DNA from: Hungateiclostridiaceae bacterium UBA1305 | GTDB taxonomy: Bacteria > Bacillota > Clostridia > Acetivibrionales > DTU013 | Direction: 5' to 3' | Length of the DNA stretch: 64,000 nucleotides | NCBI GenBank assembly: GCA_002307275.1 | Contig: DBTX01000021.1 | Coordinates: 8,432-72,431, forward strand | Shown here: positions 1 to 64,000 of the stretch, piece after piece | How positions within the stretch are numbered: the first letter of the stretch is position 1 | Layout: every line of letters begins with the position of its first letter | Notes under the pieces: generated by a model | The model's database searches: none | What the model saw: the letters and a program-made list of their open reading frames with translations, nothing else | What the model was told of the DNA's origin: nothing | Program-made: the position numbers and the translations under genes

Positions 1-186
1 TATGCAATTAAAAAACTGGGACCGACCATCTCCTCCGCATTCCTGAACCTGATCCCTGTCATTTCCGTACTGACGGGCTATCTGATCCTGGATGAAAAGT
101 TACTGCCCATACAGTATGGCGGCATGCTGATCATTATGGCCAGTCTGTTCCTTCTTAATAAAAACAAAGACAAAACAAGCGGCTGA
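1..186 (+). CDS. C-terminal fragment of an EamA/DMT-family permease (5' end outside the window)
   Basis: Frame 1 is open from base 1 to TGA at 184-186. The translation YAIKKLGPTISSAFLNLIPVISVLTGYLILDEKLLPIQYGGMLIIMASLFLLNK looks like the last two TM helices of EamA-domain transporters. Confidence 0.6.
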   Translation, partial: YAIKKLGPTISSAFLNLIPVISVLTGYLILDEKLLPIQYGGMLIIMASLFLLNKNKDKTSG

Positions 187-258
187 GAATAGCCCAGGCG
201 CACATATCATCTTTATGTATTTTTATACAGTTGTATCCATGTAAATTCCATACAGTTG

Positions 259-1341
259 TCAGCTGTTTTTAACTTCCTCGACGATGAGTCTGCCCATTTC
301 CCTGGTTCCTACCGCCTGACCCCCGGCAGATACAATGTCGCCGGTTCTGAAGCCCTTCTCCAGTACCCGCTTGACTGCATTTTCAATCAGTTCGGCAGAG
401 GCAGCCTGACCGAGTGAATATCTTAACATCATCGCTGTTGACAGGATCGTCGCGATGGGATTGGCTTTATCCTGCCCCGCTATATCCGGCGCAGACCCGT
501 GAATCGGTTCATAGAGGCCAAGAGTCCCGCTTCCAAGGCTTGCTGAAGGGAGCATGCCTATAGAGCCCGTTATCATGGAGGCTTCGTCCGATAAAATGTC
601 TCCGAACAGATTGGAAGTGACTATAATATCAAACTGCCGTGGATTTCTGATCAGCTGCATTGCAGCATTATCCACATACATGTGGTTCAGACGGATGTCC
701 GGATATTCCTTTGAGACCTTTATGACAACCTCTCTCCACAGCTTCGAGCTTTCAAGCACATTTGCCTTGTCTACCGAGGTAACGAGGCCGCTGCGCCTGC
801 CAGCCGCTTCAAACGCCAATCTGGCTATGCGCTCCACTTCACCGACGCTGTACCTCTCGGTATCATAAGCGGCTTCCCCGGCAGTCCCCGCACCAGTTCT
901 GCCCCTCTCGCCGAAATAGATTCCGCCCGTCAGTTCACGAAATACAAGAATATCGATATTATCGCCTATTATTTCCGATTTCAGCGGAGAAGCATCCCTG
1001 AGTGCCTGGTAGATGACCGCCGGCCTGAGATTTGCATAAAGCTCCAGTCCAGCCCTGATGCCAAGCAGCCCGGATTCGGGAGTCTTTCCTCCCGGCAGGC
1101 CTTCCCACTTCGGACCGCCGACTGCTCCCAGCAGCACCGCATCGCTTGATTTGGCCATCTGCAGTGTGGCCTGCGGCAGAGGTTCTCCACATGCATCGAT
1201 GGCGCATCCGCCCATCAGCTCTTCATGATAATCGAACCCGAAACCATTTTTTTCGCCGACCGCATTCAAAACTGCAATCGCCTGATCCACCACTTCGGGG
1301 CCGATTCCGTCGCCCTTTAAAACAGTTATTTTATATTTCAT
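259..1341 (-). CDS. leuB: 3-isopropylmalate dehydrogenase
   Basis: 360-aa ORF with N-terminus [17 protein letters not shown] and the [27 protein letters not shown] motif of the isopropylmalate/isocitrate dehydrogenase family. RBS AGGGGGA lies upstream. It sits adjacent to leuD and leuC. Confidence 0.95.
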
Positions 1342-1354
1342 TATTAAAATCCCC

Positions 1355-1849
1355 CTATCTTCCTGCCTGTTTCCGGAGGTAACCTATAAGACCGTCCGCT
1401 GCAATGAGCTCCTGCATGAATTCCGGAAACGGGACTCCCTGATAGGTGACATTCCTGGTTAAATTGTTTATGATGCCCGTGTCAAAATCGATCTCCAGCC
1501 TGTCGCCTTCGGATATGTCGGCAGAGGCCTCCGGACACTCGATAATGGGCAGTCCGGTATTGATGGCATTCCGGTAAAAAATTCTCGCAAAAGTCTCCGC
1601 GATGATGCAGGAAATGCCCGAATACTTGATCGCTATCGGAGCATGCTCCCTGGAAGAGCCGCAGCCGAAATTCCTGCCCCCTACCATAATGTCTCCCTTT
1701 TCAACCCTTCCGACAAAGCTTGCATCAAGATCCTCCATACAATGTGATGCCAGTTCCGCCGGATTCGAAGTATTCAGATACCTGGCAGGTATAATAACAT
1801 CCGTATCCACGTTATTTCCATATTTAATGACTTTCCCCTGTGTTTTCAT
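1355..1849 (-). CDS. leuD: 3-isopropylmalate dehydratase small subunit
   Basis: 164-aa ORF with [12 protein letters not shown], typical of the LeuD/aconitase swivel domain. RBS AGGAGG is 7 nt upstream of the ATG. Confidence 0.95.
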
Positions 1850-1919
1850 CTATAATACCTCCTATAGTTTACACGATCCGATTATTTAGCTTTTTTTCAA
1901 TGCCGCGCAATCCCATTCG

Positions 1920-2107
1920 GGCTATTGCTCCTCCGTGGATGCGATCCTGCCGGTTATAGTGCTTCCGTTGATGCACTCCTGTCAGGTACAGGTGATAGTG
2001 CTTCCGATGCTGCACTCCTGTCAGGTACCGGTGATAGTGCTTCCGATGCTGCATTCCTTCAAGTATCGGTTATAGCTCCTCCGGTGATGCGATTCTGCCG
2101 GCGACAG
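1920..2107. repeat. Tandem array of about 39 bp: four degenerate copies of the leuC 3' end plus the gene's own terminus
   Basis: Hand-aligned units are 1920-1951, 1952-1990, 1991-2029 and 2030-2067, plus the genuine leuC end from 2068. Units 2 and 3 are identical at 35 of 39 positions. Unit 1920-1951 matches the leuC end (2068-2099) at 27 of 32 positions. Confidence 0.85.
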
Positions 2108-3353
2108 CGGATGCTGCTGCAATTGCAGGACTTGCAAGGTAAACTTCACTTTCCGGATGGCCCATTCTGCCGATGAAATTCCTGTTTGTCGTAGCCACAG
2201 CTCTTTCACCCTTTGCGAGTATGCCCATATGACCGCCGAGGCAGGGACCGCAGGTCGGTGTACTTACCGCAGCGCCGGCATCGATAAATATGTCAAAGAG
2301 CCCCTCATGCATTGACTGCTGCCATATTTTCTGCGTTGCGGGAATAATGATACACCTTACATCCGGATGAACCTTGCGCCCCTTGAGTATCTGTGCGGCC
2401 ATACGCATATCTTCCATCCTGCCGTTCGTGCAGGAACCGATGATCACCTGATCGATTTTTATGTTCCCAACTTTGTCGATCGTCCTCGCCTTGTCGGGAA
2501 GGGGCGGGAATGCCACAGTAGGCTTGATATCCTCAAGATTGATTACATATTCCCCACTATATACGGCATCCGTATCCGCGGTAAACACTTCGTGTGGCTT
2601 TCTGGAATGCTCCCTGACATATACCAGAGTCTGTTCATCCACTTCGAAAATTCCGTTCTTTGCTCCGGCTTCAATCGCCATGTTCGCCATGGAGAACCTG
2701 TCGTCCATGGAAAGATTTTTGAGACCATCGCCCGTAAATTCCATCGATTTATACAATGCGCCATCCACACCAATCATTCCGATGATATGCAGGATGACAT
2801 CCTTGCCGCTGACCCACTTGCCTGGTTTGCCCCTGAGTTCGAACCTGATGGCCTCGGGCACCTTGAACCAGGCTTCTCCTGTTGCCATCCCAGCCGCCAT
2901 GTCAGTGCTCCCGATCCCTGTGGAGAAAGCGCCAAGTGCGCCGTAGGTGCAGGTATGCGAATCCGCTCCGATGACCACATCACCCGGTACGACAAGCCCT
3001 TTTTCCGGCAGCAGCGCATGTTCAACACCCATTTGCCCGATTTCGAAGTAATTTACAATACCCATCTCCCGGGCAAATTCCTTTATAAATTTCACCTGCT
3101 CCGCAGATTTGATATCCTTGTTCGGAGTAAAATGATCAGGCACTATGGCAATTTTATTTTTATCAAATACTTGATTCACACCGATTTTACGAAATTCCTT
3201 CACCGCTACGGGCGTGGTGATATCGTTTCCAAGTACCATATCGAGCCTGGCCTTTATAAGCTGGCCGGCTTCCACCCTGTCAAGACCCGCATGGGCTGCA
3301 AGGATTTTCTGAGTCATCGTCATGCCTTTTCCGCTTGAAAATTGATTTGTCAT
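2070..3353 (-). CDS. leuC: 3-isopropylmalate dehydratase large subunit
   Basis: 427-aa ORF with aconitase-family Fe-S ligand regions ([29 protein letters not shown]). RBS GGGAGG is 7 nt upstream of the ATG at 3353. Confidence 0.95.
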
Positions 3354-3637
3354 GTTAATACCTCCCTGTTACAAGAATTATACCGACTGGCATACCAGGT
3401 TTCTTCCTGTTACTTGCCGTCATGCGGCAAAATATGAATGTTTTTTGTTATGCTGGTATATAATGCAAAAAAGAAATACAAAGCAGGCTTTTTTGCACTT
3501 ATATTACCTTAAGCTAATTAGTCTACTATGTAGTATATCAATGTAGATTATGTGCCTATACAATAATCATATTTGCAGAAATTTTACTCTTCCTATATCA
3601 ATTATTTCTGCAACTTATTTGTATATTATAGATGAAA

Positions 3638-4522
3638 TTATACGGATTTTTTTCTGTATTGAAGCGGTGTCACATGAGCATATTTTTTAAACATCTCATT
3701 GAAACGCTGCTGATTTGAAAATCCAACGCTGAGTGCTATATCGCTGATTTTCAAGCCTGTGTCGGCCAGCAGCTCCTTCGCCCTGTCGATGCGCACCTTC
3801 AAAAGGAAATTGATCGGGCTCATTCCCGTCTCTTCCTTGAATGCCCTTATAAAATAGCTGGGACTGAGAAATACGAATTTAGAAATATCCCCAAGTGAAA
3901 TGTCGCGTTCGAAATTGTTATGGATGAAGTTGATGGATATGTTGATAAGCTCACGAAGCTTGGGGCTCTTGGTCTTGATGCTGTTTTCCCACTCCATTTT
4001 GAGCGCACGTGAAAGCAGTACAAAAAGTTCGAGTACCAGCAGATAATTCAGGAATTCGCTGCCGGGTTCGCTATTCTCACGCTCTTTGAGAATCCTGTTC
4101 ATCAGCACGATAATTTCATTTTTCTGGCTGACCTTCAAGGTGATATAAGCCCCTGTCTCCCGGCTGGTAACGAAATTCAGAAAGTCCTCCAGCGGAATTT
4201 CAGAATATTCCCCATTGATCTTGTTTTCAAATTTAAAATTCAGAACGATGAATTCACAGCCATTTTCCGACTTCACGATGAATTTGTGGTACTGCATGGG
4301 CTTAATGATGACAATATCATTCGGGCCAAGAGACACAGGCTGCCCGGAAATTTCAAATACCGCATAGCCTTTCTTCATGTAAACCATCTCATAATTCTCA
4401 TGACGGTTGGGTTCCATGGACCAGGAGATATCCTGGATCCGCTCGATTGTCTTGACAATGACCGGAAGAAAGTTGGAGGAATTCAACACTCCTTCCCACG
4501 CCTTCGGCAGCAGCTTATCCAT
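3638..4522 (-). CDS. AraC/XylS-family transcriptional regulator with an N-terminal cupin-like sensor domain
   Basis: 294-aa ORF. The C-terminal double HTH (ISLGDISKFVFLSPSYFIRAFKEETGMSPINFL ... ISDIALSVGFSNQQRFNEMFKKYAHVTPLQYRK) is the AraC signature. Confidence 0.85.
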   Translation of the reverse strand: MDKLLPKAWEGVLNSSNFLPVIVKTIERIQDISWSMEPNRHENYEMVYMKKGYAVFEISGQPVSLGPNDIVIIKPMQYHKFIVKSENGCEFIVLNFKFENKINGEYSEIPLEDFLNFVTSRETGAYITLKVSQKNEIIVLMNRILKERENSEPGSEFLNYLLVLELFVLLSRALKMEWENSIKTKSPKLRELINISINFIHNNFERDISLGDISKFVFLSPSYFIRAFKEETGMSPINFLLKVRIDRAKELLADTGLKISDIALSVGFSNQQRFNEMFKKYAHVTPLQYRKKSV

Positions 4523-4699
4523 GAAATCACCCTTTCTGCAAGAACTGTCTCAAGCAAATTATACTCCAAATGCTTACATTTGTCACGCAGTGAATGCCCC
4601 CGTACCCCCGGTGTGAAAAGAATAACGGGAATAAATATTGCAGTATTTACAATAATAATATACAATATTTTTATACAATATTTTTCTGAGGTGAATGAT

Positions 4700-4972
4700 A
4701 TGCCCACTAAAGTAAAAAACATTACATTCTCCCTTCCAACGGAGCTTGTCGATAAATTGAAAGAATATGCAAAAGACCAGCGCATTCCGTCTTTAAATGC
4801 TGGAGTCAAAGAAGCTCTGGAGGAATATGTACTAAAAATCAGCAAGGAAAAATTAAGAAGTGAAATGGTACACGCCTCAAAGGATGTATTGTTTCTGGAA
4901 GATTTAAAGGAGAGTATGAAATCATTTGAATCCTCTGATAATGAGATTTATAAGGGGGAGCCCGAATGGTAA
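4700..4972 (+). CDS. Type II antitoxin (small RHH/MazE-like partner of the downstream PemK/MazF toxin)
   Basis: The ATG at 4700 is preceded by GAGGTGA. The product is 90 aa and its stop overlaps the toxin start by 7 nt. The long upstream extension of track ORF 4286..4972 runs antisense to the AraC gene and is discarded. Confidence 0.7.
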   Translation: MPTKVKNITFSLPTELVDKLKEYAKDQRIPSLNAGVKEALEEYVLKISKEKLRSEMVHASKDVLFLEDLKESMKSFESSDNEIYKGEPEW

Positions 4973-5313
4973 ATTATCAATGGAACATTTTCCGTGCCAG
5001 CCTTGATCCTGTCAAGGGCTCTGAGCAATCCGGCACCAGACCTGTTTTGATCATATCGGCAGAAGAGGCTAATGAATCGCTTCCAATCGTTACGGTTATT
5101 TCATTGACATCGGCTAAGCCAGGCAGAAAGGTATACTTAATTGAATCTTTATTAAAAGCCGAAGATACAGGCCTACCCAGAGATTCAATCGCAATGGCGC
5201 ACCAGATCAGAGCTATATCAAAAGAACGACTTTGCGGAATGTGCGGGCAAATTACCTCGGAAGAAGTGAAGGTTGATATAAAAAGAGCCATAAAATTATA
5301 TCTGGATATGTAA
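4966..5313 (+). CDS. mazF: PemK/MazF-family endoribonuclease toxin
   Basis: 115-aa ORF. IFRASLDPVKGSEQSGTRPVLIIS and AMAHQIRAISKERL match the MazF/PemK core. RBS AAGGGGGAG lies upstream. Confidence 0.88.
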   Translation: MVNYQWNIFRASLDPVKGSEQSGTRPVLIISAEEANESLPIVTVISLTSAKPGRKVYLIESLLKAEDTGLPRDSIAMAHQIRAISKERLCGMCGQITSEEVKVDIKRAIKLYLDM

Positions 5314-5328
5314 GGCAAGATACCTCCG

Positions 5329-5388
5329 CTATGTGGTTCACAGGGACGGGCTCATGCGTGCCGCCCCTATGAGCCACATAGTTTTTCG
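5329..5388 (+). terminator. Rho-independent terminator of the TA operon
   Basis: A 17-nt arm ctatgtggttcacaggg (5329-5345) pairs with ccctatgagccacatag (5365-5381) with 2 mismatches, followed by TTTTTCG. Confidence 0.75.
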
Positions 5389-5651
5389 TGTTGTTTTTGG
5401 ATTTGCATATTGATTATTTTTAGAAAAAAAGTCGGTCACAGGAATCTGCGCTGTGATAGAATCAATTTATCTTAAGATGACAGGAGCGCTCCTTATTGAA
5501 CTGGAGGTCACTGGTTTTTTGAAGAATATCTGCTGGATAAGCCTGAAATCAGCAAGGAAACAGATATGCTGCTGCATATGTCGATAAAACCGAGGAAGTA
5601 AGGTGTTGATAGGGCTGACTATTTGCAGAGTTGGCTATTTGCGGACCTGCC

Positions 5652-5795
5652 AGGCTCAAGCAAAAGTAGGCGGAAAGACAAGGAATTTTCAGGTATGTAA
5701 GGCTCAAGCAAAAGTAAATGAGGAGATAAGAAGTTTACAAGCATATCAGTCTCAAGCACTGGGAAACAAGGATACAATGAGAAGGCCCTCTGTGT
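5652..5795. repeat. Three degenerate 48-bp tandem units in a non-coding gap
   Basis: Units start at 5652, 5700 and 5748, each opening with ag(g/t)ctcaagca. The first 17 nt of units 1 and 2 are identical and the remainder is roughly half conserved. Confidence 0.5.
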
Positions 5796-5854
5796 TGTTT
5801 ATAACATGCGCCTTCTCATTCATCCTATTGATTCCCTGGTACCTAATATTGATG

Positions 5855-6091
5855 TCAAGCCTCCATCTCATCAAACTCAACGGTTTCCAGCAGCTTTTTG
5901 AGCTCCGTTACCTCGTTTTTGTTAAGAGTAACGCCCTTTCCCATTTTTTCATGGGTCTCATCCCAGTCCCTGATGTCCAGCTTCGGTTTACGTTCATTCC
6001 AGCTTACCAGGTTGACTTCCTTTTTCCAGCCTTTTGTCCCTTCCCCAATGACTCCAAGATTCTTTTTGATCTCATACTTTAGTTCTGTCAT
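5855..6091 (-). CDS. PC4/YdbC-like small ssDNA-binding protein (DUF2128-type)
   Basis: 78 aa from the ATG at 6091, with GGAGGGG 6 nt upstream. MTELKYEIKKNLGVIGEGTKGWKKEVNLVSWNERKPKLDIRDW resembles the Lactococcus YdbC / PC4-fold family. Confidence 0.7.
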   Translation of the reverse strand: MTELKYEIKKNLGVIGEGTKGWKKEVNLVSWNERKPKLDIRDWDETHEKMGKGVTLNKNEVTELKKLLETVEFDEMEA

Positions 6092-6411
6092 TTTGAACCC
6101 CTCCATTTTAATTATTATAAGTGCACGATGATTATTGTCACTTAAATACGTAGATTTTTTACCCGGTTCTTTCCTGATTACTAATTACATTATATCAAAT
6201 ATATGGTAATCGAACAAGCGTTCTGGGTAATAGTACAGATATTTTTACAAATTTCCCACTCCATCTATAGTGAGGAATCAATTCATCCTCCGCCTTCGCT
6301 CTCGCTTTGAAAGCAGAGTTGCTTAGAGGCTGGAGACTTCTTGCTGGATTGTTGAAAAATTCTTTTTTGTCGATATAAGGCTAATTCTCTTCTATCGTGC
6401 AGAGTTAAGCC

Positions 6412-8802
6412 TCATCTGTCAGTGCCGGCTTCGTAATCGTCAAGTGAAGAATAACTCAGGTCAAAAATGATCGTATCGCCGGTATAGAACAGCGTACTGT
6501 CTTTAGGTCCGCCCTCAGCTGTCCACTGGTCTGGATTATAGTCAAAAACTTTAACTCCGTTCTTATATCCTTCTATTGTGAAATTAACCATTATGAGACC
6601 CTTTGTCAGTATAATGGATTGATCCACCTTGCCATTTGCAACAATAGGTAACCCCTTGCGAACGGCTTTTGTCGTCGGCATTAATGCAAAGCGTCCATTC
6701 CAGGTTGAATTTTTTGAATCCGTTATGGTTCGGACATCATAATTTAAAATAAGCTGGGATAGTCCTCCTGTATTGAAACAGTCATAGGTCATGGCGAAGT
6801 GATCTCTGCTGCTGCCATACTGTATCAGGTATTCGCTGTCAAGATCATAATAAAGGTCAACCTCATAAGCATTTCGTATGCTATCGCTCTTAAGATCCTT
6901 CATATAATAGAATCTCGGCTTTATTTGAACAGTGTCGGCATCGTCGTTCAAACCTCTGCTTGTCATACTGAAATAGAAAGCATAACCTATCCTGGTCAGT
7001 ATATTTTTCGTCGGGTGGCTGTCGACTGGCATCGTACTCACCGGATAATATGCGCCTGTAGATATGCCGGATGCATAATCCGGATTCCAGAAAACACTTT
7101 CCCACTGCCTGTCTGTAATATCTGTGATTCTGAAGTTCTGCAGGCTGCATTCGATATATATTTGTTCTGTGGCTGTAATCATATTGCCTGCCCGGTCCCT
7201 GGCGTATACATGAAGGTACCAGCTGCCAATCCTGTTCTGTGAGGTATGCACCATAACTGCCGTATTAACGGTAGCCGCCGCCCCCTCTGTTGTAGTACGG
7301 CCAAGGTTTGACATGCTGGATATATCTGCCGGGAATGTTGCGTCTTGTGACCATGAATATCTGCTTTCTGCAATACCGGAGAGGTTATCTCCCAACGTCA
7401 GATTAATCTTATTCCCTGCCTCGTATATAAACCAATGCTGTCCGGATTTGAAATCGTCCTGATTGGACCAGTTGAACGTGATTGTGGGATTAACTTTATC
7501 TATGTGGTACGATCCGGAAGACGAGGCATAATCTTCATCAGGTGCGGAAGTGTCGGCCGGGGTATCGGAATCCCAGGAGCCTTGTGGAGGGGATCCAGAG
7601 GACCACGTTTTCGTTCCTGCGTTCCAGCCGCTCAATTTCGCGGCCAGTTTATTCACTCCCGTCCGGCTCAAAGTAACAGTAGTGTTGTTTGTGATATTTG
7701 CAGTTGCGGCCAACGGAGGTGTGCCGGAAACATTGATTTGTCCGATACCCCAATCCTGGCTATAACTCCAGTTCATGGATCTATGACTTGTGGAATAGCA
7801 GGAAGCTTTATGGGTATGCTCAGTTATTCCGCATATTAAATCCCCATCGGCGTTATAACAGCCTGAATGGTGCTTATGCTCTGATAAAGTGCAGGAAAGG
7901 TATTTATATGAATAATCCCTGCTGTTATATCCGCCAATTGTCGCTGTGGTATTCCCATCGACGTAAACCCGGACCTGAAGATCCGTATTCCTCCATGTGC
8001 AGCTGTCGGGTACAAATTTGATCATACCGGTAGGTATAACAACTTCAGGTTCTGGCGGTTCTTCCACCATTTCCGGCACGACATTATAGTTATCCGGAGC
8101 AATCGGGACAATCAAATACCAAAGGTGCCCGGATACCATATGCCACATTCGGCCAACACCAAAGCCATTAGCCGTTGGCGGCTGCATAACGTGGACGTAA
8201 TCAGCCCAGGTTAATGATGGATCAGGCGGGGTACGCCAATTTGTGCCTAAAACGTTATGGTAGAAAGCAAGGATACCATTTTCGATGTTATCCTGGTATC
8301 TCTGACCAATGCCAGGCGTATCAGAATCAAATGATTTATCGCGGCATAGGCTTATTGTCCGTGAGTTATTCCAAGGATATAGAATCCAAATTCTCTGTTC
8401 AAATGTCTTACTTGCATCCCATGCATCCATTGGCGCGTAAAAATTCCAGAAAGTATCTGCTCCCATTGTCTCACCTAACACATCAGGGACGCCGCTGCTA
8501 AATGACGAAGCACTGCCATATACCATCGTATACCCTAAATCAGCGGCAACGTCACTATGATAGATTTTACCCGTTATTCGATTATCCCAGCTTCCCCAAT
8601 TGCCAACTGCTAAATTGCTATTTAAACTTTTTCTGCTTGGTCTATTTTTTTCTTCAAAATACTCGTAGCCCAAGGAACCATTTGCATCTAAAAGTGCATC
8701 TCCTACCGTAGCAGGCTTTTCTAATGCCGTATATGCGGGAATTTGTGGCATAGCAAAAAAGAGGAAACATAAAAATAGAACGGTAATTATTTTTTTTATC
8801 AT
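6412..8802 (-). CDS. Large exported protein of unknown family; last gene of the Tad-like operon
   Basis: 796-aa ORF with N-terminal signal peptide MIKKIITVLFLCFLFFAMPQIPAYTA and a duplicated Cx3EHxHx3C motif at residues 304-336. I recognise no catalytic family. Confidence 0.8.
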   Translation of the reverse strand: MIKKIITVLFLCFLFFAMPQIPAYTALEKPATVGDALLDANGSLGYEYFEEKNRPSRKSLNSNLAVGNWGSWDNRITGKIYHSDVAADLGYTMVYGSASSFSSGVPDVLGETMGADTFWNFYAPMDAWDASKTFEQRIWILYPWNNSRTISLCRDKSFDSDTPGIGQRYQDNIENGILAFYHNVLGTNWRTPPDPSLTWADYVHVMQPPTANGFGVGRMWHMVSGHLWYLIVPIAPDNYNVVPEMVEEPPEPEVVIPTGMIKFVPDSCTWRNTDLQVRVYVDGNTTATIGGYNSRDYSYKYLSCTLSEHKHHSGCYNADGDLICGITEHTHKASCYSTSHRSMNWSYSQDWGIGQINVSGTPPLAATANITNNTTVTLSRTGVNKLAAKLSGWNAGTKTWSSGSPPQGSWDSDTPADTSAPDEDYASSSGSYHIDKVNPTITFNWSNQDDFKSGQHWFIYEAGNKINLTLGDNLSGIAESRYSWSQDATFPADISSMSNLGRTTTEGAAATVNTAVMVHTSQNRIGSWYLHVYARDRAGNMITATEQIYIECSLQNFRITDITDRQWESVFWNPDYASGISTGAYYPVSTMPVDSHPTKNILTRIGYAFYFSMTSRGLNDDADTVQIKPRFYYMKDLKSDSIRNAYEVDLYYDLDSEYLIQYGSSRDHFAMTYDCFNTGGLSQLILNYDVRTITDSKNSTWNGRFALMPTTKAVRKGLPIVANGKVDQSIILTKGLIMVNFTIEGYKNGVKVFDYNPDQWTAEGGPKDSTLFYTGDTIIFDLSYSSLDDYEAGTDR

Positions 8803-8819
8803 TACTTGTCCAACCCCTG

Positions 8820-9743
8820 TTATTTCTTATAAACTACTACACAAGTCGACCATCCTGCCCCTTGTACATACACCTTATATCCAGAAGTGTAAAAATACTT
8901 TTCTATCAACTCATAATCAATATCCTCTTTCAGTCTTGCATAATCCATTATTTGATTTACAAAATCACTGCTGAATTTACTTTTTAGTATCTTTTCTGCT
9001 TCCGATAATTGATCATCTATGGAATACCTGAAATGAACCATCATATACAAAACAGCATTTTCATTCATAACTGCCGAAATAGTATGGACTTCTGGTATTG
9101 TAAACCCATTAACAACGTTGGATTTATTCGTATCTATTACCGTCCTCTTTGTCGGATCAATAAGGCAGATAATCATTTTCGACGCTTCGGCTCTCGTCGC
9201 CTTGTCATCAGATCCAAAATCGCCATTAAGATAACCGTTTACAATGCCTTTGCTATAGACTTTTAAAATGTACTCACGATCCTTGGAAGCAGAAAATTTA
9301 TAGTAGTCTTTTATTAGGCTCATATACGCATCCAGATTTTCCGGAAATGTTTCCTTCATCCCCCTGGCTATAATCCTTGCGATCTCGCCCCTGGTGATCT
9401 TCTTCGAATAATCGTTGAATTCTCCGTCTTTAATCAGTCCCAATTCCTTTGCCTTGCTGATATATGGGTCAGCCCAACTCTTGCCAGTGCCCTGCTGCGG
9501 ATTATTCCCCAACGCAATAACCACAAACTTTATCAGTTGGTCCACCTGAAGGTTGTCCTTCGGGCCATATTTTCCGTTGCCGTATCCTACACAGATACCT
9601 TTTTCTGACATTACATCAACGTATGGTTTGAACCAATCCGTACCCTTCACGTCATTGAAGATTATCGGTTGTCCAGCGGATACAGCAGCCCCCAACACGG
9701 TAAAAATAAAAACAATGATTAATAATACTACTGACTTTTTCAT
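8820..9743 (-). CDS. SLH-domain cell-wall-anchored protein
   Basis: The start is placed at the in-frame ATG (MKKSVVLLIIVFIFTVLGAAVSA signal peptide) preceded by AAGGAG. FNDVKGTDWFKPYVDVMSEKGICVGYGNGKYGPKDNLQVDQLIKFVV and a second block ITRGEIARIIARG are S-layer-homology-like. Confidence 0.72.
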   Translation of the reverse strand: MKKSVVLLIIVFIFTVLGAAVSAGQPIIFNDVKGTDWFKPYVDVMSEKGICVGYGNGKYGPKDNLQVDQLIKFVVIALGNNPQQGTGKSWADPYISKAKELGLIKDGEFNDYSKKITRGEIARIIARGMKETFPENLDAYMSLIKDYYKFSASKDREYILKVYSKGIVNGYLNGDFGSDDKATRAEASKMIICLIDPTKRTVIDTNKSNVVNGFTIPEVHTISAVMNENAVLYMMVHFRYSIDDQLSEAEKILKSKFSSDFVNQIMDYARLKEDIDYELIEKYFYTSGYKVYVQGAGWSTCVVVYKK

Positions 9744-9795
9744 ATGTTCACACTCCTTCGAATTTTCCAACCACTCGGAATAAAGAAAAAATAAA

Positions 9796-10848
9796 TCATG
9801 GCCTGCATACGGGACATGCCCTGTATCCTTCCGACGCAGCCTGCTTTTTCGAGTTATAGGTCCCCTCAATTACGGTAATACGGCTGCAGCCTTCCTTGTG
9901 GAAGTACTTTACGCCATTATAGGTACTTCCGATTAAATTGTCTTTCACTGTCAGCTTCGTACCGCCAAAGCCAAAAGTATTATAAATTTTATCCGTTCCG
10001 GGTATGGTAAACCCCTGCAGGAACGATATGAAACAAACATCATCAATGGTATTGTTCCATGTATCCTCCTCAACCATGGGAATATTATAGATGTATCCCT
10101 GCCCATATACCTGTGATAAATAGTTCGCCCTGCTTGTATAGTATTCCAGCTGCATTTGAATCAGCTGGATGATGGTCTGCCTCCGAATGCTGTCGAAGTT
10201 GACTGAAGATGTAAAAAGATTCACCGGGTATATTGCAGCAAGTCGTTCCCTCTTGTCCTGAGTCCAGGCAGCGGTTGAATGATCAAATACATATGCAGAG
10301 TCATCCAGCGTAAAATTGACAGTCAGATTACTGCCGTTATCATAATAGGAATAAGGAATTTTAGGCATCCATACTTCCCTTGTTTCGTATCCGGCTGCAT
10401 CAGCATTGTAGACATTCTGCCATGTGTGTACATACAAGCCGTCATAACCGACTACCATCTGCACAGGCAGATACGCTTTCAAAGAATCCTGCCCTACTTT
10501 GTCTTCTTCTACACCAAAGTTGATGTATACCGTTTCCAAAAACCTGTCCGTCGCTGCCTGAAGATTCAATTCAATATCCTTCGAACTCTTGTGCGCCCCC
10601 TCAAAATACTGATCCCCGGAACTCATAACAGAGCTTCTGCCAGAACTCAAGCCGGAACTTAAACCGGCATTCGATCCAAAATTCTGTACCAGGGCTATTG
10701 TTGCATCCTCACTGGCATTATACATGACCTCATCATAAACCTGTTCCCAGCTCAAAGCCTCAATTTGCCGGTGCTGCTCTATATCGGCGGAGACAGAGAA
10801 CGGAAGGAGCGCCAGTAAAAAGAGTAACGCTAAATCAGTAATCTTCAT
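9796..10848 (-). CDS. Exported protein with a C-terminal Ada-type zinc-knuckle-like motif
   Basis: 350-aa ORF with signal peptide MKITDLALLFLLALLPFSVSA. The C-terminus is FHKEGCSRI...SEGYRACPVCRP. Its start overlaps the upstream gene by 14 nt. Confidence 0.8.
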   Translation of the reverse strand: MKITDLALLFLLALLPFSVSADIEQHRQIEALSWEQVYDEVMYNASEDATIALVQNFGSNAGLSSGLSSGRSSVMSSGDQYFEGAHKSSKDIELNLQAATDRFLETVYINFGVEEDKVGQDSLKAYLPVQMVVGYDGLYVHTWQNVYNADAAGYETREVWMPKIPYSYYDNGSNLTVNFTLDDSAYVFDHSTAAWTQDKRERLAAIYPVNLFTSSVNFDSIRRQTIIQLIQMQLEYYTSRANYLSQVYGQGYIYNIPMVEEDTWNNTIDDVCFISFLQGFTIPGTDKIYNTFGFGGTKLTVKDNLIGSTYNGVKYFHKEGCSRITVIEGTYNSKKQAASEGYRACPVCRP

Positions 10849-11356
10849 TCGTCACCATTCCTCCGGCCTTTGAAAACAGGAGGGAATTCCCGGCCTCACC
10901 GCCTAAAGCCTGTATGAATACCATCGTCCCCGTTTTGGATTTATTGACAACTTCAACACTGATATTGTCGCCCTGGTGCATTCGATACTGGTGTGTCGGG
11001 TCTGCATCCATCTCCTCAATAATTGTATTGATCGGAAACATCTCCTCCACTACCGTAAAGGTATGCTCCGGGGTATATCCCGGATCGGTTGCCTGCAACG
11101 GGTAGTATACTTTTTCCGTATGCACGATCCGGATGTCGTAAACATTTTCCGTATTTGATAGCGTTTTTACAAAATCCTCATACATATCATCGTCAATATA
11201 CCCTTTATGCCTTATATCATTTGCAAATTCCTGTGTCTGCATGTTGACATACTTGAAAACCTGCTGGTCGATAATCCAGTAAGCACGGTACGCAGGCACT
11301 ATCGTTAACAAGATAATTGCAACAATTGACGCGAATAAGGTTGAAAGAGGATTCAT
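10835..11356 (-). CDS. Bitopic membrane-anchored protein, unknown family (minor-pilin or assembly candidate)
   Basis: 173-aa ORF with a single N-terminal TM helix (LFASIVAIILLTIVPAY). RBS GGAGG lies upstream. It sits within the operon. Confidence 0.72.
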   Translation of the reverse strand: MNPLSTLFASIVAIILLTIVPAYRAYWIIDQQVFKYVNMQTQEFANDIRHKGYIDDDMYEDFVKTLSNTENVYDIRIVHTEKVYYPLQATDPGYTPEHTFTVVEEMFPINTIIEEMDADPTHQYRMHQGDNISVEVVNKSKTGTMVFIQALGGEAGNSLLFSKAGGMVTNEDY

Positions 11357-11450
11357 ATGCAGCCTCCGTTGTACACTGTATCAATAGAGAAAACAATCAT
11401 CCGGCATTAACCCAGCGCTAACTCATTTATGATTCATCACTATAAGCACT

Positions 11451-11530
11451 GGCTATTATTTCAGTCAGCTATTACTGCAGTCAGTTGTTACTGCTGTCAG
11501 TGTTATTACAATCAGCTGTTACTGCTGAAC
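11451..11530. repeat. Five tandem units of about 16 bp echoing the stop region of the pilin-like gene
   Basis: The units are ggctattatttcagtca, gctattactgcagtca, gttgttactgctgtca, gtgttattacaatca and gctgttactgctgaac. The last is the gene's own end, with TAA being the complement of 11519-11521. Confidence 0.8.
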
Positions 11531-11935
11531 AAAACTGATAGCTGTAACAATGCCGTTATCATTCGTTGTGAGCGTTGATTTAAAAGTTCCTACAGGGTTA
11601 ATGTATTCACCACTGCCAGAATCGGTAATATCATATTTATTATCTGAATCGTAGTCCACTTTTGCTGCTACCATAATAGTTCTTACACTAACATCCAATA
11701 CGTCGGTCTCGCCATACATTCTCACTGCATTTACAACACTGCTGCCGGATACTTCGGTTCCGTTGTAGGCATCATATTTCTTGGAAGTGATCACCTGGCT
11801 GATTCCCTTGATATCGCTCTCAGAGTTTTTGGTAATGTCCGCACCCTGTCCAAACAGGGCAATCGCGATGGCTATTGCCGCAACAGTAATCAGTACGGCG
11901 GCTCCGAGCTTGATGATTGTTGTAACATTGTTCAT
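11519..11935 (-). CDS. Putative filament subunit / pilin-like protein (non-canonical)
   Basis: 138-aa ORF. It has a short polar N-terminus followed by a hydrophobic helix (MNNVTTIIKLGAAVLITVAAIAIAIALFGQG) and then a beta-rich Ser/Thr/Asp domain. It lies directly downstream of the platform gene, and the RBS is GGGGGATAGG. Confidence 0.55.
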   Translation of the reverse strand: MNNVTTIIKLGAAVLITVAAIAIAIALFGQGADITKNSESDIKGISQVITSKKYDAYNGTEVSGSSVVNAVRMYGETDVLDVSVRTIMVAAKVDYDSDNKYDITDSGSGEYINPVGTFKSTLTTNDNGIVTAISFVQQ

Positions 11936-11965
11936 TTCCTATCCCCCCATAAATTAATGAATTTA

Positions 11966-14029
11966 TCACATTAACTGCTTCTGTATAGACGAAAAAGCAG
12001 TAAATGACGAAAAAATAATCGGCAGTGCCATATATAGAAGCAGAACGGCATAAACCGGAATAAAACCAATCAACTGGCCAAACTCAATTTTCTTGTTAAT
12101 CTGCTGCTTATTGGATTCCTTTCTGCTTTCCTTGTAAAACTCCCTTTCCAGTTCCAGAGCATCAAATGCCGCAATCAGGCTGATATCCTCATTTGCCATC
12201 TGCAAATTATCAATAATTTTGACAAACGGTTTAAATTTTACGTCTTCTTTCAGCCTTTCGAGAGCCAGGTTCTGATTCTGGAAATTGGTCAGGCACAGTT
12301 CTATCGGTGCCCTGAATATATTGGCAAATTCCTTCATCCATTCCAGTACGACCTTAACATCCACATTGTCGTGATGCATCAGAAGAATGATGATCGTATG
12401 GAATTGAAATACCTCATCCTCCATATCAACCTTTCTGAGCGACGCCTGAAAGGTAAGCAATATCATCGGGAACCAGGATGCAGCACCCGCAATGATCAAG
12501 GATAGCAAGACCTCCCATAACCGGATAGTTTCTTTTTTACTGTCAATGATTTTTAAGCAGATTCTTTGTGCTGTCAGCTCCTGATCTTCTCCCTCATAGC
12601 TCATGGAAACAAGTTCCGCTTTGGCAGCAGCCAGTATATCCTCTGCCTTTGAGAGTCCCATGCTTCCGATTTCTCCAATGATGGAAGCATCCAGTTCCCT
12701 GATTTTCTTATCATTTAGAAGTTCTTCCTCATCCAACCTGCCCATCATCCGGAAAAAGTTGGCATTATCGATTCCATAGGCAGTGTCCGCCATAATTTTT
12801 TCAACATTCGTACGATGCCCGGAGGAGAACACAGCAAGCATGATGATAAAGACAGAAATAGCGTATATCAGTCGCCGCAGGTACAGACCCTCGACCGTCA
12901 TGGCAGATCCTGCATCATCTTCCAGAAAGGATTTCAATTTGCGATACTTTACGGTATTCTGCCTTGGAGTAAAAATGTTCACAAAAAACCGTATGAAGCC
13001 TATTCTGTTGAGGTAATAATCCCAGGTCTTTTTATAACATACTTTCACTTTTTGTTCCGTCTTTTGGATCTGAACAATGAATACATAGCATACAATAATA
13101 ATCAAAAAAATGGAGCATCTTAAATAAAACCCGGTTGCTGAATCATAAAATGACGATACAATTGGGAAGCCAGACCTCATCCATGATTCGATTACCGGCG
13201 GCAGCAGCAGCGGAAACAGCACAATGATGTTCAGGCCGCGCAGCCAATAAGCCAGTTGGTTCTTTTTAATGATTTCTATCTGAATTTCTTCTGTAATATA
13301 GTTCAGATTTTTGATATACAGAGAAATGCCCTCAATCTTTTTATCTCCAAAATCCTGTACCAGGTAAGAGAAGCCGGCAAATATCTTCAGGAATTTATTT
13401 GAACATGTCTCGTAATACTCCTTCAGCATATACTCCGGGTTTGCCCCCGTCAGAATATTGTAAATCCTCGTGCCCTGATTCAACATTTCACCTGCTGTAC
13501 GTAAATTAGCCTGCTTAATGGCCTCGCCCACCATGGCCGTAGCATGGTAGAAATGCTTGACATCACCTACATAGTCAACCATGGCCGCCAGCAACCTTGT
13601 ATCGGAATTGCCTGCAAAGCTTTGTATGATCATACTGTTGAGGTAAATGCAGCAAATGCCGAATAACAGCATTGTCCAGAGGTCCGCTTGATACAGCCGG
13701 ACAAGCACGAAGAACGTGACAATTGATGTCAGGATAGAGCCGAATCCAAGCAACACGGATTTTGTATCCAGATTGGTTATCGAAGAATTACCGCCAGGAG
13801 AAAGCTGCGACCTTACCCACCTCAAATAACTGCCTATGACCGGTTTTTCATAAAGGGATTCACATCCGGATCCTGTCCAAGTCTTCCTGCTTAAGCCTCT
13901 GGTATTGATCCTTATATAATTACGGTTGGCGTTTTCAAGCCTGTTTGCTATAAATAAAGCTGCCAATGCGATAGCAATCACAAGCCCGCCGGCAGAAAAC
14001 AGTAATATTTTCGACACCGCTATCCGCAC
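11966..14029 (-). CDS. Polytopic inner-membrane platform protein, TadB+TadC-like (two GspF/T2SSF-like modules)
   Basis: 687-aa ORF with two repeats of a helical cytoplasmic region flanked by TM helices. It lies between the ATPase and the pilin-like gene. The start is uncertain: GTG at 14029 or GTG at 14017. Confidence 0.6.
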   Translation of the reverse strand: MRIAVSKILLFSAGGLVIAIALAALFIANRLENANRNYIRINTRGLSRKTWTGSGCESLYEKPVIGSYLRWVRSQLSPGGNSSITNLDTKSVLLGFGSILTSIVTFFVLVRLYQADLWTMLLFGICCIYLNSMIIQSFAGNSDTRLLAAMVDYVGDVKHFYHATAMVGEAIKQANLRTAGEMLNQGTRIYNILTGANPEYMLKEYYETCSNKFLKIFAGFSYLVQDFGDKKIEGISLYIKNLNYITEEIQIEIIKKNQLAYWLRGLNIIVLFPLLLPPVIESWMRSGFPIVSSFYDSATGFYLRCSIFLIIIVCYVFIVQIQKTEQKVKVCYKKTWDYYLNRIGFIRFFVNIFTPRQNTVKYRKLKSFLEDDAGSAMTVEGLYLRRLIYAISVFIIMLAVFSSGHRTNVEKIMADTAYGIDNANFFRMMGRLDEEELLNDKKIRELDASIIGEIGSMGLSKAEDILAAAKAELVSMSYEGEDQELTAQRICLKIIDSKKETIRLWEVLLSLIIAGAASWFPMILLTFQASLRKVDMEDEVFQFHTIIILLMHHDNVDVKVVLEWMKEFANIFRAPIELCLTNFQNQNLALERLKEDVKFKPFVKIIDNLQMANEDISLIAAFDALELEREFYKESRKESNKQQINKKIEFGQLIGFIPVYAVLLLYMALPIIFSSFTAFSSIQKQLM

Positions 14030-16053
14030 CTCCCTGAACTCTCTTCCAAGTTCCCGAATTCCTTGTCCAGGAAGGCGGCAAACAGTTTTTGATCCTCCCT
14101 CAGCATGGCTTTCGCCATCGCCTTTCTATTACTATCGCTTATCCTGTTCTTCACGACATAGGCGTTTTCAATCAGATCATATTCTATGATGTTGCGGTAA
14201 GTGTATGAATGTCCGCCAAGCATTCTTTCATAATAGCGGTACTGAGCTTCCTTGATCAGTCTGTCAAGGTTACTCGGGTCGTTGTCGTTGCTGCTATTAC
14301 TGCTACTGCTGTTACTACTGTTGCTGTTATTTCTGTTGTTGCTACTGTTGCTGTTATTGCTGCTGTTATTGCTGCTGTTACTGCTGTTGCTGTTATTGCT
14401 GCTGTTGCTGCTGTTGCTGCTGTTGCTGTTATTGCTGTTGCTGTTACTGCTGCAGTTGCTGTTACTGCTATTGCCGCTATTTTCATTACTGTCATTATTT
14501 GTTTTATAACTGTTCCTGCTGCAATCGTCTATATCGAAATCACCGGGTTCAAAGGGAATACATTCTGTTATCCTCTCAATATAACGCTTGCCGGATATAT
14601 CTTTTTCCATGTGTATATCAAAATTCAACACACTTATGATTTGCTCCTCTGCGATACGTTCATTATTAAATACATTGGTTTTAAGCAGAGAATTACGCAG
14701 GGACATTACCAAATCGGGAAACTTCTTTGCATGATGAGAAAACAGGGTAAACAGGCTTGCAACCTGTGCCGTTTGTATCATATATGCCGCTACCGGATCT
14801 GTGGCTACCTCGCCCACGATCGTTACGACGCCGTCGGTTTTTTTCAGTACGTCAAGCCCGGCCTGTCCGGTTATCGCGTCTGTTTCCTGGATGGTAACAA
14901 TGTTTCTGTTGGGATAGCTTTTGCGCACATGAAGTTCAAAAGCCATTTCCAGGATCCGGAGGGTATACGGCGTATAAATATGTTCTATCATGGCGCGCAG
15001 AAGTGTAGTTTTCCCTGATCCCTGGGCGCCCGTGACACTTGTGTTCATGCTTCCTTTCACGAGAAATCCGATCAGTTCAATAACAAGATCACAGTTCTTA
15101 TCTTTGATAAGTCCCGGAAGTGATATGTCCGGAAGATCGAATTTACGGATGAAAAAGCACCATGTTTCACAGAAGTCCGGCCTCAATACCACGACCCTTG
15201 AACCGTCCTTCAGCTTATTTACTTTGAAGCCGTCCACTTTGGAAAGCTGACCAGGATAGCCATATTTATACACGTTTTGGCATACCCTTTGAAGTTCGTC
15301 ATAGCTGCCAAGGGAAAGGAATTTTAAATGAATGCTTTTCCCTTGAAAATACAGCCAGATACTTTCATAGGAACGAACCGCTCCGGTATTGGCCACAGAT
15401 TCATACTCACTTTTGTGTTCCTGGACAAACGATTCCGGCAAACCGTTCACACCGCAGCTTAACCCATCGACCTGCATATCCATAATGTCGTCGATGACAT
15501 TATAGCCTTTATAGAGTGAATACACTCTTTGAACAATGATGTTATATTTGTCTTCATAAGTTATTACCGGTGATTCCCGTTTATAGATACGGTTGATGTC
15601 ATCCATGTCTATAAAGAAATACTCCACATCCTCAGTTTTTCTAAGCAAATCAAGATCATATTTCCTGATCAGGACAGAAAGTGCCTTATAGCCGTATTCT
15701 TTCTTGTACACATGCAGAAGGATGTCGAATTTATCCTGCACCGATAAATGCTCTACCCTTTCAAATGGAATAATATTATTGATTTTAATTGAAGTGATAT
15801 CGTAATATTGCTGCAGCAGTTCCTTGATAAACTCCTTGACAAATTCTTTATCCGGTTTGGAGCCATATATGCAGTCGTTCAGAGCAGCCTGCAGCCGTGA
15901 CTTTTTATTTTGCTTTCTTTCAAGCTCAACGCTTGTTATACCCAAGTCAAACAGCTTCAATTTCATCAGTTCATCAACTGCCTGCTGAACAAATTCCTTC
16001 ATTTGCGGTATATTGTAATTTAGCATTTTGCCGGTGTCTATCGTTAATTCCAT
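14020..16053 (-). CDS. Long CpaF/TadA/VirB11-type secretion ATPase with an Asn/Ser-rich insert
   Basis: The start is set at MELTIDTGK, with GGAGGG upstream. It has Walker A GAQGSGKTT, IVGEVATD (Walker B/Asp-box region) and FSHHA (His box). An N-terminal extension of about 330 aa precedes the core. The C-terminal region holds a run of about 75 residues of N/S. Confidence 0.85.
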   Translation of the reverse strand: MELTIDTGKMLNYNIPQMKEFVQQAVDELMKLKLFDLGITSVELERKQNKKSRLQAALNDCIYGSKPDKEFVKEFIKELLQQYYDITSIKINNIIPFERVEHLSVQDKFDILLHVYKKEYGYKALSVLIRKYDLDLLRKTEDVEYFFIDMDDINRIYKRESPVITYEDKYNIIVQRVYSLYKGYNVIDDIMDMQVDGLSCGVNGLPESFVQEHKSEYESVANTGAVRSYESIWLYFQGKSIHLKFLSLGSYDELQRVCQNVYKYGYPGQLSKVDGFKVNKLKDGSRVVVLRPDFCETWCFFIRKFDLPDISLPGLIKDKNCDLVIELIGFLVKGSMNTSVTGAQGSGKTTLLRAMIEHIYTPYTLRILEMAFELHVRKSYPNRNIVTIQETDAITGQAGLDVLKKTDGVVTIVGEVATDPVAAYMIQTAQVASLFTLFSHHAKKFPDLVMSLRNSLLKTNVFNNERIAEEQIISVLNFDIHMEKDISGKRYIERITECIPFEPGDFDIDDCSRNSYKTNNDSNENSGNSSNSNCSSNSNSNNSNSSNSSNSSNNSNSSNSSNNSSNNSNSSNNRNNSNSSNSSSSNSSNDNDPSNLDRLIKEAQYRYYERMLGGHSYTYRNIIEYDLIENAYVVKNRISDSNRKAMAKAMLREDQKLFAAFLDKEFGNLEESSGRCG
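14278..14505. repeat. Imperfect trinucleotide (GCT/GTT/ACT)n tract encoding poly-Asn/Ser
   Basis: The plus strand reads ...gttgctgctattactgctactgctgttactactgttgctgtt... for about 230 nt. Three additional track ORFs in other frames and strands (14209..15018, 14252..14509, 14256..14495) also run open across it. Confidence 0.9.
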
Positions 16054-16118
16054 CAGTACCCTCCTGCCTGTCTTCAATGTACCCTTTGGGAAGCTGATAT
16101 TGCAACCTTACAAATCAC

Positions 16119-17003
16119 TCACCTGTACACACCGAACATTTTGTCAAACATCGTCTTTTGGACCAGCGGGTTATAGGTGTTTACATCATCAAGTCTGAAC
16201 AGGCTGATGATTTTGCTGATAATGACATCGAGACATTTCATAAAGTCAGCATCGGTATCCGGCATTTTCTTTTTCATCTGGATATCCGTAAAGTATTTGA
16301 GTATATCATGCTGGTTTATAGCATCCATGAACTTTACATTCCTTGGTATGACGAATAGCTCGCCATAATAGTCAAACTCCCTGCGGATCCGTTGGATATC
16401 GAATATTGAATTTTCATCATAATTCCCCAAAATCAGCAAATGCGGCTTATCCTCTATCACAGGATTCCACTCCCTGCGTTCAAAGTACGTCCGCAGAACT
16501 TCCATATTCTGACTTAGACTGACGATCAGAATATCAGCCAGATCAAGGGGCTTCGTAGACAATTCTCCATATCCTGCGTTTATATCGAGTATGACGAATT
16601 CATACGCTCTACGGGCACAGTTTACAATATAGGTGATCTGTTCAAGCAGACGCCCGCTTGAATGACTATCCCTCCGGGTCGTTCCCAAAAGAAGCTCCAG
16701 TCTGTCCGGGATAAAGATATTTGCATAATCCCTGAAGTTGGCGGCGCAGAGCTGGTTTGTCCTTGCGAGCTTCATCAGGGCATCCATTCCGGATTCATCA
16801 AAGATATTGGAGGTAGTATTGCTGTTGGAACTATCCGCAAAAAATGCATTCTCCAGATTACTCTTGCTTATACTGTTGTGCATCAGCAGGATCCTGAAAG
16901 TACGTGTAAGCGCCAATCTCACGGCTATAGCCATAGCATTTGAGGTGTTGCAGGTTTGTCCGTGAAAAGGTGACCATACTCCGATCAACAATGATTTCAT
17001 CAC
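16119..17003 (-). CDS. TadZ/CpaE-like ParA/MinD-fold protein with a degenerate P-loop
   Basis: 294-aa ORF. IGVWSPFHGQTCNTSNAMAIAV sits where MinD/ParA proteins carry GxKGGxGK[ST]. Later blocks FVILDINAGYG and ADILIVSLSQNMEVL fit the fold. It overlaps the upstream gene by 4 nt. Confidence 0.65.
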   Translation of the reverse strand: MMKSLLIGVWSPFHGQTCNTSNAMAIAVRLALTRTFRILLMHNSISKSNLENAFFADSSNSNTTSNIFDESGMDALMKLARTNQLCAANFRDYANIFIPDRLELLLGTTRRDSHSSGRLLEQITYIVNCARRAYEFVILDINAGYGELSTKPLDLADILIVSLSQNMEVLRTYFERREWNPVIEDKPHLLILGNYDENSIFDIQRIRREFDYYGELFVIPRNVKFMDAINQHDILKYFTDIQMKKKMPDTDADFMKCLDVIISKIISLFRLDDVNTYNPLVQKTMFDKMFGVYR

Positions 17004-17893
17004 CGTGTTCTACCTCCTTGTGCCTCTTTTGTGGCTGCTTGACTATCTGTGGTTATATTCTGCAAATTTCCGTCCCCCACGTCCTGCCTGACACCTGTAG
17101 ATGCGGATGTGGATACAGATGGAGATGCTGCAGGTTCCGATTTAGCAGACTCAACTGAAGATATTGATGCTGCAGGTATTGATTTAGCTGGCCCGGTTGC
17201 AGCCTGTGTCCCAGGTGTCGTAATCTTAACCGGTACATAGGTGACCTCGGAAGCCGGCTGTTTCTCATCAAGGTACAGCAGCGATTCTATATGCCCAAAA
17301 CCAGCAGACTGTTCTGCTATTGCGTGGTTGATAAGAGCCCTCTCGGCTGTTGATACCTGTACAATTGCTTTATTATCCGTTAATTTGATGACTTGTTTTT
17401 TAGCCAGAACAATGAAGGTATCCCCATTGGATCTGACCATTTCAACATCGATCCAGTCACCGGCCTTTACCGTGTCTGCTACAAGATAGCCTTGCAATGC
17501 ATAATCCTTCAGTCTGTCATCCGGGTTAACCGAGCTTTGCGAAGACAGTATTCTCGAATCCGTCAGTACCTCTTTCATATCAATGACAGCAGCTGCTCTC
17601 TGGCCTGTTATCATCCCGATGTCTATCATAGAATTGGTTGGTACTTCTTCCTGATTTCTCTCTTCCAGTTGAAAGAATTCAGGCTTCAGTTCGTCCCCCT
17701 TTTCGATTCTTTGTACAGACACCAGAACCTTGGTCTTTTTCAGATCATCAGCTGTTTGTATAGGAAGACTCACACTTTGGATCTTTCCTGCATCCACAAG
17801 CTTGTTATAGAGAAAGTATCCCCCTGCAAGGAGAATAACTGCCGCCATAAAACCGGATAAAAATATGAAAAATTGCTGTTTTCCTCTGCTCAT
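17000..17893 (-). CDS. CpaB/RcpC-like SAF-domain pilus assembly protein
   Basis: 297-aa ORF with an N-terminal TM helix (FFIFLSGFMAAVILLAGGYFL) followed by KVLVSVQRIEKGDELKPEFFQLEE...ITGQRAAAVIDMKEVLTDSRI, which is SAF/CpaB-like. The C-terminal tail is low-complexity and A/S/T/P-rich. Confidence 0.72.
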   Translation of the reverse strand: MSRGKQQFFIFLSGFMAAVILLAGGYFLYNKLVDAGKIQSVSLPIQTADDLKKTKVLVSVQRIEKGDELKPEFFQLEERNQEEVPTNSMIDIGMITGQRAAAVIDMKEVLTDSRILSSQSSVNPDDRLKDYALQGYLVADTVKAGDWIDVEMVRSNGDTFIVLAKKQVIKLTDNKAIVQVSTAERALINHAIAEQSAGFGHIESLLYLDEKQPASEVTYVPVKITTPGTQAATGPAKSIPAASISSVESAKSEPAASPSVSTSASTGVRQDVGDGNLQNITTDSQAATKEAQGGRTR

Positions 17894-19107
17894 ACTGTTT
17901 TGATCCCTCCGTCCGCATCACTGACTTTATGCGGATATAATCTTCTATAGCGAAAAGTATCACGCTCGCCGTCATATCCCACCACATCAAGCACTTCCAC
18001 GACTTTGAAGTCCCTGAGGTAAATAACAGCATTGATACCTCTGCCCAACATTTCTTTGATTGTTTTCTCACTTTCTGCAATATTGGCGCTCCTGCTCAGA
18101 GTAAAAATCCTGGTTAACGCTGTTTCGGCACTTTCAGAATGTATCGTGGCAGACCCTCTGCGCCCTGAAAATATTGCTTTGACAAATTCCAATGCTTCAT
18201 CTCCTGAAATATCGCCGACACAATACATATCCATCGGCATAACCAGAGCTTCCCTGAGCATACCCTTCAGAGTGACAGACCTGCCGTCCCCGTTTTGTTT
18301 TATGATCCGCTGCTCCATGCAGAAGGGCTTATCCGGATAAATCTCGGCTTCCGGCTCTACAATAAGCACCCGCTCCATCTCAGGAAGGCTGTTGATAAAC
18401 GCGCGCAGTAAAGTTGTTTTGCCAGCCGCTCCCTTTCCACAGAAAAGTACTGACGCTTCTCCATCTGCGAGATCTTTGAGCATATCCATCAATTCCTCGT
18501 CCAGCATGCCAAGCGCTTTTAAATCCTCCAGCTTGTAGCTTTCCCTGCGATGCTTCCGGATGCTGACCGCAGGCCCCGCAATATTTCCGGGATTGATGGA
18601 AATACTGATCCTTAATCTTAGTTTTTCATCAGCTACTCTATAGCAGTATTCATCTTGATTTAAAACACCGCCGTTTCTCACAATAATCAGCCTGCAATAA
18701 GTATCAAACATTTTTATGCTGCTAAAGTTGACAGGTGTTTTGCTACGGACACCGTGACGTTTGATCGAAAACTGGTTAAACCTCGACCCGTCGATATCCG
18801 TGATATCTTCATCCTCAATATATCTCTGAAGCTCTCCATAGCCGGACATGAAACCAATCACTCTGAGGACCAGTTCATCCCTGAAAATTCCATAATTGTA
18901 CTTGTGAATTTCAATATCCTTGATGATCGCTGATTCAAGCAGCCTTTTACCCGACCGGCTGCCATCAGCCTCCGTCACAAGCTCCGGTGAATCTTTCAGG
19001 ATATTATTTGTAATACCGCACACAACGGAATCGATATCCTCGAAGTCTTTTATCCCATTTGTTGAAGCTTCATGAACCAGCTTCTGATACGACTTTACAA
19101 CAGGCAT
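17890..19107 (-). CDS. CpaF/TadA/VirB11-type secretion ATPase (short paralogue)
   Basis: 405-aa ORF with Walker A GKGAAGKTT and His box GSATIHSES. The Walker-B-proximal segment reads VGDISGDEA. RBS is GGGGGA. Confidence 0.85.
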   Translation of the reverse strand: MPVVKSYQKLVHEASTNGIKDFEDIDSVVCGITNNILKDSPELVTEADGSRSGKRLLESAIIKDIEIHKYNYGIFRDELVLRVIGFMSGYGELQRYIEDEDITDIDGSRFNQFSIKRHGVRSKTPVNFSSIKMFDTYCRLIIVRNGGVLNQDEYCYRVADEKLRLRISISINPGNIAGPAVSIRKHRRESYKLEDLKALGMLDEELMDMLKDLADGEASVLFCGKGAAGKTTLLRAFINSLPEMERVLIVEPEAEIYPDKPFCMEQRIIKQNGDGRSVTLKGMLREALVMPMDMYCVGDISGDEALEFVKAIFSGRRGSATIHSESAETALTRIFTLSRSANIAESEKTIKEMLGRGINAVIYLRDFKVVEVLDVVGYDGERDTFRYRRLYPHKVSDADGGIKTV

Positions 19108-19138
19108 GCCTTATTCCCCCAAAATTTTTTCATAATTC

Positions 19139-20881
19139 CTATTTCCCCGGAATTGCGCCCGATGACTGAAACACATTACCAAAGATGGCCGACCGGAATT
19201 TTTGCAGCAGCTTCAAATCAGATATCAACCCCATCCTTACTAAAAGCCGGATATACGCCTGCTCAATGTCCTTTTCCATGCGCACGGCATAAGCGCCGTT
19301 CAGATTTCTATGCAGCAAACGCCTCCTGCTATATGGAATTTCCCCGAGAAAATTTCCATGAACCGCTTCTCTGGCTTCATCCGGAGTTATACTGCTGGTT
19401 TTGTCATATTCGAAAAGAACAAATTGAGTACGGTGAACACAAAGGTGCTGCTTCTCCTTCAAGAATTCAATATAAGTGTTGAATTCCCGCAGCTGATCCA
19501 CATCTCCCCGAAGTGCCGCAATATTCATATCTGATCCGAGGAGTGCCGCCAGCGTAAACGCATCGTATATGGATCTGTTAACAAGAAATATTGTAATATC
19601 AAACCTTCGATAACACTTCTCAATCAATTTTGGAACAATATCTTCATTAAAATATTCATAATTCTCCAACCGGTAATTGCCTGTCAGCACATGCAGGTTT
19701 TTCAGATCCTTTCTTTGTACGGCTGACTGCTGCAACACCTCATCATCCAATGAGCCCTTTTCCAGTGCGTCCATGACAAAATCCAATCCTGAACGTCCAT
19801 ATACTCCTCCCTGTGATAATTTCACAGGAAACTTCTTCAGGTTAAGAAACAAATCCGCTTTCGGTGCCAGCAAATCCAAATCTGCCAGAAGCACCTCGCT
19901 TTTTGTATGTTTCGCTGCCATATATGCCAGCTCACAGCCGAATTCTGCATTATCCCATACGGTAATCACAAGCTTTCTGAAAATGGCATGCTGCTTTGCT
20001 CCAAAACCTGTACTTACAGCATTTTCTTCAGGTTCACCCTGCACAGTCCGGTTGGCTGTATGAGAATTTTCCGGATTGTTACCGCTGTGCAATTTACCGT
20101 GCAGAGGGCACAAAGCCTCAAGCTCCTTTTGCAGAAGCGCCGCACTCTGATAGCGTTCAGATGCGTTTTCGCGGGTACATTTACATATGATTGCTTCCAT
20201 TTCCGGCGAAAGCTCCTCAACAAATTGCCGGACAGGTTTTATTCCATATGGTGAATCCGCCGGATTCTTCCCTGTCAGCAAATGATGCAATGTTACTCCC
20301 AGACTGTAAATGTCGGAGGCTGCACTGGTCTGCCCCCTGCCATATTGTTCCGGAGCCGCAAACCCCCGTGTACCTATATAAACCGTATCCCCTCCGGACC
20401 GTGCTTTATATTCGCGCGCTATCCCGAAATCAATTAGTTTAAGTGTTCCATTGTCCGTCAATATGATATTTGAAGGTTTCATATCCCTGTAGATGATCGG
20501 ATGCGGTTCGAGGGTATGGAGGTAATCGAGCGCCCTGCATAATTGTACAGCCCATTGTGTTACTGTTTCCTCCGCTATTCGGCCTTCTGCTTCAAGTTTT
20601 TTGTCAAGAGATATTCCATCTATATAATCTGAAACCATGTACAGTTTCCCATCCTGCACAAGTATATCGAATAATCTTGGCAGTGCGGGATGTTCCAGCC
20701 GTTTTAAAAGCTTTGGTTCGGCCAGCAGATCGACATCGGTACCATCCCTCCGGATGATTTCCTTAATCGCCCAGAAGGTATCGGTATTGATATTCTGAGC
20801 CAGATAAACCGTACCCATGCCACCCTGACCCAGTATCTTCAATATTCTATAGCGCCCGTCAAAAATGTCGCCCGCCTGCAT
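19139..20881 (-). CDS. Hanks-type Ser/Thr protein kinase fused to a P-loop-less ParA/TadZ-like domain
   Basis: 580-aa ORF. The kinase signatures GQGGMGTVYLA, AIKEI, HPIIYRDMKPSNIIL, DFGIARE and GFAAPEQ are present. The C-terminal half (LVITVWDNAEFGCELAYMAAK...ITIFLVNRSIYD) resembles ORF 16119..17003. Confidence 0.85.
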   Translation of the reverse strand: MQAGDIFDGRYRILKILGQGGMGTVYLAQNINTDTFWAIKEIIRRDGTDVDLLAEPKLLKRLEHPALPRLFDILVQDGKLYMVSDYIDGISLDKKLEAEGRIAEETVTQWAVQLCRALDYLHTLEPHPIIYRDMKPSNIILTDNGTLKLIDFGIAREYKARSGGDTVYIGTRGFAAPEQYGRGQTSAASDIYSLGVTLHHLLTGKNPADSPYGIKPVRQFVEELSPEMEAIICKCTRENASERYQSAALLQKELEALCPLHGKLHSGNNPENSHTANRTVQGEPEENAVSTGFGAKQHAIFRKLVITVWDNAEFGCELAYMAAKHTKSEVLLADLDLLAPKADLFLNLKKFPVKLSQGGVYGRSGLDFVMDALEKGSLDDEVLQQSAVQRKDLKNLHVLTGNYRLENYEYFNEDIVPKLIEKCYRRFDITIFLVNRSIYDAFTLAALLGSDMNIAALRGDVDQLREFNTYIEFLKEKQHLCVHRTQFVLFEYDKTSSITPDEAREAVHGNFLGEIPYSRRRLLHRNLNGAYAVRMEKDIEQAYIRLLVRMGLISDLKLLQKFRSAIFGNVFQSSGAIPGK

Positions 20882-21148
20882 CCAAATCCCTCACAAATCA
20901 TGGAATATTGTCATATTTTCGGCTTTTGTAGCTGTATAACAATAATGGGTATTTCTATTGTCCTTTAACGCGTCCTATATTATCACAGTCTTACAAAATT
21001 TACCATTATATTTTGCAGTTTTTTATTTATTATGCAGGTAATAGATAGGCAAGAGGCTTATCAGCACTGTAAGAGTGAATTTTCTACTGCAGAAAATAAA
21101 AGAATAAGACGGGAAATAATGCAGAAAGATGATTCATTTTAAACTGAT

Positions 21149-21422
21149 GGGTCACTTCTGATTGAGGTCCGGTGTATATTGGATTGCTCCTGATTGAGGT
21201 CCGGTGTATTGGATTACTCCTGATTAATATCCGGTGTATTGGATTACTCCTGATTAATATCCGGTGTATTGGATTACTCTTGATTAATATCCGGTGTATT
21301 GGATTACTCCTGATTAATATCCGGTGTATTGGATTACTCTTGATTGATGCCCGGTGTATTGGGTCACTCCTGATTGATACCCGGTGTATTGGGTCACTCC
21401 TGATTGAAGTCCGGTATATATT
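21149..21422. repeat. Nine phased units of about 30 bp: eight echoes plus the genuine 3' end of the PflX-like gene
   Basis: Units start at 21149, 21181, 21211, 21241, 21271, 21301, 21331, 21361 and 21391. Three central units are identical (ggattactcctgattaatatccggtgtatt). The last unit contains the gene's stop, TGA being the complement of 21394-21396. Confidence 0.95.
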
Positions 21423-22497
21423 GCTCGGAAGCAGATTCCCTGTCCTGTACAAAGCCATTAAGACCAAGCTTTGCGAATTTATAGGTCACCTTTTCATACT
21501 CGTACCTGGTAAGTCCCCTGCCAAGGACAGGATGCCCACAGGCCTTGTAGCAGGGAGTATACTGGCTCATGAGGCTTACATTTATATCTTTGGGAAGGTT
21601 TTCAGATATCCATTCAAGGACGCGCAGCGTTTCTGCCGTATGACCCGGCAGAACAAGATGCCTGATGATCATGCCGCGCGTCATTAGCCCGCTTTCGTCA
21701 AATTCGGACATGCCGACCTGCCTGTGCATTTCGAGTATCGCTTTGGAAGCTTTGTCAAAATAGTCTTTTGCTCCTGAATACTCCTTTGACACTTCCGGGC
21801 TGATGTATTTGAGATCCGGCAGGTAAATGTCGATGGATCCATCCAGCATTTTTAATGAATTCAGGCTATCATAACCATTTGTGTTATAAACGACGGGGAT
21901 ATCGAGAGGCCTGGGTTGAGTAACGAAATTTGGGACAGGAGCAGCAGGACAGTTGGATTGTCCGCCTCTTTGGACAGAAACAGGAGGGACGAAGGTAGCG
22001 GGAAAGGGAGGGACAGAGGGACAGGTCCTCTGTACCGGAACAAAAGCAAGTGGAACAGAGGACTTGTCCCTCCATCCCTCATACTCGGGCCTTTCCCTCC
22101 GTCCCTCATGTCCCTCCGTCTCCCATGCCGCTCTCGCCAGATCCAGCGCTTCCTTGATGGCAGGCACAAAATGGGAGGGTGTTACAAGGTTTATATTATG
22201 CGCGCCTTTATCCTGCAAAGACAGGAATATTCCTGCAAGCTCCATTATGGACATTTCTTTGCCGATGCCGCCGTGACTGATTTCATGATTCTGACAGAAG
22301 ATGCACTTTAAATTGCAGCCGGAAAAGAACACTGTGCCCGAACCGCGTGTTCCGCTGATACAAGGTTCCTCCCACATGTGCAGAGAAGCTCTTGCAACCA
22401 CTGGCTTTTCTCCCATACCGCAGAACCCTTTGCTCTTTTCCCTGTCGATATCACATTCTCTGGGACAAATATTGCATTTCATACCGATATTCCTCAA
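21394..22497 (-). CDS. PflX-like radical-SAM protein (pyruvate formate-lyase activase homologue, COG1313-type)
   Basis: 367-aa ORF. CNICPRECDIDR...FCG, ASLHMWEEPCISG and FFSGCNLKCIFCQN (CxxxCxxC) are typical of the family. An atypical insert of about 73 aa lies at residues 125-197. Confidence 0.85.
   Translation of the reverse strand: MRNIGMKCNICPRECDIDREKSKGFCGMGEKPVVARASLHMWEEPCISGTRGSGTVFFSGCNLKCIFCQNHEISHGGIGKEMSIMELAGIFLSLQDKGAHNINLVTPSHFVPAIKEALDLARAAWETEGHEGRRERPEYEGWRDKSSVPLAFVPVQRTCPSVPPFPATFVPPVSVQRGGQSNCPAAPVPNFVTQPRPLDIPVVYNTNGYDSLNSLKMLDGSIDIYLPDLKYISPEVSKEYSGAKDYFDKASKAILEMHRQVGMSEFDESGLMTRGMIIRHLVLPGHTAETLRVLEWISENLPKDINVSLMSQYTPCYKACGHPVLGRGLTRYEYEKVTYKFAKLGLNGFVQDRESASEQYIPDFNQE
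21907..22125. repeat. G+C-rich imperfect palindrome inserted in frame in the PflX-like gene
   Basis: On the coding strand, GAGGGA-type motifs repeat in one arm and TCCCTC-type motifs in the other. For example, GGGAGGGACAGAGGGACAGGTCCTCTGT faces ACAGAGGACTTGTCCCTCCATCCCTC. Besides the gene frame, four other track ORFs cross parts of it. Confidence 0.75.
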
Positions 22498-22608
22498 TTT
22501 TCCGCTTTTATTGCTTTACAACACCTATAAATAAAAATATAATAAGGTTAATTATCATACATGTCAATATAACAGGTGAGTTATACTAAGGGCGTGGAGG
22601 ATTGGAAT

Positions 22609-23559
22609 ATGAGAATAAGCGGCGTTACATATGCAGTCAGGAGAACCCATACAGCACGTAATATTATATTAACCATCATTGTTCTGTTGCTTCTCTCAAT
22701 TTTAGCAGTCATCATACTGTCGGGATACATGAGCTGGACACTGCTGCACCCTGAAAAAAAGCCAATAGATACGTTTTCATCAAATATTGTTCCTGAATAC
22801 AGAAATATCAGCTTCAAAAGCACCGATACGTCCATCATCCTAAAGGGCTGGCTTTTCCAGGCAAAGAACAGCGACAAGGCAGTAATCCTTGTACATTCAT
22901 ATGGCAATAACAGACTGCAGTTCGGCATTAAAACAGTTGATATGATAAAGTCATTTCTGAATAAAGGATACAGCGTATTCACCTTCGACCTGAGGAACTC
23001 AGGAGAATCCGGCGGGAAGGACACTACCTTCGGCTTAAATGAAAAAGAAGATGTAATAGCCGCGATAAAATATGTGAAATCCCAGGGATCCAGCCACATC
23101 ACTCTGCTGGGATTTTCGATCGGTGCTTCGGCCAGTTTGCTTGCCGCAGAAAATGATTCAGTGGATGCTGTCATCGCTGACAGCCCTTATGCCGATCTTA
23201 AGACCTATCTGTCTCACGGCCTGAATAACTGGACACATTTGCCTTCAATTGGTTTCAACTACACAGTTGAGAAGTCACTGGAACTTGCAGGCGACCTTGA
23301 TATGAAAAACGCAAGCCCTGTCAATACGCTGACTGCGGAAAACCCGCCGTATCTGATGCTGATACATGGCCGCGGAGATAAATTGATACCGATCGAAAAC
23401 AGTATTGAGTTAAATCAGAAATATTCGGCCCTGAACTCCAAAGGTTCTGAATTCTGGACGACTGACGATGACGGTGATGCTGCAAGCTATATAAAAGATC
23501 CGGATGAGTATATGAGCAGGGTCTTCTCTTTCCTTGAAAGGGTGTACCCTCAGGAATGA
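22609..23559 (+). CDS. Membrane-anchored alpha/beta hydrolase
   Basis: The ATG at 22609 follows GGAGGA. An N-terminal TM helix (IILTIIVLLLLSILAVIIL) is present, with nucleophile-elbow motif GFSIGAS and the downstream pattern ...IHGRGDKLIP. Confidence 0.8.
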   Translation: MRISGVTYAVRRTHTARNIILTIIVLLLLSILAVIILSGYMSWTLLHPEKKPIDTFSSNIVPEYRNISFKSTDTSIILKGWLFQAKNSDKAVILVHSYGNNRLQFGIKTVDMIKSFLNKGYSVFTFDLRNSGESGGKDTTFGLNEKEDVIAAIKYVKSQGSSHITLLGFSIGASASLLAAENDSVDAVIADSPYADLKTYLSHGLNNWTHLPSIGFNYTVEKSLELAGDLDMKNASPVNTLTAENPPYLMLIHGRGDKLIPIENSIELNQKYSALNSKGSEFWTTDDDGDAASYIKDPDEYMSRVFSFLERVYPQE

Positions 23560-23812
23560 TTCCATATAGGATGCACTTCTGCAATATCCGTAACTCTATC
23601 TGTTTTACTTTTCCATTGCAAAGTGTAAATAAATAGTGCTAATTTATTATATCTCCGTAACTCATTTTACGATATAATTCAATTGGAATATTATTGTACT
23701 ATTAAGTTTCTTTTGTTACTATATTTCGAGTATTATATGTTATCATTGGATTTTTGGAGATATTACACAGTTTATATGGTAGTAGCAGTTTATAGAAGGA
23801 AGGTTGATTTTG

Positions 23813-24703
23813 ATGTCACGTGGCTATAGTATAAACAATTTATACGGTGTGAATGGCATCTATGGCATAAACAACATATATGGCGTTAACAGTTACAATA
23901 ATTACATCAGCAGTTTGACCAGTAACAAAACTACTTCAACCTCCAGTCAATCCAATACATCCTTGTTGAATTCCCTTTATTCAAAATACTTAAACAATAC
24001 TGCATCTGCATTGAGCAGCAAGACCGTTACATCAACCGACAGTGATACGGTAACCGCAACAGCCCAGCAGAATGCAACCATAGGATCATACTCCGTCAAA
24101 GTTTCAAATCTTGCGACCGCCCAGACAAATACAGGTACGTCCCTATCCGCCAATAATCCCTCAGTGATTGGAACCGGTCTGGACATCCTGAGGATAAACA
24201 GCGGAACAGCCAGCAGAAATATCTCGCTTGTGATCAACGATACGGACACAAACAAAACTGCCCTTACCAAGCTCGCTTCCGCCATAAACAAATCAGGTCT
24301 GGGTATAACCGCAAGCGTTACAACCGATTCAGCCAATAAAGCCTCACTGACACTGGAATCTGCTAAGACCGGTACAAGGAACGCCTTTTCAATTTCCGAC
24401 CTGCAAGGTAATGCTGTATCCGCAACAGGCATCGGAACGGCGGATACCAAGGCACAGAACGCGACCTATTCCGTAAATGGTCATCAATATACTTCATCAG
24501 GTAATACTGTAAGCCTGGATAGCGGCAAAGTACAGGCAACGTTGAAGGAAGTCGGCGATACGGCAGTGAAACTGAGCGTCACCCCGGATACTTCAACAAG
24601 TTCAACCAATACGTATTATTCCTATATCAACAATCTGTTGTCTGCCGGAAACTACTACAATTCAAGCCTTAACAGCGGAAGCCTGCTGGATATGTTCCTG
24701 TAA
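23813..24703 (+). CDS. Orphan FliD-like (filament-cap central-domain-like) protein
   Basis: The ATG at 23813 follows GAAGGAAGG. GSYSVKVSNLATAQTN and NATYSVNGHQYTSSGNTVS resemble the conserved FliD head-domain strands. The protein lacks the long terminal coiled-coil regions of the 643-aa FliD nearby. Confidence 0.55.
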   Translation: MSRGYSINNLYGVNGIYGINNIYGVNSYNNYISSLTSNKTTSTSSQSNTSLLNSLYSKYLNNTASALSSKTVTSTDSDTVTATAQQNATIGSYSVKVSNLATAQTNTGTSLSANNPSVIGTGLDILRINSGTASRNISLVINDTDTNKTALTKLASAINKSGLGITASVTTDSANKASLTLESAKTGTRNAFSISDLQGNAVSATGIGTADTKAQNATYSVNGHQYTSSGNTVSLDSGKVQATLKEVGDTAVKLSVTPDTSTSSTNTYYSYINNLLSAGNYYNSSLNSGSLLDMFL

Positions 24704-24718
24704 GATCATCAACAAATC

Positions 24719-24745
24719 AGGCTGCCATACAGGCAGCCTTTTTAT
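24719..24745 (+). terminator. Rho-independent terminator (A-tract and T-tract flanked, possibly bidirectional)
   Basis: aggctgcc (24719-24726) pairs with ggcagcct (24732-24739), followed by TTTTAT. It sits between the convergent FliD-like and FliT-like genes. Confidence 0.8.
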
Positions 24746-24787
24746 ATATTAAGATTCTTACTTATTTCCTTATCGGAATTTATTTTC

Positions 24788-25288
24788 CTATTTTTTCTTA
24801 TCCACAAAATAGGATGGCGGATTTATCGGTCCAACCTTATATGCTTTAACCATCTTTTTGCCTTGATTCAGCTTTTTGACTTCACAGCTAAACTTACTTA
24901 GAAGACTTTTGCTTTTTTCACTGTTTACCTTTTCGATTTCGCTGATCACACCGATTGTTTCCATAATTTCAGCAGTCAGGTTTTTCAGAAGTTTTGCATC
25001 TTCCGAAGCAGTACCTTCGAGCTTTGAAACATCCAACTGATCCAGCTTTGATATTCCTGCCATTTTCTTAAGCTTTTGGAAACAGGTTACGAACTCTTCA
25101 TCATCTTTTTTAAGTGAATCAATCCACAGTTGCTTTTCAGCAATAAGCCTGTTCAGTCCGTCCAATCCGTTCTCAGTAATTGTCTCCGTCTGCTCCCTAG
25201 TCAAGGTAAGAATCTTCTGAAGCAGAACCATCTTTTTCTGCTGCAATTCATTTAGTCGGCCAAGGTATTTCCCCAGTGTCATGTCCAT
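24788..25288 (-). CDS. Flagellar export chaperone, FliT/FlgN-like
   Basis: 166-aa all-helical ORF immediately downstream of fliS, the position FliT occupies in B. subtilis. Its sequence style resembles FlgN-family proteins. Confidence 0.5.
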   Translation of the reverse strand: MDMTLGKYLGRLNELQQKKMVLLQKILTLTREQTETITENGLDGLNRLIAEKQLWIDSLKKDDEEFVTCFQKLKKMAGISKLDQLDVSKLEGTASEDAKLLKNLTAEIMETIGVISEIEKVNSEKSKSLLSKFSCEVKKLNQGKKMVKAYKVGPINPPSYFVDKKK

Positions 25289-25332
25289 TTTTTACTCCTG
25301 TGCCAATTTAGCCTGCTGTGGCTTCTGCGGGG

Positions 25333-25719
25333 TCACTTCTGCGGTGCTGCTTTGGCCAGTTTCATTGCCTGAGCCCAAGTATCACGCAGTTCCTTCGACA
25401 TACCCAGTATTTCATCCAGGATAATCTTATCCTTTTTCACATTGGCTTCTACCAAACGTCTGTGCATATACTCGTAAAGCATATCCAGATTCTGTGCCAC
25501 TTCATATTCCATAATCAGAGTCATCCTGAAATATACCACAATATCCTGTGCACGTATGATGGCATTACTCGTACCCTCTATATCTTTTCCCTCAAGAGCT
25601 CCCTGTGCACGCATAATAAATTTTATCAGACCATTATAAAGCATTAATGTCAGTTCTTCCGGCGTAGCAGTGTAGACTGAACTTTGTTTGTATTGGTTAT
25701 ATGCTTTATTCAGTGCCAT
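25333..25719 (-). CDS. fliS: Flagellin-specific chaperone FliS
   Basis: 128-aa ORF. YKQSSVYTATPEELTLMLYNGLIKF and IIRAQDIV...NLDMLYEYMHRRLVEANVKKD are classic FliS. Confidence 0.9.
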   Translation of the reverse strand: MALNKAYNQYKQSSVYTATPEELTLMLYNGLIKFIMRAQGALEGKDIEGTSNAIIRAQDIVVYFRMTLIMEYEVAQNLDMLYEYMHRRLVEANVKKDKIILDEILGMSKELRDTWAQAMKLAKAAPQK

Positions 25720-25758
25720 AGTTCATTCCTCCAATAGTTTTGTCATTTCAAGCTTATA

Positions 25759-27690
25759 TTATGAACTGCTTAATAACGAAGTAATATAACTGCTCTGATT
25801 ACTCATCTGGTAAATATAGGTTTCCAGGGCTGTATATTTACTATAATAGTAATCTTCCTTGTCCGACAATTTATCCTCAAGTTCATCAATATCTTCATCA
25901 TACTGGTCTATTTGATCATACAGCGTACTGGTATATTGTGTAGTATCACCTACCATACCTGCCTTCAGAAGAAGCGTTCCTTTACCATTCGTTGTCCGGA
26001 TCGCATCGTTCAATACATCCGACAATCTGTTTGCCAGACCTTCCGTTTTATATCTTCCATTTCGAAGTGTCGAGGTTGTAGCTGTAGTATAGCTTGTGTC
26101 GGCCTCCTGGGTAAACAAGTCCGCTACGGCGTCCGGGTCGCTCTCTATGGCCTCTTTCAGCGCGTCCTCGTCTATTTCCAGCTTTCCTTTATCGGAGTAA
26201 TCCCCTGTCGTTATGCCAATATCGGCAAGGCCTGTTGAAAGACCGCTGACGCTGTCATATAATGCTGTTCTCATATCAGACAGGATCCCCTGCAATAAGG
26301 AGTCATTTTGAAGCAGTCCGGTCTTTGCCTGCTCTTCCCAATCAGCGATCTCATCATCGCTCATTTCTTCTTTTTGGGCATCTGTAAGCGGTTGGTAGTC
26401 CCGGTCATATTCTTCACTGATTTTCGTATTCATTGTGTCAATCAGGTCATTGTATGCATCAACGAATGCAGTAATATTTTCATAGACTGCGTCCGTGTCC
26501 ACAGAGAGGGTTACGGTCTCACTATCAGTACTCGGGTCCGAATGTGCTTTAATTAGTGTATAACTCGTACCATCCAGTGTAATGGTATTAGTGCTTCTTG
26601 TAACAAGCACGTCATCTATCTTTGCAGAAGCATCGGTTCCAGCTGTCGTCGTAGCATTACCGGTATTAATTCCGGATACGCTTTCCGAGCCAAAGAAATT
26701 ACCTCCTTGTGTCGTACCAATAACGATATTCTCACCAGATCCAGTGTCATCCGAGGTAATAACGAATTTATCAGAAGTCTCATCATATTTCATAGTCACA
26801 TTCGCAGTAGAGTCCGAATTAATGGTACTCATCATTTTTGACAACGTAGTTGAACTGCTGAAGGTAAACTGCTTTGAGTTAATTGTAAAGACAAGGTTAC
26901 CTGAGTCGTTAAAGGTAAGATCCTTTGCAAAGCTTGATGCGATCTTGCTCAAAGTACTGCTGGTATCCAGCCTGTTGGAAGCGCCGTTGTCAAAGCCGAG
27001 CGAAGCAAGTCCGTCACTCGTCGAACCACTGGCCAGTGTAATTTTCCCTGCGCCACCAGCCGTGTCAAAAGTCAACTTCGAATCGGAAAAACCGACCGTT
27101 ACCTTACCGGATCCGAATGCATTATCCACCAATGCCTGAATCTTGGTTTCAAATGTACTTGTATCCGAACTGTAATCTCCCAGGGTTATTTCTTTTGTCA
27201 CCCCATCCAGGGTCATTTTAAACGTTTTTCCGTCCAAATCGTAATCACTGATTGCATCACCGATAAGATCATCGGTAACTCCGGAAGAACTGGCAGCTTT
27301 ACCGGCGGTAGCGATACTGATAACAGATACGGTATGGGATCCGGTTGTTGCATCAGCATTTCCGGAAATCGTGACATAGTCACTATCCGTTGAGGTTCCG
27401 GTCATCTGCTTGAAGCTGGAACTGGACATCATGTTGCTGGATGATTTGGAGGTATTAAAATAGGTATCCTTAAAAGTCTTCAGATCGCTGATAACATCCC
27501 GGTAGGCGTCCTGCTTCCATTCCGCAAGCTGTTTCTTTTGCTTTACCTTATTCAACGGCGCCGATTCCGTTGTCATAAGCGATTCAACAATACTATCCAC
27601 ATCAAGACCGCTTCCGCTCAATCCGAACATACGCGACGTTGAACTATAAGAACCGGTACTGCTCGTTGAAGAAGTCGACATGACATTCAC
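25759..27690 (-). CDS. fliD: Flagellar filament cap protein FliD (hook-associated protein 2)
   Basis: 643-aa ORF. The N-terminal SGLDVDSIVESLMTTESAPLNKVKQKKQLAEWKQDAYRDV and the C-terminal YYSKYTALETYIYQMSNQSSYITSLL are FliD termini. Confidence 0.9.
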   Translation of the reverse strand: MNVMSTSSTSSTGSYSSTSRMFGLSGSGLDVDSIVESLMTTESAPLNKVKQKKQLAEWKQDAYRDVISDLKTFKDTYFNTSKSSSNMMSSSSFKQMTGTSTDSDYVTISGNADATTGSHTVSVISIATAGKAASSSGVTDDLIGDAISDYDLDGKTFKMTLDGVTKEITLGDYSSDTSTFETKIQALVDNAFGSGKVTVGFSDSKLTFDTAGGAGKITLASGSTSDGLASLGFDNGASNRLDTSSTLSKIASSFAKDLTFNDSGNLVFTINSKQFTFSSSTTLSKMMSTINSDSTANVTMKYDETSDKFVITSDDTGSGENIVIGTTQGGNFFGSESVSGINTGNATTTAGTDASAKIDDVLVTRSTNTITLDGTSYTLIKAHSDPSTDSETVTLSVDTDAVYENITAFVDAYNDLIDTMNTKISEEYDRDYQPLTDAQKEEMSDDEIADWEEQAKTGLLQNDSLLQGILSDMRTALYDSVSGLSTGLADIGITTGDYSDKGKLEIDEDALKEAIESDPDAVADLFTQEADTSYTTATTSTLRNGRYKTEGLANRLSDVLNDAIRTTNGKGTLLLKAGMVGDTTQYTSTLYDQIDQYDEDIDELEDKLSDKEDYYYSKYTALETYIYQMSNQSSYITSLLSSS

Positions 27691-28082
27691 CTTCTTTCAT
27701 CTACAAAAAGGCCGGCCATTTCACACATTTTGGCGACCATATCCAAAATTTTTTCCGGCGGAATTTCCCGGATGACCTTGTTTGTATTTGTATCAATCAC
27801 TTTAATCATAATTGCTTTTGTTTTTTCATGGATGGAATACTCAAACCTTTTGTTTGATACGGAAATAGCATCATTCGCCTTTTCAATCGTCTTTATAACA
27901 GTCTGTTCCGATATAGGGAGATCAAGCTTTTCTGTATCGGTTAACCGTTCTATATTGCCAAGATCCATTCCATCTTTTGAATTTACGGCAATATCCGTGT
28001 TTGTCGCAGTACTGGCCGAAGCTGTTTCCATATTCGCCTTGAACGAGCTTACTGTCTGGGCGGTAATGCCTTCAATCTTCAT
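27687..28082 (-). CDS. flaG: Flagellar protein FlaG
   Basis: The ATG at 28082 lies 8 nt after GGGAGG. FEYSIHEKTKAIMIKVIDTNTNKVIREIPPEKILDMVAKMCEMAGLFVDE is the FlaG domain. Confidence 0.85.
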   Translation of the reverse strand: MKIEGITAQTVSSFKANMETASASTATNTDIAVNSKDGMDLGNIERLTDTEKLDLPISEQTVIKTIEKANDAISVSNKRFEYSIHEKTKAIMIKVIDTNTNKVIREIPPEKILDMVAKMCEMAGLFVDERR

Positions 28083-28114
28083 ACCAAACACCTCCCAACC
28101 ATGAAACTATTTAT

Positions 28115-28143
28115 ATTATCGGAAATCAGTCAGAAAAAGCTAA
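28115..28143 (-). promoter_or_regulatory. Possible sigma-28 (SigD/FliA)-type promoter for flaG-fliD-fliS
   Basis: The minus strand carries CCGATAAT at 28115-28122, matching the SigD -10 consensus GCCGATAA. The -35 is poor (TTAG-like). Confidence 0.3.
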
Positions 28144-28184
28144 GCACTAATTTCATATAGTCGTATTCATTGTGTAATAGTTTG

Positions 28185-28219
28185 TGAAATAAAGGGTCAG
28201 GGAATGATCCCCTGACCCC
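28185..28219 (-). terminator. Rho-independent terminator of the flagellin gene
   Basis: gggtcaggg (28194-28202) pairs with ccctgaccc (28210-28218). The minus strand then continues TTTATTTC. Confidence 0.8.
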
Positions 28220-28237
28220 TCATGAAAAGCGATTATA

Positions 28238-29479
28238 TTACTGGAGCAGGGACAGAACACTCTGTGGCTGCTGATTGGCCTGAGCCAGCATTGAAGTGGC
28301 TGCCTGGGTAAGGATATTGTTCTTGGTATATTCGGTCATTTCTTTTGCCATATCAACATCACGGATGTTGGATTCGGCTGATGTCAAGTTTTCACTGGAT
28401 GTACCCAGATTGTTGATTGTATGTTCGAGCCTGTTCTGGATAGCACCTAGTGCGGAACGCTGTGCAGAAACCTTCTGGGTTGCCGTATCAATGGCATTGA
28501 TTGCAACCTGGGAAGCTGTTGCCGTTGTGATATCGAGTTCTGCAACGCCCAGTGCAGAGGCTCCCATGTCAAGGATGGAAACCTGCATTGTCTGGTTTGA
28601 ATTGGCTCCAATTTGCAGAATTGCTGTTCCGTCGGACTGTACGTTCGCTGCTGCCGTTGTTTCTTCAAAAGTATTCAGGGCGTTTGTCGCATCTGTTTTT
28701 GTAGTACCCGTGGAATCCTTTACCGTAACGGTCAAACCGTTAATTGCATTTGCGAGACCCTCGTCGGCGGCCGTAACAGTAATTGCGCCAGCAGTAGTTG
28801 CAGCAATAGTCAAATGGGCATCCGCAGTGGCACCTGTCATATTCGCAACTGTCGACGCTGAAGTAACTGTATAGGTGTCGGTCGTGACTACTCCGTTCAT
28901 TTCATAGGAAACGTCAATCGTATCACCCGCCGCTATGCCAAGACTATTGCCGTCGCTGTCGGTAAGATCCGTTAATAAGCTGCCTGTATCCGCAACATCT
29001 GTACCTTCTTTCAAAACTGCACTGGTGTTAACATTTGCAATAGACACAGAAGCTTTACCCATTGAACCATCCAGCAAATTCTTGGTATTGTATTGCGTTG
29101 TTGTGGATATACGATCTATTTCGGCAGTGAGCTGATCCATTTCATCCTGTATGTTGTCTCTGTCTTCGTCAGTATTGGTATCGGAAGACGACTGAACAGC
29201 CAGTTCCCTCATTCTCTGAAGAATCGAAGTGGTCTCATTTAATGCGCCTTCAGCGGTCTGTACAAGGGAAATGCCGTCTTCAGAATTGCTTGACGCCTGA
29301 TCAAGGCCTCTGATCTGACCTCTCATTTTTTCACTGATGGCCAGTCCTGCCGCATCATCAGCCGCACTGTTGATACGGAGACCGGATGACAATTTCTCAA
29401 GGGATTTCGATGTGGCATTGGTATTATTGGTCAACTGACGATACGTGTTTAAAGATGCGATATTGTGATTAATCTTCAT
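28238..29479 (-). CDS. fliC: Flagellin
   Basis: The start is MKINHNIASLNTYRQL, with an ATG preceded by GGAGGTAATCTT. The conserved N-terminus is LSSGLRINSAADDAAGLAISEKMRGQIRGL and the conserved C-terminus is LGAIQNRLEHTINNL...MLAQANQQPQSVLSLLQ. The variable domain is Thr/Ser/Ala-rich. Confidence 0.95.
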   Translation of the reverse strand: MKINHNIASLNTYRQLTNNTNATSKSLEKLSSGLRINSAADDAAGLAISEKMRGQIRGLDQASSNSEDGISLVQTAEGALNETTSILQRMRELAVQSSSDTNTDEDRDNIQDEMDQLTAEIDRISTTTQYNTKNLLDGSMGKASVSIANVNTSAVLKEGTDVADTGSLLTDLTDSDGNSLGIAAGDTIDVSYEMNGVVTTDTYTVTSASTVANMTGATADAHLTIAATTAGAITVTAADEGLANAINGLTVTVKDSTGTTKTDATNALNTFEETTAAANVQSDGTAILQIGANSNQTMQVSILDMGASALGVAELDITTATASQVAINAIDTATQKVSAQRSALGAIQNRLEHTINNLGTSSENLTSAESNIRDVDMAKEMTEYTKNNILTQAATSMLAQANQQPQSVLSLLQ

Positions 29480-29486
29480 AAGATTA

Positions 29487-29518
29487 CCTCCATGTTTTTT
29501 GATAGGGCATCCATGCCC
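29487..29518 (-). promoter_or_regulatory. Putative CsrA binding sites in the flagellin 5' UTR
   Basis: The minus-strand leader contains hairpin GGGCA-UGGA-UGCCC (29505-29518) with GGA in the loop. A second GGA lies within the SD AUGGAGGU (29487-29491 region). csrA and fliW lie just upstream. Confidence 0.5.
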
Positions 29519-29596
29519 CTCCATTTTTTTGAGATAAAGAAAGCATTCCACGCATCCGGCCGGTTTACAGAAACACTTTTTTAACTCTCATTATAT

Positions 29597-29623
29597 ATAT
29601 CGTAGTTTTTTTTATTTACTTAA
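29597..29623 (-). promoter_or_regulatory. Possible sigma-28-type promoter of the flagellin gene
   Basis: The minus strand reads TTAA-N17-CGATAT. The SigD consensus TAAA-N15-GCCGATAT gives the same spacing. Both boxes match imperfectly. Confidence 0.4.
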
Positions 29624-29717
29624 CAGAAAAATAAAAAATATTTTCCCGGATGTCCTCTAATCACTGGTTAACCTGGGCAGAATATTCAAAATATGTTCCT
29701 GCTGCAGAAGAGACTAT

Positions 29718-31604
29718 CTACTCTGCATTTTCTCCCGGTTGTTTATCCGGCGGCAATTGCCGGATATATTCAAGATACGCTTCCAGCGCTATGTCTGAGC
29801 AGCCCTGTTTCCCTGCAAGTTCAAAAAGCCCATATGCCTCGGACAGGTATCCGAGCCGGTATTTATAATATCCGCGCAAAAAATATGTTCCGGCGTTTTC
29901 AGGAGCATATTCAGTGCATAATAAAGCTCCCTGATAACAGCTAAACTTTTCAAGTATTAAAGCCACTTTAATCATAAATATATCCTGGGTATTTTCGGCA
30001 AGCCCCGAGATTATTTTAAATGCAAATAATTCCTGCCGCATTCTATAAATTTCACAGATCACAACGGCAATTTTATTTATGTCACATTTGTCAGGATCCG
30101 TCTCCCTGATAATGCCAAGTGCAAAAGCATATTCCGGCTCCACTGTTTTTGACAGCTTGTCAACATACTCCCGGTTATCCGCGAGAACAGCACAAATCAA
30201 TGCTTTAACACGGGAGAGTTTATCGATTTTTAAGCATTCATCCATTGCCAGTAATTTTGCAGCCGTATCAAATTGGGCGTCACCCGCTTTTAAAAAGCCT
30301 GCGATATAATATAGGAACTGTTCGTCAGGGTAATTCCTTTTGTAAGCCGCAAAGCATTTCAGCAGCTGCGGGCTCATATAATACAGCGCTAATCCCGTCA
30401 TTACCGTTTTATGCCTGGCTTTGCCGGAGTTTTTATAAAGTGACTCTATAAATCCGGTCTTTTCGCTTTCAGGTAAATTTTTTGTAAGATTAAGAAGGAG
30501 TAATAATGCATTTATATTGTCGTTCTCTTTGTCAAAAATCTGATAATAGGTTGAAAAAGCATCGGCGGTATTTTTCAGCGCCTCATAGCATCCGCCCGTC
30601 AATAGAGCTACTCTGGTTGGATTATGTGCGATCTTGCACAATTCTATTCCTTCATAGCTTTTCATAAGAACCGCTGTCCTGCAGAACTCCGTAAGCGCGA
30701 GTTGAAAAAGTCTATAGTTATAACAAGTCAGACCTCGTAAAAAAACAGCATCGGGATGTCCCGGAAATTTCTCTTCCATTTTGTCAATCCAGCTCAATAT
30801 TCTATTGCGGTCCGCATTTGAATGAATCAGACTCTCAATAAGATTTCTATATGGTTTGGATTGCACTCCGTAAAGATATTCACTGCAAGTGTTTTGAAAA
30901 TAAAGTTCCGTATATTTGATTGCATTTTCATGATCTTTAAGAGCAAAGTAGCATTCGCCAATATAATAAAAGTTTATCGTTTTTCGTGATTCATCGATAT
31001 TTTCCAGACCATTTAACAGCATTCCCAGATTTCTTTCCAGCTTTTCCTCCAGGAATAATTGATTATACCCGGTATGCACAATTTTTATTTTATCTTTCGG
31101 GATCTCAAGAATTTTGAGACCTTCTTTTCGATAGGCTGCTTCATGAATGGGATAACGATAATGAAAACCTTTCTTTAAAATCCGGAGCGAATAGGACTCT
31201 TCAAGAACCGCACCATTTAATCCGTCAGTATTGATCATAGGGCATGCAATCACATTTTTTTTAATTCGTTCCGCCTCTAGAATTGCTTTTGGGATATTTT
31301 CCTGACAGTCTTCGTAAAAAAATTCATCGGCATCCAAAAACAGAATCCAGTCACCGGTCGCTTCTTCCAGTGCCCGGTTTTTGGCGGCGGAAAAATCATC
31401 CTGCCATTCAAAATGAATCACTTTGGCGCCGAATTTTTTTGCAATTTCAACGGTTTTATCCGTTGAGCCCGTATCAACAACTATGATTTCATTAACAATA
31501 TTATAATAGCTTTCAATACAGCGTTGAATATTATTTTCCTCATTTTTTGCTATCATACAGGCGGATATTTTTCTCTTACCGCCATTTCTATATTCAGTGC
31601 TCAT
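29718..31604 (-). CDS. Family-2 glycosyltransferase fused to TPR repeats (flagellin glycosylation candidate)
   Basis: 628-aa ORF. The N-terminus ISACMIAKNEENNIQRCIESYYNIVNEIIVVDTGSTDKTVEIA...ILFLDADEF is the GT2 DxD fold. The remaining roughly 400 aa are helical TPR-like repeats. Confidence 0.85.
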   Translation of the reverse strand: MSTEYRNGGKRKISACMIAKNEENNIQRCIESYYNIVNEIIVVDTGSTDKTVEIAKKFGAKVIHFEWQDDFSAAKNRALEEATGDWILFLDADEFFYEDCQENIPKAILEAERIKKNVIACPMINTDGLNGAVLEESYSLRILKKGFHYRYPIHEAAYRKEGLKILEIPKDKIKIVHTGYNQLFLEEKLERNLGMLLNGLENIDESRKTINFYYIGECYFALKDHENAIKYTELYFQNTCSEYLYGVQSKPYRNLIESLIHSNADRNRILSWIDKMEEKFPGHPDAVFLRGLTCYNYRLFQLALTEFCRTAVLMKSYEGIELCKIAHNPTRVALLTGGCYEALKNTADAFSTYYQIFDKENDNINALLLLLNLTKNLPESEKTGFIESLYKNSGKARHKTVMTGLALYYMSPQLLKCFAAYKRNYPDEQFLYYIAGFLKAGDAQFDTAAKLLAMDECLKIDKLSRVKALICAVLADNREYVDKLSKTVEPEYAFALGIIRETDPDKCDINKIAVVICEIYRMRQELFAFKIISGLAENTQDIFMIKVALILEKFSCYQGALLCTEYAPENAGTYFLRGYYKYRLGYLSEAYGLFELAGKQGCSDIALEAYLEYIRQLPPDKQPGENAE

Positions 31605-31637
31605 ATATTTAATTAAAAAACCCTAACATTGTATTCA

Positions 31638-31877
31638 TCACTTCATATTCATTTTAATAATTTCATCCAGCGATATTTTATCGGTTTCGGGCTTAATTCT
31701 GGCTGCTTCTTCATTTTCACGCTGTATCTCCAGGAAAACTTCCTTTCTGTGTATGGATACGCTTCTGGGAGCATTAATTCCGATACGTACCTGATCCCCC
31801 TGGATATCAAGCACAGTGATCTCTATATCATTATTTATGACGATCGTCTGATCCTTTTTCCTTGTCAGTACCAGCAT
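31638..31877 (-). CDS. csrA: Carbon storage regulator CsrA
   Basis: MLVLTRKKDQTIVINNDIEITVLDIQGDQVRIGINAPRSVSIHRKEV is the CsrA core. The start is placed at this Met rather than the longer track ORF. Confidence 0.9.
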   Translation of the reverse strand: MLVLTRKKDQTIVINNDIEITVLDIQGDQVRIGINAPRSVSIHRKEVFLEIQRENEEAARIKPETDKISLDEIIKMNMK

Positions 31878-32331
31878 CGGCGCCGCCCTCCTGTCTGCGG
31901 ATTTCATCCAATATATAGTGTCTCACAGTGTACTTGTCGGTGTCAAGGATTATTTGGGCGCCCTTATTCGTGCTGCAGTTGATGATCAAAGGTGCTTTCA
32001 GGTTCATGCTGATTCTTGTCAGATCATCCGGTACAACAACGATGGAATATACCGCTACATCATCTTCCTTTGCAATACAAAGTTCCCGGGCTGCTTCATC
32101 GGGCAGCTCAAAGTCATAGTCCGCTACAATCATAAAAGGATTGGCAATTGCAAATGCAATCTGTGGTTCATTGACACATTGCAGCCATCCGAACGGAGAG
32201 GTCTTATCTTCATTCCCAATGAGTACGAATTTATTAAGCTGTTCAAAACCCGGCAGTCCTTCATCAAATTTCAAAACACTCTCCTCAGCTATCCTGATTT
32301 CCCCGAAGTGCCTTGTTTGTAATACTCTCAT
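31831..32331 (-). CDS. fliW: Flagellar assembly factor FliW
   Basis: MRVLQTRHFGEIRIAEESVLKFDEGLPGFEQLNKFVLI...FGWLQCV is FliW-typical. The ATG lies 5 nt after GGAGGA. The 3' end overlaps csrA. Confidence 0.9.
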   Translation of the reverse strand: MRVLQTRHFGEIRIAEESVLKFDEGLPGFEQLNKFVLIGNEDKTSPFGWLQCVNEPQIAFAIANPFMIVADYDFELPDEAARELCIAKEDDVAVYSIVVVPDDLTRISMNLKAPLIINCSTNKGAQIILDTDKYTVRHYILDEIRRQEGGADAGTDKEKGSDDRHK

Positions 32332-32396
32332 AATATCCTCCACTCAGCAGTTACTGTAAAATTCACTTCATTATTTTGACTGTATTGCAACGAACT

Positions 32397-32972
32397 CTAT
32401 ATTGACTCATCAAAATTGTTATAACTTATTTTAATGGACGGGTACTGTTTTACATAGGTGTTTATCTTTGCGGGCTCATAATGAATATCGACGTTCCCCT
32501 GTATATAATCTCCATCTATACCATTAAGCGCCCCTTCTGCGTTTGTATCCCACCGGATATTCATTCCGCCTGATACCTCAACCTTGGGCCTGGATTTTGG
32601 TATAAAATCCATCCCGTATTCATCTGTCTGAAGCATATTCCTTCTTGCAATGGAGGAAATGGCATTTCCTCCATTCTCAACAGCTGCCATCGCATATCCG
32701 TCCTGAACCGCTTGACCGGTATACTTCAAGACCTGGCGGTACCCTTTTTGAGCAGCCTCTTTTGCAAAGTCATAATTGTTTTTCAAACCTTCCTCTGCAA
32801 AGCATTCGTATTGATCTATGTGTACCTTCGGCTGTTCCGTATGAATCTTAAGCTCCGCCTGCTCCCGGTGCATCTCAAGCCTGGCATTTTGGGTTCTGAT
32901 ATTCAGTTGAGACGGTATATGCTCAACGCCGAGCTGTATATCCGTTGTTTGGATTGTCAACCCCATATGCAA
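32397..32972 (-). CDS. YviE-like flagellar-operon protein (DUF6470-type)
   Basis: 191-aa ORF between flgL and fliW, the size and position of B. subtilis yviE. Confidence 0.6.
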   Translation of the reverse strand: MHMGLTIQTTDIQLGVEHIPSQLNIRTQNARLEMHREQAELKIHTEQPKVHIDQYECFAEEGLKNNYDFAKEAAQKGYRQVLKYTGQAVQDGYAMAAVENGGNAISSIARRNMLQTDEYGMDFIPKSRPKVEVSGGMNIRWDTNAEGALNGIDGDYIQGNVDIHYEPAKINTYVKQYPSIKISYNNFDESI

Positions 32973-32978
32973 TCACCA

Positions 32979-33899
32979 CTATGTCAGAAAATCCACCAAT
33001 GACGGCTGTATGATTTTTGCCCCGCCGGAAAGAGAAGCTTTATAGACATTCTCTTCGTTCTGCAGGTTCATGATGGTTTCTGCCATATCCACGTCTTCAT
33101 TATCACTCATCAGTTTGGTAAAGTTGGTGTTGTCGCTGTCCAGCCTGTTACCGGTAAGTTCCAGTCTGTTGGTTCTTGCGCCGACATCCGCGCGGATACG
33201 CAAAACATTGTTGATGTCATTATCTAGATTGTCAAGAAGGTCACTGGCTGCTGTACTATCACCTGCGTTGAGCGCTGTAATCAAAGCGTCAAAATCACTG
33301 ATCAGGGTACCCGGTGTACCGGTCGTGGAATCCGCATCTCCTCCATCATTGAAAAGATCTCCTCCGGCGACGTTTATGTTGATATCATCTCCAATTCCAA
33401 TCTCATACAGAATGTTTTCCTCAGAGGTATCCACATCAATTGCAAAATCGCCGGTGGTTTCGTCCAGCAGCTTTTGATCCGTTTTATAGCCGGAAAAAAT
33501 GTACCTTCCCGCATAGGTGGTATTTCCAAGAGAAATCATTTGCGTTCTCAGTTGCTGTATTTCTGCGCTGATCTTCGTCTTATCATCCGTTGTCGTTGAA
33601 TCGCTTGACGCCTGGACTGTCAACTCCCTGACACTCTGCAATACATCGCCGATACTTGACAGAGTATTCTCCGTTGTGTCCAGCCAGGAGGTCGCATCAT
33701 TTACATTCTTCTGATACTGGTCTATTTCCGCCACATTCGTACGCAGCTTCAATGCGCGAGCCGCAACAACAGGATCATCGGACGGCACCTGTATCTTTTT
33801 GCCTGTGGCCAACTGGCTCTGGTATTTATCCATTCTGGTCAGATTATTTCCGATATAATTGACCATATTGTTGATCAGCATATTATTTGTGATTCTCAT
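32979..33899 (-). CDS. flgL: Flagellar hook-filament junction protein FlgL (HAP3)
   Basis: 306-aa ORF with a flagellin-like N-terminus MRITNNMLINNMVNYIGNNLTRMDKYQSQLATGKKI and C-terminus NRLELTGNRL...NLQNEENVYKASL. Confidence 0.9.
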   Translation of the reverse strand: MRITNNMLINNMVNYIGNNLTRMDKYQSQLATGKKIQVPSDDPVVAARALKLRTNVAEIDQYQKNVNDATSWLDTTENTLSSIGDVLQSVRELTVQASSDSTTTDDKTKISAEIQQLRTQMISLGNTTYAGRYIFSGYKTDQKLLDETTGDFAIDVDTSEENILYEIGIGDDININVAGGDLFNDGGDADSTTGTPGTLISDFDALITALNAGDSTAASDLLDNLDNDINNVLRIRADVGARTNRLELTGNRLDSDNTNFTKLMSDNEDVDMAETIMNLQNEENVYKASLSGGAKIIQPSLVDFLT

Positions 33900-33915
33900 C
33901 CTTCAAAGTCCCCCT

Positions 33916-35541
33916 TTACGCAAAAAGTTGGTTGATCAATATATCGTAAACTTCGCCCATAGTCTGGATCATTTTTGCCGAGGCATTATAGGCCTGTTGG
34001 AATTTAACAAGGTTTGTCATTTCTTCATCTATAGATACGCCGGAATCAGAAGTCCTCCGGTTTGTGATCTGATTTACAATAACCTCCTCATTGGCCACAT
34101 AATTCTGTGCCTGCTGAGAGTCGATACCCATTGTGGCAATTAATGACTTCATGAAGTCTTCAGGAGCGCCCTCGGAAAACATATCGGCATTTTGCCGGAA
34201 ATCAAGCAAGCTGTTCAGCGTATTGATATTACCATCTTCAAGCGCTGTGTCAGAGGTTGCAATCAGATTGGGATCGTCGATAACATCCGAGCTCACGGAG
34301 AAATTCTTCGCTGTCAGTTTATCATATGCGCCATAAATATCCGTTCCTGTAGATGCTCCGCCAAGAAAGTCCGTACTGGACATCTCCTGATCCCCTGTCC
34401 CCATCATTGTAAAAAAACGGGTTCCGGTTACCGAACTATCATGTCCGTATCCGTCGGCATGTCCTGTGCCGCTGTCCTCCCCGGCATCATAGGATTTATC
34501 TCCATCTGTGTCAATATAGCCTTCATTAAACGCTCTCGCAAAGGTTCTGACAAATTCATTCAGCTTTTCCTGATAAAACGGTATGCCCTTGTAATCAGGA
34601 GATGCTATACCATTAGATCCCGTCTCCCCCTCGTTTCCGTCCCGTACATCAAGGTATCCTTTCAGTTCACCGCCTTTAATTGTAAGCGAATTACCATCTT
34701 CCCATCTGACATTGTACAGATTGCCAATGTCCTCATCGTTTACCTTTTCATCAGAACTCCTCTGATCCAGTGCAAGCTTGCTGACATTGAAATGATCCAC
34801 CAAAGCCTTCCCGCTGATGGTTACAACAAAATGCTTGTCCTCACTGCCGTCAGGCTTCGTTCCATACACAACTTCACTGGCCTCAACATTCACAAGTTTC
34901 GAAAGCTTGTCCACAAGCAGAGTCCTTGAATCCCTGAGGTCATTGGCCGTATTTCCGTCCAACTCGGAGACGTATATCTCCCTGTTCAGCTGTTGGATCT
35001 GGGTAGCATAGGAATTGACCTCATTTACCTTTGTCATGATCTTATAATTAGTATCCTGCTGCAGATTTTCCAAATGCGTGCCCATACTATTGAAGTACTT
35101 TGTCAGCGTTATGCCCTTCTGCTTGACTAATGCTCTGACTGACTCACTGCCCGGATCTTTCGCAAGCTCCTGCATTGAACTGTAAAAGTCACTCATGATT
35201 GTCGTAAAGCCACTGTCAGATGGCTCATTGAAAGCCGTTTCAATTTCCGACATTACCTCTTGCTTTGCATCCCATTCACCATATGGACTGTTTTCACTCC
35301 AATATTTAAAGTCCAGATATTCATCATGTACTCTTTTAACTCCTGTTACATCAGCGCCCGTACCCACCATACCCGTACCGTCATATAAAGCCATAGGCCT
35401 CGAAGCTGCCTGAACAGACTGCTGTCTTGAGTAGCCCGGTGTATTTACATTATTCAGATTATGATTGACCGTATCCAAATTGCGCTGAGCTGTAAAAAGT
35501 CCGCGCACCGCCACATTCAGTCCGAAAAACGACTCACCCAT
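33916..35541 (-). CDS. flgK: Flagellar hook-associated protein FlgK (HAP1), copy A
   Basis: 541-aa ORF. FFGLNVAVRGLFTAQRNLDTVNHNLNNVNTPGYSRQ and the C-terminal GVSIDEEMTNLVKFQQAYNASAKMIQTM are FlgK signatures. Confidence 0.88.
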   Translation of the reverse strand: MGESFFGLNVAVRGLFTAQRNLDTVNHNLNNVNTPGYSRQQSVQAASRPMALYDGTGMVGTGADVTGVKRVHDEYLDFKYWSENSPYGEWDAKQEVMSEIETAFNEPSDSGFTTIMSDFYSSMQELAKDPGSESVRALVKQKGITLTKYFNSMGTHLENLQQDTNYKIMTKVNEVNSYATQIQQLNREIYVSELDGNTANDLRDSRTLLVDKLSKLVNVEASEVVYGTKPDGSEDKHFVVTISGKALVDHFNVSKLALDQRSSDEKVNDEDIGNLYNVRWEDGNSLTIKGGELKGYLDVRDGNEGETGSNGIASPDYKGIPFYQEKLNEFVRTFARAFNEGYIDTDGDKSYDAGEDSGTGHADGYGHDSSVTGTRFFTMMGTGDQEMSSTDFLGGASTGTDIYGAYDKLTAKNFSVSSDVIDDPNLIATSDTALEDGNINTLNSLLDFRQNADMFSEGAPEDFMKSLIATMGIDSQQAQNYVANEEVIVNQITNRRTSDSGVSIDEEMTNLVKFQQAYNASAKMIQTMGEVYDILINQLFA

Positions 35542-35547
35542 TCCTTA

Positions 35548-37506
35548 TCACCTCCCTACAATACCAAGTCTGTTGACTATAGTCTCCATCATGGCATCTA
35601 TTACGTTCAGTGTTCTTGCAGAAGCATTATATGCATATTTGAATTTCATCATATTAGTCATTTCCTCGTCCATTGAAACACCTGTAATTGCAGTCCTGGA
35701 GGCATCTGCCGATTGTACAAGCTTTAACTGGCTATCCGTAATATTGGTCGCATCCGCACCTGTGTTTCCCATATAAAGGATAATAGCCTGATAATAGTCG
35801 TCCAAGCTGAGTGTTCCTGTCGTATCATCAATCAGAGACTCATTCCTGAGGTTAGCAATCTCCAGCGCATTGGCGTTGTCGCCGCTTGAACCCGTTTTTG
35901 AAGCCGCAATATTGCTTAAATCGGATAAATTGGAGTTCAATTGAATATTTCCCATTTCAAGCGGCCTGCCGGAATTGATGGTCACAAACAGATCCTCGCC
36001 CTGCGTGGCCGGATCCTTCATTGTTGTACCGCCTTTGTGAATATAATTCACTTCGCGCAGCATGACATTGACCAATGCATTAAGCCGCTTTTTCATATCC
36101 GTCACAATATTCAACGAATCGGATACGACGGATATATTGTCACTGACGTCCTTGTTGGTATCGTCCGCCATACCTTGCGTCAATGTGGTATAGGTTGAAG
36201 CCGTAGCGCTCGAAAAGTCGGTCAGGCTGTATGTATTGCCATCCATCGCACCGGTCAGCGAAGCCCAGTCACCCGGGATGGTTGCATCGCCTGGGGTATC
36301 TGTAATAACAGAGGCGTCCATGCCTTGATTGGTTAAAGCGGTCTTCAGCGTTTCCATTGCTGTCGCGGAAAGTGTTCCGTTGGTCAGCAGAACGGCATAT
36401 TTATTGGCATCCGCCCGCAGTCCGGCGGTGGAGCCGACAGCGGCAGCCATACCTGCGGCGGATGTGGCTGTCTGTATCGTCACATTGCAGTCGATTCCCT
36501 TTTTCAAAAGCTCATTTGTATATTCATTACTCCTTGTTGTCACATCCGCTTCGGACATCGTAGAGGTATCCACATAAAATACCACATCAGCCGTTGTATT
36601 CGGCGTACCGTTCTCATAGCTGCCGACAGCGCCTGAGACCTCGCCTCTGGCCTCCATCAGTCCCTTGATGGTTCCGCTTTTAATCGGGACTTCAATGTCT
36701 GTTCCCGCTAGCTTGGCTACATAGTAAATTTCACCGGCATTTTTTTCTTCAGCATATAAATCGGTACTCTCAGCCTTCTGCACTAAATAATAACCGCCCA
36801 GCGTTACATCAACCTGGCCGTCCTGCATCTCGTTAACATCTACATCTACCAGCTTTGTCAGATTGTCCAGCAGTAAATTCCGCTGATCCCGGTAGTCGTT
36901 TGCCGAATCACCGTTCACCTCGGACTTGAGAATGGTAGAATTGAGATCCGCTACCTGCCTTGTAATGTCATTCACTTCATTAATACGTACCTGTACTTCA
37001 GAGTTCAAGTCATCCTGAAGCTGATCAAGCTGAGTTCCCATCTGGTTGAGCTTGGAGACCAGCGATTCGCTTCGCTGCCTTACAAGTGCTCTTACCGTCA
37101 GGCTGTCCGGTTCCTTTGCAAGCTCCTGCCAGGAATCCCAAAACTGATTCAGGACACTCTGAAGGCCTGAATCTTCAAACGGCTCAGCCATGACAGCCTC
37201 CACATCCTGAACCGTCTTCTGTCTGGATTCCCAATATCCCAACGTCGTATTCTCCTGCCTGTATACATTGTCAAGGAAGGTGTGCCGGATTTGCCGTATA
37301 TCCTGTATATCAGCACCCAAGCCAAGCTGAATCATCCCACCCTTGGTATAGGTAGTCTGTACTGAGGCATTCTTTATCATTGCCTGCTGACGAACATAGC
37401 CAGCCGTATTTACATTTGATATATTGTGTCCTGTTACATTAAGCCCGCGTTCATTGACAACAAGTCCCGAGCGGGCTACCTGGTAACTGGCAAAGCTGAC
37501 GCCCAT
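35548..37506 (-). CDS. flgK: Flagellar hook-associated protein FlgK (HAP1), copy B (longer paralogue)
   Basis: 652-aa ORF. FASYQVARSGLVVNERGLNVTGHNISNVNTAGYVRQ and the C-terminal GVSMDEEMTNMMKFKYAYNASARTLNVID are present. The central domain is larger than in copy A. Confidence 0.85.
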   Translation of the reverse strand: MGVSFASYQVARSGLVVNERGLNVTGHNISNVNTAGYVRQQAMIKNASVQTTYTKGGMIQLGLGADIQDIRQIRHTFLDNVYRQENTTLGYWESRQKTVQDVEAVMAEPFEDSGLQSVLNQFWDSWQELAKEPDSLTVRALVRQRSESLVSKLNQMGTQLDQLQDDLNSEVQVRINEVNDITRQVADLNSTILKSEVNGDSANDYRDQRNLLLDNLTKLVDVDVNEMQDGQVDVTLGGYYLVQKAESTDLYAEEKNAGEIYYVAKLAGTDIEVPIKSGTIKGLMEARGEVSGAVGSYENGTPNTTADVVFYVDTSTMSEADVTTRSNEYTNELLKKGIDCNVTIQTATSAAGMAAAVGSTAGLRADANKYAVLLTNGTLSATAMETLKTALTNQGMDASVITDTPGDATIPGDWASLTGAMDGNTYSLTDFSSATASTYTTLTQGMADDTNKDVSDNISVVSDSLNIVTDMKKRLNALVNVMLREVNYIHKGGTTMKDPATQGEDLFVTINSGRPLEMGNIQLNSNLSDLSNIAASKTGSSGDNANALEIANLRNESLIDDTTGTLSLDDYYQAIILYMGNTGADATNITDSQLKLVQSADASRTAITGVSMDEEMTNMMKFKYAYNASARTLNVIDAMMETIVNRLGIVGR

Positions 37507-37515
37507 ACGCCCTCC

Positions 37516-38016
37516 CTACAGCTTCATGTCGAAAAAGTTCTTCTTCTTTAAATCGCTTGACTGGCCGGTGTACCCATAATTATTACCGGTGGCTCCGATG
37601 CTAGTAAGAATATTAATAGAAAAATCTATATACTCCAGAGAATTCCGGATAAGCTTCGAGTTCAATACGTTGGCCTCCCCCAGATCCTTGACAAGCTTGG
37701 GCAGCTTATTATGACAATCTCTCAGCCTTTCAGCCTGTTCCTTCGGGAGCAGCTTCTCAAGACCGGTAAGTGTAATATCAGATGCTTTCAGTTTAAGTGC
37801 TGCAGCTATTGCATCCACCAGATTTTCACGCTCCCGTTCAAGCTTGCCCATCTGTAGAATCAGCGACTGCTCAAGCCTGGTGATGCTCTCAAGTTCAATA
37901 ACCTTACCCTTTACAATTACATCCGTTTTATTTTTGGAAAGCTTCAAGATGCCTTCATACATGGCAGTCTCTTTATTCAGTACATCGATCAGTCCATCTA
38001 TCAGTATAGTATCCAA
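37516..38016 (-). CDS. flgN: Flagellar chaperone FlgN
   Basis: 166-aa helical ORF. LIDVLNKETAMYEGILKLSKNKTDVIV...LEQSLILQMGKLERERENLV is FlgN-like. Its position between flgM and flgK matches B. subtilis yvyG. Confidence 0.75.
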   Translation of the reverse strand: MDTILIDGLIDVLNKETAMYEGILKLSKNKTDVIVKGKVIELESITRLEQSLILQMGKLERERENLVDAIAAALKLKASDITLTGLEKLLPKEQAERLRDCHNKLPKLVKDLGEANVLNSKLIRNSLEYIDFSINILTSIGATGNNYGYTGQSSDLKKKNFFDMKL

Positions 38017-38041
38017 AGCTTCACCGCCCTCACAGTCTGAG

Positions 38042-38068
38042 AAAAAAGGAGAGTTGCGTCAACTCCCC
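38042..38068 (-). terminator. Intrinsic terminator/attenuator between flgM and flgN
   Basis: The minus strand reads GGGGAGTTG-ACG-CAACTCTCC (9-bp stem, 1 mismatch) followed by TTTTTT. Confidence 0.65.
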
Positions 38069-38076
38069 CAAGGTTG

Positions 38077-38364
38077 CTATGCTTTCTTGTCAAATACGGC
38101 ATTTACTACTTTGTCCGCAACTTCCCTGCCTGTTACATTGTAACTGCCTGTTTCAAATTTCTCCGAAAGCTCGGTCACCTTGCTCTCGCGAACATCGGGC
38201 ACATCCTTCAATGCTTTATATACTGTCTGATAGTCCTTTGCCTCATTTGAGATTGACAAAACATCTTTTTTGGCTGCTGTTGCCTCCGTTTTGCCAACTC
38301 TCGCTGTATTCTTTTGTGTTCCGTAAATTCCGGATACCTTGGATAAATCATCCGGTATTCTCAT
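38077..38364 (-). CDS. flgM: Anti-sigma-28 factor FlgM
   Basis: The ATG at 38364 lies 8 nt after AAGGTGAG. The C-terminal VRESKVTELSEKFETGSYNVTGREVADKVVN is the FlgM sigma-binding region. Confidence 0.8.
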   Translation of the reverse strand: MRIPDDLSKVSGIYGTQKNTARVGKTEATAAKKDVLSISNEAKDYQTVYKALKDVPDVRESKVTELSEKFETGSYNVTGREVADKVVNAVFDKKA

Positions 38365-38445
38365 ATTAACCACTCACCTTCTATAGATAATGCAAAAGGG
38401 TTTTGCGCTTATCTTTCCTTACTCACCTAAAAACTGTTCAATATT

Positions 38446-38474
38446 ATTATCGGTAATAGCTGCATTCTTATTAA
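38446..38474 (-). promoter_or_regulatory. Possible sigma-28-type promoter of the flgM operon
   Basis: The minus strand reads TTAA-N17-CCGATAAT, with the -10 at 38446-38453. The spacing is one nt longer than the SigD consensus. Confidence 0.45.
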
Positions 38475-38626
38475 CAAATAAAAATGCGAATTTATTATTT
38501 TTCGTAAACGTTCATATCATACTAAATTATATTATGTTATATTTTAAGCAACTATAAACTTCTAGTGAAAAAGAGGGTTAGGGATATCTTCTTATTCTAA
38601 TTGTTTTTATCTACGATAAAATAGTA

Positions 38627-38655
38627 TTGATTTTTATCGTTATAGTCGATATATT
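38627..38655 (+). promoter_or_regulatory. Possible sigma-A promoter of the plus-strand sugar-modification island
   Basis: TTGATT (38627-38632), a 17-nt spacer, then TATATT (38650-38655), about 60 nt upstream of the rfbF-like start. Confidence 0.4.
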
Positions 38656-38713
38656 TATTGTTGGCAAAGATGGTTAATTTACTTTCTATTATATTTATGT
38701 GTCGAGGTAGTTT

Positions 38714-39493
38714 ATGAAAGTTGTCATTTTAGCCGGTGGGTTTGGTACAAGAATCAGTGAGGAAAGTCATTTAAAACCGAAACCTATGATAGAAATCGGG
38801 GGGGCTCCAATTCTGTGGCATATCATGAAATATTTTGCAGCCTTTGGCTTCAGCGAGTTTATTATATGCTGCGGATACAAAGGATACCTCATAAAGGAAT
38901 ATTTTGCAGACTACTATCTGCACAGGTCGGATATCACCTTTGACTTTGCCAACAATAACGATATTATCATCCACAGCAATGTCGCCGAGCCTTGGAAGGT
39001 TACTGTAGTGGACACTGGGCTGAATACACAAACAGGAGGACGCATTAAGAAAATTCAAAAGTTCACCAACAGCGAGGCTTTTCTGATGACCTACGGCGAC
39101 GGAGTGAGCAATATTGATCTGTCCGAGTTAATCAAGAGACATAAAAAGTCGGGAAATGTCGTGACCCTATCGGCCATACAACCCAGCGGGCGTTTCGGAG
39201 TGCTGGATATCACCGGCGATGAAACGGTGGTTGGTTTCAGGGAGAAGGCAAAGGAAGATAGCGGATGGGTCAATGGCGGGTTTATGGTGATGGAGCCAAA
39301 GATATTTGATTACATCGACGGTGATGCAACCGTTCTGGAAAGAACTCCTCTCAAACGGTTAAGCAGTGAAGGGAAATTGGGGGTTTATAAGCATTACGGG
39401 TTCTGGCAGTGTATGGACACCCAGAGAGATAAGGATCTTTTGGAATATCTTTGGGACAATAGTAAAGCCTTATGGAAAGTGTGGAGCGATTGA
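38714..39493 (+). CDS. rfbF: Glucose-1-phosphate cytidylyltransferase
   Basis: 259-aa ORF. MKVVILAGGFGTRISEESHLKPKPMIEIGGAPILWHIMK and GFWQCMDTQRDK are highly characteristic of RfbF/DdhA. Confidence 0.9.
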   Translation: MKVVILAGGFGTRISEESHLKPKPMIEIGGAPILWHIMKYFAAFGFSEFIICCGYKGYLIKEYFADYYLHRSDITFDFANNNDIIIHSNVAEPWKVTVVDTGLNTQTGGRIKKIQKFTNSEAFLMTYGDGVSNIDLSELIKRHKKSGNVVTLSAIQPSGRFGVLDITGDETVVGFREKAKEDSGWVNGGFMVMEPKIFDYIDGDATVLERTPLKRLSSEGKLGVYKHYGFWQCMDTQRDKDLLEYLWDNSKALWKVWSD

Positions 39494-39495
39494 GT

Positions 39496-40617
39496 ATGAA
39501 AAGCTTTAAGCAGAAATTTGGAGAAATAAAAACGCAGTACTATAAAAATAATCCTTTTAATGCAATTGTGGAGAAGAAAGAGCTTTTTAGCCAGAAGCCG
39601 CTTATTCTTTACGGTTGTGGCGTATATCTCAGCACAATAATATTTTTATGCAACGAATACGGAATTAAAATAAATGCCATTTGTGATTCTTATAAGACAG
39701 GCATCTACGGTGATACAGGTATGGAGATCATTTCCCCGGAGCGGCTTAAGAAAGAGTTCCAAGGCGCGAACATTATTATCTCTTCAAACATGTTCACCGA
39801 TGAAATAAAAAAAAAGCTTTTATTCCTAGGTTTTCCCAACGCGCAGATTTTTTTACCCGCAACATCAAAGGTAAGTTTTGTGCATCCACAAGAATTTATT
39901 GGTAAACATCTTGAAGGTTATGAATGGGCACACCACTTCTTTACTGATGATAATTCAAAAAAGGTCCTGCTGGACAGGATAAAAATGTATTTTACCGGCA
40001 TTGAATTAATCAGAACCTCTGCTGCCCCAGAGTATTTTGATCCGGAAATCATAAAATTTCATTCGAATGAGGTATTTATTGACGGCGGAGGTTACATCGG
40101 AGATACAGTGCAAGAGTTCATAAGACAGTTAAGCTTAAAAAATGCAGGAGGATATAGGCACATATATTCCTTTGAACCTGATAGAGTGGCTTATAACAAG
40201 GCATTTAGTAGCTTAGGTAAAATTGAGAATATGGATTTGATTTGCAAAGGTCTATGGAGCTGCGATACTGAGTTGAAGTTTTATAGCGACGGTGGTAATG
40301 GCAGCTCCACCTTTGCGAACAGAGTAAATACTATTTCTGTTCCGGTCATATCCCTGGACAGCTATTTTAAAGGTAAACCGAAAGAAGAGTTGCCGACATT
40401 TATTAAAATGGATATCGAAGGAGCAGAAAAAGAAGCACTCACAGGAGCGAAAAACATAATAATGGAAAATCATCCCAAATTGGCTATCTGTACATATCAT
40501 AAGCCGGAAGATATATATGAATTACCGAAACTCATATATGAAATAGATCCAACCTATCAATTTACCCTTCATCAATGTGAGGATGGGATATATGGTACAA
40601 TATTATATGCTGTTTAA
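39496..40617 (+). CDS. FkbM-family methyltransferase with an N-terminal Rossmann-like module
   Basis: The ATG at 39496 immediately follows the rfbF stop. VFIDGGGYIGDT...FEPD...FIKMDIEGAEKEAL...PKLAICTYH is the FkbM core. The N-terminus LILYGCGVYLSTII...ICDSYK forms the extra module. Confidence 0.8.
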   Translation: MKSFKQKFGEIKTQYYKNNPFNAIVEKKELFSQKPLILYGCGVYLSTIIFLCNEYGIKINAICDSYKTGIYGDTGMEIISPERLKKEFQGANIIISSNMFTDEIKKKLLFLGFPNAQIFLPATSKVSFVHPQEFIGKHLEGYEWAHHFFTDDNSKKVLLDRIKMYFTGIELIRTSAAPEYFDPEIIKFHSNEVFIDGGGYIGDTVQEFIRQLSLKNAGGYRHIYSFEPDRVAYNKAFSSLGKIENMDLICKGLWSCDTELKFYSDGGNGSSTFANRVNTISVPVISLDSYFKGKPKEELPTFIKMDIEGAEKEALTGAKNIIMENHPKLAICTYHKPEDIYELPKLIYEIDPTYQFTLHQCEDGIYGTILYAV

Positions 40618-40635
40618 CATGGGGGTAAGTGAAGT

Positions 40636-41601
40636 ATGACACCAATAATCAGTGTAATTATGCTCACATATAACCGTGAGAAGCTTGTCGGAAGGGCGAT
40701 TGAATCAATTATTGCTCAGGCCATGTGTGATTTTGAATTTATTATTGTAGATAATGGGTCAACAGATAATAGCGGGAAAATTGCAGACGAATATGCCGCT
40801 AAAGATTTTAGAATCCATGTCCTCCACCGTCAACAAGGGAATATCGGGAGTGGGCGCAATGTCGGCATCAATGCAGCCAAAGGTAAATATTTGACCTTCA
40901 TAGACGATGATGACTATGCTGAAACAGATTTTTTAGGTTTTTTATATGAGCTTGCAACGAAGTACAATGCGGATATTGCCGTATGCGGCTCAAACAAAGA
41001 GGAAAACGGCAAAATTACGCCCAATTATATCTATGACTACGATGAGCTCTTTATACTGAATACACATGAGGCTATAAAATCTTTTTTGTGGAGAAAGCTT
41101 TACAATGCCGCCATGCCCACAAAGTTGGTCAGACAGGAGTTGTTTCAAAAGATACGTTTCTCTGAAACAGGCAATTATGATGATATTACTACAACTTATC
41201 GCTATTTTGCAAATGCCGGGAAAGTAGTTGCCCACGGCATTCCCAAATATACATTTTACCGCCACCCTGAAAACAACTCCAGCGCAGCCACAAAACATCA
41301 TTTGCTTAACCCTGTTCAGCTTCATGAATACCTGGCGGCCTATCGTGAGAGAACCGAATATATAAGCACGATACTGCCGCAATTGACTGGTTTAGCTCTT
41401 TACAGCGAATGGTCCTATATGATTTCTATGATTGAAAAAATCCATCGCTTTGGGTTAAAAAATTGTGACCAGCCTTTGGAGCTTATGAAAAGCGAATTGA
41501 AAATACATCGAAAGGCATTTTATAACGGGGAATTCATACTGGATTTTGAAAAGGAATGGATGTCGCAGTATGTGACGGAAAAGGAGGAAGGCTTGACATG
41601 A
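40636..41601 (+). CDS. Family-2 glycosyltransferase
   Basis: 321-aa ORF. ISVIMLTYNREKLVGRAIESIIAQ...FIIVDNGSTDNS...FIDDDDY is the GT2 signature. Confidence 0.85.
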   Translation: MTPIISVIMLTYNREKLVGRAIESIIAQAMCDFEFIIVDNGSTDNSGKIADEYAAKDFRIHVLHRQQGNIGSGRNVGINAAKGKYLTFIDDDDYAETDFLGFLYELATKYNADIAVCGSNKEENGKITPNYIYDYDELFILNTHEAIKSFLWRKLYNAAMPTKLVRQELFQKIRFSETGNYDDITTTYRYFANAGKVVAHGIPKYTFYRHPENNSSAATKHHLLNPVQLHEYLAAYRERTEYISTILPQLTGLALYSEWSYMISMIEKIHRFGLKNCDQPLELMKSELKIHRKAFYNGEFILDFEKEWMSQYVTEKEEGLT

Positions 41602-43526
41602 ACGCTGTATCGCTTGAGAGATTCTGTTTCCCGGTGACGCTGCGGTGTAACTTGCATTGTAAGCTGTGCGCGGAGCGTTCGCCGTATTATGAGAAGCCTT
41701 ACCACCCCTCTTTTGATGATCTGACAGCACAAATTGATGTCCTGTTTTCGTTGACAGAGCATATAGGTAATTTGGACATAACAGGCGGAGAACCCTTTTT
41801 ACGCAAGGATTTGTCCTATTTTATCCGCTATATTTTTGACAAACACCGGGACAAAATTGACAAACTCAGAGTCACCACAAACGGAACCATATTGCCAACC
41901 GATGAGTTCATCATTGCGGCAAAACTGTGGGGGGATGCGTTTTTTGCCATAGTTGACAATTACCCTGTGTCCACAAAGAGCAGGGACGTCAGCAAGCTGC
42001 TCAAAGAATCGGGAGTACCCTTTGAACTTCGCGATTATTCCGGTGATTTATATTGTGACGGCTGGGTGGATTACGGCAATTTACGCCGCAAGCATTCCAA
42101 TGCAGAGGCTCGAAAGCAGTTTCATAAATGTATGGTTCCGAAGCTGGGCTTTTTCAGCTGTATGGTGAATGGCCTGATTTTCCCTTGTGCTAAAGCGAGG
42201 CTGCTTTACGAAAAGGGTCTTGCTGACGTATATATGAATGCTTTTGACCCTGAACTGACCGAAACGGGTAAGAAAGCGAGATTAAAAGCTTTGCTGGGCG
42301 ACGAGGTGATGGAAGCCTGCAAATATTGTAACGGTTTATGTGAGGACAGCCTTCGTTTTACTCCGGCGGAACAGCTGGATGCACGTGAGATACCCGCCGA
42401 GTCTTCTTATGAAGAGGGTAGTTACAAAAAAATGCTGTTCTATACACAGACATATAATAACGAAAATACAATCGCCCGTACTATTGAAAGCGTCTTAAAA
42501 CAGACGCGGAAGGATGATTTCCTTTATTTTGTCGTAAATAACGGCTCCACCGACAAGACAGGAAACATCATTGCTGATTTTGCCAACTCCGATCCTCGTA
42601 TAGTATCCGTAGTGTGTGAACGCAACGATATATTGGGTGTGCTGTTGCTGCCGAATAATCTGTTCAAAATGGTTTTAAAAGATAAAAACGTATACTACAG
42701 TATCGTTGATGGAGACGATTTAATTAAAGAAAGTTTTTTGGATAATGTGCTGAGAATTGAAGAGAAGTTTTCTCCCGATATGATAGTTCCAGGTTTCCGC
42801 AGAATTGATGCTGCGTCAGGTGAAATTATAAACGAACGGGTGGCGAAAACAGATTTACTTATCATCGGCCGAGAAAAAGCAGATAGCTTTTATGAATTAA
42901 GGGCATTACTCCTATGTCAATGGGGCAAGTGTTATAAATTAAATTTTTTACGCAGCCAAGCAAGTAACATTTACGCAAATATACGGAGACTACTCCCCAA
43001 ATGGTACCCCGGACAAGATACCATCGGAGTGCTAAATCGTTTTTTTCTCTTTGATAAAGTTGTCTTTACCAAAGAAGCACTATACGACTACTACCTCTAT
43101 CCCCAATCGGCAGTCAATACATATTATCCAAATCGCTATTTAGCGGACGTGTTGACGTTAAAGGTATACAAGGATTTTCTCGGCTATTTCGGTCCTATCA
43201 GCAAGCTAAACAGGGATTTTTGTTATGCAATATACCTGTCACTCCTTGAGTATACATTGAGCATTGTAGTCAATTCACCGGAAGCCGACCACAAACAGAA
43301 GCTGGAGGATATCTACAATATGCTTCGGGACAATGAAACCAAAACCATGCTGACCCTTGACGCGGATCCTGAATTTCACAACTTAGCCAACAGAGGCTCC
43401 TTTATTGCGCCTATTCTCAAATATATGAGAGGACAATCATTAAGGGATGAAACCCATGTGTTGTCAGATGAGGTAATGGCAGAGTTGGTGCAATATAAAC
43501 ATTTAGTAACAAATTGGGAGGATTAA
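41598..43526 (+). CDS. Fusion protein: radical-SAM (SPASM-like Cys-rich extension) N-terminal half plus family-2 glycosyltransferase C-terminal half
   Basis: The ATG at 41598 follows GGAGGAAGG. CNLHCKLC is a CxxxCxxC cluster motif, and a later Cys-rich block ACKYCNGLCED follows. From about residue 290 onward, the sequence YTQTYNNENTIARTIESVLKQT...VVNNGSTDKT...IVDGDD is GT2. Confidence 0.72.
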   Translation: MNAVSLERFCFPVTLRCNLHCKLCAERSPYYEKPYHPSFDDLTAQIDVLFSLTEHIGNLDITGGEPFLRKDLSYFIRYIFDKHRDKIDKLRVTTNGTILPTDEFIIAAKLWGDAFFAIVDNYPVSTKSRDVSKLLKESGVPFELRDYSGDLYCDGWVDYGNLRRKHSNAEARKQFHKCMVPKLGFFSCMVNGLIFPCAKARLLYEKGLADVYMNAFDPELTETGKKARLKALLGDEVMEACKYCNGLCEDSLRFTPAEQLDAREIPAESSYEEGSYKKMLFYTQTYNNENTIARTIESVLKQTRKDDFLYFVVNNGSTDKTGNIIADFANSDPRIVSVVCERNDILGVLLLPNNLFKMVLKDKNVYYSIVDGDDLIKESFLDNVLRIEEKFSPDMIVPGFRRIDAASGEIINERVAKTDLLIIGREKADSFYELRALLLCQWGKCYKLNFLRSQASNIYANIRRLLPKWYPGQDTIGVLNRFFLFDKVVFTKEALYDYYLYPQSAVNTYYPNRYLADVLTLKVYKDFLGYFGPISKLNRDFCYAIYLSLLEYTLSIVVNSPEADHKQKLEDIYNMLRDNETKTMLTLDADPEFHNLANRGSFIAPILKYMRGQSLRDETHVLSDEVMAELVQYKHLVTNWED

Positions 43527-43527
43527 A

Positions 43528-44616
43528 ATGAAATCATTCATAGAGGAATTACAAGTTATAAAAGCACAGTGCGACTCTAGTGTGGCCAAGGAGCGCATTG
43601 AAGTTCTGGCTTCTGCGTTTAGGTCGAAGCCTGTCATATTATATGGTGCTGGGACACTCAGCACCTTTGTTATGGATCATTTATCCACCCACAACGTACA
43701 AGTAGAGTGTTTTTGCGACACCTTTAGGAGCGGTGTCCACCAATCAACTGGATTACCCATTATTTCTGCGGAGCAGTTGAAAAGCCAATACAGCGATGCC
43801 ATCGTCATCGTTACTTCAGAACTTCACGGCGCATCAATCTTGAGTACTCTTCAGAAAATCCAATATCCCGGAAAGATTTACTCTTTTGATGACTTACTTC
43901 CTTTCTACACCATTCCTTATAACAAATTCGAACCCCATGTGGATGGCTATCAGTGGGCCTTTGAATATTTTACCGACATGGAATCTAGACAAGTTATTTT
44001 GGATTCCATGTGTACCCGCTTGTTAGGGACAACAATGACTCCATCGCAAAACCATCAATATTTCGAACCGGATGTCTGTCCCTTGACTGACAGTGAAATA
44101 TTTGTAGACGGTGGGTGCTTTATTGGCGATACGGCAGAGGAATTTATCAGGCAGACAGGAGGGAAATACATCCATATTTATGGGTTCGAACCGGATAAGG
44201 TCAATTTGAAAAAAGCATTGGCAAACCTGTCACAGTACAAAAATATAGACGTTTTAAACAGCGGCTTATGGCACATGACTAATACATACAAGTTTGTTTC
44301 TGGTGCTTTCGGCAATAGCAAATTATCTGAGGACGGCGATACCATTGCCGATACTATCAGCCTTGATGAGTTTTTCTCTGATAAGCACGCTCCTACCTTC
44401 ATAAAAATGGACATTGAGGGAGCAGAATATTGTGCTCTTGAAGGAGCTAAAGACATACTGAAAACACGTAAGCCCAAGCTGGCTATCTGTGTTTACCATC
44501 AGGTTCACGATATATATGCACTTCCTCAGCAAATTCTGAAAATCAATCCGGAGTACAAACTGACACTTAGGCATTACAGCCGTTGGTACGCCGAAAGTGT
44601 TTGTTATGCGGTATAG
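43528..44616 (+). CDS. FkbM-family methyltransferase (paralogue of 39496..40617)
   Basis: 362-aa ORF with the same architecture: VILYGAGTLSTFV...FCDTFR, then IFVDGGCFIGDT...FEPD...FIKMDIEGAEYCAL...PKLAICVYH. Confidence 0.8.
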   Translation: MKSFIEELQVIKAQCDSSVAKERIEVLASAFRSKPVILYGAGTLSTFVMDHLSTHNVQVECFCDTFRSGVHQSTGLPIISAEQLKSQYSDAIVIVTSELHGASILSTLQKIQYPGKIYSFDDLLPFYTIPYNKFEPHVDGYQWAFEYFTDMESRQVILDSMCTRLLGTTMTPSQNHQYFEPDVCPLTDSEIFVDGGCFIGDTAEEFIRQTGGKYIHIYGFEPDKVNLKKALANLSQYKNIDVLNSGLWHMTNTYKFVSGAFGNSKLSEDGDTIADTISLDEFFSDKHAPTFIKMDIEGAEYCALEGAKDILKTRKPKLAICVYHQVHDIYALPQQILKINPEYKLTLRHYSRWYAESVCYAV

Positions 44617-44666
44617 ATATTTTATAACAGCCCCCTATTCAGGGGTTTAAAGAGGAGTGGACAACA

Positions 44667-45593
44667 ATGTTTATTGACAATCGATCAATTGATGTCATAA
44701 TATTTGGCGTTGGGCAAATCGGGCAGAGACTTTGCTTGAAACTTCAACAGGATAAGTCAGAGAATGTCCTTTTCTTTGTTGATAATAACGCTATGTATTG
44801 GGGGACGAGTATAACACTTAATAAGGTTGAGTATAAAGTTTTTTCTCCTGCAAAAATAAAAGAAGTAGGGTACACAAAAGTATGTGTTGCAGTAAAAGAC
44901 GCCAGAAACGACATATATTTGCAGTGCGTTACAGAATTAAGTGTCCCCAAATCAAAATTAGATTGTACTTTTCTAGATAGTTTTGTAAACGACATAGGAC
45001 AGCAGTATTTGATTGGCAGAATACAGTTTCTAAGAACATTTTCACAATTTGCTAAGATGAAGAAAATCGCAGGTGCGGTGGCGGAAGTGGGAGTCTATCG
45101 AGGTGCATTCGCCAGGGAAATTAACCAGAGTTTTCCCGACAGAACACTATACTTGTATGATACATTTGAAGGTTTTGACGAACGGGATATTAATATGGAA
45201 AAATCGTTATCCAGAGATGAGGCGAAAATAAATGGATGGCGAGACTTAATGGGAAACTTTGCAAATACATCTGAAGACTATGTGATATCCCTTATGCCTA
45301 ATCCTGAACAAGTAAGAATAAGGAAAGGATATTTTCCTGATACATTTAATGAGGAAAGCGAGAAATTCTGCTTTGTAAATTTGGACTGCGACCTATATAA
45401 TCCTATAAGAACAGGGTTGGAACGGTTTTATCCACGTATGGTTTGCGGAGGTATTATTTTGGTACACGAGTATTTTGATGAGATAAGTTTTTTACCTGGT
45501 ATCAAGGCTGCGGTGGACGAATTTGTTTCAGCTAATCACTGTGTAACTATCCCCATAGGCGACTGTCAATCAATCGCAGTGCTTAAGATATAA
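44667..45593 (+). CDS. TylF/MycF-like (macrocin-type) O-methyltransferase with an N-terminal Rossmann-like module
   Basis: 308-aa ORF. GAVAEVGVYRGAFAREINQSFPDRTLYLYDTFEGF ... FVNLDCDLYNPIRTGLERFYPRMVCGGIILVHEY fits the TylF family. The N-terminus is VIIFGVGQIGQRL...FFVDNN. Confidence 0.72.
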   Translation: MFIDNRSIDVIIFGVGQIGQRLCLKLQQDKSENVLFFVDNNAMYWGTSITLNKVEYKVFSPAKIKEVGYTKVCVAVKDARNDIYLQCVTELSVPKSKLDCTFLDSFVNDIGQQYLIGRIQFLRTFSQFAKMKKIAGAVAEVGVYRGAFAREINQSFPDRTLYLYDTFEGFDERDINMEKSLSRDEAKINGWRDLMGNFANTSEDYVISLMPNPEQVRIRKGYFPDTFNEESEKFCFVNLDCDLYNPIRTGLERFYPRMVCGGIILVHEYFDEISFLPGIKAAVDEFVSANHCVTIPIGDCQSIAVLKI

Positions 45594-45624
45594 GTAAATA
45601 GAGAAAAACTAGAGGTGAAGTGCT

Positions 45625-46731
45625 ATGAATTGCAAAACCTTACTATTTCACAATGGCGATTATCATAAACAAGCTCCGTTGCGGTTTAGTGAGATCATGA
45701 AAACATCTATGGAGCAGATTACACAGATATTCAGCAACTCTGCACATAGAAAAAATACGGGTGTGTTTTGTATGACAGACACATTGGCAAAGAATCTGGA
45801 TGCAGAGTGGATATCCGGAGGATATAATCTAAAAGATTCATCTGCGAACTCGGTTGTTACAAATTCGTTGCATGCAATATCGCCGACTCATTTTGCTGGT
45901 GTTTATGAATACTGGATGAAGTTGTTAGATTCTACGGTCAACTTAGTTCCTCTCTCTTGCGGATTTCTTTATCCTCCAAATGGGGAAGTGGTGCTCTCGA
46001 ACGATTTAATCAAACTTCTGTCTGCAATTAGTGAGAGAAATGAAATTGGCGTCCGAGGTGAATATGCAGCGGATGTATTGGTAAAACACGGGATTCGCAA
46101 CGTGAGAATTATTGGGTGTCCTTCTTTATTTTATCATAATTGCCGTAATTTTAAATTGCCTGTACAAACAAATAGTCGATCAATAAAACAAATTAATTTT
46201 ACTTTTCAAACAGAAGTATCACCACCAAAAGTTTTTTATGAACAGCACTTAGGTATATTCGACTATTTCCATAAATTGTATCAAGTAAGAGATAAGAATA
46301 TAAATTGGACCCTTCAATGGACACCGTTTCGTACAATGGTATCACTTACATCTTATAGGAACTTTAATGAAACAGTTGGTTTTCTTAACGAGCGGGGCCG
46401 TTATTTCTTCTCGGTTGATGACTGGATAGAACAACTGAAGCTTGATGATTTTTCAATTGGTACGACAATACACGGAAATATTGCGGCAATCAACGCTAAA
46501 ATTCCTGCATTACCCATCGTAATCGACAGGCGTATGGAAGAGATATGTCGTTGGCATAAAATACCCTATGTCCAAATGGAAAAATTTGATCCGAGCAAGC
46601 CAATCGAATACTACCGGGAACTGGCTGATTATTCAGAATTTAACAAGGCCTATGCTTCTAATTTCGATAACTATTTGGATTACTGCAGGAAAAATAAGGT
46701 GGCAATGAAACCATTGGTGGAAACAGTTTAA
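45625..46731 (+). CDS. Possible polysaccharide pyruvyl-transferase-family protein
   Basis: 368-aa ORF. The segment ISERNEIGVRGEYAADVLVKHGIRNVRIIGCPSLFY and the later GTTIHGNIAAINAKIPALPI resemble PS_pyruv_trans proteins. The recognition is weak. Confidence 0.45.
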   Translation: MNCKTLLFHNGDYHKQAPLRFSEIMKTSMEQITQIFSNSAHRKNTGVFCMTDTLAKNLDAEWISGGYNLKDSSANSVVTNSLHAISPTHFAGVYEYWMKLLDSTVNLVPLSCGFLYPPNGEVVLSNDLIKLLSAISERNEIGVRGEYAADVLVKHGIRNVRIIGCPSLFYHNCRNFKLPVQTNSRSIKQINFTFQTEVSPPKVFYEQHLGIFDYFHKLYQVRDKNINWTLQWTPFRTMVSLTSYRNFNETVGFLNERGRYFFSVDDWIEQLKLDDFSIGTTIHGNIAAINAKIPALPIVIDRRMEEICRWHKIPYVQMEKFDPSKPIEYYRELADYSEFNKAYASNFDNYLDYCRKNKVAMKPLVETV

Positions 46732-46746
46732 CATAGGAGATAAACC

Positions 46747-48393
46747 ATGGGCAAAATAGTCTTAGTTTCAATCCTGCCCACAAGCAGAAAACGTCTTTTG
46801 GAGTTGCAGAGTCAAGAAATCGCCTTGACGGAGTTGTTCAACTGGTCTACATGGCCGCTTGGCATTCTCTCTATTGAAAGCTATATAAAAAAATCCCGCC
46901 CCCAACTATCTGTGGAAATAGTTGACCTGAACAGGACTTTTCTTAAAGATATCAATGCAAGCGCAGATTATAAAGAGGGTTTAAAAGAGATAACAGATAA
47001 CTACACGCAGTTTTTGACCAAGGAAATCATCGATATTTGTCAGCGGGAACAGGTAGATATTATTGGGTTATCCGCGCTCTTTGATATATCTCTGTCGTCA
47101 CTTTTGCTTGTAGCCGAGGAAGTGCGTAAAGCGGCACCCAATACTCTCATCATTGCAGGAGGCTATCCCTGCACCAATTTCGCTGCTGATATCATTGCCA
47201 GAAATCCTGCTGTAGATGCAATTTGCCTCGGCGAGGGTGAGGTTCCCTTTGCTGAATTAATTGCCGCCGACGACAAGAAAGAATACCTGAATACATCGTC
47301 TTACTTCGTCACAAAGGCTCACAAGGGAGATACAAAAGGATTTATTCCAGACATAAACGACATTCCCCGTCTGAACTATGACGGCTATATCGCCAAATAC
47401 GGTGATGAAGTAATCAAGGAGTATGTAAACGTGCTAAATGGCGGGAAGGGGGCCTTTGGAACTGAAGGTATCGTTATGACCACCAGGGGCTGTCCCTTTT
47501 CTTGCGTTTTTTGCGCTGCCCACTCCATTCATGGAAGAAGCATGCGCTATCTTTCAATAGAACGAGTCAAAGAGGAAATTGATTATTGGATAGATAATTA
47601 TAATGTTGCTACAATAAATATTATAGACGACCATTTTCTGGCTGATGTGGGCCGTGCTATTGAGATAATCGACTATATATGCGGCAGAGGAAGAAACGTG
47701 TTCTTTGCCAATACCCTCTCCTTTGTTCCTGTAACAAAAGAGTTTGTTGATTGCCTGGTTCGCAATGGAATCAAAGATATTCACTTCGCCCTCGAATCCG
47801 GCTCCACCCGTGTACTGCGGGATATTATGCACAAACCTGTAACATTAAGGCGCGCTGATGAAGTGCTTTCCATGTTTAAAGGCACTGGCATTTTCGTGAA
47901 AATCGCCCTTCTCGTGGGATTTCCCGATGAAACGGTTGACGATATAAAGGAAGCTCTCCAGTACTTAAGGAAAGCAGAATATCATTGGGCCACCATCAGC
48001 AATTTGATTCCTATTTCAGGGAGTGTAGTATACAAACAAATCATTGAGGTTTCGGGGACTGAGTACAAAATGGATAACGCCAACGTGTTCGCAGCAGGAT
48101 ACGCAAATCCCGAAACAGTCGCATATATGCTGGGCGACATTAAATATACCATGAACTTGGATATTAACTTCGTCCATAATTCATATATGCGTATAGGAGA
48201 GTATGGGTTGGCGGCGGGACGTTTCGAATCGATCCTGAGAAGCTATCCTAATCACGCCTTCGCTCATTATTATCTCGCAAAATGCCGCGAGAAACTAGGC
48301 GAGGACGGAACCGAACATTATCAGCAATTCTGCCAATTGGTGAGCACAAGTGAATTGTGGACGAAATACGCTACACATTTCGGATTGGAGTAG
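46747..48393 (+). CDS. B12-binding-domain radical-SAM enzyme (class B, methylase-like)
   Basis: 548-aa ORF. The N-terminal region (DIIGLSALF...LIIAGGYPCT) resembles a cobalamin-binding Rossmann domain. It is followed by TTRGCPFSCVFCAAH (CxxxCxxC). Confidence 0.82.
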   Translation: MGKIVLVSILPTSRKRLLELQSQEIALTELFNWSTWPLGILSIESYIKKSRPQLSVEIVDLNRTFLKDINASADYKEGLKEITDNYTQFLTKEIIDICQREQVDIIGLSALFDISLSSLLLVAEEVRKAAPNTLIIAGGYPCTNFAADIIARNPAVDAICLGEGEVPFAELIAADDKKEYLNTSSYFVTKAHKGDTKGFIPDINDIPRLNYDGYIAKYGDEVIKEYVNVLNGGKGAFGTEGIVMTTRGCPFSCVFCAAHSIHGRSMRYLSIERVKEEIDYWIDNYNVATINIIDDHFLADVGRAIEIIDYICGRGRNVFFANTLSFVPVTKEFVDCLVRNGIKDIHFALESGSTRVLRDIMHKPVTLRRADEVLSMFKGTGIFVKIALLVGFPDETVDDIKEALQYLRKAEYHWATISNLIPISGSVVYKQIIEVSGTEYKMDNANVFAAGYANPETVAYMLGDIKYTMNLDINFVHNSYMRIGEYGLAAGRFESILRSYPNHAFAHYYLAKCREKLGEDGTEHYQQFCQLVSTSELWTKYATHFGLE

Positions 48394-48396
48394 ACC

Positions 48397-49902
48397 ATGC
48401 TATACAGAGCCTTTGGAAAAACGGGGAAAATGGTTTCAGCTGTGGGAATGGGCGCAAACCGCTTCAAACCGGAAGTTACTAATACTGCCGACGGTGTAGA
48501 GCAGTGCGCCCGGCTTGTGGTACAAGCCGCCACCTTGGGTGTGAACTTTTTCGACAGTGCTGCTGCGTATTCGGGCGGTAAATGTGAGGAAATCCTCAGG
48601 CTGGCTTTACGGCAAGTGGACGGAAAACGCTACATATGTGGTAAATCCTCCAGCCACCAGGAAAAGACCCAAGATGCTGTACTGCGACACATTGAGTGCT
48701 CTCTTAAAAATATAGGAATAGACTACTTTGACTTCTATTATATGTGGAGTATAAAATCCATGAGCCAATACCAGGAAATTATGACCCTGGGGGGGCCTTA
48801 TGAAGGTGTTACGGCGGCAAAAGAGCGGGGGCTTGTGAAACACATATGCTTTTCATCGCATACGTCAGCCCAGGACACGGTGCGAATCATACAGGACGGT
48901 GCCTTTGAAGGCGTATTGCTGTCATATTCCCTTTTAAATTTCCGTGAAAACAACAATGCCATCGAAACCGCTCAACGAAGCGGTTTGGGTGTTGCTGTTA
49001 TGAACCCGCTGGGCGGCGGAATCATACCGCAGAATGCCGAATTGTTTAAGCCGGCAGTTATGAATGATGATATTGACACAAACGACGCGGCACTAAAGTT
49101 TATCTATGCTCATACTGCTGTCAGTACCATACTGTGCGGAGTAGAAAATGGGTTGGAATTAGCGGCTGACGTGAAATCACTGTCAGCCACAGACAGGAAA
49201 GCAGACTCGCGCCGAACCTATGTCGCAGCCAATCTGGGGGCGTTTTCAGAATTTTGCACAGGCTGCGGATATTGTAATGACTGCCCTGCGGGAATTCCGA
49301 TATCTGCCCTGATGACTGCTTACAATCAGACTAGGTTTAAGTCGGATACATTTATCTACAACAGAACTATACCGGAGCTTATTAAACGAGGTAATTTCTT
49401 CCGAGCCCTTGAAGGTCATACGGAGTTTAAAAACAGTGTAAACCCTTGTATAAACTGCGGTAAATGTGAAAAAGTGTGTACCCAACGATTGCCCATCATA
49501 GACAGAATTTCTAAAATATACCGATGGGTGGAGGTCAGCTGTGCATCCCTTTTCGATCGGAAAAAGCGGTTGGGCAGCTTGATATCTACCCAATATCATC
49601 GTGTTGGATTTTACACAGCTGGAGGGTATACAGCTTTTATAATAAAACTGTATAAAAAATTATTGGGTGGCCTTCCCTTCCAGACGTATGTATTTGATTC
49701 CAATCCCCTCAGGTGGGGAGATGAATTCTCTGACGGATTTGTCATACGAAGCCCGGAAGAGATACCGGAACTCAACTTGGATGTAGTTTTGATTTCAAAC
49801 TATGTATACAGCGACCAAATTTACGAAGACCTGACGGTTCGTTTCCCGGCTGTGAATGTGCAAAGATTGCACACAGACAAAGATGTTCCGTGGGTTTTTT
49901 GA
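48397..49902 (+). CDS. Aldo/keto reductase fused to a 2x[4Fe-4S]-type Cys cluster region and a C-terminal Rossmann-like module
   Basis: 501-aa ORF. MLYRAFGKTGKMVSAVGMGANRF...NFFDSAAAYSGG is the AKR part. CTGCGYCNDCP and CINCGKCEKVC are ferredoxin-like motifs. The last 120 aa or so (VGFYTAGGYTAF...VFDSNPLRWGDEF...VVLISNY) resemble the N-terminal module of the FkbM and TylF proteins. Confidence 0.78.
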   Translation: MLYRAFGKTGKMVSAVGMGANRFKPEVTNTADGVEQCARLVVQAATLGVNFFDSAAAYSGGKCEEILRLALRQVDGKRYICGKSSSHQEKTQDAVLRHIECSLKNIGIDYFDFYYMWSIKSMSQYQEIMTLGGPYEGVTAAKERGLVKHICFSSHTSAQDTVRIIQDGAFEGVLLSYSLLNFRENNNAIETAQRSGLGVAVMNPLGGGIIPQNAELFKPAVMNDDIDTNDAALKFIYAHTAVSTILCGVENGLELAADVKSLSATDRKADSRRTYVAANLGAFSEFCTGCGYCNDCPAGIPISALMTAYNQTRFKSDTFIYNRTIPELIKRGNFFRALEGHTEFKNSVNPCINCGKCEKVCTQRLPIIDRISKIYRWVEVSCASLFDRKKRLGSLISTQYHRVGFYTAGGYTAFIIKLYKKLLGGLPFQTYVFDSNPLRWGDEFSDGFVIRSPEEIPELNLDVVLISNYVYSDQIYEDLTVRFPAVNVQRLHTDKDVPWVF

Positions 49903-49916
49903 GAGGGTAAAACATT

Positions 49917-51143
49917 ATGGCGACAGTTCTTGTTTATATTTGTGCTTATAATGCGGAAAATACATTAAGACGCACTATAGACAGTGTTTTTGCTCAGACA
50001 TACCATAACTGGGTTTGTTACATCGTCAATAACGGGTCTGCAGACGGCACCGGTGCCATTATCCGTGAGTATGCAGATTTCGATAGCCGCGTAATTCCGT
50101 TGGCAAATAAAAAAAATCAAGTTTGGGAACGGGGAAATAGAAGCATGGAGTTGATTCGGCAATATAATGACGACGATTTTTTCTGTATTCTTGATGCAGA
50201 CGATGAATACAAGCCAGACTTCCTTGAAAAATCTATCGCTTTTATGAAAGAGCATAATCTTAACATTACTGTATGCGGAAGTGTTTTTATTGACACACAG
50301 ACCAATACGGTATGCGGGATCAGAGAAGTAAGACAAAACGTAGTTATTGAGGGACAGCTTTTTTCAGATATGTTCCCACACTACCACCAATTTATGAGGA
50401 CCACATGGGGTAAGCTATATTCAATATCCGTGTTTCGCAAGTATGATTATTCTCGTGTGCCGTCTATCAACTATGGATGGGATACTCTATATGCACAGGA
50501 AAATTTTCGCAATGCCAACCGCATTGGAATCCTGGCGGGAACCCTACACAAATACTACATTTCGCCTAAATCATCTTCCTATATATGGGATGCAAAACGT
50601 ATAGAAAGTGACAACATCCTCTTTGACACGGCCAAGGACTTCCTCATATGCAAGTGTGGCAGCCTTTTGGCGCGTAACAAAGAATTCCTCCTGGGGGTCT
50701 ATATGAGCGCACTCAGTGATACACTGAAAGTATTACTGAACGCAGGTATAAGCAAAAGGGAAAAGCTCGATTCGCTAGGGAGTATGTTTCTGTGTATAAA
50801 CACCAAAGTACTGGCAGCGAGTGAGCACTTTGGTGCAGCATGCGGCAGCGAGGTAGAGTGGACAAAGTGGCGAAGGGAGTTGTTTAAAGAGGCAGCACAA
50901 TGGCTTCTTAATCAGGAGGAAGTGGCAGACGAGCAAGTGGAGGGCTTCTGTGAACTTGGTGAGTTTCTCTGCGCTGCCTGCGAAAATGCAGAGGGTTGGC
51001 TGTTTTTCAAGAAACTCCTTGTTACGTTTTTGATTGATAGTGGACGTGTGGATGAAGTGAACCCAAAGCTAGACGAGTTGCTTGAACTACAACCTAACGA
51101 TGCAGAGATTGAAGTTCTGGGCAGAAAAAGGGGGGCAAGGTAA
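49917..51143 (+). CDS. Family-2 glycosyltransferase with a helical C-terminal domain
   Basis: 408-aa ORF. VLVYICAYNAENTLRRTIDSVFAQT...IVNNGSADGT...ILDADDEY is GT2. Confidence 0.8.
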   Translation: MATVLVYICAYNAENTLRRTIDSVFAQTYHNWVCYIVNNGSADGTGAIIREYADFDSRVIPLANKKNQVWERGNRSMELIRQYNDDDFFCILDADDEYKPDFLEKSIAFMKEHNLNITVCGSVFIDTQTNTVCGIREVRQNVVIEGQLFSDMFPHYHQFMRTTWGKLYSISVFRKYDYSRVPSINYGWDTLYAQENFRNANRIGILAGTLHKYYISPKSSSYIWDAKRIESDNILFDTAKDFLICKCGSLLARNKEFLLGVYMSALSDTLKVLLNAGISKREKLDSLGSMFLCINTKVLAASEHFGAACGSEVEWTKWRRELFKEAAQWLLNQEEVADEQVEGFCELGEFLCAACENAEGWLFFKKLLVTFLIDSGRVDEVNPKLDELLELQPNDAEIEVLGRKRGAR

Positions 51144-51456
51144 AATTCGAAAAGTTAGGCTTGGTTAACGATTTTATTCTCCCAAGAACATGCAAGAACG
51201 GTCAGTGAATATTCTCAATATTGCCCGTTCCTGTACAGAAACCCAATAATTGCTCTGGTTGCTCCTCGCATTGCACTATCCTGTTTTTAGGCAAAAACTG
51301 TGTATATTATTGGGCCTTAACTGAGATAAATACACTAAATAATGGTGATGAATCAAAAGATTTCATTATCTAAAACCACTGTTATTACAATTAACTTTAT
51401 AAGCTCTGTTTACTGCTTCCTTAGCAATACTCAATTTAATATCCTTTCTTGATACC

Positions 51457-51882
51457 CTATTTCCCTTCATCCTTATTCAGGTAACGCATACCGATCACTT
51501 TCCTTGAAGCATCAGAAATGCCGCCGATTTCGCTCTTCATCTGACTTGCAGTAGCTTTGAGCTCCGATGCAAGATTTCTCTCACACTCATCACAAAATCT
51601 TCCGCTTTTTATAGATTTCCCGCAGTTCTCGCATTCCAGAATCATATTGCCGTCATCTCCGGTGATTTCAAGTCTACCGTCCTTTAAAAACCTTCTGATC
51701 TTTTCCACACCGATATCAAGTTCTATCGATACCTGTGTAATACTTGATCCGGGATTTCTATACAAATAATCCTTGATTTTTTTAAAATCCTCTTCCTCTG
51801 CTTGTTTGCATATCGGGCAAATCGGTGATCCGATATAATTGAAAATCTTCCCGCATTTTCTGCAATTTCTGACCTCTGACAC
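51457..51882 (-). CDS. yvyF: Flagellar-operon zinc-ribbon protein YvyF (TIGR03826-type)
   Basis: 141-aa ORF with a GTG start 6 nt after GGGGAGGG. It has CRKCGKIF...CPICK and CENCGKSI...CDEC zinc ribbons. It lies between comFC and the flgM block, as in B. subtilis. Confidence 0.75.
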   Translation of the reverse strand: MSEVRNCRKCGKIFNYIGSPICPICKQAEEEDFKKIKDYLYRNPGSSITQVSIELDIGVEKIRRFLKDGRLEITGDDGNMILECENCGKSIKSGRFCDECERNLASELKATASQMKSEIGGISDASRKVIGMRYLNKDEGK

Positions 51883-51897
51883 GTGAATCCCTCCCCG

Positions 51898-52578
51898 TTA
51901 ATATTTTCTTCCTGTGGCAACCACTGCGGCAGTCACTTTTGTTACGCCCGCCTGTTTAAGCATTTTGCTGCATTCTTCCACTGTCGAGCCTGTAGTAAGT
52001 ATATCATCCACCAGTAATATGGATTTCCCTTTTATCCTTGTCTGTCCTTTAACAAGAAAAGCCCCTTTTATATTCTCCTGCCTGTTTTGCCTGCTCAAAA
52101 GGCTTTGTGAATTCGTATACTTTTGCCGTTTTAACAGACCTGAACATTCCGGCAGATGAAGTTCCCTGCTGAGAGCCCTGGATACCAGATATGCCTGATT
52201 GTATCCCCTTGCGAATTCTTTCTGCCTGTGTAAGGGAACGCTCATCACCATATTATACTGCTTTATATCTATTATTTTTTTCAGCCTGCAGGCAAGCAGT
52301 CTTGCAAATGTCCTATAATAGCTCGGTTTGTTGTAAAACTTAAACCTGATAAGCGAATCCTTTGCCATGCCCGTATATTGGAATACGCTTACCGCTCCGT
52401 CGCAGTGACCACCCGTTTCATTCTCCAGCACAGGCATCAGCGTTTCCCTCGAGAACGGCAGCTTTGCGTAGCAGGCGCTGCATATATGGAGTGCTATGTC
52501 ATTTCCAAGCGATTCCCTGCAAAAAATACACTTCGGCGGGTATATCGTATTGGCAATTCTCTCAAGAATCCCCAACAA
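51898..52578 (-). CDS. comFC: ComF-family protein (ComFC-like phosphoribosyltransferase fold)
   Basis: 226-aa ORF. The N-terminal CxxC...CxxC (CIFCRE...CSAC) and the C-terminal ILLVDDILTTGSTVEE PRTase motif are present. The start codon (TTG) is uncertain. Confidence 0.85.
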   Translation of the reverse strand: MLGILERIANTIYPPKCIFCRESLGNDIALHICSACYAKLPFSRETLMPVLENETGGHCDGAVSVFQYTGMAKDSLIRFKFYNKPSYYRTFARLLACRLKKIIDIKQYNMVMSVPLHRQKEFARGYNQAYLVSRALSRELHLPECSGLLKRQKYTNSQSLLSRQNRQENIKGAFLVKGQTRIKGKSILLVDDILTTGSTVEECSKMLKQAGVTKVTAAVVATGRKY

Positions 52579-52630
52579 GCATCAGCTCCTTTTTACATCA
52601 CACTCCGAACACAAATTATATATCGGCATA

Positions 52631-54835
52631 TCAGGAAAATTTTTTTAGCTTAACAGAGAGTCCCGAATTTCTTAATGTTTCCCTTTGATTTTCGACCATG
52701 CTTTGTAAAGAGGCTTCCTCTCCAACCAGCACTACCATCTTTTTTGCCCTTGTCACGGCAGTATACAGCAAATTCCTGGTCATAAGAACCTGCGGACCCG
52801 GGAAGATCGGAATAACAACTACAGGGAATTCCGAACCCTGACTTTTGTGTATGGTCACTGCAAACGCCGGTTCAATTTCATCGAGTATGCTAAAATCGTA
52901 TTCTACCAGCCTCTCATCATCGAAAAGCACTTCCATTGTCTGAGCTTCTTCATTTATTTTACTGATCATGCCTACATCTCCGTTGAATACGCCCGTTCCA
53001 TCCATCAGCTTGTTCCCCGGCTTCTCCCACCTGAGGGAATAATTATTCCGGACCTGCATGACCTTGTCTCCTTCCCTGAAAATATAGTCTCTGGAAACCT
53101 TTTCGGCTTTGTTCCGATCAGCCGGGTTGAGTACCTTTTGCAATTCCAGGTTCAGATTAATAACTCCCGCCGGACTTTTTTTCGTTGGAGAAAGTACCTG
53201 AATGTCTTTCATCGGTTCAAAGCCATAGGTCTCCGGAAGCCTCCGGCTGCAAAGATCAACCAAAGTACGGGTGATTGAATCCAACCCATTCCGTGCAACA
53301 AAGAAAAAGTCCTTGTCCCGTGCATTCAGGACCGGCACTTCGCCTCTATTGATCCTGTGTGCATTGACAATTATCATGCTCTCGCCCGCCTGCCTGAATA
53401 TCTCGGTCAGCCTGACAGTCTTTATCATATTGCAGCCGATAATATCCTCAAGGACACACCCAGCGCCGACGGAAGGCAGTTGATCGGCATCTCCGGCAAG
53501 AATCAGCCGTGAACCTGCCGCAACCGCTTTAAGCAGATGATTCATCAAAAGGATATCCACCATCGACATTTCATCAATAATGATCACATCCGCTTCAATC
53601 GGATTTGTATCATTACGGAGGAACAACAACTCCTTATCATCCCCGGCATAGCCTATTTCCAGCAGGCGATGGATCGTACGCGCTTCAAATCCGGTAGCCT
53701 CCGACATTCTTTTGGCAGCGCGTCCTGTCGGCGCGGCAAGCGTGACCTGATGCCCGTCACCGACAAGGAGCCTGATGATACTCTTGATTATGGTAGTCTT
53801 TCCGGTTCCCGGCCCGCCGGTTATTACAAGTACTCCACTGGTCATGGCTTCGCGTATTGCCATCCGCTGCATCTCCGCCAGCTCTATACCTTCTTCTCTC
53901 TGAAATCTCTCAAGCTTGTCCTCGAAATCATCCAGCGCCAGATTGAATTGTGTCTGGGAAAGCTCCAGCAGCCTTTTACATACACTTTGTTCCGCGTTGT
54001 GAAAGGAGGCTAAATAAATATGGTTCGAGTCTTCACCTTTCTCAGTCACAATAGCCTTATCAAATATCAGTGTTATCAAGGCATCTTCAATGTCCAGCGC
54101 TTCCGTGTCCAACAGGCTTGCGGCATTCTCCCTGAGAACGTTCTCCTGCATATAGGTGTGCCCGTTTGAAGCCGCATTTGATAGAAGGTACTTTATTCCG
54201 CTTTTAATACGAAATCTGGAAGCCGGGTCAATTCCAAGCTTCATTGCAATTCTATCAGCTGTCTTGAAGCCTATGCCGAAAACATCTTCACACAGTCTGT
54301 AAGGATTTTCCCTTAAGATTGCTACTGCATTTTCTGCATAAGCCTTGTAAATCTTTATACAAATCGACGGAGATACTCCATATTCCTGCAGAAATATGAC
54401 AACATCCTGAAGGCCCTTTTGCTCATTTAGTGCCTGTCCTATCGCTGAAGCCTTTTCTAGGCTAATCCCTTTTATTTCCGACAATCTCAGTGGATTGGCA
54501 TTGATAATTTCCAATGTCGCAACACCGAATTTTCCCGTAATTTTTGCTGCTGTAGCCGGGCCAACGCCTTTTACTATTCCGGAGGCAAGGTATTTTTCAA
54601 TAGCATCGACAGTCCTTGGCATAACTTTTTCATATAACTCCACCTTAAACTGTTCCCCGTAATCAGGATGGCTTACCCACTTGCCACTGGCCTTTATCGT
54701 TTCGCCCATATTGATAAATGGCATATATCCGACTGCAGTGACACTGTCATTGCCGCACCGTACGTCGCAGACAGTATAACCGTTCGCTTCATTTGTGTAT
54801 ATAATGTCCTCGACTGTACCCTCTATTTCAATCAA
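52631..54835 (-). CDS. recD2: RecD2-type SF1B ATP-dependent DNA helicase
   Basis: 734-aa ORF. VITGGPGTGKTT (Walker A), IIIDEMSMVD (Walker B), AGDADQLPSVGAG and AVTIHKSQGSEF are present, with N-terminal HhH-like repeats. Confidence 0.9.
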   Translation of the reverse strand: MIEIEGTVEDIIYTNEANGYTVCDVRCGNDSVTAVGYMPFINMGETIKASGKWVSHPDYGEQFKVELYEKVMPRTVDAIEKYLASGIVKGVGPATAAKITGKFGVATLEIINANPLRLSEIKGISLEKASAIGQALNEQKGLQDVVIFLQEYGVSPSICIKIYKAYAENAVAILRENPYRLCEDVFGIGFKTADRIAMKLGIDPASRFRIKSGIKYLLSNAASNGHTYMQENVLRENAASLLDTEALDIEDALITLIFDKAIVTEKGEDSNHIYLASFHNAEQSVCKRLLELSQTQFNLALDDFEDKLERFQREEGIELAEMQRMAIREAMTSGVLVITGGPGTGKTTIIKSIIRLLVGDGHQVTLAAPTGRAAKRMSEATGFEARTIHRLLEIGYAGDDKELLFLRNDTNPIEADVIIIDEMSMVDILLMNHLLKAVAAGSRLILAGDADQLPSVGAGCVLEDIIGCNMIKTVRLTEIFRQAGESMIIVNAHRINRGEVPVLNARDKDFFFVARNGLDSITRTLVDLCSRRLPETYGFEPMKDIQVLSPTKKSPAGVINLNLELQKVLNPADRNKAEKVSRDYIFREGDKVMQVRNNYSLRWEKPGNKLMDGTGVFNGDVGMISKINEEAQTMEVLFDDERLVEYDFSILDEIEPAFAVTIHKSQGSEFPVVVIPIFPGPQVLMTRNLLYTAVTRAKKMVVLVGEEASLQSMVENQRETLRNSGLSVKLKKFS

Positions 54836-54903
54836 TGTATATCTCTCCGTCGTATGACTTTCTTCGCAGTAGAATTAAAACATTTTAACATCTTTAGTAT
54901 ATA

Positions 54904-55407
54904 TTATTTTGGAGAGTGTGAAAAGATAGTGAAATCTTCAAAAATGTGCTCCCTATCCTCAAACTTCAATACCTCTACATTTGAAAAATCTTTTTGCAGC
55001 TTTTCCAGCAGCAGGAAAGTATTATCAGAGGAATCCATATCAATGATGACCAGACTATTGTCCGACATAACCCTGGATGCGAAATCATTCTTAACAGCAG
55101 TTCTGACAATATATTCGATCTGCTCCTCCGCATCCCTGACAAGCAGTATCATACGCACACCAGAACGCATGGGCAAGTAGTTGACACAGTCAACGACCAG
55201 ACCAGGGCGCATTGGCGAGCAGTTGATACCGTCAACGACCAGCCTAGGAGGTTTTCCCGGACTCCTTCCGAAAAAATGCACCGCAACTGTGCGTCCAAGG
55301 ATAAACAGGCCGTATATAGCCAAAAGACAACCGACCAGCTTGAAAAGTATGTAAATCAAACTCGACCCTCCTTGTAAAATTACTGAGAATATTATATTAT
55401 TCATCAC
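54904..55407 (-). CDS. Hypothetical membrane-anchored protein with an internal 14-aa duplication
   Basis: 167-aa ORF with an N-terminal TM pair (IIFSVILQGG...LVGCLLAIYGLFILG). No family was recognised. Confidence 0.6.
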   Translation of the reverse strand: MMNNIIFSVILQGGSSLIYILFKLVGCLLAIYGLFILGRTVAVHFFGRSPGKPPRLVVDGINCSPMRPGLVVDCVNYLPMRSGVRMILLVRDAEEQIEYIVRTAVKNDFASRVMSDNSLVIIDMDSSDNTFLLLEKLQKDFSNVEVLKFEDREHIFEDFTIFSHSPK

Positions 55408-55507
55408 TTGGGTTTTTGCTACAGATTATTCAAAAATATCGCGATATATGCCGAAGGTACTATTGTATTTAATATACATACTGAAATCAAGATTATCGAA
55501 ATTTTAT

Positions 55508-55550
55508 CAAAAAAATAAGGGCCGGTAAATGACGACGATTCTCACCCGCC
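55508..55550 (-). terminator. Possible metK terminator
   Basis: The minus strand reads GGCGGGT...(17-nt loop)...ACCGGCC, a 7-bp stem with 1 mismatch, followed by CTTATTTTTTTG. Confidence 0.45.
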
Positions 55551-55570
55551 ATATACCAGTTCCTCATTTT

Positions 55571-55730
55571 GAATTGCCATAACTTACTGTTTCCTGCTAT
55601 TGCTTACCTTTGCCTGCTATTGCTTACCTTTGCCTGCTATTGCTTACCATCACTTGCCATATTTTGCCATTGTCTGTCATTGCTCGCCTTATATTCCCAT
55701 GTCATACCATTGCCTGCCATTTCTTACATT
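55571..55730. repeat. About 16 units with strict 10-bp periodicity (including 3 copies of a 20-bp unit) between the metK stop and its putative terminator
   Basis: In the printed 10-mers: gaattgccat aacttactgt ttcctgctat tgcttacctt tgcctgctat tgcttacctt tgcctgctat tgcttaccat cacttgccat attttgccat tgtctgtcat tgctcgcctt atattcccat gtcataccat tgcctgccat ttcttacatt. The metK stop is the complement of 55724-55726. Confidence 0.85.
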
Positions 55731-56917
55731 CCCTTTGCAGCGTTCTTCAATATTTCAGCCTTGTCGGTGCGTTCCCATGAAAGATCCGTGTCAGTTCTTC
55801 CAAAGTGTCCGTATGCCGCGGTTTGCTTGTATATCGGTCTTCTGAGGTCCAGTTCCTTAATGATGCCTGCCGGTCTGAGGTCAAAATATTTCTGTACGAG
55901 CTTTATCAGCTTTTCTTCAGGCAGCGTACCTGTACCGTAGGTGTCAACAAGTATTGAAACCGGGCTTGCAACACCGATAGCATATGCAAGCTGCACTTCA
56001 CATTTTTTGGCAAGCCCTGCAGCAACCAGGTTTTTGGCAACATATCTTGCAGCATAGGCAGCAGAACGGTCCACCTTGGTCGGGTCCTTGCCTGAGAAAG
56101 CTCCGCCGCCATGTCTCGCGTAACCGCCATACGTATCTACGATAATTTTCCTGCCTGTAAGCCCGGAGTCACCCTGTGGTCCGCCTACTACAAACCTGCC
56201 TGTCGGGTTAATCAGGAACCTTGTGTTTTTATCCAGGAGTCCTGCTGGAATGATCGGCTTAATGACAAGTTCGATCGCATCCCTTTCAATTGTCTCGTGA
56301 GAAACTTCCGGACTGTGCTGTGTGGATATGACAACCGTATCAACCCTCACAGGTTTGTCCCCGTCGTACTCAACAGTGACCTGCGATTTTCCGTCCGGCC
56401 TCAGGTAGTCCAGCGTACCGTCCTTACGAATCTCGGAAAGCTTTTTGACAAGCTTGTGCGCCAGCGATATCGGCATTGGCATCAATTCCGGTGTTTCATC
56501 ACAGGCAAAGCCGAACATCATTCCCTGGTCTCCGGCTCCGATGTCAGCAATCTGAGAATCCGACATGTCGCCGTTCTTTGCTTCAAGAGCCTTGTCAACG
56601 CCCATTGCGATATCCGCAGACTGTTCGTCTATTGAAGTGATTACAGCACAGGTATCCGCGTCAAACCCATATTTTGCCCTGTCGTACCCGATTTCCCTTA
56701 TCGTATTTCTTACGACCTTTGGAATATCAACATAACATTTGGTGGATATCTCGCCCATAACAAGAACCAATCCAGTTGTAACCGCTGTTTCACACGCGAC
56801 TCTTGCATTGGGGTCTTCTGCAAATATTGCGTCCAGGACTGCATCGGATATCTGATCGCACATCTTATCCGGATGCCCCTCTGTTACTGATTCTGAAGTA
56901 AATAATCTCTTTGCCAT
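55724..56917 (-). CDS. metK: S-adenosylmethionine synthetase
   Basis: The start [25 protein letters not shown] follows [21 protein letters not shown] and [19 protein letters not shown] are MetK signatures. Confidence 0.95.
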
Positions 56918-56951
56918 TATAAGTTCTCCTTTCATTTTCTCCAAGCTTATT

Positions 56952-56988
56952 AAAAAACTAAAGCCTCTTCCTGATAAAGAAGAGGCTT
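56952..56988 (-). terminator. Riboswitch expression-platform terminator
   Basis: A perfect 10-bp stem joins aagcctcttc (56961-56970) and gaagaggctt (56979-56988). The minus strand continues with TAGTTTTTTA. Confidence 0.9.
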
Positions 56989-56998
56989 ATACACATGT

Positions 56999-57100
56999 CT
57001 TCCTCATCTTTCAGGATGTTACTCCTGCAGGAATTGGCACCGCACCATAGGCCGGTTGCCGGGTTTCATAGGGCTCAGTCCCTCCACCACTCTTGATAAG
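56999..57100 (-). promoter_or_regulatory. SAM-I (S-box) riboswitch aptamer controlling metK
   Basis: The minus strand reads CTTATCAAGAGTGGTGGAGGGACTGAGCCCTATGAAACCCGGCAACCGGCC...GGTGCCAATTCCTGCAGG...GAAAGATGAGGAAG. This matches the S-box consensus blocks. Confidence 0.92.
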
Positions 57101-57221
57101 TATCTATTCAATTTTTATTACTTACCGGTAGCCAAAATAAAATTTTGCAAACCGGCATATTTAAATTAACATAAATTATAAACTGCGTCAAGTATCATTT
57201 GACATCTCTGAAACAAAAACG

Positions 57222-59036
57222 TCAAACTCCTGAAAACAACATTTCAAACTCGGCGCCCTCAAGTTTCTCTTTCTCCAGCAGTGCATCAGCGATTTTGTGC
57301 AGTATAGTGATGTTTTCCTTCAATATCACTATTGTTTTGTCGTATGCAATATCTATAAGGTTTTTGACTTCCTTGTCAATTTGCGCGGCGACTTCCTCGC
57401 TATAGCTTCTGGCATGGCCGAAATCACGCCCGATAAATATCTCATCGTTTTCATCAAAAACCATATTCCCGAGCTTATCGCTCATGCCGAACTTGGTAAT
57501 CATGCTTCTTGCCACACTGTTCGCATGTTTAAGGTCACTTGACGCTCCCGTACTGATTTCCCCAAGCACGATATCCTCCGCAGCCCTTCCACCCATGGAA
57601 ATGATAATCTCCTCCATGAGTTGTGCCTTGGTATGATAGGTTTTGTCTTCATCAGGTTTATGCGCCGTATAACCTCCGGCTCTACCGGACGGAATGATGG
57701 AAACCCTGTCAACCTTGTCGGTTGTGGATGCAACCTTTACTGCAATCGCATGACCGGCTTCATGATAGGCAGTAAGCTTCTTTTCCTTATCGCTCATAAC
57801 CCTGCTCTTCTTTTCCGGTCCGATAACTACTTTAAAAGTGGCTTCCTTTATATCATCCATGTCTATACGTTTTTTATTTTTGCGTGCGGCCAGCAATGCA
57901 GCCTCATTCAGGAGATTTTCAAGATCTGCGCCAGTAAAGCCCGGCGTACTCTTGGCCAGTTCCTCAAGCCTGACATCCGAGCCAAGCGGTTTGCCCTTTG
58001 AATGTACTTTCAATATCTGCTCGCGTCCCTTGATATCCGGCAGTCCGACATATACCCTCCTGTCAAAACGGCCAGGTCTCAGCAGTGCAGGATCAAGGAT
58101 GTCAGGCCTATTGGTCGCTGCGAGAATGATTACGCCCTCATTTGCGCCAAAGCCGTCCATTTCTACAAGCAGCTGATTCAGCGTCTGCTCACGTTCATCA
58201 TGCCCGCCGCCCATGCCTGCGCCTCTGTGACGTCCCACTGCATCAATTTCATCTATAAAAACAATACATGGAGCACTCTTTTTTGCTTGTTCAAATAAAT
58301 CCCTGACCCTCGATGCACCGACACCCACGAACATCTCAACGAAGTCAGAACCGCTTATACTGTAAAACGGTACGCCGGCCTCGCCTGAAACCGCCTTCGC
58401 CAGCAATGTCTTACCGGTTCCGGGAGGTCCTACAAGTAAAACGCCCTTTGGTATCCTTGCACCAAGTTCTATGAATTTTTTGGGGGATTTCAGGAATTCT
58501 ACGATTTCCTTCAATTCCTCCTTCTCTTCATCCGCACCTGCAACATCTTCGAATGTCACCTTTTTCTTATCGTCCGTACTCATCTTGGCACGGCTTTTAC
58601 CGAAGGACATGACTCTGTTTCCTCCGCCGCCCTGAGACTGCTGAAGAAAAAATACCCAGAATATTACAAAAACCGCAATCAGGCCTACCGTAGGCAGTAT
58701 CGCAACCCACCAGGGTGCTGACGGCGGTCTTTCGACCCTGAATTCCTTCAACTGCTTGCTGTTATATGCCTGCGTCATCATCTCAGTAAACGTATCTGTA
58801 GATGATATATAAACGACATACTCGTTGTTTTTTGATCCCTGCCTTGCATTGATCAGCTTTACTGTTGCCTCATCGCCTTTTAAAACGACGCTGTCGACAT
58901 TACTGCTCTGCAATTGCGATAACATTTCTGTATAGCTTAATTGTGCCGGACTCCCTGAAGTTGTAGCAACCGTCAGTATAAATAGCACAATCACAATCAG
59001 TACTATATAAAAACTCAACCCTTTAAAGTATTTCAA
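57222..59036 (-). CDS. ftsH: ATP-dependent zinc metalloprotease FtsH
   Basis: 604-aa [21 protein letters not shown] (Walker A), IVFIDEIDA, the SRH region and the HEAGHA zinc site are present. The TTG start follows GGGAGGGAG. Confidence 0.95.
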
Positions 59037-59176
59037 AAATCTCCCTCCCGGCCATTACAATGAAACCTTCCAGCAATTATTATATTATATTAACATAAAC
59101 CATTTTAAAACACAATAAACGCAATCTATTTTAACTATATACCACAAACACTGAAAATTTGTCTGAAAACATGTAG

Positions 59177-59719
59177 CTATTTTGAATAAATTTCTTTTTT
59201 CAACGTGCACACCTCGGGAAGATTGCGGTATTTCCCATCATAATCCAAGCCATAGCCGACGATGAATTTATCAGGCACTACAATGCCTCCATATTCAATC
59301 TTAATATCTATCTTCCTTCTGGATGGCTTGTCAAAAGCAGTGCATATCTTTACGCTCTTTGGGCCCCTGGTATTAAAGAGATCCTTAAGGTGTTTGAGCG
59401 TAAGGCCCGTATCAACAAGATCCTCTACAATCAATACGTGCTTGTCTGCCACACTCAGATCCATATCCTTAATAATACGCACTACGCCGGATGACTGGGT
59501 CGAGGCACCATAACTTGAAACAGCGATCAGATCCATATCCACAGGTATCGTTATCTCTCTCATCAAATCCGCCAAAAAAACAAATCCGCCCTTCAAAACA
59601 CCTACAAGTACCAGTTCAGTTCCTTCGTAATCCTTTGAAATTCGCTTTCCCAGCTGTGCAACCATCTCTTTTATCTGTTCGCGGCTGACAAGTACTTCCT
59701 CAATATCCCCCATCATCAT
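59177..59719 (-). CDS. hpt: Hypoxanthine phosphoribosyltransferase
   Basis: 180-aa ORF. VLIVEDLVDTGLTL is the PRPP motif and FIVGYGLDYDGKYRNLP is Hpt-typical. The gene lies between tilS and ftsH, as in many Firmicutes. Confidence 0.9.
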   Translation of the reverse strand: MMMGDIEEVLVSREQIKEMVAQLGKRISKDYEGTELVLVGVLKGGFVFLADLMREITIPVDMDLIAVSSYGASTQSSGVVRIIKDMDLSVADKHVLIVEDLVDTGLTLKHLKDLFNTRGPKSVKICTAFDKPSRRKIDIKIEYGGIVVPDKFIVGYGLDYDGKYRNLPEVCTLKKEIYSK

Positions 59720-61239
59720 AAAGTCCTCCGGTTGTATTCCATTTTAAGAACACTTTTAGTATTTTCAGTTACTTTAAATTTATCACTAATTTTGTTCCCG
59801 ATTACCCAGACGATCTCATTGTCAATACAAATTAGAGGAATTTCATCTCTGCGTTCCCTTGGTATCTTTGTATCAATGAAATATTCCTTCAGCTTTTTTG
59901 TGCCATTCGACTTAAAAGGCTTAAAAATATCTCTATTCCGCCTATTTCTAATATTTATTCCCCTCTTGAGACAGTCGTAATCAAAGAATTGCACGAGAGA
60001 ATTATATCCTATCTTTCCATAGTAATCAATATGATTGAAATTTTCAATTGAAGTATTCAAAAAGGCCTGCAATTCTGGTATTTCCGTAGTTCCCGGTACA
60101 ATAAGAGCAATGTCGAATCCGGCAGTTTTTTTTTGCTTTGCAGCTTCCTTTCCTCCTGAAGAGTTGTTTTCAACATATATCTCCAGTTCGCCATATGTAA
60201 CACAAGCCCTCAGGCTATGAGGCAGCTCTGCCCTGGCTCCTGTTCTGCCATTCGCAGCCAGGTTCTTCAGCATATTATAATGTACACTTCCTATACCCGT
60301 ACTACTTCCTGCAATATCGCAAACCGCCATCTTCAGCACTCTGCCGAGTATGGCAGGGTGAAGCTCCCCCAGCCGGTCCAGTTTCAGGCTCACACGTTTG
60401 TCCGGCCCGGTGTCTGCTGGCTGTCTGTCTGGCTGACTGGCTGACTGGTCTGCTGCCTGGCCGGCTTTCCTGCCGCTAAGACATGTTTGATACGCCAGAT
60501 TTGCACATTGATCCAGATAGCCATTGTCCTGCGCCGCATGGGCAGATAATCTGTAAAGGCTTTCAACCACATCGGTCCCGAAGCTTTTATCAATGTATGG
60601 AAACAGCTCGAGCCGCACTCTGTTCCGTGTAAAATCACTCTTGAGGTTGGAACTGTCGATTCTGGGCGATAACCCTGAAGCCTTGCAGTATTGCTCGATT
60701 TCTTCTCTGGCGATATTCAGCAGAGGCCTTATTACAGCACCCCGCCTGTAGTCCATTCCGGCAAGTCCGGCGATCCCGCTGCCTCTGATTAGATGCATCA
60801 TGACAGTTTCGGCCTGATCATTGCGATTATGCGCCACTGCTATCCTGGCAGCCCCAACGTTCCGTGCGTATGCATCAAATTCATGATAGCGGGCTTCTCT
60901 GCCGGCTTCCTCAATAGACATTCCGAGCCTTTCAGCCATTTGTACAATATCAGTCCTCACGATAAATAGCGATACGTTCAATTCTTCACACAGCGCCGAT
61001 GTATATTCCTCGTCCGCCTGTGCTTCCTCAGCCCTGAGCATATGGTTGATGTGGACTGCATGCAGTTCAATTCCGAGCGTATTTGAAAGAGAATGAAGAA
61101 CATGAAGAAGGCAGACCGAATCCGGTCCCCCGGACACACCGATAACCACCGTATCGCCCTGCTCTATGAGGTGGTTTATTTTGATCGTGCCAAATACTCT
61201 CTGCTGAAATTCACTGCTATAATTACTTACTATATTCAT
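59716..61239 (-). CDS. tilS: tRNA(Ile)-lysidine synthetase
   Basis: 507-aa ORF. VVIGVSGGPDSVCLLHVL is the PP-loop SGGxDS motif. The C-terminal TilS substrate domain is KIPRERRDEIPLI. A low-complexity insert lies at about residues 256-282. Confidence 0.85.
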   Translation of the reverse strand: MNIVSNYSSEFQQRVFGTIKINHLIEQGDTVVIGVSGGPDSVCLLHVLHSLSNTLGIELHAVHINHMLRAEEAQADEEYTSALCEELNVSLFIVRTDIVQMAERLGMSIEEAGREARYHEFDAYARNVGAARIAVAHNRNDQAETVMMHLIRGSGIAGLAGMDYRRGAVIRPLLNIAREEIEQYCKASGLSPRIDSSNLKSDFTRNRVRLELFPYIDKSFGTDVVESLYRLSAHAAQDNGYLDQCANLAYQTCLSGRKAGQAADQSASQPDRQPADTGPDKRVSLKLDRLGELHPAILGRVLKMAVCDIAGSSTGIGSVHYNMLKNLAANGRTGARAELPHSLRACVTYGELEIYVENNSSGGKEAAKQKKTAGFDIALIVPGTTEIPELQAFLNTSIENFNHIDYYGKIGYNSLVQFFDYDCLKRGINIRNRRNRDIFKPFKSNGTKKLKEYFIDTKIPRERRDEIPLICIDNEIVWVIGNKISDKFKVTENTKSVLKMEYNRRTL

Positions 61240-62566
61240 CCCTCTTCAAATTTGCGAATTTTGTATATTCGCCAAACCATCTGAGCTCAATAGTTCCAGT
61301 AGAACCATTTCTGTGCTTGGCTATGATAACTTCCGCAATATTTTTCTTTTCCGTATCAGGGTTGTAATAATCATCCCTGTACAGGAACATGACGATATCC
61401 GCATCCTGCTCAATAGCGCCCGACTCCCTAAGATCGCTGAGCATCGGCCTGTGGTCCGTTCTTTGTTCCGGGCCACGGCTGAGCTGAGACATGGTAACGA
61501 CCGGGACATTGAGTTCCTTTGCCAGTATTTTCAGCGAGCGGGAGATTTCCGATACCTCCTGCTGCCTGTTTTCTATTTTTCCCCTGCCCTGCATCAGCTG
61601 CAGGTAATCGATCACTACAAGTCCGAGATTCTTCTCCATCTTGAGCCTGCGGCACTTTGCCCTGATGTCCATGACGTTGATACCAGCTGTATCATCTATA
61701 TAAATAGGCGCTTCGGACAACGGTGCCAACGCTTGTGCAATCTTTTTCCAATCATCGTCCTCCAGCTTGCCGGTTCTCATTTTCTGACTGTCCACCATCA
61801 CTTCGCTGCAGAGCATTCTGTTTACCAATTGGTCCTTGGACATCTCCAGGTTAAAAATTGCCACGGGCACATGTTTCTGAACTGCAGCATACTGGGCAAT
61901 ATTCAGCGCCATGGCGGTTTTGCCCATACCGGGCCGGGCAGCAATGAGGACAAGGTCAGAATTTTGCAGACCAGCTGTTTTAAAGTCCAGATCGTTAAAA
62001 CCAGTCGGTATTCCAGTAATAAAGCCCTTGCTGTTATAGAGCTCCTCCAGACGGCTGAAGGTCTCAAGCAGGATGTCCTTGATGTGCGTAAACCCCTGGG
62101 TGCTTCTCTTCTGGAGGATGTCAAAGATGCTCTTCTCAGCCCTATCCAGCACGAATGCCGCTTCCTCGGAAGCATCATAACTCATACCCGAAATGTCCGA
62201 AGCTGCCTTAATGAGCCTCCTGAGCAACGCCTTCTCTTCCACAATTTTTGCATAATGCCTGGCATTGGCTGTGGTAGGTACGGCACCGGTTATACTGGCA
62301 AGATAGTCGAGACCGCCGATATTGTCCAGCATACCCCGAAGCTGCAGTTGTTCGGAAACAGTAATGATATCGACCGGTCCAGCCTTTTCGGTGATGTCAA
62401 TAATTGCTTCACATATTTCCCTATGGTCGTCTCTGTAAAAATCTTCACTCTTGATAAGCTCTGTGACTGTTGGAATGACATCCGCATCCAGCAGCATACA
62501 ACCAAGAACAGCCTGCTCCGCCTCTATATTGTGTGGAGGTATTCTCCCGATGGCACTGATATCCAC
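61223..62566 (-). CDS. dnaB: Replicative DNA helicase (DnaB family; DnaC in B. subtilis nomenclature)
   Basis: 447-aa ORF. PPHNIEAEQAVLG, ARPGMGKTA (Walker A), VVIDYLQLM and IAKHRNG are present. Confidence 0.95.
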   Translation of the reverse strand: MDISAIGRIPPHNIEAEQAVLGCMLLDADVIPTVTELIKSEDFYRDDHREICEAIIDITEKAGPVDIITVSEQLQLRGMLDNIGGLDYLASITGAVPTTANARHYAKIVEEKALLRRLIKAASDISGMSYDASEEAAFVLDRAEKSIFDILQKRSTQGFTHIKDILLETFSRLEELYNSKGFITGIPTGFNDLDFKTAGLQNSDLVLIAARPGMGKTAMALNIAQYAAVQKHVPVAIFNLEMSKDQLVNRMLCSEVMVDSQKMRTGKLEDDDWKKIAQALAPLSEAPIYIDDTAGINVMDIRAKCRRLKMEKNLGLVVIDYLQLMQGRGKIENRQQEVSEISRSLKILAKELNVPVVTMSQLSRGPEQRTDHRPMLSDLRESGAIEQDADIVMFLYRDDYYNPDTEKKNIAEVIIAKHRNGSTGTIELRWFGEYTKFANLKRDEYSK

Positions 62567-62588
62567 GATTTAGACTCCCTCCGACGGT

Positions 62589-63035
62589 TTACTCATGAAT
62601 CGTCTTTACTGTCAGTTTAGCGCTGACTTCCGGGTAAAGCTTGACCTCTACCTCGATAGACCCCAGTGATTTGATCGTATCTGGAAGAACGATTTTCTTT
62701 TTATCTATGTCAAGATTAAAGTCGGCCTTCAGCTTGTCGGAAATATCCTTACTGGTTATTGAACCAAACAGTTTCCCGTTTTCGCCCGCTTTGGATTTGA
62801 TGACCACTGTTGTTTGTCCTACCTTTGCGGCAAGTTCCCGCGCTTGTGCAAGTTCCCGGTCTTTCTTGGATTTCTCGGCTTCCTTCTTTGTATTCATTAC
62901 ATTTATATTACTTGCACTTGCTTCAGCTGCAAGTCCTCTGGGGAAAAGAAAGTTCCTGGCGTAACCGTCGCTGACATTCACCATATCTTCCTTTTTACCC
63001 AATCCCTTTACTTCCTGCTTCAAAATTACTTTCAT
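62589..63035 (-). CDS. rplI: 50S ribosomal protein L9
   Basis: 148-aa ORF. MKVILKQEVKGLGKKEDMVNVSDGYARNFLFPRGLA is the L9 N-domain. Confidence 0.95.
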   Translation of the reverse strand: MKVILKQEVKGLGKKEDMVNVSDGYARNFLFPRGLAAEASASNINVMNTKKEAEKSKKDRELAQARELAAKVGQTTVVIKSKAGENGKLFGSITSKDISDKLKADFNLDIDKKKIVLPDTIKSLGSIEVEVKLYPEVSAKLTVKTIHE

Positions 63036-63045
63036 GCTGACCTCC

Positions 63046-64000
63046 TCAAACCGGCTTGTTCAATTCATTAACATATACCATTATAGCATATTTCAACTTG
63101 TCTTTCGCCTCTTCCAGTGCAATCCCCGTAAGCTGTGCTCCGGCAACGGTCAAATGCCCGCCACCGCCGAGTTTCTCCAATATCATCTGCACATTTATAT
63201 CACCAAGTGACCTGCCGCTGATCCATATCTCGTTACCCACATTGCACAGCACAAACGCCGCATTAATCCCTGTAAGATTCAACAACTCATCTGCAGCCTT
63301 TGCAGCAATTAACTGTGCATTTTTGGTACCGGTAGGACAGATCGATATCGCGATTTCATTGCTTACGATCTCGGCAGTCTTAACAACACTTGAAATATTG
63401 GTGTAAGTCACCAGGTCGTTCTGGAACAGCTGCTTTACGGCAACAGTATCAACACCTTGCCTCTTCAGGTACGATGCGGCTTCGAACGTCCTCACGCCTG
63501 TCTTGAACGTAAAATTTTTCGTATCTACAACGATACCCGCATACAGAGCTTCAGCTTCAATAGGCTTAAGCCTGAGCTTCTCATCGACATATTGCAATAC
63601 CTCGGTCACAAGCTCGCTTGTAGAGGAAGCATAAGTTTCCTGATAGGTAAGCACAGTGTCCTGAACATACTCTGCGCCTCTCCTGTGATGATCGATCACC
63701 ACAACCTGACCCGCCATTCCGATCAATTCCGGTATTTCAGTAAAACTGGGTCTGTGCGTATCGACAATGATCAGCAAGGTCTTGCTGTTAACCATGTCCA
63801 ATACTTCGTTCCGGTTGATGAACAGATCATCATATTCCTGATATTTTTGAATTTTTGCGACAAGGCTTTCTATCGTCGGATTTATTTTATTCAAAACAAT
63901 ATGTGCCTCCTTGCCTCTGCTCTTCACAACCCTGTAAAGGCCAAGTGAAGCTCCAAGCGAATCGATGTCCGCATTTTCATGCCCCATAATTAAAATGGCG
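63046..64000 (-). CDS. gdpP: DHH/DHHA1 phosphoesterase, GdpP(YybT)-like; N-terminal part outside the window
   Basis: The frame stays open to the window edge. GHENADIDSLGAS and VVIDHHRR are DHH motifs, and LEKLGGGGH is the DHHA1 motif. The gene is located upstream of rplI-dnaB, as for B. subtilis yybT. Confidence 0.75.
   Translation of the reverse strand, partial: AILIMGHENADIDSLGASLGLYRVVKSRGKEAHIVLNKINPTIESLVAKIQKYQEYDDLFINRNEVLDMVNSKTLLIIVDTHRPSFTEIPELIGMAGQVVVIDHHRRGAEYVQDTVLTYQETYASSTSELVTEVLQYVDEKLRLKPIEAEALYAGIVVDTKNFTFKTGVRTFEAASYLKRQGVDTVAVKQLFQNDLVTYTNISSVVKTAEIVSNEIAISICPTGTKNAQLIAAKAADELLNLTGINAAFVLCNVGNEIWISGRSLGDINVQMILEKLGGGGHLTVAGAQLTGIALEEAKDKLKYAIMVYVNELNKPV

Follow-up and report, generated by a model that had tools for sequence, protein, structure and literature searches.

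The array described here lies at the 3′ end of a PflX-like radical-SAM gene, within a 64-kb stretch of DNA that was analysed over its whole length and is referred to below as the window. The gene (21394–22482, minus strand) encodes 362 aa from its ATG, with an alternative upstream start at TTG 22497, and carries the Pfam Radical_SAM domain; an exact record of the protein exists under the JGI name PflX. Downstream lies a Ser/Thr protein kinase gene (19139–20881, minus strand), the first gene of a predicted pilus/secretion cluster, which adjoins the radical-SAM gene in all relatives examined. Two features occupy the interval between them: the array itself (21149–21422), which begins within the last codons of the radical-SAM gene and is designated array C among the four sizeable intergenic arrays of the window (A to D), and a non-coding block of ~230 nt (20882–21125, minus strand) immediately upstream of the kinase gene. 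This block is conserved in an alignment of four genomes (the window, L167, L085 and L002), examples being TTATTTCCCGTCT..TTATTTTCTGCAG and TGTGATAATAT; it has no Rfam match, and probably serves the kinase operon as promoter or leader. Within the radical-SAM gene, an in-frame insert of ~75 residues (~21900–22130) contains direct repeats (TCCCTCCGTCCCTCAT, three times) and inverted repeats with 29-nt arms that are 86% complementary. The proteins of relatives carry inserts of 0 to ~90 residues at the same position, of unrelated sequence.

Array C consists of nine head-to-tail units on the minus strand (a copy number that could be collapsed if the assembly was made from short reads), of 32 nt, seven times 30 nt and 32 nt. 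The initial annotation had likewise counted nine units, but had assigned 30 bp to eight of them; seven are of this length, and both the gene-terminal and the outermost unit are of 32 nt. Tandem Repeats Finder places the array at 21154–21419 (period 30, 8.8 copies, 90% matches) with a score of 360, the highest of any array in the 64 kb. The repetition is well beyond chance, as the central 30-mer has four matches with at most one mismatch, compared to none in 100 shuffles, and the 12-mer CCAATACACCGG occurs seven times, always within array C and nowhere else in the window, where 0.14 occurrences would be expected.

The units are numbered outward from the gene. U0 (21422–21391, 32 nt, AATATATACCGGACTTCAATCAGGAGTGACCC) encodes ..QYIPDFNQE and contains the true stop codon, TGA at 21396–21394, which confirms the initial assignment of this unit to the C-terminus of the protein; the seed of the array is the final 27 nt of the gene plus its stop. 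U1 (21390–21361) and U2 (21360–21331) are transitional units of 30 nt, reading GGGTATC and GGGCATC respectively, and are followed by a homogenised core of four 30-nt units (U3–U6, 21330–21211), with the sequence AATACACCGGATATTAATCA(G/A)GAGTAATCC. U3, U5 and U6 are the three identical central copies recognised previously, and U4 is one base different. Beyond the core lie U7 (21210–21181, 30 nt, GGACCTC) and the outermost U8 (21180–21149, 32 nt, AATATACACCGGACCTCAATCAGAAGTGACCC), after which the sequence continues with ATCAGTTT. The in-frame stops reported at the gene-adjacent units are present as TGA in U1 and as TAA in each of U2 to U6, every time behind codons for ..NQE, but they do not extend to the far end of the array: U7 has CAA at the stop position and no stop, and U8 is shifted in frame by 2 nt.

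Comparison of the units reveals an ordered genealogy. U0 is 91% identical to U8 and 84% to U1, and 75–78% identical to the centre, in agreement with the earlier view that the gene-adjacent and outermost units are the most gene-like. The inner units share a 2-nt deletion, reading GGATATT in the core, and grade into it from U7 on one side and from U1 and U2 on the other. U8 abuts the ancestral downstream sequence (C)CATCAGTTT, whose counterpart in the relative L084/L167 is (T)CCACCAGTT. A homogenised centre between ancestral edges is the pattern expected of unequal exchange or slippage, and to this extent the initial reading holds, although an exchange that is still ongoing, as then suggested, is conjectural. 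Two ORFs run through the array, one on the minus strand (21084–21467, open through array C) and one antisense (21172–21687); both were rejected as genes, since a unit of this kind is expected to leave one of the three frames open.

The units are contiguous, with a start-to-start spacing equal to the unit length and no unique spacers, and the array is, as noted before, not a CRISPR. Further copies of the 30-mer, which would have pointed to a dispersed family, were found neither in the window nor in exact-pattern scans of metagenome and viral contigs. It is extremely improbable that the array is an assembly artefact, or what is left of a mobile element or att site. Short-read contigs do break in arrays C and D, showing that these repeats trouble assemblers, but an ordered genealogy of diverged units is beyond what an assembler can create. 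Moreover, an independent run yielded the outer 2.5 units of array C with every base the same (contig L001, SRR5325151, which ends inside the array), so that array C is not an artefact of one assembly; array A is likewise the same in a third run. The three contigs from the same species are 100% identical clones, which break inside arrays or, at array A, have the same copy number. A mobile origin is opposed by the derivation of the units from the local gene end, and no integrase, inverted repeats or dispersed copies were found.

The radical-SAM locus is well conserved outside the array. A syntenic series of hydrolase, radical-SAM, Ser/Thr kinase and secretion ATPase (T2SSE family) genes is common to L002 (73%), L084/L167 (77%) and L085 (71%), and the order from radical-SAM gene to kinase is conserved in four genomes. 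The C-terminal motif (F/Y)IP(D/E)F.. is kept in 14 relatives of the protein, the closest of which end in YIPDFNQE, and the genes of L002, L084/L167 and L085 all terminate in ...CCGGACTTCAA(T/C)CAGGAGTAA. None of these three has tandem repeats at the 3′ end of the radical-SAM gene. As array-less relatives also keep YIPDFNQE, the initial claim that array C echoes the terminus of its own gene is upheld. After the stop codon, L084/L167 continues directly with TCCACCAGTTCAAC.., the counterpart of the window sequence 3′ of U8, and L002 and L085 have unrelated spacers. Given that array-less relatives at 71–77% protein identity possess the same synteny and the same C-terminus, the window carries an insertion of ~245 nt made from the gene's own terminus. 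The array thus arose after the lineage split from the relatives at 77% identity. No relative of the protein above 77% identity was present in a collection of 5.8 billion proteins, and in a scan of genome contigs the best among the matches listed was at 68%. The names of the nearest relatives identify the organism as an uncultured bacterium of the class Clostridia (Bacillota). Orthologous radical-SAM genes at 80 other loci have no such echo array, only one of them (L067) showing a single 15-nt echo, and the function of the gene therefore does not call for an array. In an array-less relative the conserved block starts ~25 nt past the radical-SAM stop, and these ~25 nt are the whole of the unconstrained spacer.

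Array C is not the only gene terminus to be repeated in this segment. An echo scan, in which the last 36 nt of each ORF were compared to the downstream 250 nt, gave matches for the radical-SAM gene (z 21), leuC (z 14) and ORF 11519–11935 (z 5.7). A further match, at 46747–48393, was taken as chance. Array A (1920–2106, minus strand) is built from the terminus of leuC, encoding an aconitase-family large subunit, and has five units of 32, 38, 39, 39 and 32 nt; its edge units are 84% alike, whilst the centre is 58–67% identical to the edges. It fills a leuC–leuD spacer of 220 nt, a junction at which most relatives have an ATGA overlap or a spacer of <35 nt. Beyond the stop, the leuC frame runs on for 61 open codons and ends 17 nt short of the leuD ATG. 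A third sequencing run of the same species (L086) shows the identical array. In another leuC relative (L115), hairpin-like repeats (GGATGAAATTCCTTYGGAATTT) with AGTGAA-rich echoes lie after two consecutive genes, at 2472–2680 and 3190–3300; these elements may be a different, small dispersed repeat.

Array B (11456–11535, minus strand) consists of 16-nt units (..CTGAC.GCAGTAAY) from the stop of ORF 11519–11935, and is represented by a single unit in the 77% relative. Its host is a 138-aa gene of the predicted pilus/secretion cluster that ends in CAG CAG TAA; this ending matches the units of the array and not the AAC TGA of the relative, which suggests that the array may have overwritten the C-terminus of the gene. 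Neither array B nor array C is present in a 21-kb syntenic stretch of the 77% relative. Array D (55575–55726, minus strand) repeats a 20-nt unit ~7.5 times, with a sub-period of 10 nt; three of the central units are perfect, and the first unit opens with the metK stop TAA itself. It was missed by the echo scan (z 0.6) and was recognised from its sequence and its 10/20-nt periodicity; it is also found in a second run, where the short-read contig L168 breaks. The contrast between edges and centre seen in array C recurs in arrays A and D, but the unit sequences of the four arrays are unrelated, and the periods of the three sister arrays are 39, 16 and 20 nt. Two other repeats of the window lie inside ORFs. 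One is a 42-nt tandem duplication (55156–55239, 81–83% identity) in an unannotated ORF (54904–55407) just downstream of the metK array; the other is a long, imperfect 9/39-nt CTG/TTG-rich tandem repeat (14265–14529) in a 685-aa T2SSE-like ATPase gene (14020–16077), and represents a coding low-complexity tract.

We compared the window with other Clostridia loci by two measures. Echo-scan matches were obtained for 4 of 55 genes in the window, three of which are true arrays, and for 6 of 556 genes elsewhere (7 of 557 if the same-species contig L086 is included among the fetched loci); Fisher p = 0.008, or 0.04 when only the three true arrays are counted. A Tandem Repeats Finder census gave four intergenic arrays in the 64 kb of the window, all at stops, and eight in ~594 kb of other Clostridia loci. 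Two of these eight together form an echo array in L087, the closest relative of leuC (85%), at the leuC stop (2445–2545); it has different units, of 11–17 nt (GGCGCGTGA-like), and the leuC–leuD junction reads ..GAGGAAATCGGCGCGTGA / GGGAATCGGCGCGTGA GAAAACCGGCGTGCTAA AGGCGCGAGAA .. in this species. None of the remaining six arrays overlaps a stop, five of them lying 19–236 nt from the nearest gene 3′ end. Taken together, the excesses in both the echo scan and the census indicate that the lineage is unusually repeat-prone and that its arrays are stop-anchored, in an organism sampled by 64 kb only. The repeat-rich insert within the radical-SAM gene is a further sign of this proneness.

We propose that array C is a lineage-specific minisatellite, left behind by slippage or unequal exchange and tolerated, and we put the probability of this reading at about 0.6. 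The founding step would have been a tandem duplication of 32 nt (27 coding bases, the stop and 2–3 further bases) that gave rise to U0 and U8, the pair being identified as the founders by their close likeness and their common length of 32 nt. A copy that had lost 2 nt would then have expanded between them, by slipped-strand mispairing or by unequal sister-strand exchange, and repeated homogenisation of the centre would have left the ancestral sequence in the edge units, which are flanked by unique DNA. A point against this reading is the divergence of the units by up to 25%, which shows that array C has lasted for some time and has not been lost. The preservation of the gene frame is incidental, since the founder unit is of 32 nt and the sister periods are 39, 16 and 20 nt, and the in-frame stops of U1–U6 are kept by descent, U7 having lost its own.

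The position of the array may reflect constraint. A duplication spanning the stop would do no harm, as ORF and stop codon survive intact in the first copy, and it would be tolerated in the ~25-nt unconstrained zone that follows. With coding sequence on one side and the conserved block ~25 nt past the stop on the other, a 32-nt duplication that avoids both must nearly always span the stop. The leuC–leuD junction leaves still less room. Between related species of Staphylococcus and other bacteria, conservation is typically lost within ~10 nt of the stop (PMC7049690). Such a filter would be a good fit for arrays C and A and a less complete one for B and D, and for this reason a mutational bias linked to stops is retained as the principal rival, with selection for such arrays as a further possibility. 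That all four sizeable intergenic arrays of the window lie at a stop, or a few bases from one, is a point against a reading as minisatellites and nothing else; a rough neutral estimate for stop anchoring is ~0.1–0.5 per array.

According to this rival, a mutational process of the lineage seeds duplications specifically where translation ends, and the arrays are its scars, not the survivors of a process that acts uniformly. A candidate route would be that RNA polymerase loses its trailing ribosome, backtracks and collides with the replisome, with template switching as the consequence. In E. coli, co-directional conflicts and breaks are caused by polymerases that have backtracked beyond the point where the ribosome is released, and the anchoring of four out of four window arrays, with array D opening on the stop codon itself, the independent array at the leuC stop of L087 and the absence of any stop overlap among the other Clostridia arrays all point in the same direction. 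However, four arrays in 64 kb are a small sample, the constraint map accounts for array C, and almost trivially for array A, and coupling of transcription and translation is reportedly weak in Bacillota. On balance we regard instability linked to the stop site as unlikely. GC skew was considered as a marker of replication direction and discarded as uninformative, as it merely tracks gene orientation.

The initial annotation had supposed that array C forms a periodic RNA or DNA platform for protein binding. This supposition was not borne out: the sense-strand RNA of the array folds at −58 kcal/mol, no better than shuffles (z −0.69), the best Rfam 15 scores are 12–25 bits against thresholds of 45–300, with none inside the array, and relatives do not have the array. 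For the antisense strand the fold is a little more stable than that of shuffles (z −2.2), but this is G–U pairing within a repeat. The four arrays were also searched for a shared motif (GGA, AGGAG, stop density and purine content), and none was present in all of them; neither RNA folding nor Rfam nor this search yielded positive evidence for a function of array C. The expectation that the array is transcribed fared better. On the minus strand, no intrinsic terminator or promoter-like site was found between the radical-SAM stop and the kinase start, which makes it plausible that array C is transcribed, as a 3′ UTR or perhaps as an intercistronic spacer.

A transcribed array could act as an RNA platform, its GGA and AGGAG motifs binding CsrA or 30S subunits; it would then titrate these, or stabilise or tune the mRNA of the downstream kinase and pilus/secretion cluster. 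The sense strand of array C has 11 GGA and 5 AGGAG in the 245-nt echo, compared to a background of 2.26 and 0.13 per 100 nt, and array A has 9 GGA in 150 nt; in arrays A and C, GGA is enriched two- to three-fold and AGGAG about fifteen-fold on the sense strand. This enrichment could be functional: the RNA is unstructured and hence accessible, no terminator intervenes before the next gene, and the window also encodes csrA and fliW. These two genes (31638–32343, minus strand) are adjacent, their listed ORFs overlap, and they lie beside flagellin and hook-associated genes. The placement of csrA–fliW beside flagellar genes is the usual arrangement in Bacillota. An RNA platform is nevertheless quite unlikely, because the motifs are inherited from the terminal codons CCG-GAC and CAG-GAG, the GGA motifs of array C do not lie in conserved hairpin loops and no canonical start codon follows AGGAG; arrays B and D hold only 0 and 2 GGA, and all relatives manage without the array.

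The regular phasing of nine units at 30 bp, about three helical turns, would also suit a platform at the level of DNA, which could activate or silence the promoter of the kinase and pilus/secretion cluster. Array C lies 270–540 nt upstream of the kinase start codon, and the 12-mer CCAATACACCGG is invariant in seven units. We consider this very unlikely, given that this invariance is explained by the recent common descent of the units, that the 12-mer is found nowhere else in the 64 kb, that relatives keep the promoter-proximal block without the array, and that the settings of the sister arrays have little in common with this one, array A for instance lying within the leuCD operon.

Finally, the echoes might be a safety device for translation, supplying back-up stops and native C-terminal residues upon read-through, as the in-frame TGA or TAA behind ..NQE in each of U1–U6 might suggest. 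One back-up stop would be enough, leaving eight echoes unexplained; in array A the gene frame is open for 61 codons after the stop; the unit lengths of arrays B and D are not divisible by 3, nor is that of the founding unit (32 nt); and the stops of array C are kept by descent, that of U7 having been lost. This explanation is hardly credible. Returning to a tolerated minisatellite, array C most likely does nothing specific and is at most a length-variable untranslated spacer between the radical-SAM gene and the kinase and pilus/secretion genes.

Taken alone, array C would be an ordinary minisatellite of modest interest, and the interesting part is the recurrence: four terminus-derived, stop-anchored arrays in 64 kb, compared to almost none in ~590 kb of other Clostridia loci. 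It is conceivable, although we hold it to be doubtful, that a process of the lineage, whether mutational or selected, seeds and expands minisatellites exactly at stop sites genome-wide and turns gene termini into length-variable untranslated spacers. If so, the leuC–leuD junction would have been struck in each of two related species, by units of unrelated sequence, and the spacers could tune 3′ UTR or intercistronic expression. Should the pattern be confirmed genome-wide, it would indicate either an instability of DNA connected with translation termination or a simple evolutionary route to new 3′ UTR or intercistronic sequence in compact bacterial genomes. In practical terms, arrays at gene ends break short-read assemblies and create spurious ORFs, such as the two that run through array C.

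Several known systems resemble parts of this pattern. CsrB/RsmZ-type sponge RNAs, like array C, bear (C)AGGA motifs in many copies on a single RNA. These, however, are stand-alone, conserved sRNA genes with their GGA motifs in hairpin loops, whereas array C is unstructured and unconserved, lacks a promoter and terminator of its own, and has inherited its motif from coding sequence. The TAACTGA heptamer arrays of Beggiatoaceae and Cyanobacteria are stop-containing intergenic direct repeats, some of which overlap the end of the upstream ORF (PMC4679880). They differ from array C in that a single 7-nt unit occurs at >150 loci, mostly directly before start codons, and is not derived from a neighbouring gene (PMC4679880).

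MIRUs are tandem units of 40–100 bp between co-oriented genes of an operon, with frames tied to the stops and starts of the neighbours (PMC12548453), and array A similarly fills the junction between the operon genes leuC and leuD. MIRUs nonetheless share one consensus as members of a single dispersed and apparently mobile family, whereas no array of the window is dispersed and each has unique units that stem from its own gene. No consensus recurs across loci here, the units of the four arrays being unrelated and the 30-mer unique, and the coupling of stop and start is also missing from array C, where stops close the units in the gene frame and no canonical start is present.

The tandem repeats of Borg extrachromosomal elements are genome-specific and pervasive, each being unique, of independent origin and absent from close relatives (PMC9879509); they are found between genes as well as inside them, there in multiples of 3, and have partial 'seed' copies at their flanks (PMC9879509). 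Array C resembles them in its restriction to one genome, its local seed and its absence from relatives; the window contains several unique arrays that relatives lack, but with imperfect, older units (90% matches) and in a sample of 64 kb. Borg repeats are, in the same account, perfect, A-biased, very recent and carried by archaeal elements (PMC9879509), whereas the arrays of the window lie on a bacterial chromosome and have units diverged by up to 25%. The portions consulted report no anchoring to stop codons (PMC9879509), unlike what is seen in the window. In the literature searched, we found no description of gene-terminus-derived, stop-anchored arrays recurring in one bacterial genome.

The closest match is with bacterial minisatellites, or VNTRs. 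Array C is made of head-to-tail units of at least ~10 bp, repeated beyond chance, with a locus-specific unit of local origin. Bacterial VNTRs likewise have head-to-tail local units of 10–100 bp, a unit of its own for each locus, a homogenised centre and no counterpart in related species, and form by replication slippage. Their hallmark is copy-number polymorphism, whereas here the same-species contigs are only 100% identical clones. What sets array C apart from a typical VNTR is that its unit is the gene's own terminus, stop codon included, and that several such stop-anchored arrays are found in one segment.

Follow-up and report, generated by a model that had tools for sequence, protein, structure and literature searches.

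To our knowledge, the biology of REPINs and their RAYT transposases has been worked out nearly entirely in Proteobacteria. The REP units of E. coli and Pseudomonas are short imperfect palindromes, two of which, inverted and separated by a spacer, form the long hairpin of a REPIN; they occur at high density, mostly outside genes, and flank a Y1 (HUH) transposase gene in loci called REPtrons (Bertels & Rainey 2011, PMC3116915; PMC3337134; PMC5581495). Di Nocera et al. 2013 (PMC3733652) define REP superfamilies by a GTAG or CGTC at the unit end and report in-frame REPs inside conserved genes, where the affected gene is sometimes the only modified coding sequence of a species and related species sometimes carry a repeat at the same site. 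In published surveys, abundant REPs are tied only to the proteobacterial RAYT groups 2 and 3. In-frame insertion of repeats into genes is a known kind of event, and an uncommon one.

Ogata et al. are said to have described, in 2000, Rickettsia palindromic elements (RPEs), palindromes of about 100-150 bp that have entered protein-coding genes without breaking the reading frame. RPEs are known only from Rickettsia, hit many genes per genome and are translated as extra surface segments compatible with protein function. They are mentioned in PMC10969869 and in PMC3733652. Bacterial MITEs (Correia/NEMIS, RUP, ERIC, Bcr1) are small non-autonomous inverted-repeat elements with stable hairpins, sometimes overlapping coding regions; they derive from DDE-type IS elements and have terminal inverted repeats and target-site duplications (PMC10969869).

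Here, we analyzed a 219-bp palindromic insert in a radical-SAM gene within the window, by which we mean the whole 64-kb stretch of DNA under study. The insert probably derives from a REPIN that landed in an ancestor, was inherited vertically and has been tolerated as a passenger.

An in-frame palindromic insert in a PflX-like gene

The host gene is a PflX-like (COG1313-type) radical-SAM gene on the minus strand (21394-22482), as judged from the ORF list, Pfam and the identical database protein P0001, for which PflX is the name given by JGI. The ORF spans 21394-22497 and is open up to 22497; the start codon is probably at 22482 (MKCNIC...), because P0001, which is 100% identical, has 362 aa. 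Upstream, at 22539-22567 on the minus strand, lies a promoter-like site (TTGACA-17-TATTAT), a candidate recognized solely by consensus match, and the 3' end of the gene contains a tandem array of 30 bp x 8.8. The Pfam model Radical_SAM (PF04055) matches above its cut-off with 36.6 bits, and the CxxxCxxC motif at C61, C65, and C68 is invariant in an alignment of homologues with 80+ invariant columns. The core of the AF2 model has a pLDDT of around 90, and the closest solved fold is that of PFL-activating enzyme (8fo0/3cb8). The protein has the CxxxCxxC cluster motif and a partial TIM-barrel fold in common with PFL-AE and PflX (COG1313), but its sequence likeness to PFL-AE is restricted to the cluster motif. 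The NCBIfam models of glycyl-radical enzyme activases (PflA, NrdG etc.) score at best 16-31 bits against cut-offs of 126-430.

Homologues align with the protein on both the N- and the C-terminal side of a 219-bp in-frame segment on the minus strand (21907-22125), which encodes exactly the 73 residues W125-P197 and which the relative L088 lacks, and the features of radical-SAM membership (CxxxCxxC, core fold) are intact on either side of it. The gene is thus split in the way the original prediction had described. The Pfam match covers just residues 56-121 of the insert-bearing protein, and the insert itself contains no Pfam domain. We rejected an intein or mini-intein: the segment starts with WETEG, ends with QPRP before an L, has neither splicing motifs nor a Pfam domain and is modelled as coil. 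An intron or programmed bypass was also rejected, as the motifs are absent, there are zero stop codons and the reading frame is continuous. In the AF2 model, residues 129-187 have a pLDDT below 50 and form a coil between helix 108-123 and strand 202-206, in agreement with the surface loop that had been proposed. The site would be a disordered loop, tolerant of indels, on the face of the barrel that points away from the Fe-S/SAM site, and the insert is probably translated into a flexible surface loop of 73 residues.

The segment is indeed the long imperfect palindrome, richer in G+C than its flanks, that was first noticed by eye. The best arm pair (22008-22036 and 22052-22080) has 29 nt, 86% complementarity and a 15-nt spacer, with more outer arm pairs extending to 21980-21995 and 22109-22124. 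The RNA of the insert folds with -119.5 kcal/mol, compared with -88.4 +/- 5 for 200 dinucleotide shuffles (z = -6.2), none of which folds as well. Its G+C content is 0.53-0.63, against 0.40-0.47 in adjacent 100-nt windows and 0.49 in the whole gene. Stop codons are scarce in the six frames of the 219 bp (5 observed, 15.7 expected), so the four further ORFs that cross the insert in the ORF list, which the original prediction had recorded, are an effect of composition.

The center of the palindrome (22010-22078, unstranded) consists of two inverted 27-nt units and a spacer. On the plus strand, the sequence, the family alignment and the covariance model described below define a left unit, GGGACAGAGGGACAGGTCCTCTGTACC (22010-22036; family consensus GGGACAGAGGGACAGGTCCCTTGTCCC), and a right inverted unit, GGAACAGAGGACTTGTCCCTCCATCCC (22052-22078; consensus GGGACAAGGGACCTGTCCCCNTGTCCC), the latter also found by the inverted-repeat search that placed the 15-nt spacer at 22037-22051. 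One outer arm (21980-22009, unstranded) carries extra GGGAnnnn octamers (GGGACGAA..GGGAAAGG) and, by inverted pairs and motif matches, pairs with 22087-22124. The opposite outer arm (22079-22125, unstranded), delimited by direct and inverted repeats, contains TCCCTCCGTCCC-type units as a direct repeat (17 nt x2), and a tandem repeat of period 17 covers 22094-22127. A putative degenerate REP-like unit, GGGACAGGAGCAGCAGGACAGTTGGATTGTCC, lies at 21932-21963 on the plus strand, read from the sequence and its direct repeats and alone not significant. The 3' end of the insert (21907-21931, minus strand; ..FVTQPRP) is conserved in L083, L081, and P0002 (VT..RP).

The core belongs to a dispersed REP/REPIN family

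The insert of the relative L083 contains two copies of a 16-mer of the window, GGGACAGAGGGACAGG. With the 19-mer GGGACAGAGGGACAGGYMC, we obtained at least 120 metagenome stretches, most of them of anaerobic-digester or bioreactor origin. The listed 19-mer matches comprise 116 unique contexts, about 95 of which go on with NNNGTCCC, and the common architecture of the listed stretches is GGGACAGAGGGACAGGYMCNNNGTCCC, a spacer and then the inverted copy. The 27-nt unit can be written as GGGACAGA-GGGACAGG-YMC-NNNGTCCC and contains a 6-8-bp hairpin. An inverted partner is present in 26-43 of the listed contexts, giving doublets of ~60-80 bp; partner offsets in the family are 12-76 nt, and spacers in aligned full elements are about 6-28 nt. 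Arm positions are paired in 87.7% of cases in family doublets, and arm-to-arm covariation in the family is not above that of shuffles; therefore, we do not claim a selected RNA structure. The consensus element has zero stops in any frame.

We built a covariance model of 68 positions, R1, solely from metagenome copies and left the window out. A search with cmsearch identified the core as a full-length member of this GGGAC-type family, with a minus-strand score of 59.4 bits (E 1.9e-12) and a plus-strand score of 58.6 bits over model positions 1-68 of 68; bona fide copies in host contigs score 57-65 bits. The second-best match in the window has 18.5 bits, and neither three motif searches nor a filter-free search with the covariance model found a second copy in the 64 kb. 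Other copies in the same genome, for which a search had been suggested at the outset, were not found within the window; further copies came from the DNA of other organisms. Extra outer octamers like those of the insert are also found in the family members L169, L198, L190, L139, and L117; local duplication may well account for these octamers in the insert, not for the core.

In the metagenomes, the repeats are dense (241 hairpin units per 601 kb of non-redundant host loci) and mostly extragenic, as 25 of 72 motif sites (35%) lie within ORFs of 150 aa or longer, where the background is 77%. REP clusters are frequent in the host contigs, for example in L167 and L169. The hosts are Bacillota; a T-box leader is present in L178. 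Two REPtron-like loci in host contigs have repeats on both sides of an IS200-like Y1 transposase gene (L145, 5678-6445, and L128, 820-1575), each matching Pfam Y1_Tnp with 58 bits. The two transposases are 55% identical, and both have HVH and RYIHQNP motifs. The transposase differs from known RAYTs in its C-terminal HTH-like extension and in its NCBIfam REP_Tyr_transpos score (69.9 bits, just under the RAYT cut-off of 80), and a sequence search gave no relative of the RAYT-like protein with a solved structure. No RAYT homologue is encoded in the 64-kb window.

Because the GGGAC-type repeats are dense, lie mostly outside genes and twice flank a Y1 (RAYT-type) transposase gene, they are a REP/REPIN family of uncultured Bacillota, absent from Rfam and from the literature searched. 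Rfam contained no family matching the insert or 16 repeat-bearing loci, literature searches with the repeat strings returned nothing relevant, and plasmid, phage, and IMG/VR collections gave zero matches; the family seems to have been undescribed so far. As in the proteobacterial systems, the units are short, imperfectly palindromic sequences that form a long hairpin when two of them lie inverted around a spacer. Copies are dense and mostly extragenic in the metagenomic hosts, and, in host contigs only, repeats enclose a Y1 (HUH) transposase gene. Unlike those systems, the hosts are uncultured Bacillota instead of Proteobacteria, each unit has a direct GGGACAGA octamer before its hairpin, and the GTAG/CGTC tetranucleotide at the unit end is absent, no tetranucleotide being conserved in front of the unit, with a T at position -1 in 57 of 98 copies and a G in 4. 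The window copy also differs in being intragenic, in a region without other copies.

A MITE- or REP-like element had been proposed at the outset, and the REP/REPIN part of this proposal fits better than the MITE part. MITEs have inverted arms as well, but here the associated gene is of the Y1 and not the DDE type, and we found no convincing direct repeat at the ends of the insert that would represent a target-site duplication, the ends being blurred by age. Comparison with relatives likewise gives no clean boundaries, so that the alignment proposed for finding exact boundaries and a duplication yielded neither.

The insertion site in relatives

Other in-frame intragenic copies among the listed metagenome matches (L128, L140, and L177) were rejected as spurious ORFs or chance matches, and among about 72 testable sites the sole in-frame intragenic case is the PflX gene itself (L123, that is, L083). 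In the window and the relatives' loci the intragenic copy is the only one; about 25 kb of the close relatives' loci contain no extragenic copy, and therefore the lineage shows no visible sign of hosting the family.

A short linker joins the two segments of the enzyme in 78 of 80 reference genomes, so that the original statement that family members join them directly is only partly right; in the gene's own clade, most relatives carry variable inserts at the same site, and inserts in relatives range from 0 to 100 residues. The closest orthologues (L081, L083, and L087) have homologous, more decayed remnants there; the inserts of L083, L081 and the window have homologous ends, and the L083 remnant scores 21.7 bits with R1. 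A homologous segment in orthologues was originally regarded as a sign against insertion, but these segments are decayed remnants, and the insertion stands. The +1 frame of the consensus reads GQRDRSLVP, which compares with GWRDKSSVP in the window, GQRDRYIVP in L083, and EDRSLVPF in P0002. As decayed remnants occupy the same site in related genes, and as four-fold-site identity among these genes and the window gene is just 0.56-0.58, comparison of these sequences indicates that the insertion is old and inherited. An assembly artefact or chimera, in which repeat-containing reads were mis-joined into the gene, is hardly conceivable. The contig is of the metagenome type and repeats can mislead assemblers, but other samples, assembled independently, show homologous inserts at the same codon (P0002, P0004/L081, P0005/L083, and P0003/L087), the reading frame is unbroken and the junctions on either side are conserved.

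The loop is variable in several ways. At the insert site, a 117-nt indel separates two genes of 97.2% identity, L083 has a 75-bp tandem duplication in the loop, and P0048 and P0067 contain tandem peptide repeats. In more distant relatives, the site is occupied by inserts that lack the repeat signature, and therefore expansion of the loop may predate the element. A hypervariable, repeat-prone loop, together with the tandem array at the 3' end of the gene, could speak for a palindrome that arose in place, in a low-complexity loop, through slippage and an inverted duplication caused by template switching, with only a coincidental likeness to metagenomic repeats. This origin is very improbable given a full-length model match (E~2e-12) with both arms and the right spacing, an identical 16-nt signature and a frame-specific peptide common to three relatives.

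Palindromy as a general trait of inserts at this site was rejected; among the inserts tested, only those of the window (z = -6.6) and L083 (z = -3.4) form more stable folds than their shuffles, and z is near 0 for L081, L084, L086, L087, and L089. The better preservation of the window copy than of the orthologous remnants could reflect selection or later re-insertion and not neutral inheritance. The hairpin, as mRNA or DNA cruciform, might have been kept by selection as a translation pause, RNase III target or mRNA stabilizer or attenuator, or the encoded loop might have gained a function. The window copy scores like copies from repeat-rich hosts while the L081, L083, and L087 remnants are badly decayed and four-fold sites are near saturation, its fold is very stable, PMC3733652 reports effects of REPs on mRNA stability and termination, and the gene strand contains, at 22078-22052, a weak terminator-like hairpin with a T-run. 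Against this, the relatives with z near 0 manage without a hairpin and L088 even without an insert, and terminator-like structures are no more frequent than in shuffles. By position count, the arms are about 83% identical to the consensus compared with a neutral expectation of about 74%, an excess that is not significant over 54 positions. We consider selection on the hairpin or loop quite unlikely, and equally doubtful is the bolder proposal that the GGGAC repeats represent an undescribed high-copy REPIN-RAYT system of Bacillota and that the hairpin of the PflX copy is actively maintained, by selection on RNA/DNA structure or arm-to-arm templated repair, in a lineage that would otherwise have lost the family, as a datable, exapted REPIN. 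The window copy most likely has no dedicated function and is a tolerated passenger.

In a different history, the preserved REPIN would have entered a variable loop or REP remnant of older date only recently, as a second insertion, and would not be the copy inherited by the relatives. Distant relatives already hold unrelated inserts at the site, the extra REP-like units outside the core suggest nesting or clustering of the kind common in host contigs (L167, L169), and the core has decayed far less than the remnants in L081 and L083. However, the 64 kb and the relatives' loci contain neither a RAYT gene nor another copy and therefore no visible source for a recent insertion, and the peptide GWRDKSSVP around the core is in frame with the L083 and P0002 remnants. 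Re-insertion is thus unlikely, and we favor an inherited REPIN.

Discussion

In the scenario of an inherited REPIN, the source of the insert would be a pair of inverted ~27-nt imperfect palindromes with a short spacer, probably moved by a RAYT-type Y1 transposase of the IS200-like kind that works on hairpins in single-stranded DNA. We infer that, in an ancestor which the window organism shares with its closest relatives, this element landed in the helix-strand loop of the PflX-like enzyme. Vertical inheritance would have followed, with decay, duplication and partial deletion in sister lineages, while the window lineage would have kept a near-intact palindrome and enlarged it by extra octamer repeats. 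The insert would have survived because the family sequence is almost free of stops in all frames, because the length of the element preserved the reading frame, and because the site appears to be a disordered, indel-tolerant loop away from the Fe-S/SAM site. The original idea of a small palindromic element that was inserted and tolerated as a surface loop is supported by the match to R1, the RAYT-linked family and the low-confidence coil in the AlphaFold model.

The insert resembles RPEs in being an in-frame coding insertion, but its sequence is unrelated, its hosts are Bacillota and not Rickettsia, and there is a single intragenic case among the about 72 testable sites. Compared with the intragenic REPs in PMC3733652, the repeat family and the phylum are different, the window copy comprises a full REPIN doublet plus additional arms (a palindrome of about 145 bp), and decayed remnants of the insert are spread across a radiation.

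For genome annotation, such inserts matter in that they inflate protein length, break domain matches and create spurious overlapping ORFs. The PflX-like gene would represent a clean natural case of a selfish palindromic repeat that was absorbed into the coding sequence of an enzyme and has lasted through a species radiation, and its insert illustrates one route by which disordered loops may be born. Our search also brought to light, in uncultured Bacillota of anaerobic digesters, a dense REP/REPIN-like family that has a Y1 transposase of its own. As the intragenic copy can be aligned across species, it offers, together with its orthologous remnants, a rare chance to date a REPIN and to measure its decay.

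Insertion site in the PflX-like protein

The radical-SAM gene that carries the insert (ORF list, window 21394-22497, minus strand) encodes a protein identical to a 362-aa database protein labelled 'PflX' by JGI. The gene product matches Pfam PF04055 with 36.6 bits and scored far under the cut-offs of the glycyl-radical activase models. Its nearest solved fold is the PFL-activating enzyme (8fo0/3cb8), to which its sequence likeness is confined to the cluster motif. Members of the window's own clade share one arrangement of genes: a divergent alpha/beta-hydrolase, a PflX-like radical SAM and a Ser/Thr protein kinase follow one another at window ~19139-23559 and at the relatives' loci L081, L084, L088, L210 and L211. 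A T2SSE-type ATPase is next in order on the window contig and on the contig of P0002, the closest relative's protein. The window contig also has the flagellar genes FliD, FlgN and FliS in the neighbourhood, and L084/L085 have a FliD-like gene close by. Directly after the radical-SAM stop codon, and overlapping it, a 30-bp unit is repeated 8.8 times in tandem at window 21154-21419, and each repeat is a divergent version of the final ten codons of the gene with a stop (..EQYIPDFNQE-stop, then stop-PNTPGINQE-stop and so on, gene strand); this array was not found in nine relatives' loci. The window also has a SAM riboswitch (RF00162, 57001-57102, minus strand, 83.7 bits).

The insert comprises residues W125-P197 (window 22125-21907) and has no counterpart in most family members in our alignment. 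The original prediction held that family members join the two flanking segments directly. This is close to what we observed in 78 of 80 reference genomes encoding relatives, in which a short linker connects the helix before the site with the strand after it (L001 and L005 alone have an insert at this site), but it does not describe the window's own clade, where inserts of variable length (10-100 residues) sit at exactly this site in most proteins and are missing from a few. The genes of L210 and L211, which are 97.2% identical, are set apart by an in-frame indel of 117 nt in this loop (gene position ~353-478); neither a palindrome nor a repeat signature is present in the longer allele. Other PflX-family members (e.g. 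Eubacterium ramulus, Roseburia, Butyrivibrio) have low-complexity inserts of 20-80 residues at other loops, after the CxxxCxxC region in L008, L019, L027 and L063 and after QVGxPxF in L009, L010, L011 and L016. Judging from these sequences, loop expansion is generally tolerated in the PflX family. In the AlphaFold model (mean pLDDT 75.5, core elements confident), the insert maps to a loop as proposed, residues 129-187 being coil with pLDDT <50 between helix 108-123 and strand 202-206. Helix-to-strand loops of (beta/alpha) barrels lie at the end opposite the active site, and such a modelled position fits the tolerance of inserts here.

The insert contains a member of a dispersed repeat family

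The long imperfect palindrome noticed by eye was borne out: its best arm pair (22008-22036 with 22052-22080) is 29 nt long and 86% complementary with a 15-nt spacer, and an inverted-repeat search extended outer arm pairs to 21980 and 22124. The insert RNA folds with -119.5 kcal/mol versus a mean of -88.4 +/- 5 for 200 shuffles (z = -6.2), none of which folds as well. Its G+C content is higher than alongside (0.53-0.63 versus 0.40-0.47), also as first noticed, and 5 stop codons occur over the six frames of the 219 bp versus 15.7 expected, so the four other ORFs that do cross the insert are a by-product of composition. Further GGGAnnnn octamers flank the insert core on both sides, as in some repeat-family members, one more degenerate REP-like unit lies at 21932-21963, and a 25-nt insert tail is common to the window and its relatives. 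The first REP unit (22052-22078, minus strand) and the T-rich ACTTGCTTTT after it form a weak intrinsic-terminator pattern in the coding region; the count of terminator-like sites equals the shuffle expectation, with no excess.

We compared the DNA of seven close relatives for insert folding. Only the inserts of the window (z = -6.6) and of L083 (z = -3.4) fold better than shuffles, so palindromy is not typical of inserts at this position. The window 16-mer GGGACAGAGGGACAGG occurs twice in L083. Scanning JGI metagenome contigs for GGGACAGAGGGACAGGYMC yielded at least 120 stretches, concentrated in a small number of samples from anaerobic digesters and bioreactors. Among the matches listed, the continuation NNNGTCCC is present in about 95 of 116 unique contexts and an inverted partner at 26-43 contexts, with measured offsets of 12-76 nt. 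The resulting ~60-80-bp elements are built as GGGACAGAGGGACAGGTCCCTYGTCCCA, spacer, TGGGACRAGGGACCTGTCCCCNTGWCCC, with 87.7% of arm positions paired. A covariance model built from 18 of these elements, none of them the window's, aligned along its full length of 68 positions with window 22010-22078, scoring 59.4 bits on one strand and 58.6 bits on the other (E~2e-12). Agreement in the left 19 nt is built in, the search motif having come from the window; the continuation, right arm and spacing are independent of motif choice. The next-best match in the window scored 18.5 bits; genuine full-length copies from the host contigs scored 57-65 bits. Slippage in place, with a coincidental likeness to the repeat, is very improbable beside this match. 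The small palindromic (MITE- or REP-like) element originally proposed, tolerated as a disordered coil, can thus be specified as a probable REPIN, and most likely it inserted into an already permissive loop-coding segment.

History of the insertion

Most other family members lack a counterpart of the insert; both ends of the insert are homologous between the window, L081 and L083. An assembly artefact is hardly credible. The L083 insert scores 21.7 bits on the covariance model. In the +1 frame the consensus element reads GQRDRSLVP, comparable to GQRDRYIVP in L083, GWRDKSSVP in the window and EDRSLVPF in P0002, and by eye GGGACAGGCA is kept in the 21-residue insert of L087. Four-fold sites across the radiation are only 56-58% identical, and these homologous remnants place the insertion before it. 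A later re-insertion into an older remnant, which would change the history only, is unlikely. The window arms are ~83% identical to the family consensus versus ~74% expected neutrally, a difference that is suggestive but, with 54 positions, not significant; that the hairpin is maintained for regulation, or that the loop has been exapted, is rather doubtful.

The REPIN was probably mobilised by a RAYT-like transposase. The analogy is with Y1 enzymes of the IS200/IS605 type, whose substrates are single-stranded hairpins and whose insertions create no target duplication. Two features would have let the insertion pass purifying selection: the near absence of stop codons from every frame of the element, and the preserved reading frame. 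It would since have been inherited as a disordered loop. Across the radiation the insert has decayed, undergone tandem duplication (L083) or become shorter by trimming (L086-L088).

A search for further copies, as originally suggested, found no second copy elsewhere within the 64-kb window by covariance model, and no RAYT homologue. The PflX loci of other genomes, 509 kb in all, contain five hairpin-like units, two of them in the L083 insert, so the lineage is not visibly a host of the repeat family. The only convincing internal in-frame copy among the metagenome matches listed is this same PflX gene, so intragenic survival is exceptional for the family.

The repeat family and its putative transposase

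Among the matches listed, 90 non-redundant host loci (601 kb, 41% G+C) contain 241 hairpin units. Stop-to-stop ORFs of at least 150 aa hold 25 of 72 testable repeat sites versus a 77% background, many of the 25 at ORF ends. This apparently undescribed palindromic repeat is dense in the digester and bioreactor contigs L090-L209 (e.g. L105, L145, L167, L169; ~41% G+C), with unit clusters, as many as 9 hairpin units in ~13 kb and some copies overlapping ORF 3' ends. Two REPtron-like loci (L145 5645-6746, L128 790-1708) have an IS200-like Y1 (RAYT-type) gene between GGGAC-type repeats on both sides. The L145 gene (5678-6445) matches Pfam Y1_Tnp with 58 bits and the NCBIfam 'REP-associated tyrosine transposase' with 69.9 bits, under the cut-off of 80, and has HVH and RYIHQNP motifs. 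A full repeat element lies upstream of it, and a repeat unit begins two bases past its stop codon. The L128 gene is 55% identical and has the same arrangement; both products carry a C-terminal HTH-like extension.

The layout of L145 and L128 is that of the REPtrons of REP/REPIN-RAYT systems (PMC3116915, PMC3337134, PMC3733652). However, the REP superfamilies described so far carry a GTAG or CGTC tag, which the GGGAC-type family lacks. Bertels et al. 2017 (PMC5581495) tied only the proteobacterial RAYT groups 2 and 3 to abundant REPs and found Group 1 also in Clostridia. On sequence grounds the repeat family resides in Bacillota: host contig L105 encodes a protein fragment whose 100% identical counterpart bears the label 'MAG: Bacillales bacterium', and host contig L178 has a T-box leader. 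The repeat had no match in Rfam or in plasmid, phage and IMG/VR collections, and its string had none in the literature searched.

In-frame RPE insertions are already known in Rickettsia. In-frame REP insertions are described in PMC3733652, and the PflX insert is therefore a further case of a known phenomenon. More of the novelty lies in the by-product, the Bacillota REPIN-RAYT-like family itself.

Follow-up and report, generated by a model that had tools for sequence, protein, structure and literature searches.

The window analysed here, a stretch of 64,000 nucleotides, comes from an Acetivibrionales-like member of the Clostridia, not a Bacillus relative, and carries a flagellar locus on its minus strand. 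The genes run in the order recD2, comFC, yvyF, the island described below, flgM, flgN, flgK, a second flgK paralog and flgL, followed by DUF6470, fliW, csrA, a GT2-TPR gene, the flagellin gene, flaG, fliD, fliS and a FlgN-family gene. A first-pass annotation had likened this arrangement to that of B. subtilis; it missed the second flgK paralog, the GT2-TPR gene between csrA and flagellin, and RecD2 (not ComFA/ComFB) upstream of comFC. Exactly between yvyF and flgM, as it had stated, lie ten tightly packed and intact plus-strand ORFs (38714-51143; gaps of -46 to +50 nt), which are listed with their surroundings in Table 1.

Table 1. Features of the island, its borders and the flagellin region
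Feature	Position	Strand	Assignment and remarks
Flagellin, presumed acceptor	28238..29479	-	Flagellin_N + Flagellin_C; 413 aa counted from MKINHN
GT2-TPR protein, between csrA and flagellin gene	29718..31604	-	GmaR-like, by PDB matches
flgM, anti-sigma-28 factor, left border	38077..38373	-	PF04316
Inserted segment carrying the island	38501..51453	.	12,953 bp (~13 kb)
I01 RfbF, glucose-1-phosphate cytidylyltransferase	38714..39493	+	TIGR02623 equivalog, 393.8 bits vs cutoff 300
I02 FkbM-family methyltransferase, N-terminal Rossmann-like accessory domain; accessory gene	39472..40617	+	PF05050, TIGR01444
I03 stand-alone GT2 glycosyltransferase; core gene	40636..41601	+	PF00535, E = 2e-34
I04 twitch/SPASM-type radical-SAM (residues ~1-265) + GT2 (~277-630) fusion; core gene	41598..43526	+	
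I05 FkbM-family methyltransferase; core gene	43528..44616	+	PF05050; PDB 2py6 FkbM, E = 3e-25
I06 TylF-family sugar O-methyltransferase, N-terminal GxGxxG Rossmann-like domain; accessory gene	44667..45593	+	PF05711
I07 polysaccharide pyruvyl-transferase-family (PS_pyruv_trans) protein; accessory gene	45625..46731	+	PF04230, E = 1.9e-12
I08 B12-binding (class B) radical-SAM enzyme, short TPR-like C-terminal tail	46747..48393	+	PF02310, PF04055
I09 aldo-keto reductase (AKR) + two 4Fe-4S motifs + C-terminal Rossmann-like domain; core gene	48397..49902	+	PF00248, Fer4 families
I10 second stand-alone GT2; accessory gene	49917..51143	+	PF00535, E = 1.2e-26
yvyF-like flagellar-region gene, right border	51457..51882	-	TIGR03826, 114.5 bits vs cutoff 124

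On one side the inserted segment lies directly past the yvyF stop codon, and on the other it stops just short of the flgM promoter region, which has been retained. In 33 related genomes (L007-L039) yvyF and flgM lie 90-400 bp apart and the island genes are absent, which argues strongly that 38501-51453 is a true insertion relative to all sampled relatives; the earlier proposal of an insertion into conserved yvyF-flgM synteny is thereby confirmed and mapped. The region upstream of flgM is conserved with relatives up to 38500, and in blastn against the closest relative (L007, with 85% identity in the yvyF-like gene) the homology blocks 38035-38500 and 51454-51900 are separated in L007 by 19 bp. 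Assemblies made independently from other samples (Logan SRR404117 and a 111-kb JGI contig) show identical junctions, and hence the contig is not chimeric. Neither flanking repeats of at least 9 bp nor a tRNA were found at the insertion, a search ahead of the island returned no sigma-28-type promoter, and promoter or terminator signals at the island were not recognisable above chance. GC content is slightly lower in the island than in the flanks (41.3% vs 44.1%).

Eight cassette-carrying loci were located via the I04 fusion protein, with a recurring core of RfbF, GT2, the twitch radical-SAM/GT2 fusion, an FkbM methyltransferase, the B12-radical-SAM enzyme and the AKR/ferredoxin protein. DNA identity with Desulfitobacterium sp. 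LBE reaches 86.5% over ~9.7 kb of the island and 85.6% over another 1.2 kb, and in LBE the cassette lies directly behind a flagellin gene and a GT2-TPR gene. The window host and LBE belong to different orders; their island proteins are 81-90% identical (RfbF 70% aa) while their flagellar proteins share only 27-38%, and inter-order transfer therefore follows. A recent common ancestor of the island and the LBE cassette can hardly be doubted on these identities. RfbF is closer to its counterpart in locus L089 (84%) than to the LBE copy (70% aa, 68% nt), which speaks for a mosaic origin. dN/dS lies at 0.08-0.23 with unsaturated dS of 0.35-0.69 (for RfbF against LBE, dS is saturated), and all ten genes are almost certainly under purifying selection. 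That the island lacks a present function, being either a horizontally transferred passenger (silent or decaying) or a chimera of the assembly, is very improbable: the metagenome origin, an orientation opposite to all neighbours, the lack of promoter or terminator signals above chance and the GC difference would fit it, but the ten ORFs are intact and of homolog-like length, dN/dS is as given above, and the same junctions recur in independent assemblies from different samples.

Domains were assigned to the island proteins by Pfam and NCBIfam profile scans. The enzyme families given in the first-pass annotation were recovered, except that it counted three stand-alone GT2 enzymes where there are two, its list summing to 11 enzymes for ten genes. 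A third GT2 of the window, which it did not mention, is the GT2-TPR gene outside the island. RfbF (I01) makes CDP-D-glucose with near certainty, as judged from its equivalog-level match. I03 has orthologs in all eight cassette loci (47-70% identity) and is fused to a twitch radical-SAM domain in L090, while I10 occurs in four of the eight (81% identity to LBE, 74% to L089, 55% to L087), L090 having only a distant 36% match. The methyltransferases I02 and I05 show 83% identity to LBE and 62-88% identity in seven loci, respectively. The PDB relatives of I06 (4cdz/5i10, MycF and NovP) are O-methyltransferases, of which MycF and NovP act on sugars, and its N-domain resembles nucleotide-binding domains in an AF2 model. 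A Rossmann-like domain that folds like nucleotide-binding domains is common to I02, I05 and I06 (N-terminal) and I09 (C-terminus). I07 shows 86% identity with LBE and 39% with L005, a sequence search for a PDB relative found none, and its slot is occupied by a small radical-SAM paralog in several other loci.

I04, for which 41556 is an alternative start, has a CxxxCxxC motif (C17/C21/C24) and invariant cysteines at C178, C188, C197, C241, C244 and C248. In its AF2 model (pLDDT 81), Foldseek matched the radical-SAM half to the twitch dehydrogenase SpeY (7wzv, E = 2.4e-9, TMt 0.61, 21% identity), and the structure search matched the GT2 half to TarP/TarS/RmlT. The N-half thus combines the radical-SAM cluster, auxiliary-cluster cysteines and modelled fold of a twitch/SPASM enzyme, with putative dehydrogenase activity. 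The fusion is rare, with only three full-length 50%-identity clusters among 1.84 billion representatives, and its radical-SAM domain is always GT2-fused, in two different orders. I08, the most conserved cassette gene (69-90% identity across loci), is strictly paired with the AKR/ferredoxin gene. It scores above the Pfam cutoffs (PF02310 48.3 bits against 32.1; PF04055 69.2 bits) and contains a CPFSCVFC motif; its domain order, with B12 binding first and the radical-SAM core after it, is that of the class B (cobalamin-dependent) radical-SAM methyltransferases. Its top PDB match is the cobalamin-dependent methyltransferase TokK (E = 3.6e-13), and it falls below the cutoff of every curated NCBIfam subfamily (best 114 bits vs cutoff 575), the top matches being P- or C-methyltransferases. 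In I09, D53, Y58, K83 and both Cys motifs are invariant in the alignment, where Met seems to take the place of the usual catalytic His.

Radical-SAM enzymes of this kind might instead modify the flagellin polypeptide, for example by B12-dependent C-methylation or radical side-chain oxidation in the manner of RiPP maturases or Mmp10, with a separate, simple glucosylation then served by the sugar genes. The higher NCBIfam matches of I08 do include a RiPP C-methyltransferase (94.9 bits) and, more weakly, the MCR glutamine C-methyltransferase (54 bits), SPASM/twitch domains are frequent in peptide maturases, and I08 has a TPR-like tail, TPRs being what gives flagellin recognition in flagellin glycosyltransferases (PMC13317340). 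All of the peptide-modifying family matches are far below their cutoffs, however, the top structural match of the I04 radical-SAM domain is a carbohydrate dehydrogenase, and the constant GT2 fusion in two orders also speaks against this reading, so that we consider polypeptide modification decidedly unlikely. A glycocin/RiPP cluster was likewise rejected, as gaps of at most 50 nt leave no room for a precursor gene and Pfam found no transporter or peptidase. Anti-phage defence was rejected too, PADLOC having given only weak radical-SAM core matches (pVip, 25.9 bits; PDC-M51A, core alone).

Classical routes to a modified flagellar sugar are missing from the window. Pfam, run on practically every larger ORF there, returned neither an SDR-type NDP-sugar dehydratase nor pse/leg/neu genes, and Pfam and NCBIfam found no NeuB/PseI-type synthase, CMP-sugar synthetase or Maf transferase in the window, as the first-pass annotation had said of CDP-glucose 4,6-dehydratase and nonulosonic-acid genes. 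RfbG (CDP-glucose 4,6-dehydratase) and the PLP-dependent RfbH are absent from the island, the rest of the window and the related loci, and no cassette locus contains an NDP-sugar 4,6-dehydratase or nonulosonic-acid genes. The CDP-3,6-dideoxyhexose pathway (RfbF/G/H/S) was accordingly rejected, with RfbF present but RfbG, RfbH and the reductase absent there, as was nonulosonic-acid (Pse/Leg/Neu) flagellin glycosylation, of which the synthase, CMP-sugar synthetase and Maf are absent from the window. Published RfbF-carrying flagellar islands have the classical RfbG/H/S set (PMC13317340). Full-text literature searches found no paper connecting flagellin glycosylation with radical-SAM or B12 enzymes, which, together with the missing genes, supports the earlier view that the route is unlike known flagellin pathways.

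The presumed acceptor has a Thr-rich central domain of ~190 aa, in which Ser and Thr make up 26% (Thr 18%) vs 22% in the conserved termini; the Thr/Ser-rich variable domain first described is thus present but mild. The flagellin of the closest relative has 260 aa. The top PDB match of the GT2-TPR protein is the glycosyltransferase domain of Listeria GmaR (E = 3.7e-30), followed by 7msk (a Glyco_trans_2-like domain protein) and SunS, both protein-modifying GT2 enzymes; against the SunS-family NCBIfam model it scores 94 bits, below cutoff, and its nearest database homolog has only 35-40% identity. We regard it as a candidate flagellin-directed glycosyltransferase, assumed to be the initiating one. 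Its gene lies outside the island and was not co-transferred with it, and the GT2-TPR enzymes linked to the cassette in other loci are only 28-35% identical to it. A distance of ~7 kb separates the island from the GT2-TPR gene and ~9 kb from that of flagellin, and both genes are on the opposite strand.

Flagellar or chemotaxis genes adjoin the cassette in six of the eight loci, which come from distant lineages. In three loci (L003, L088, L090) flagellin is followed by a large GT2(-TPR) and then the RfbF cassette; in L087 the cassette stands between GT2-TPR and flaG-fliD-fliS, in L004 between GT2-TPR and che genes, and L093 has a variant cassette with GT2-TPR between hpf and secA. No flagellar genes were found in the short available flanks of L005/L006 and L089. 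A partial FkbM/B12-radical-SAM/AKR-ferredoxin set in L091, not a full cassette, adjoins type VI secretion genes. From one flagellar locus to another the cassette is passed on whole. A hydropathy scan of the ten island proteins found no membrane segments, with peaks only inside the soluble B12/radical-SAM domains, and Pfam found no flippase, polymerase, priming transferase, oligosaccharyltransferase, ABC transporter or ligase in the island. A Wzx/Wzy- or ABC-dependent O-antigen, capsule or S-layer cassette was rejected, there being no priming phosphoglycosyltransferase, flippase/exporter or polymerase/ligase and all ten proteins being predicted soluble.

These observations bear on whether the island serves a cell-wall polymer or an S-layer/SLH-anchoring polysaccharide (for instance by glycosylating, methylating or pyruvylating a secondary cell-wall polymer) and its flagellar position is accidental. 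By structure the GT2 half of I04 comes nearest to TarP/TarS/RmlT, cytoplasmic enzymes that add sugars to wall teichoic acid, an SLH-domain protein is encoded in the window, two cassette loci show no flagellar genes in their short flanks, and I07 belongs to the pyruvyl-transferase family, of which CsaB is a member. Against this, six of the eight loci, from distant lineages, have the cassette directly next to flagellin, GT2-TPR or other flagellar genes, the cassette travels as a unit among flagellar loci, and there is no priming transferase, flippase, ABC transporter, polymerase, ligase or membrane protein of any kind; on balance a wall polymer is an unlikely target. The same flagellar context, the lack of membrane, flippase and priming proteins, and the GmaR-like GT2-TPR beside the flagellin gene support flagellin, the target named in the first-pass annotation.

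Of the features that mark a flagellin glycosylation island, we found the flagellar location, a flagellin-directed GT2+TPR candidate (outside the island) and no lipid-carrier machinery. It is therefore probable, from sequence and models, that 38501-51453 is a horizontally acquired, functional and wholly cytoplasmic flagellin glycosylation island using CDP-glucose and radical-SAM tailoring. Most likely it decorates flagellin with an unusual methylated sugar chain, by a radical-SAM route undescribed for flagella. The resident GmaR-like GT2-TPR would attach the initial sugar to Ser/Thr of flagellin before its export, and the soluble GT2 enzymes of the island (I03, I10 and the I04 GT2 half) would lengthen the chain with CDP-glucose-derived hexose. 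The GT2-fused twitch radical-SAM domain could then turn a sugar hydroxyl into a ketone, as SpeY and BtrN do, and reduction of that ketone by the AKR/ferredoxin protein would lead to epimerisation or deoxygenation by a route that bypasses the classical CDP-glucose 4,6-dehydratase. The B12-radical-SAM enzyme may methylate an unactivated carbon, O-methylation would fall to the FkbM and TylF enzymes, and a pyruvate ketal may come from I07. The Rossmann-like nucleotide-binding domain in four tailoring enzymes suggests tailoring on the CDP-sugar, and the GT2 fusion and TPR-like tail of the B12 enzyme suggest tailoring on the flagellin-bound glycan. We infer the glycan chemistry of the island and, at family level, the roles of its radical-SAM and AKR enzymes; ‘C-methylated’ and ‘pyruvylated’, as first proposed, are family-level guesses. 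Counted against a flagellin glycosylation island were the ~7/~9 kb distance and opposite strand, GT2-TPR divergence (28-35%), L005/L006 and L089 without flagellar genes, the type VI secretion neighbour (L091), the teichoic-acid-GT-like half of I04, the lack of a sigma-28-type promoter in the search ahead of the island, the weak Thr/Ser enrichment and the sub-cutoff NCBIfam scores of the B12 enzyme.

The island resembles Gram-positive flagellin islands of Clostridium (PMC13317340) and Geobacillus (PMC5109656) in being a variable block inside a late flagellar locus with nucleotide-sugar synthesis, soluble GTs, methyltransferases (FkbM among them) and a flagellin glycosyltransferase of GT2+TPR type; those islands are often tied to transposases and horizontal transfer. 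They lie between the flagellin gene and fliD/flgB, whereas this one occupies the opposite strand between yvyF and flgM, lacks Maf and nonulosonic-acid genes, and has two radical-SAM enzymes and an AKR/ferredoxin protein; no radical-SAM term was found in the text of either paper. Like Listeria monocytogenes GmaR, a flagellin O-GlcNAc transferase with GT2 + TPR, the GT2-TPR of the window is encoded beside flagellar genes, but GmaR transfers just one GlcNAc and also acts as an anti-repressor, while the window enzyme is presumed to start the chain only and the island to extend and tailor it. The N-half of I04 shares CxxxCxxC and auxiliary-cluster cysteines with SpeY (spectinomycin) and BtrN (butirosin), and its model superposes on SpeY; unlike these enzymes of aminoglycoside pathways it is GT2-fused, in a protein-glycosylation locus, and its activity is putative. 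I08 has the N-terminal B12-binding domain and radical-SAM core of the class B methyltransferases TokK and GenK, TokK being its best solved relative, but unlike them it lies below every curated subfamily cutoff, ends in a TPR-like tail and always has an AKR/ferredoxin gene as its partner; a literature search found no paper on a flagellar or glycoprotein substrate of class B radical-SAM methyltransferases. The predicted CDP-paratose (3,6-dideoxyhexose) islands of C. butyricum DSM 10702, C. sporogenes and C. thermosuccinogenes (RfbF, RfbG, RfbH, RfbS) share the RfbF/CDP-glucose start and the GT2-TPR partner. RfbG/RfbH/RfbS are absent here and from all cassette loci, and where they would be stand the twitch radical-SAM/GT2 fusion, the B12 radical-SAM enzyme and the AKR/ferredoxin protein.

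The segment between yvyF and flgM carries ten tightly packed plus-strand open reading frames (I01–I10, spacing −46 to +50 nt), assigned here from Pfam and NCBIfam, and transmembrane segments are absent from all ten proteins. The first-pass annotation described this island correctly apart from three errors: it counted three stand-alone GT2 genes where there are two, it placed ComFA/ComFB before comFC where RecD2 is in fact encoded, and it missed the GT2-TPR gene adjoining the flagellin gene. A scan of the window's larger ORFs agreed with it that SDR-type sugar dehydratases and pse, leg or neu genes are absent, while the Thr/Ser-rich flagellin domain that it reported is only mildly so (S/T 26% in the central domain against 22% in the termini). 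The neighbouring genes, including dnaB, rplI and ftsH, are all on the minus strand. On one side lie recD2, comFC and yvyF; on the other follow flgM, flgN, flgK, a second flgK paralog, flgL, DUF6470, fliW and csrA, continuing with the 628-aa GT2-TPR protein, flagellin, flaG, fliD, fliS and a FlgN-family gene. The sign of the GC skew flips at the island (positive over 38001–52000, negative in the rest of the window), and island transcription is probably head-on to replication.

Features of the window and of related cassette loci (coordinates are those of the window or, for L-numbered loci, of the locus)
Feature	Coordinates	Strand	Content or assignment
Island genes I01–I10	38714–51143	+	Ten ORFs
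I01		+	RfbF, glucose-1-phosphate cytidylyltransferase (TIGR02623 equivalog, 393.8 bits, cutoff 300)
I02		+	FkbM methyltransferase
I03		+	GT2 glycosyltransferase
I04		+	Radical-SAM (N-terminal) and GT2 (C-terminal) fusion
I05		+	FkbM methyltransferase
I06		+	TylF-like O-methyltransferase
I07		+	PS_pyruv_trans family protein
I08		+	B12-binding radical-SAM enzyme, weak TPR tail
I09		+	Aldo-keto reductase with two 4Fe-4S motifs
I10		+	GT2 glycosyltransferase
Shared Rossmann-like domain	39574–39921, 43600–43947, 44667–45011, 49585–49899	+	In four tailoring enzymes
GT2-TPR gene	29718–31604	−	GmaR-like candidate flagellin glycosyltransferase
Flagellin gene	28238–29479	−	413 aa, Thr-rich central domain
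Flagellin gene of L007 (closest relative)	14634–15416		260 aa
Tandem FlgK-family genes	33916–37506	−	652 and 541 aa, ahead of flgL
FliD-like gene	23804–24703	+	299 aa
SAM (S-box) riboswitch	57001–57102	−	83.7 bits, upstream of metK (55724–56944)
Long gene block	6412–19107	−	Two T2SSE-type ATPases, SAF-domain and SLH-domain proteins; several large proteins (796, 687, 350 aa) without Pfam match
L003 (Desulfitobacterium sp. LBE)			flgL-...-csrA-flaG-flagellin-GT2/TPR-RfbF-cassette, then transposase fragments
L088, L090			Flagellin, large GT2(-TPR), cassette
L087			GT2-TPR, cassette, flaG-fliD-fliS
L004			GT2-TPR ... cassette ... cheB/R/W/A
L093 (more distant variant)			Between hpf and secA, with GT2-TPR
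L092			Cassette, then prfB
L005/L006, L089			Short flanks only, without a flagellar gene there
L091	1–9000		Partial set (FkbM, B12 radical-SAM, AKR/ferredoxin) at contig end
Radical-SAM paralog, ~289 aa	L004 12458–13327; L005 7404–8276; L088 12120–12989; L089 8784–9650		Stand-alone
Sulfatase-family genes	L005 1676–4355		Two soluble proteins, between RfbF and GT2

Elsewhere in the window, the tandem FlgK-family duplication is one kept in most of the 33 related loci described below. The FliD-like gene on the opposite strand, beside fliS/FlgN-like genes, encodes 299 aa with a match confined to the N-terminal part of the filament cap protein FliD. The long block with T2SSE-type ATPases may be a pilus or secretion-like cluster. 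The riboswitch of metK was the sole match of an Rfam scan.

A YvyF scan with one genome per species gave 80 loci, the 33 closest of which (yvyF 53–85% identical) belong to uncultured Bacillota, Hungateiclostridiaceae and Acetivibrionales, including Acetivibrio alkalicellulosi; a Bacillus-type host is rejected because the nearest yvyF loci are of these groups. The order recD2-comFC-yvyF-flgM-flgN-flgK-flgK-flgL-DUF6470-fliW is kept in the 33, and the insertion proposed earlier at the yvyF–flgM junction was confirmed, with a yvyF-to-flgM distance of 90–400 bp and zero island genes in 33/33 relatives. The closest relative is homologous at the DNA level to window positions 38035–38500 and 51454–51900, two blocks which are only 19 bp apart in that relative, and hence the inserted segment is 38501–51453 (12,953 bp). 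Judged from these alignments, the island is a true insertion. The insertion point falls directly after the yvyF stop codon and upstream of a conserved CCGATAAT element preceding flgM, which, from its sequence and the consensus, we take to be a putative sigma-28-type −10 box. No direct or inverted repeat of at least 9 bp joins the two borders and there is no tRNA in the window. The island-specific flanks (38501–38713 and 51144–51453) hold no ORF or mobile-element remnant and show no similarity to any other locus.

The island is 86.5% identical to DNA of Desulfitobacterium sp. LBE (GCA_007830365.1) over 9.7 kb (41432–51131) and 85.6% identical over 39473–40695, and the I02 and I04–I10 proteins of the two hosts share 81–90% identity. 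The flagellar proteins encoded beside the LBE cassette are only 27–38% identical to those of the window, and the two hosts belong to separate orders (NCBI taxonomy). On these sequence comparisons, the island is shared with LBE by horizontal transfer, either direct or via a common donor. Composition, which had been suggested as a check, gave a GC content of 41.3% in the island against 44.1% and a codon-usage correlation of 0.89 against 0.91 for the control; this signal alone is too weak, so the transfer argument rests on synteny and identity. RfbF and I03 are far more diverged from LBE (70% and 52% at the amino acid level) and nearer to another metagenomic cassette, L089 (84% and 70%). Together with a gene order that varies between cassettes, this marks the island as a recombinant mosaic. 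Hits in promoter and terminator scans were about as frequent as expected by chance, and a sigma-28 pattern search ahead of the island returned nothing convincing. Between window and LBE, dN/dS of the cassette genes is 0.08–0.23 at unsaturated dS (0.35–0.69), which shows that purifying selection has kept acting on them, and the arrangement is not a chimera, since independent assemblies show identical junctions. That the island is a silent passenger or an assembly artefact is very unlikely.

The radical-SAM/GT2 fusion (I04) is very rare, with ~23 homologs among 5.8 billion proteins; when 1.84 billion representatives were scanned exhaustively with HMMER, only three clusters (50% identity) were full-length. 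The contexts in the table cover relatives of the fusion protein plus relatives of I08; hpf, secA and prfB, which appear among them, come after the fliS/fliT genes in B. subtilis. A rival reading, in which the island decorates a cell-wall or S-layer polymer, is improbable. The partial set of L091 adjoins type VI secretion genes (TssC, TssD, ClpV-like), and its I08 homolog is 72% identical. The unit of three tailoring genes may also serve in non-flagellar contexts. A defence system is rejected because PADLOC matches only generic radical-SAM. The recurring core comprises RfbF, the I03-type GT2, the I04 radical-SAM domain, I05, I08 and I09, with I02, I06, I07 and I10 as accessory genes, and no cassette locus encodes an NDP-sugar 4,6-dehydratase. 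I08 is missing from L090, where the radical-SAM domain is joined to the I03-type GT2 in reverse order. Four cassettes carry, directly upstream of the I08 gene, a paralog of the I04 radical-SAM domain (32–37% identical), a type of small protein that forms about a hundred clusters; at its position, the window and LBE carry the pyruvyl-transferase-family gene. The termite-gut cassette L005 also has sulfatase-family genes, a hint that this lineage may add one more modification, of sulfate or phosphate type.

A candidate for the transferase acting on flagellin is encoded outside the island. The GT2-TPR protein matches the glycosyltransferase domain of Listeria GmaR (E = 3.7e-30), a flagellin O-GlcNAc transferase, and next two protein-modifying GT2 enzymes, the Glyco_trans_2-like domain protein 7msk and SunS. 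GT2 plus TPR has been used as the signature for calling flagellin glycosyltransferases in Clostridium (PMC13317340). The window protein is almost an orphan, its best non-self match among 5.8 billion proteins being 35–40% identical, and cassette-attached GT2-TPR genes elsewhere are 28–35% identical to it. Its gene stands before the flagellin gene in the window and after it in four relatives (L007, L008, L021, L030), while some relatives have none. We infer a resident flagellin-specific transferase, co-evolving with the flagellin gene, and a sugar module that is exchanged. The long variable flagellin domain and the glycosylation genes may have arrived together.

The tailoring enzymes can be read from family and fold. 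The N-terminal half of I04 has C17/C21/C24 and six more invariant cysteines, arranged in a SPASM/twitch-like manner. In an AlphaFold model (pLDDT 81) this half superposes on SpeY, a twitch radical-SAM dehydrogenase (E = 2.4e-9, TMt 0.61), and the C-terminal half on TarP, TarS, RmlT and CgT, which are soluble GT2 enzymes. In every case the I04 radical-SAM domain is fused to a GT2. Radical modification of the flagellin polypeptide itself is quite unlikely. I08 is nearest to the cobalamin-dependent methyltransferase TokK and matches P- and C-methyltransferase subfamilies, always under curated cutoffs. AprD4/AprD3-like deoxygenation by I08 and I09 would be a minor alternative, the AprD4 match being weak (34 bits) against methyltransferase families (up to 114 bits). 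I06 resembles the O-methyltransferases 4cdz/5i10, MycF and NovP, of which MycF and NovP act on sugars. I09 retains the AKR Asp, Tyr and Lys, its catalytic His appears to be replaced by Met, and its two Fe-S motifs are conserved. A ~90-aa domain bearing a glycine loop occurs N-terminally in I02, I05 and I06 and C-terminally in I09 (hhalign probability 90–96% for three of the pairs). Pfam C2185-like_N (PF22674) matches to it are weak and below threshold, and it was assessed instead by profile–profile comparison and a model, which resembles Rex, the N-domain of UDP-quinovosamine 4-dehydrogenase, VioB and 2g6t, an uncharacterised Clostridium acetobutylicum protein. A small nucleotide-binding domain is only a lead here, as the pLDDT is moderate (71).

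The island is most likely a cytoplasmic flagellin O-glycosylation system with a predicted glycan. RfbF almost certainly provides CDP-glucose, the GmaR-like GT2-TPR enzyme would start the glycan on flagellin, and the island GT2 enzymes would lengthen the chain. From fold and gene co-occurrence, the twitch radical-SAM domain is predicted to oxidise a sugar hydroxyl and the AKR/ferredoxin protein to reduce the ketone, which together could give epimerisation or deoxygenation without RfbG. By family, the B12 enzyme would C-methylate, the FkbM and TylF enzymes would O-methylate, and I07 may pyruvylate. More tentatively, the core (RfbF, GT2, twitch radical-SAM/GT2 fusion, FkbM, TPR-tailed B12 radical-SAM and AKR/ferredoxin) could form a radical-SAM route that turns CDP-glucose into an O-methylated hexose on flagellin, branched (C-methylated) and/or epimerised or deoxygenated. 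It would bypass the NDP-sugar 4,6-dehydratase step on which reported nucleotide-sugar deoxysugar routes to flagellin glycans rely, and the module would be mobile between flagellar loci of different Clostridia orders, with related contigs labelled Negativicutes and Synergistales. Because LBE, the one cultured carrier, is available, the flagellin-glycan prediction is directly testable.

Flagellin glycans affect motility and the stability of the filament, as well as recognition by hosts and phages, and the pathways known for them rely on nonulosonic acids or on classical NDP-sugar chemistry. Full-text searches, whose coverage leaves out most subscription journals, returned no paper joining flagellin glycosylation to CDP-glucose in this sense or to radical-SAM or cobalamin-dependent radical-SAM enzymes. 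If true, the radical-SAM route would give radical-SAM enzymes of the cobalamin-dependent and twitch types their first role in bacterial protein glycosylation. Of interest to specialists are the rare fusion, the chemistry of the radical-SAM and B12 enzymes, and the clearly demonstrated exchange of a module between orders. That flagellin glycosylation islands exist, are hypervariable and move horizontally is well established (PMC5109656, PMC13317340). The modular logic here would be that the flagellin-specific transferase remains with the flagellin gene while the module making and tailoring the sugar is swapped horizontally, in this instance across orders. RfbF-containing flagellar islands have also been predicted earlier; these have the classical paratose genes RfbG/H/S, whereas the loci of this cassette lack a 4,6-dehydratase, and the cassette would introduce radical-SAM and cobalamin chemistry to protein glycosylation.
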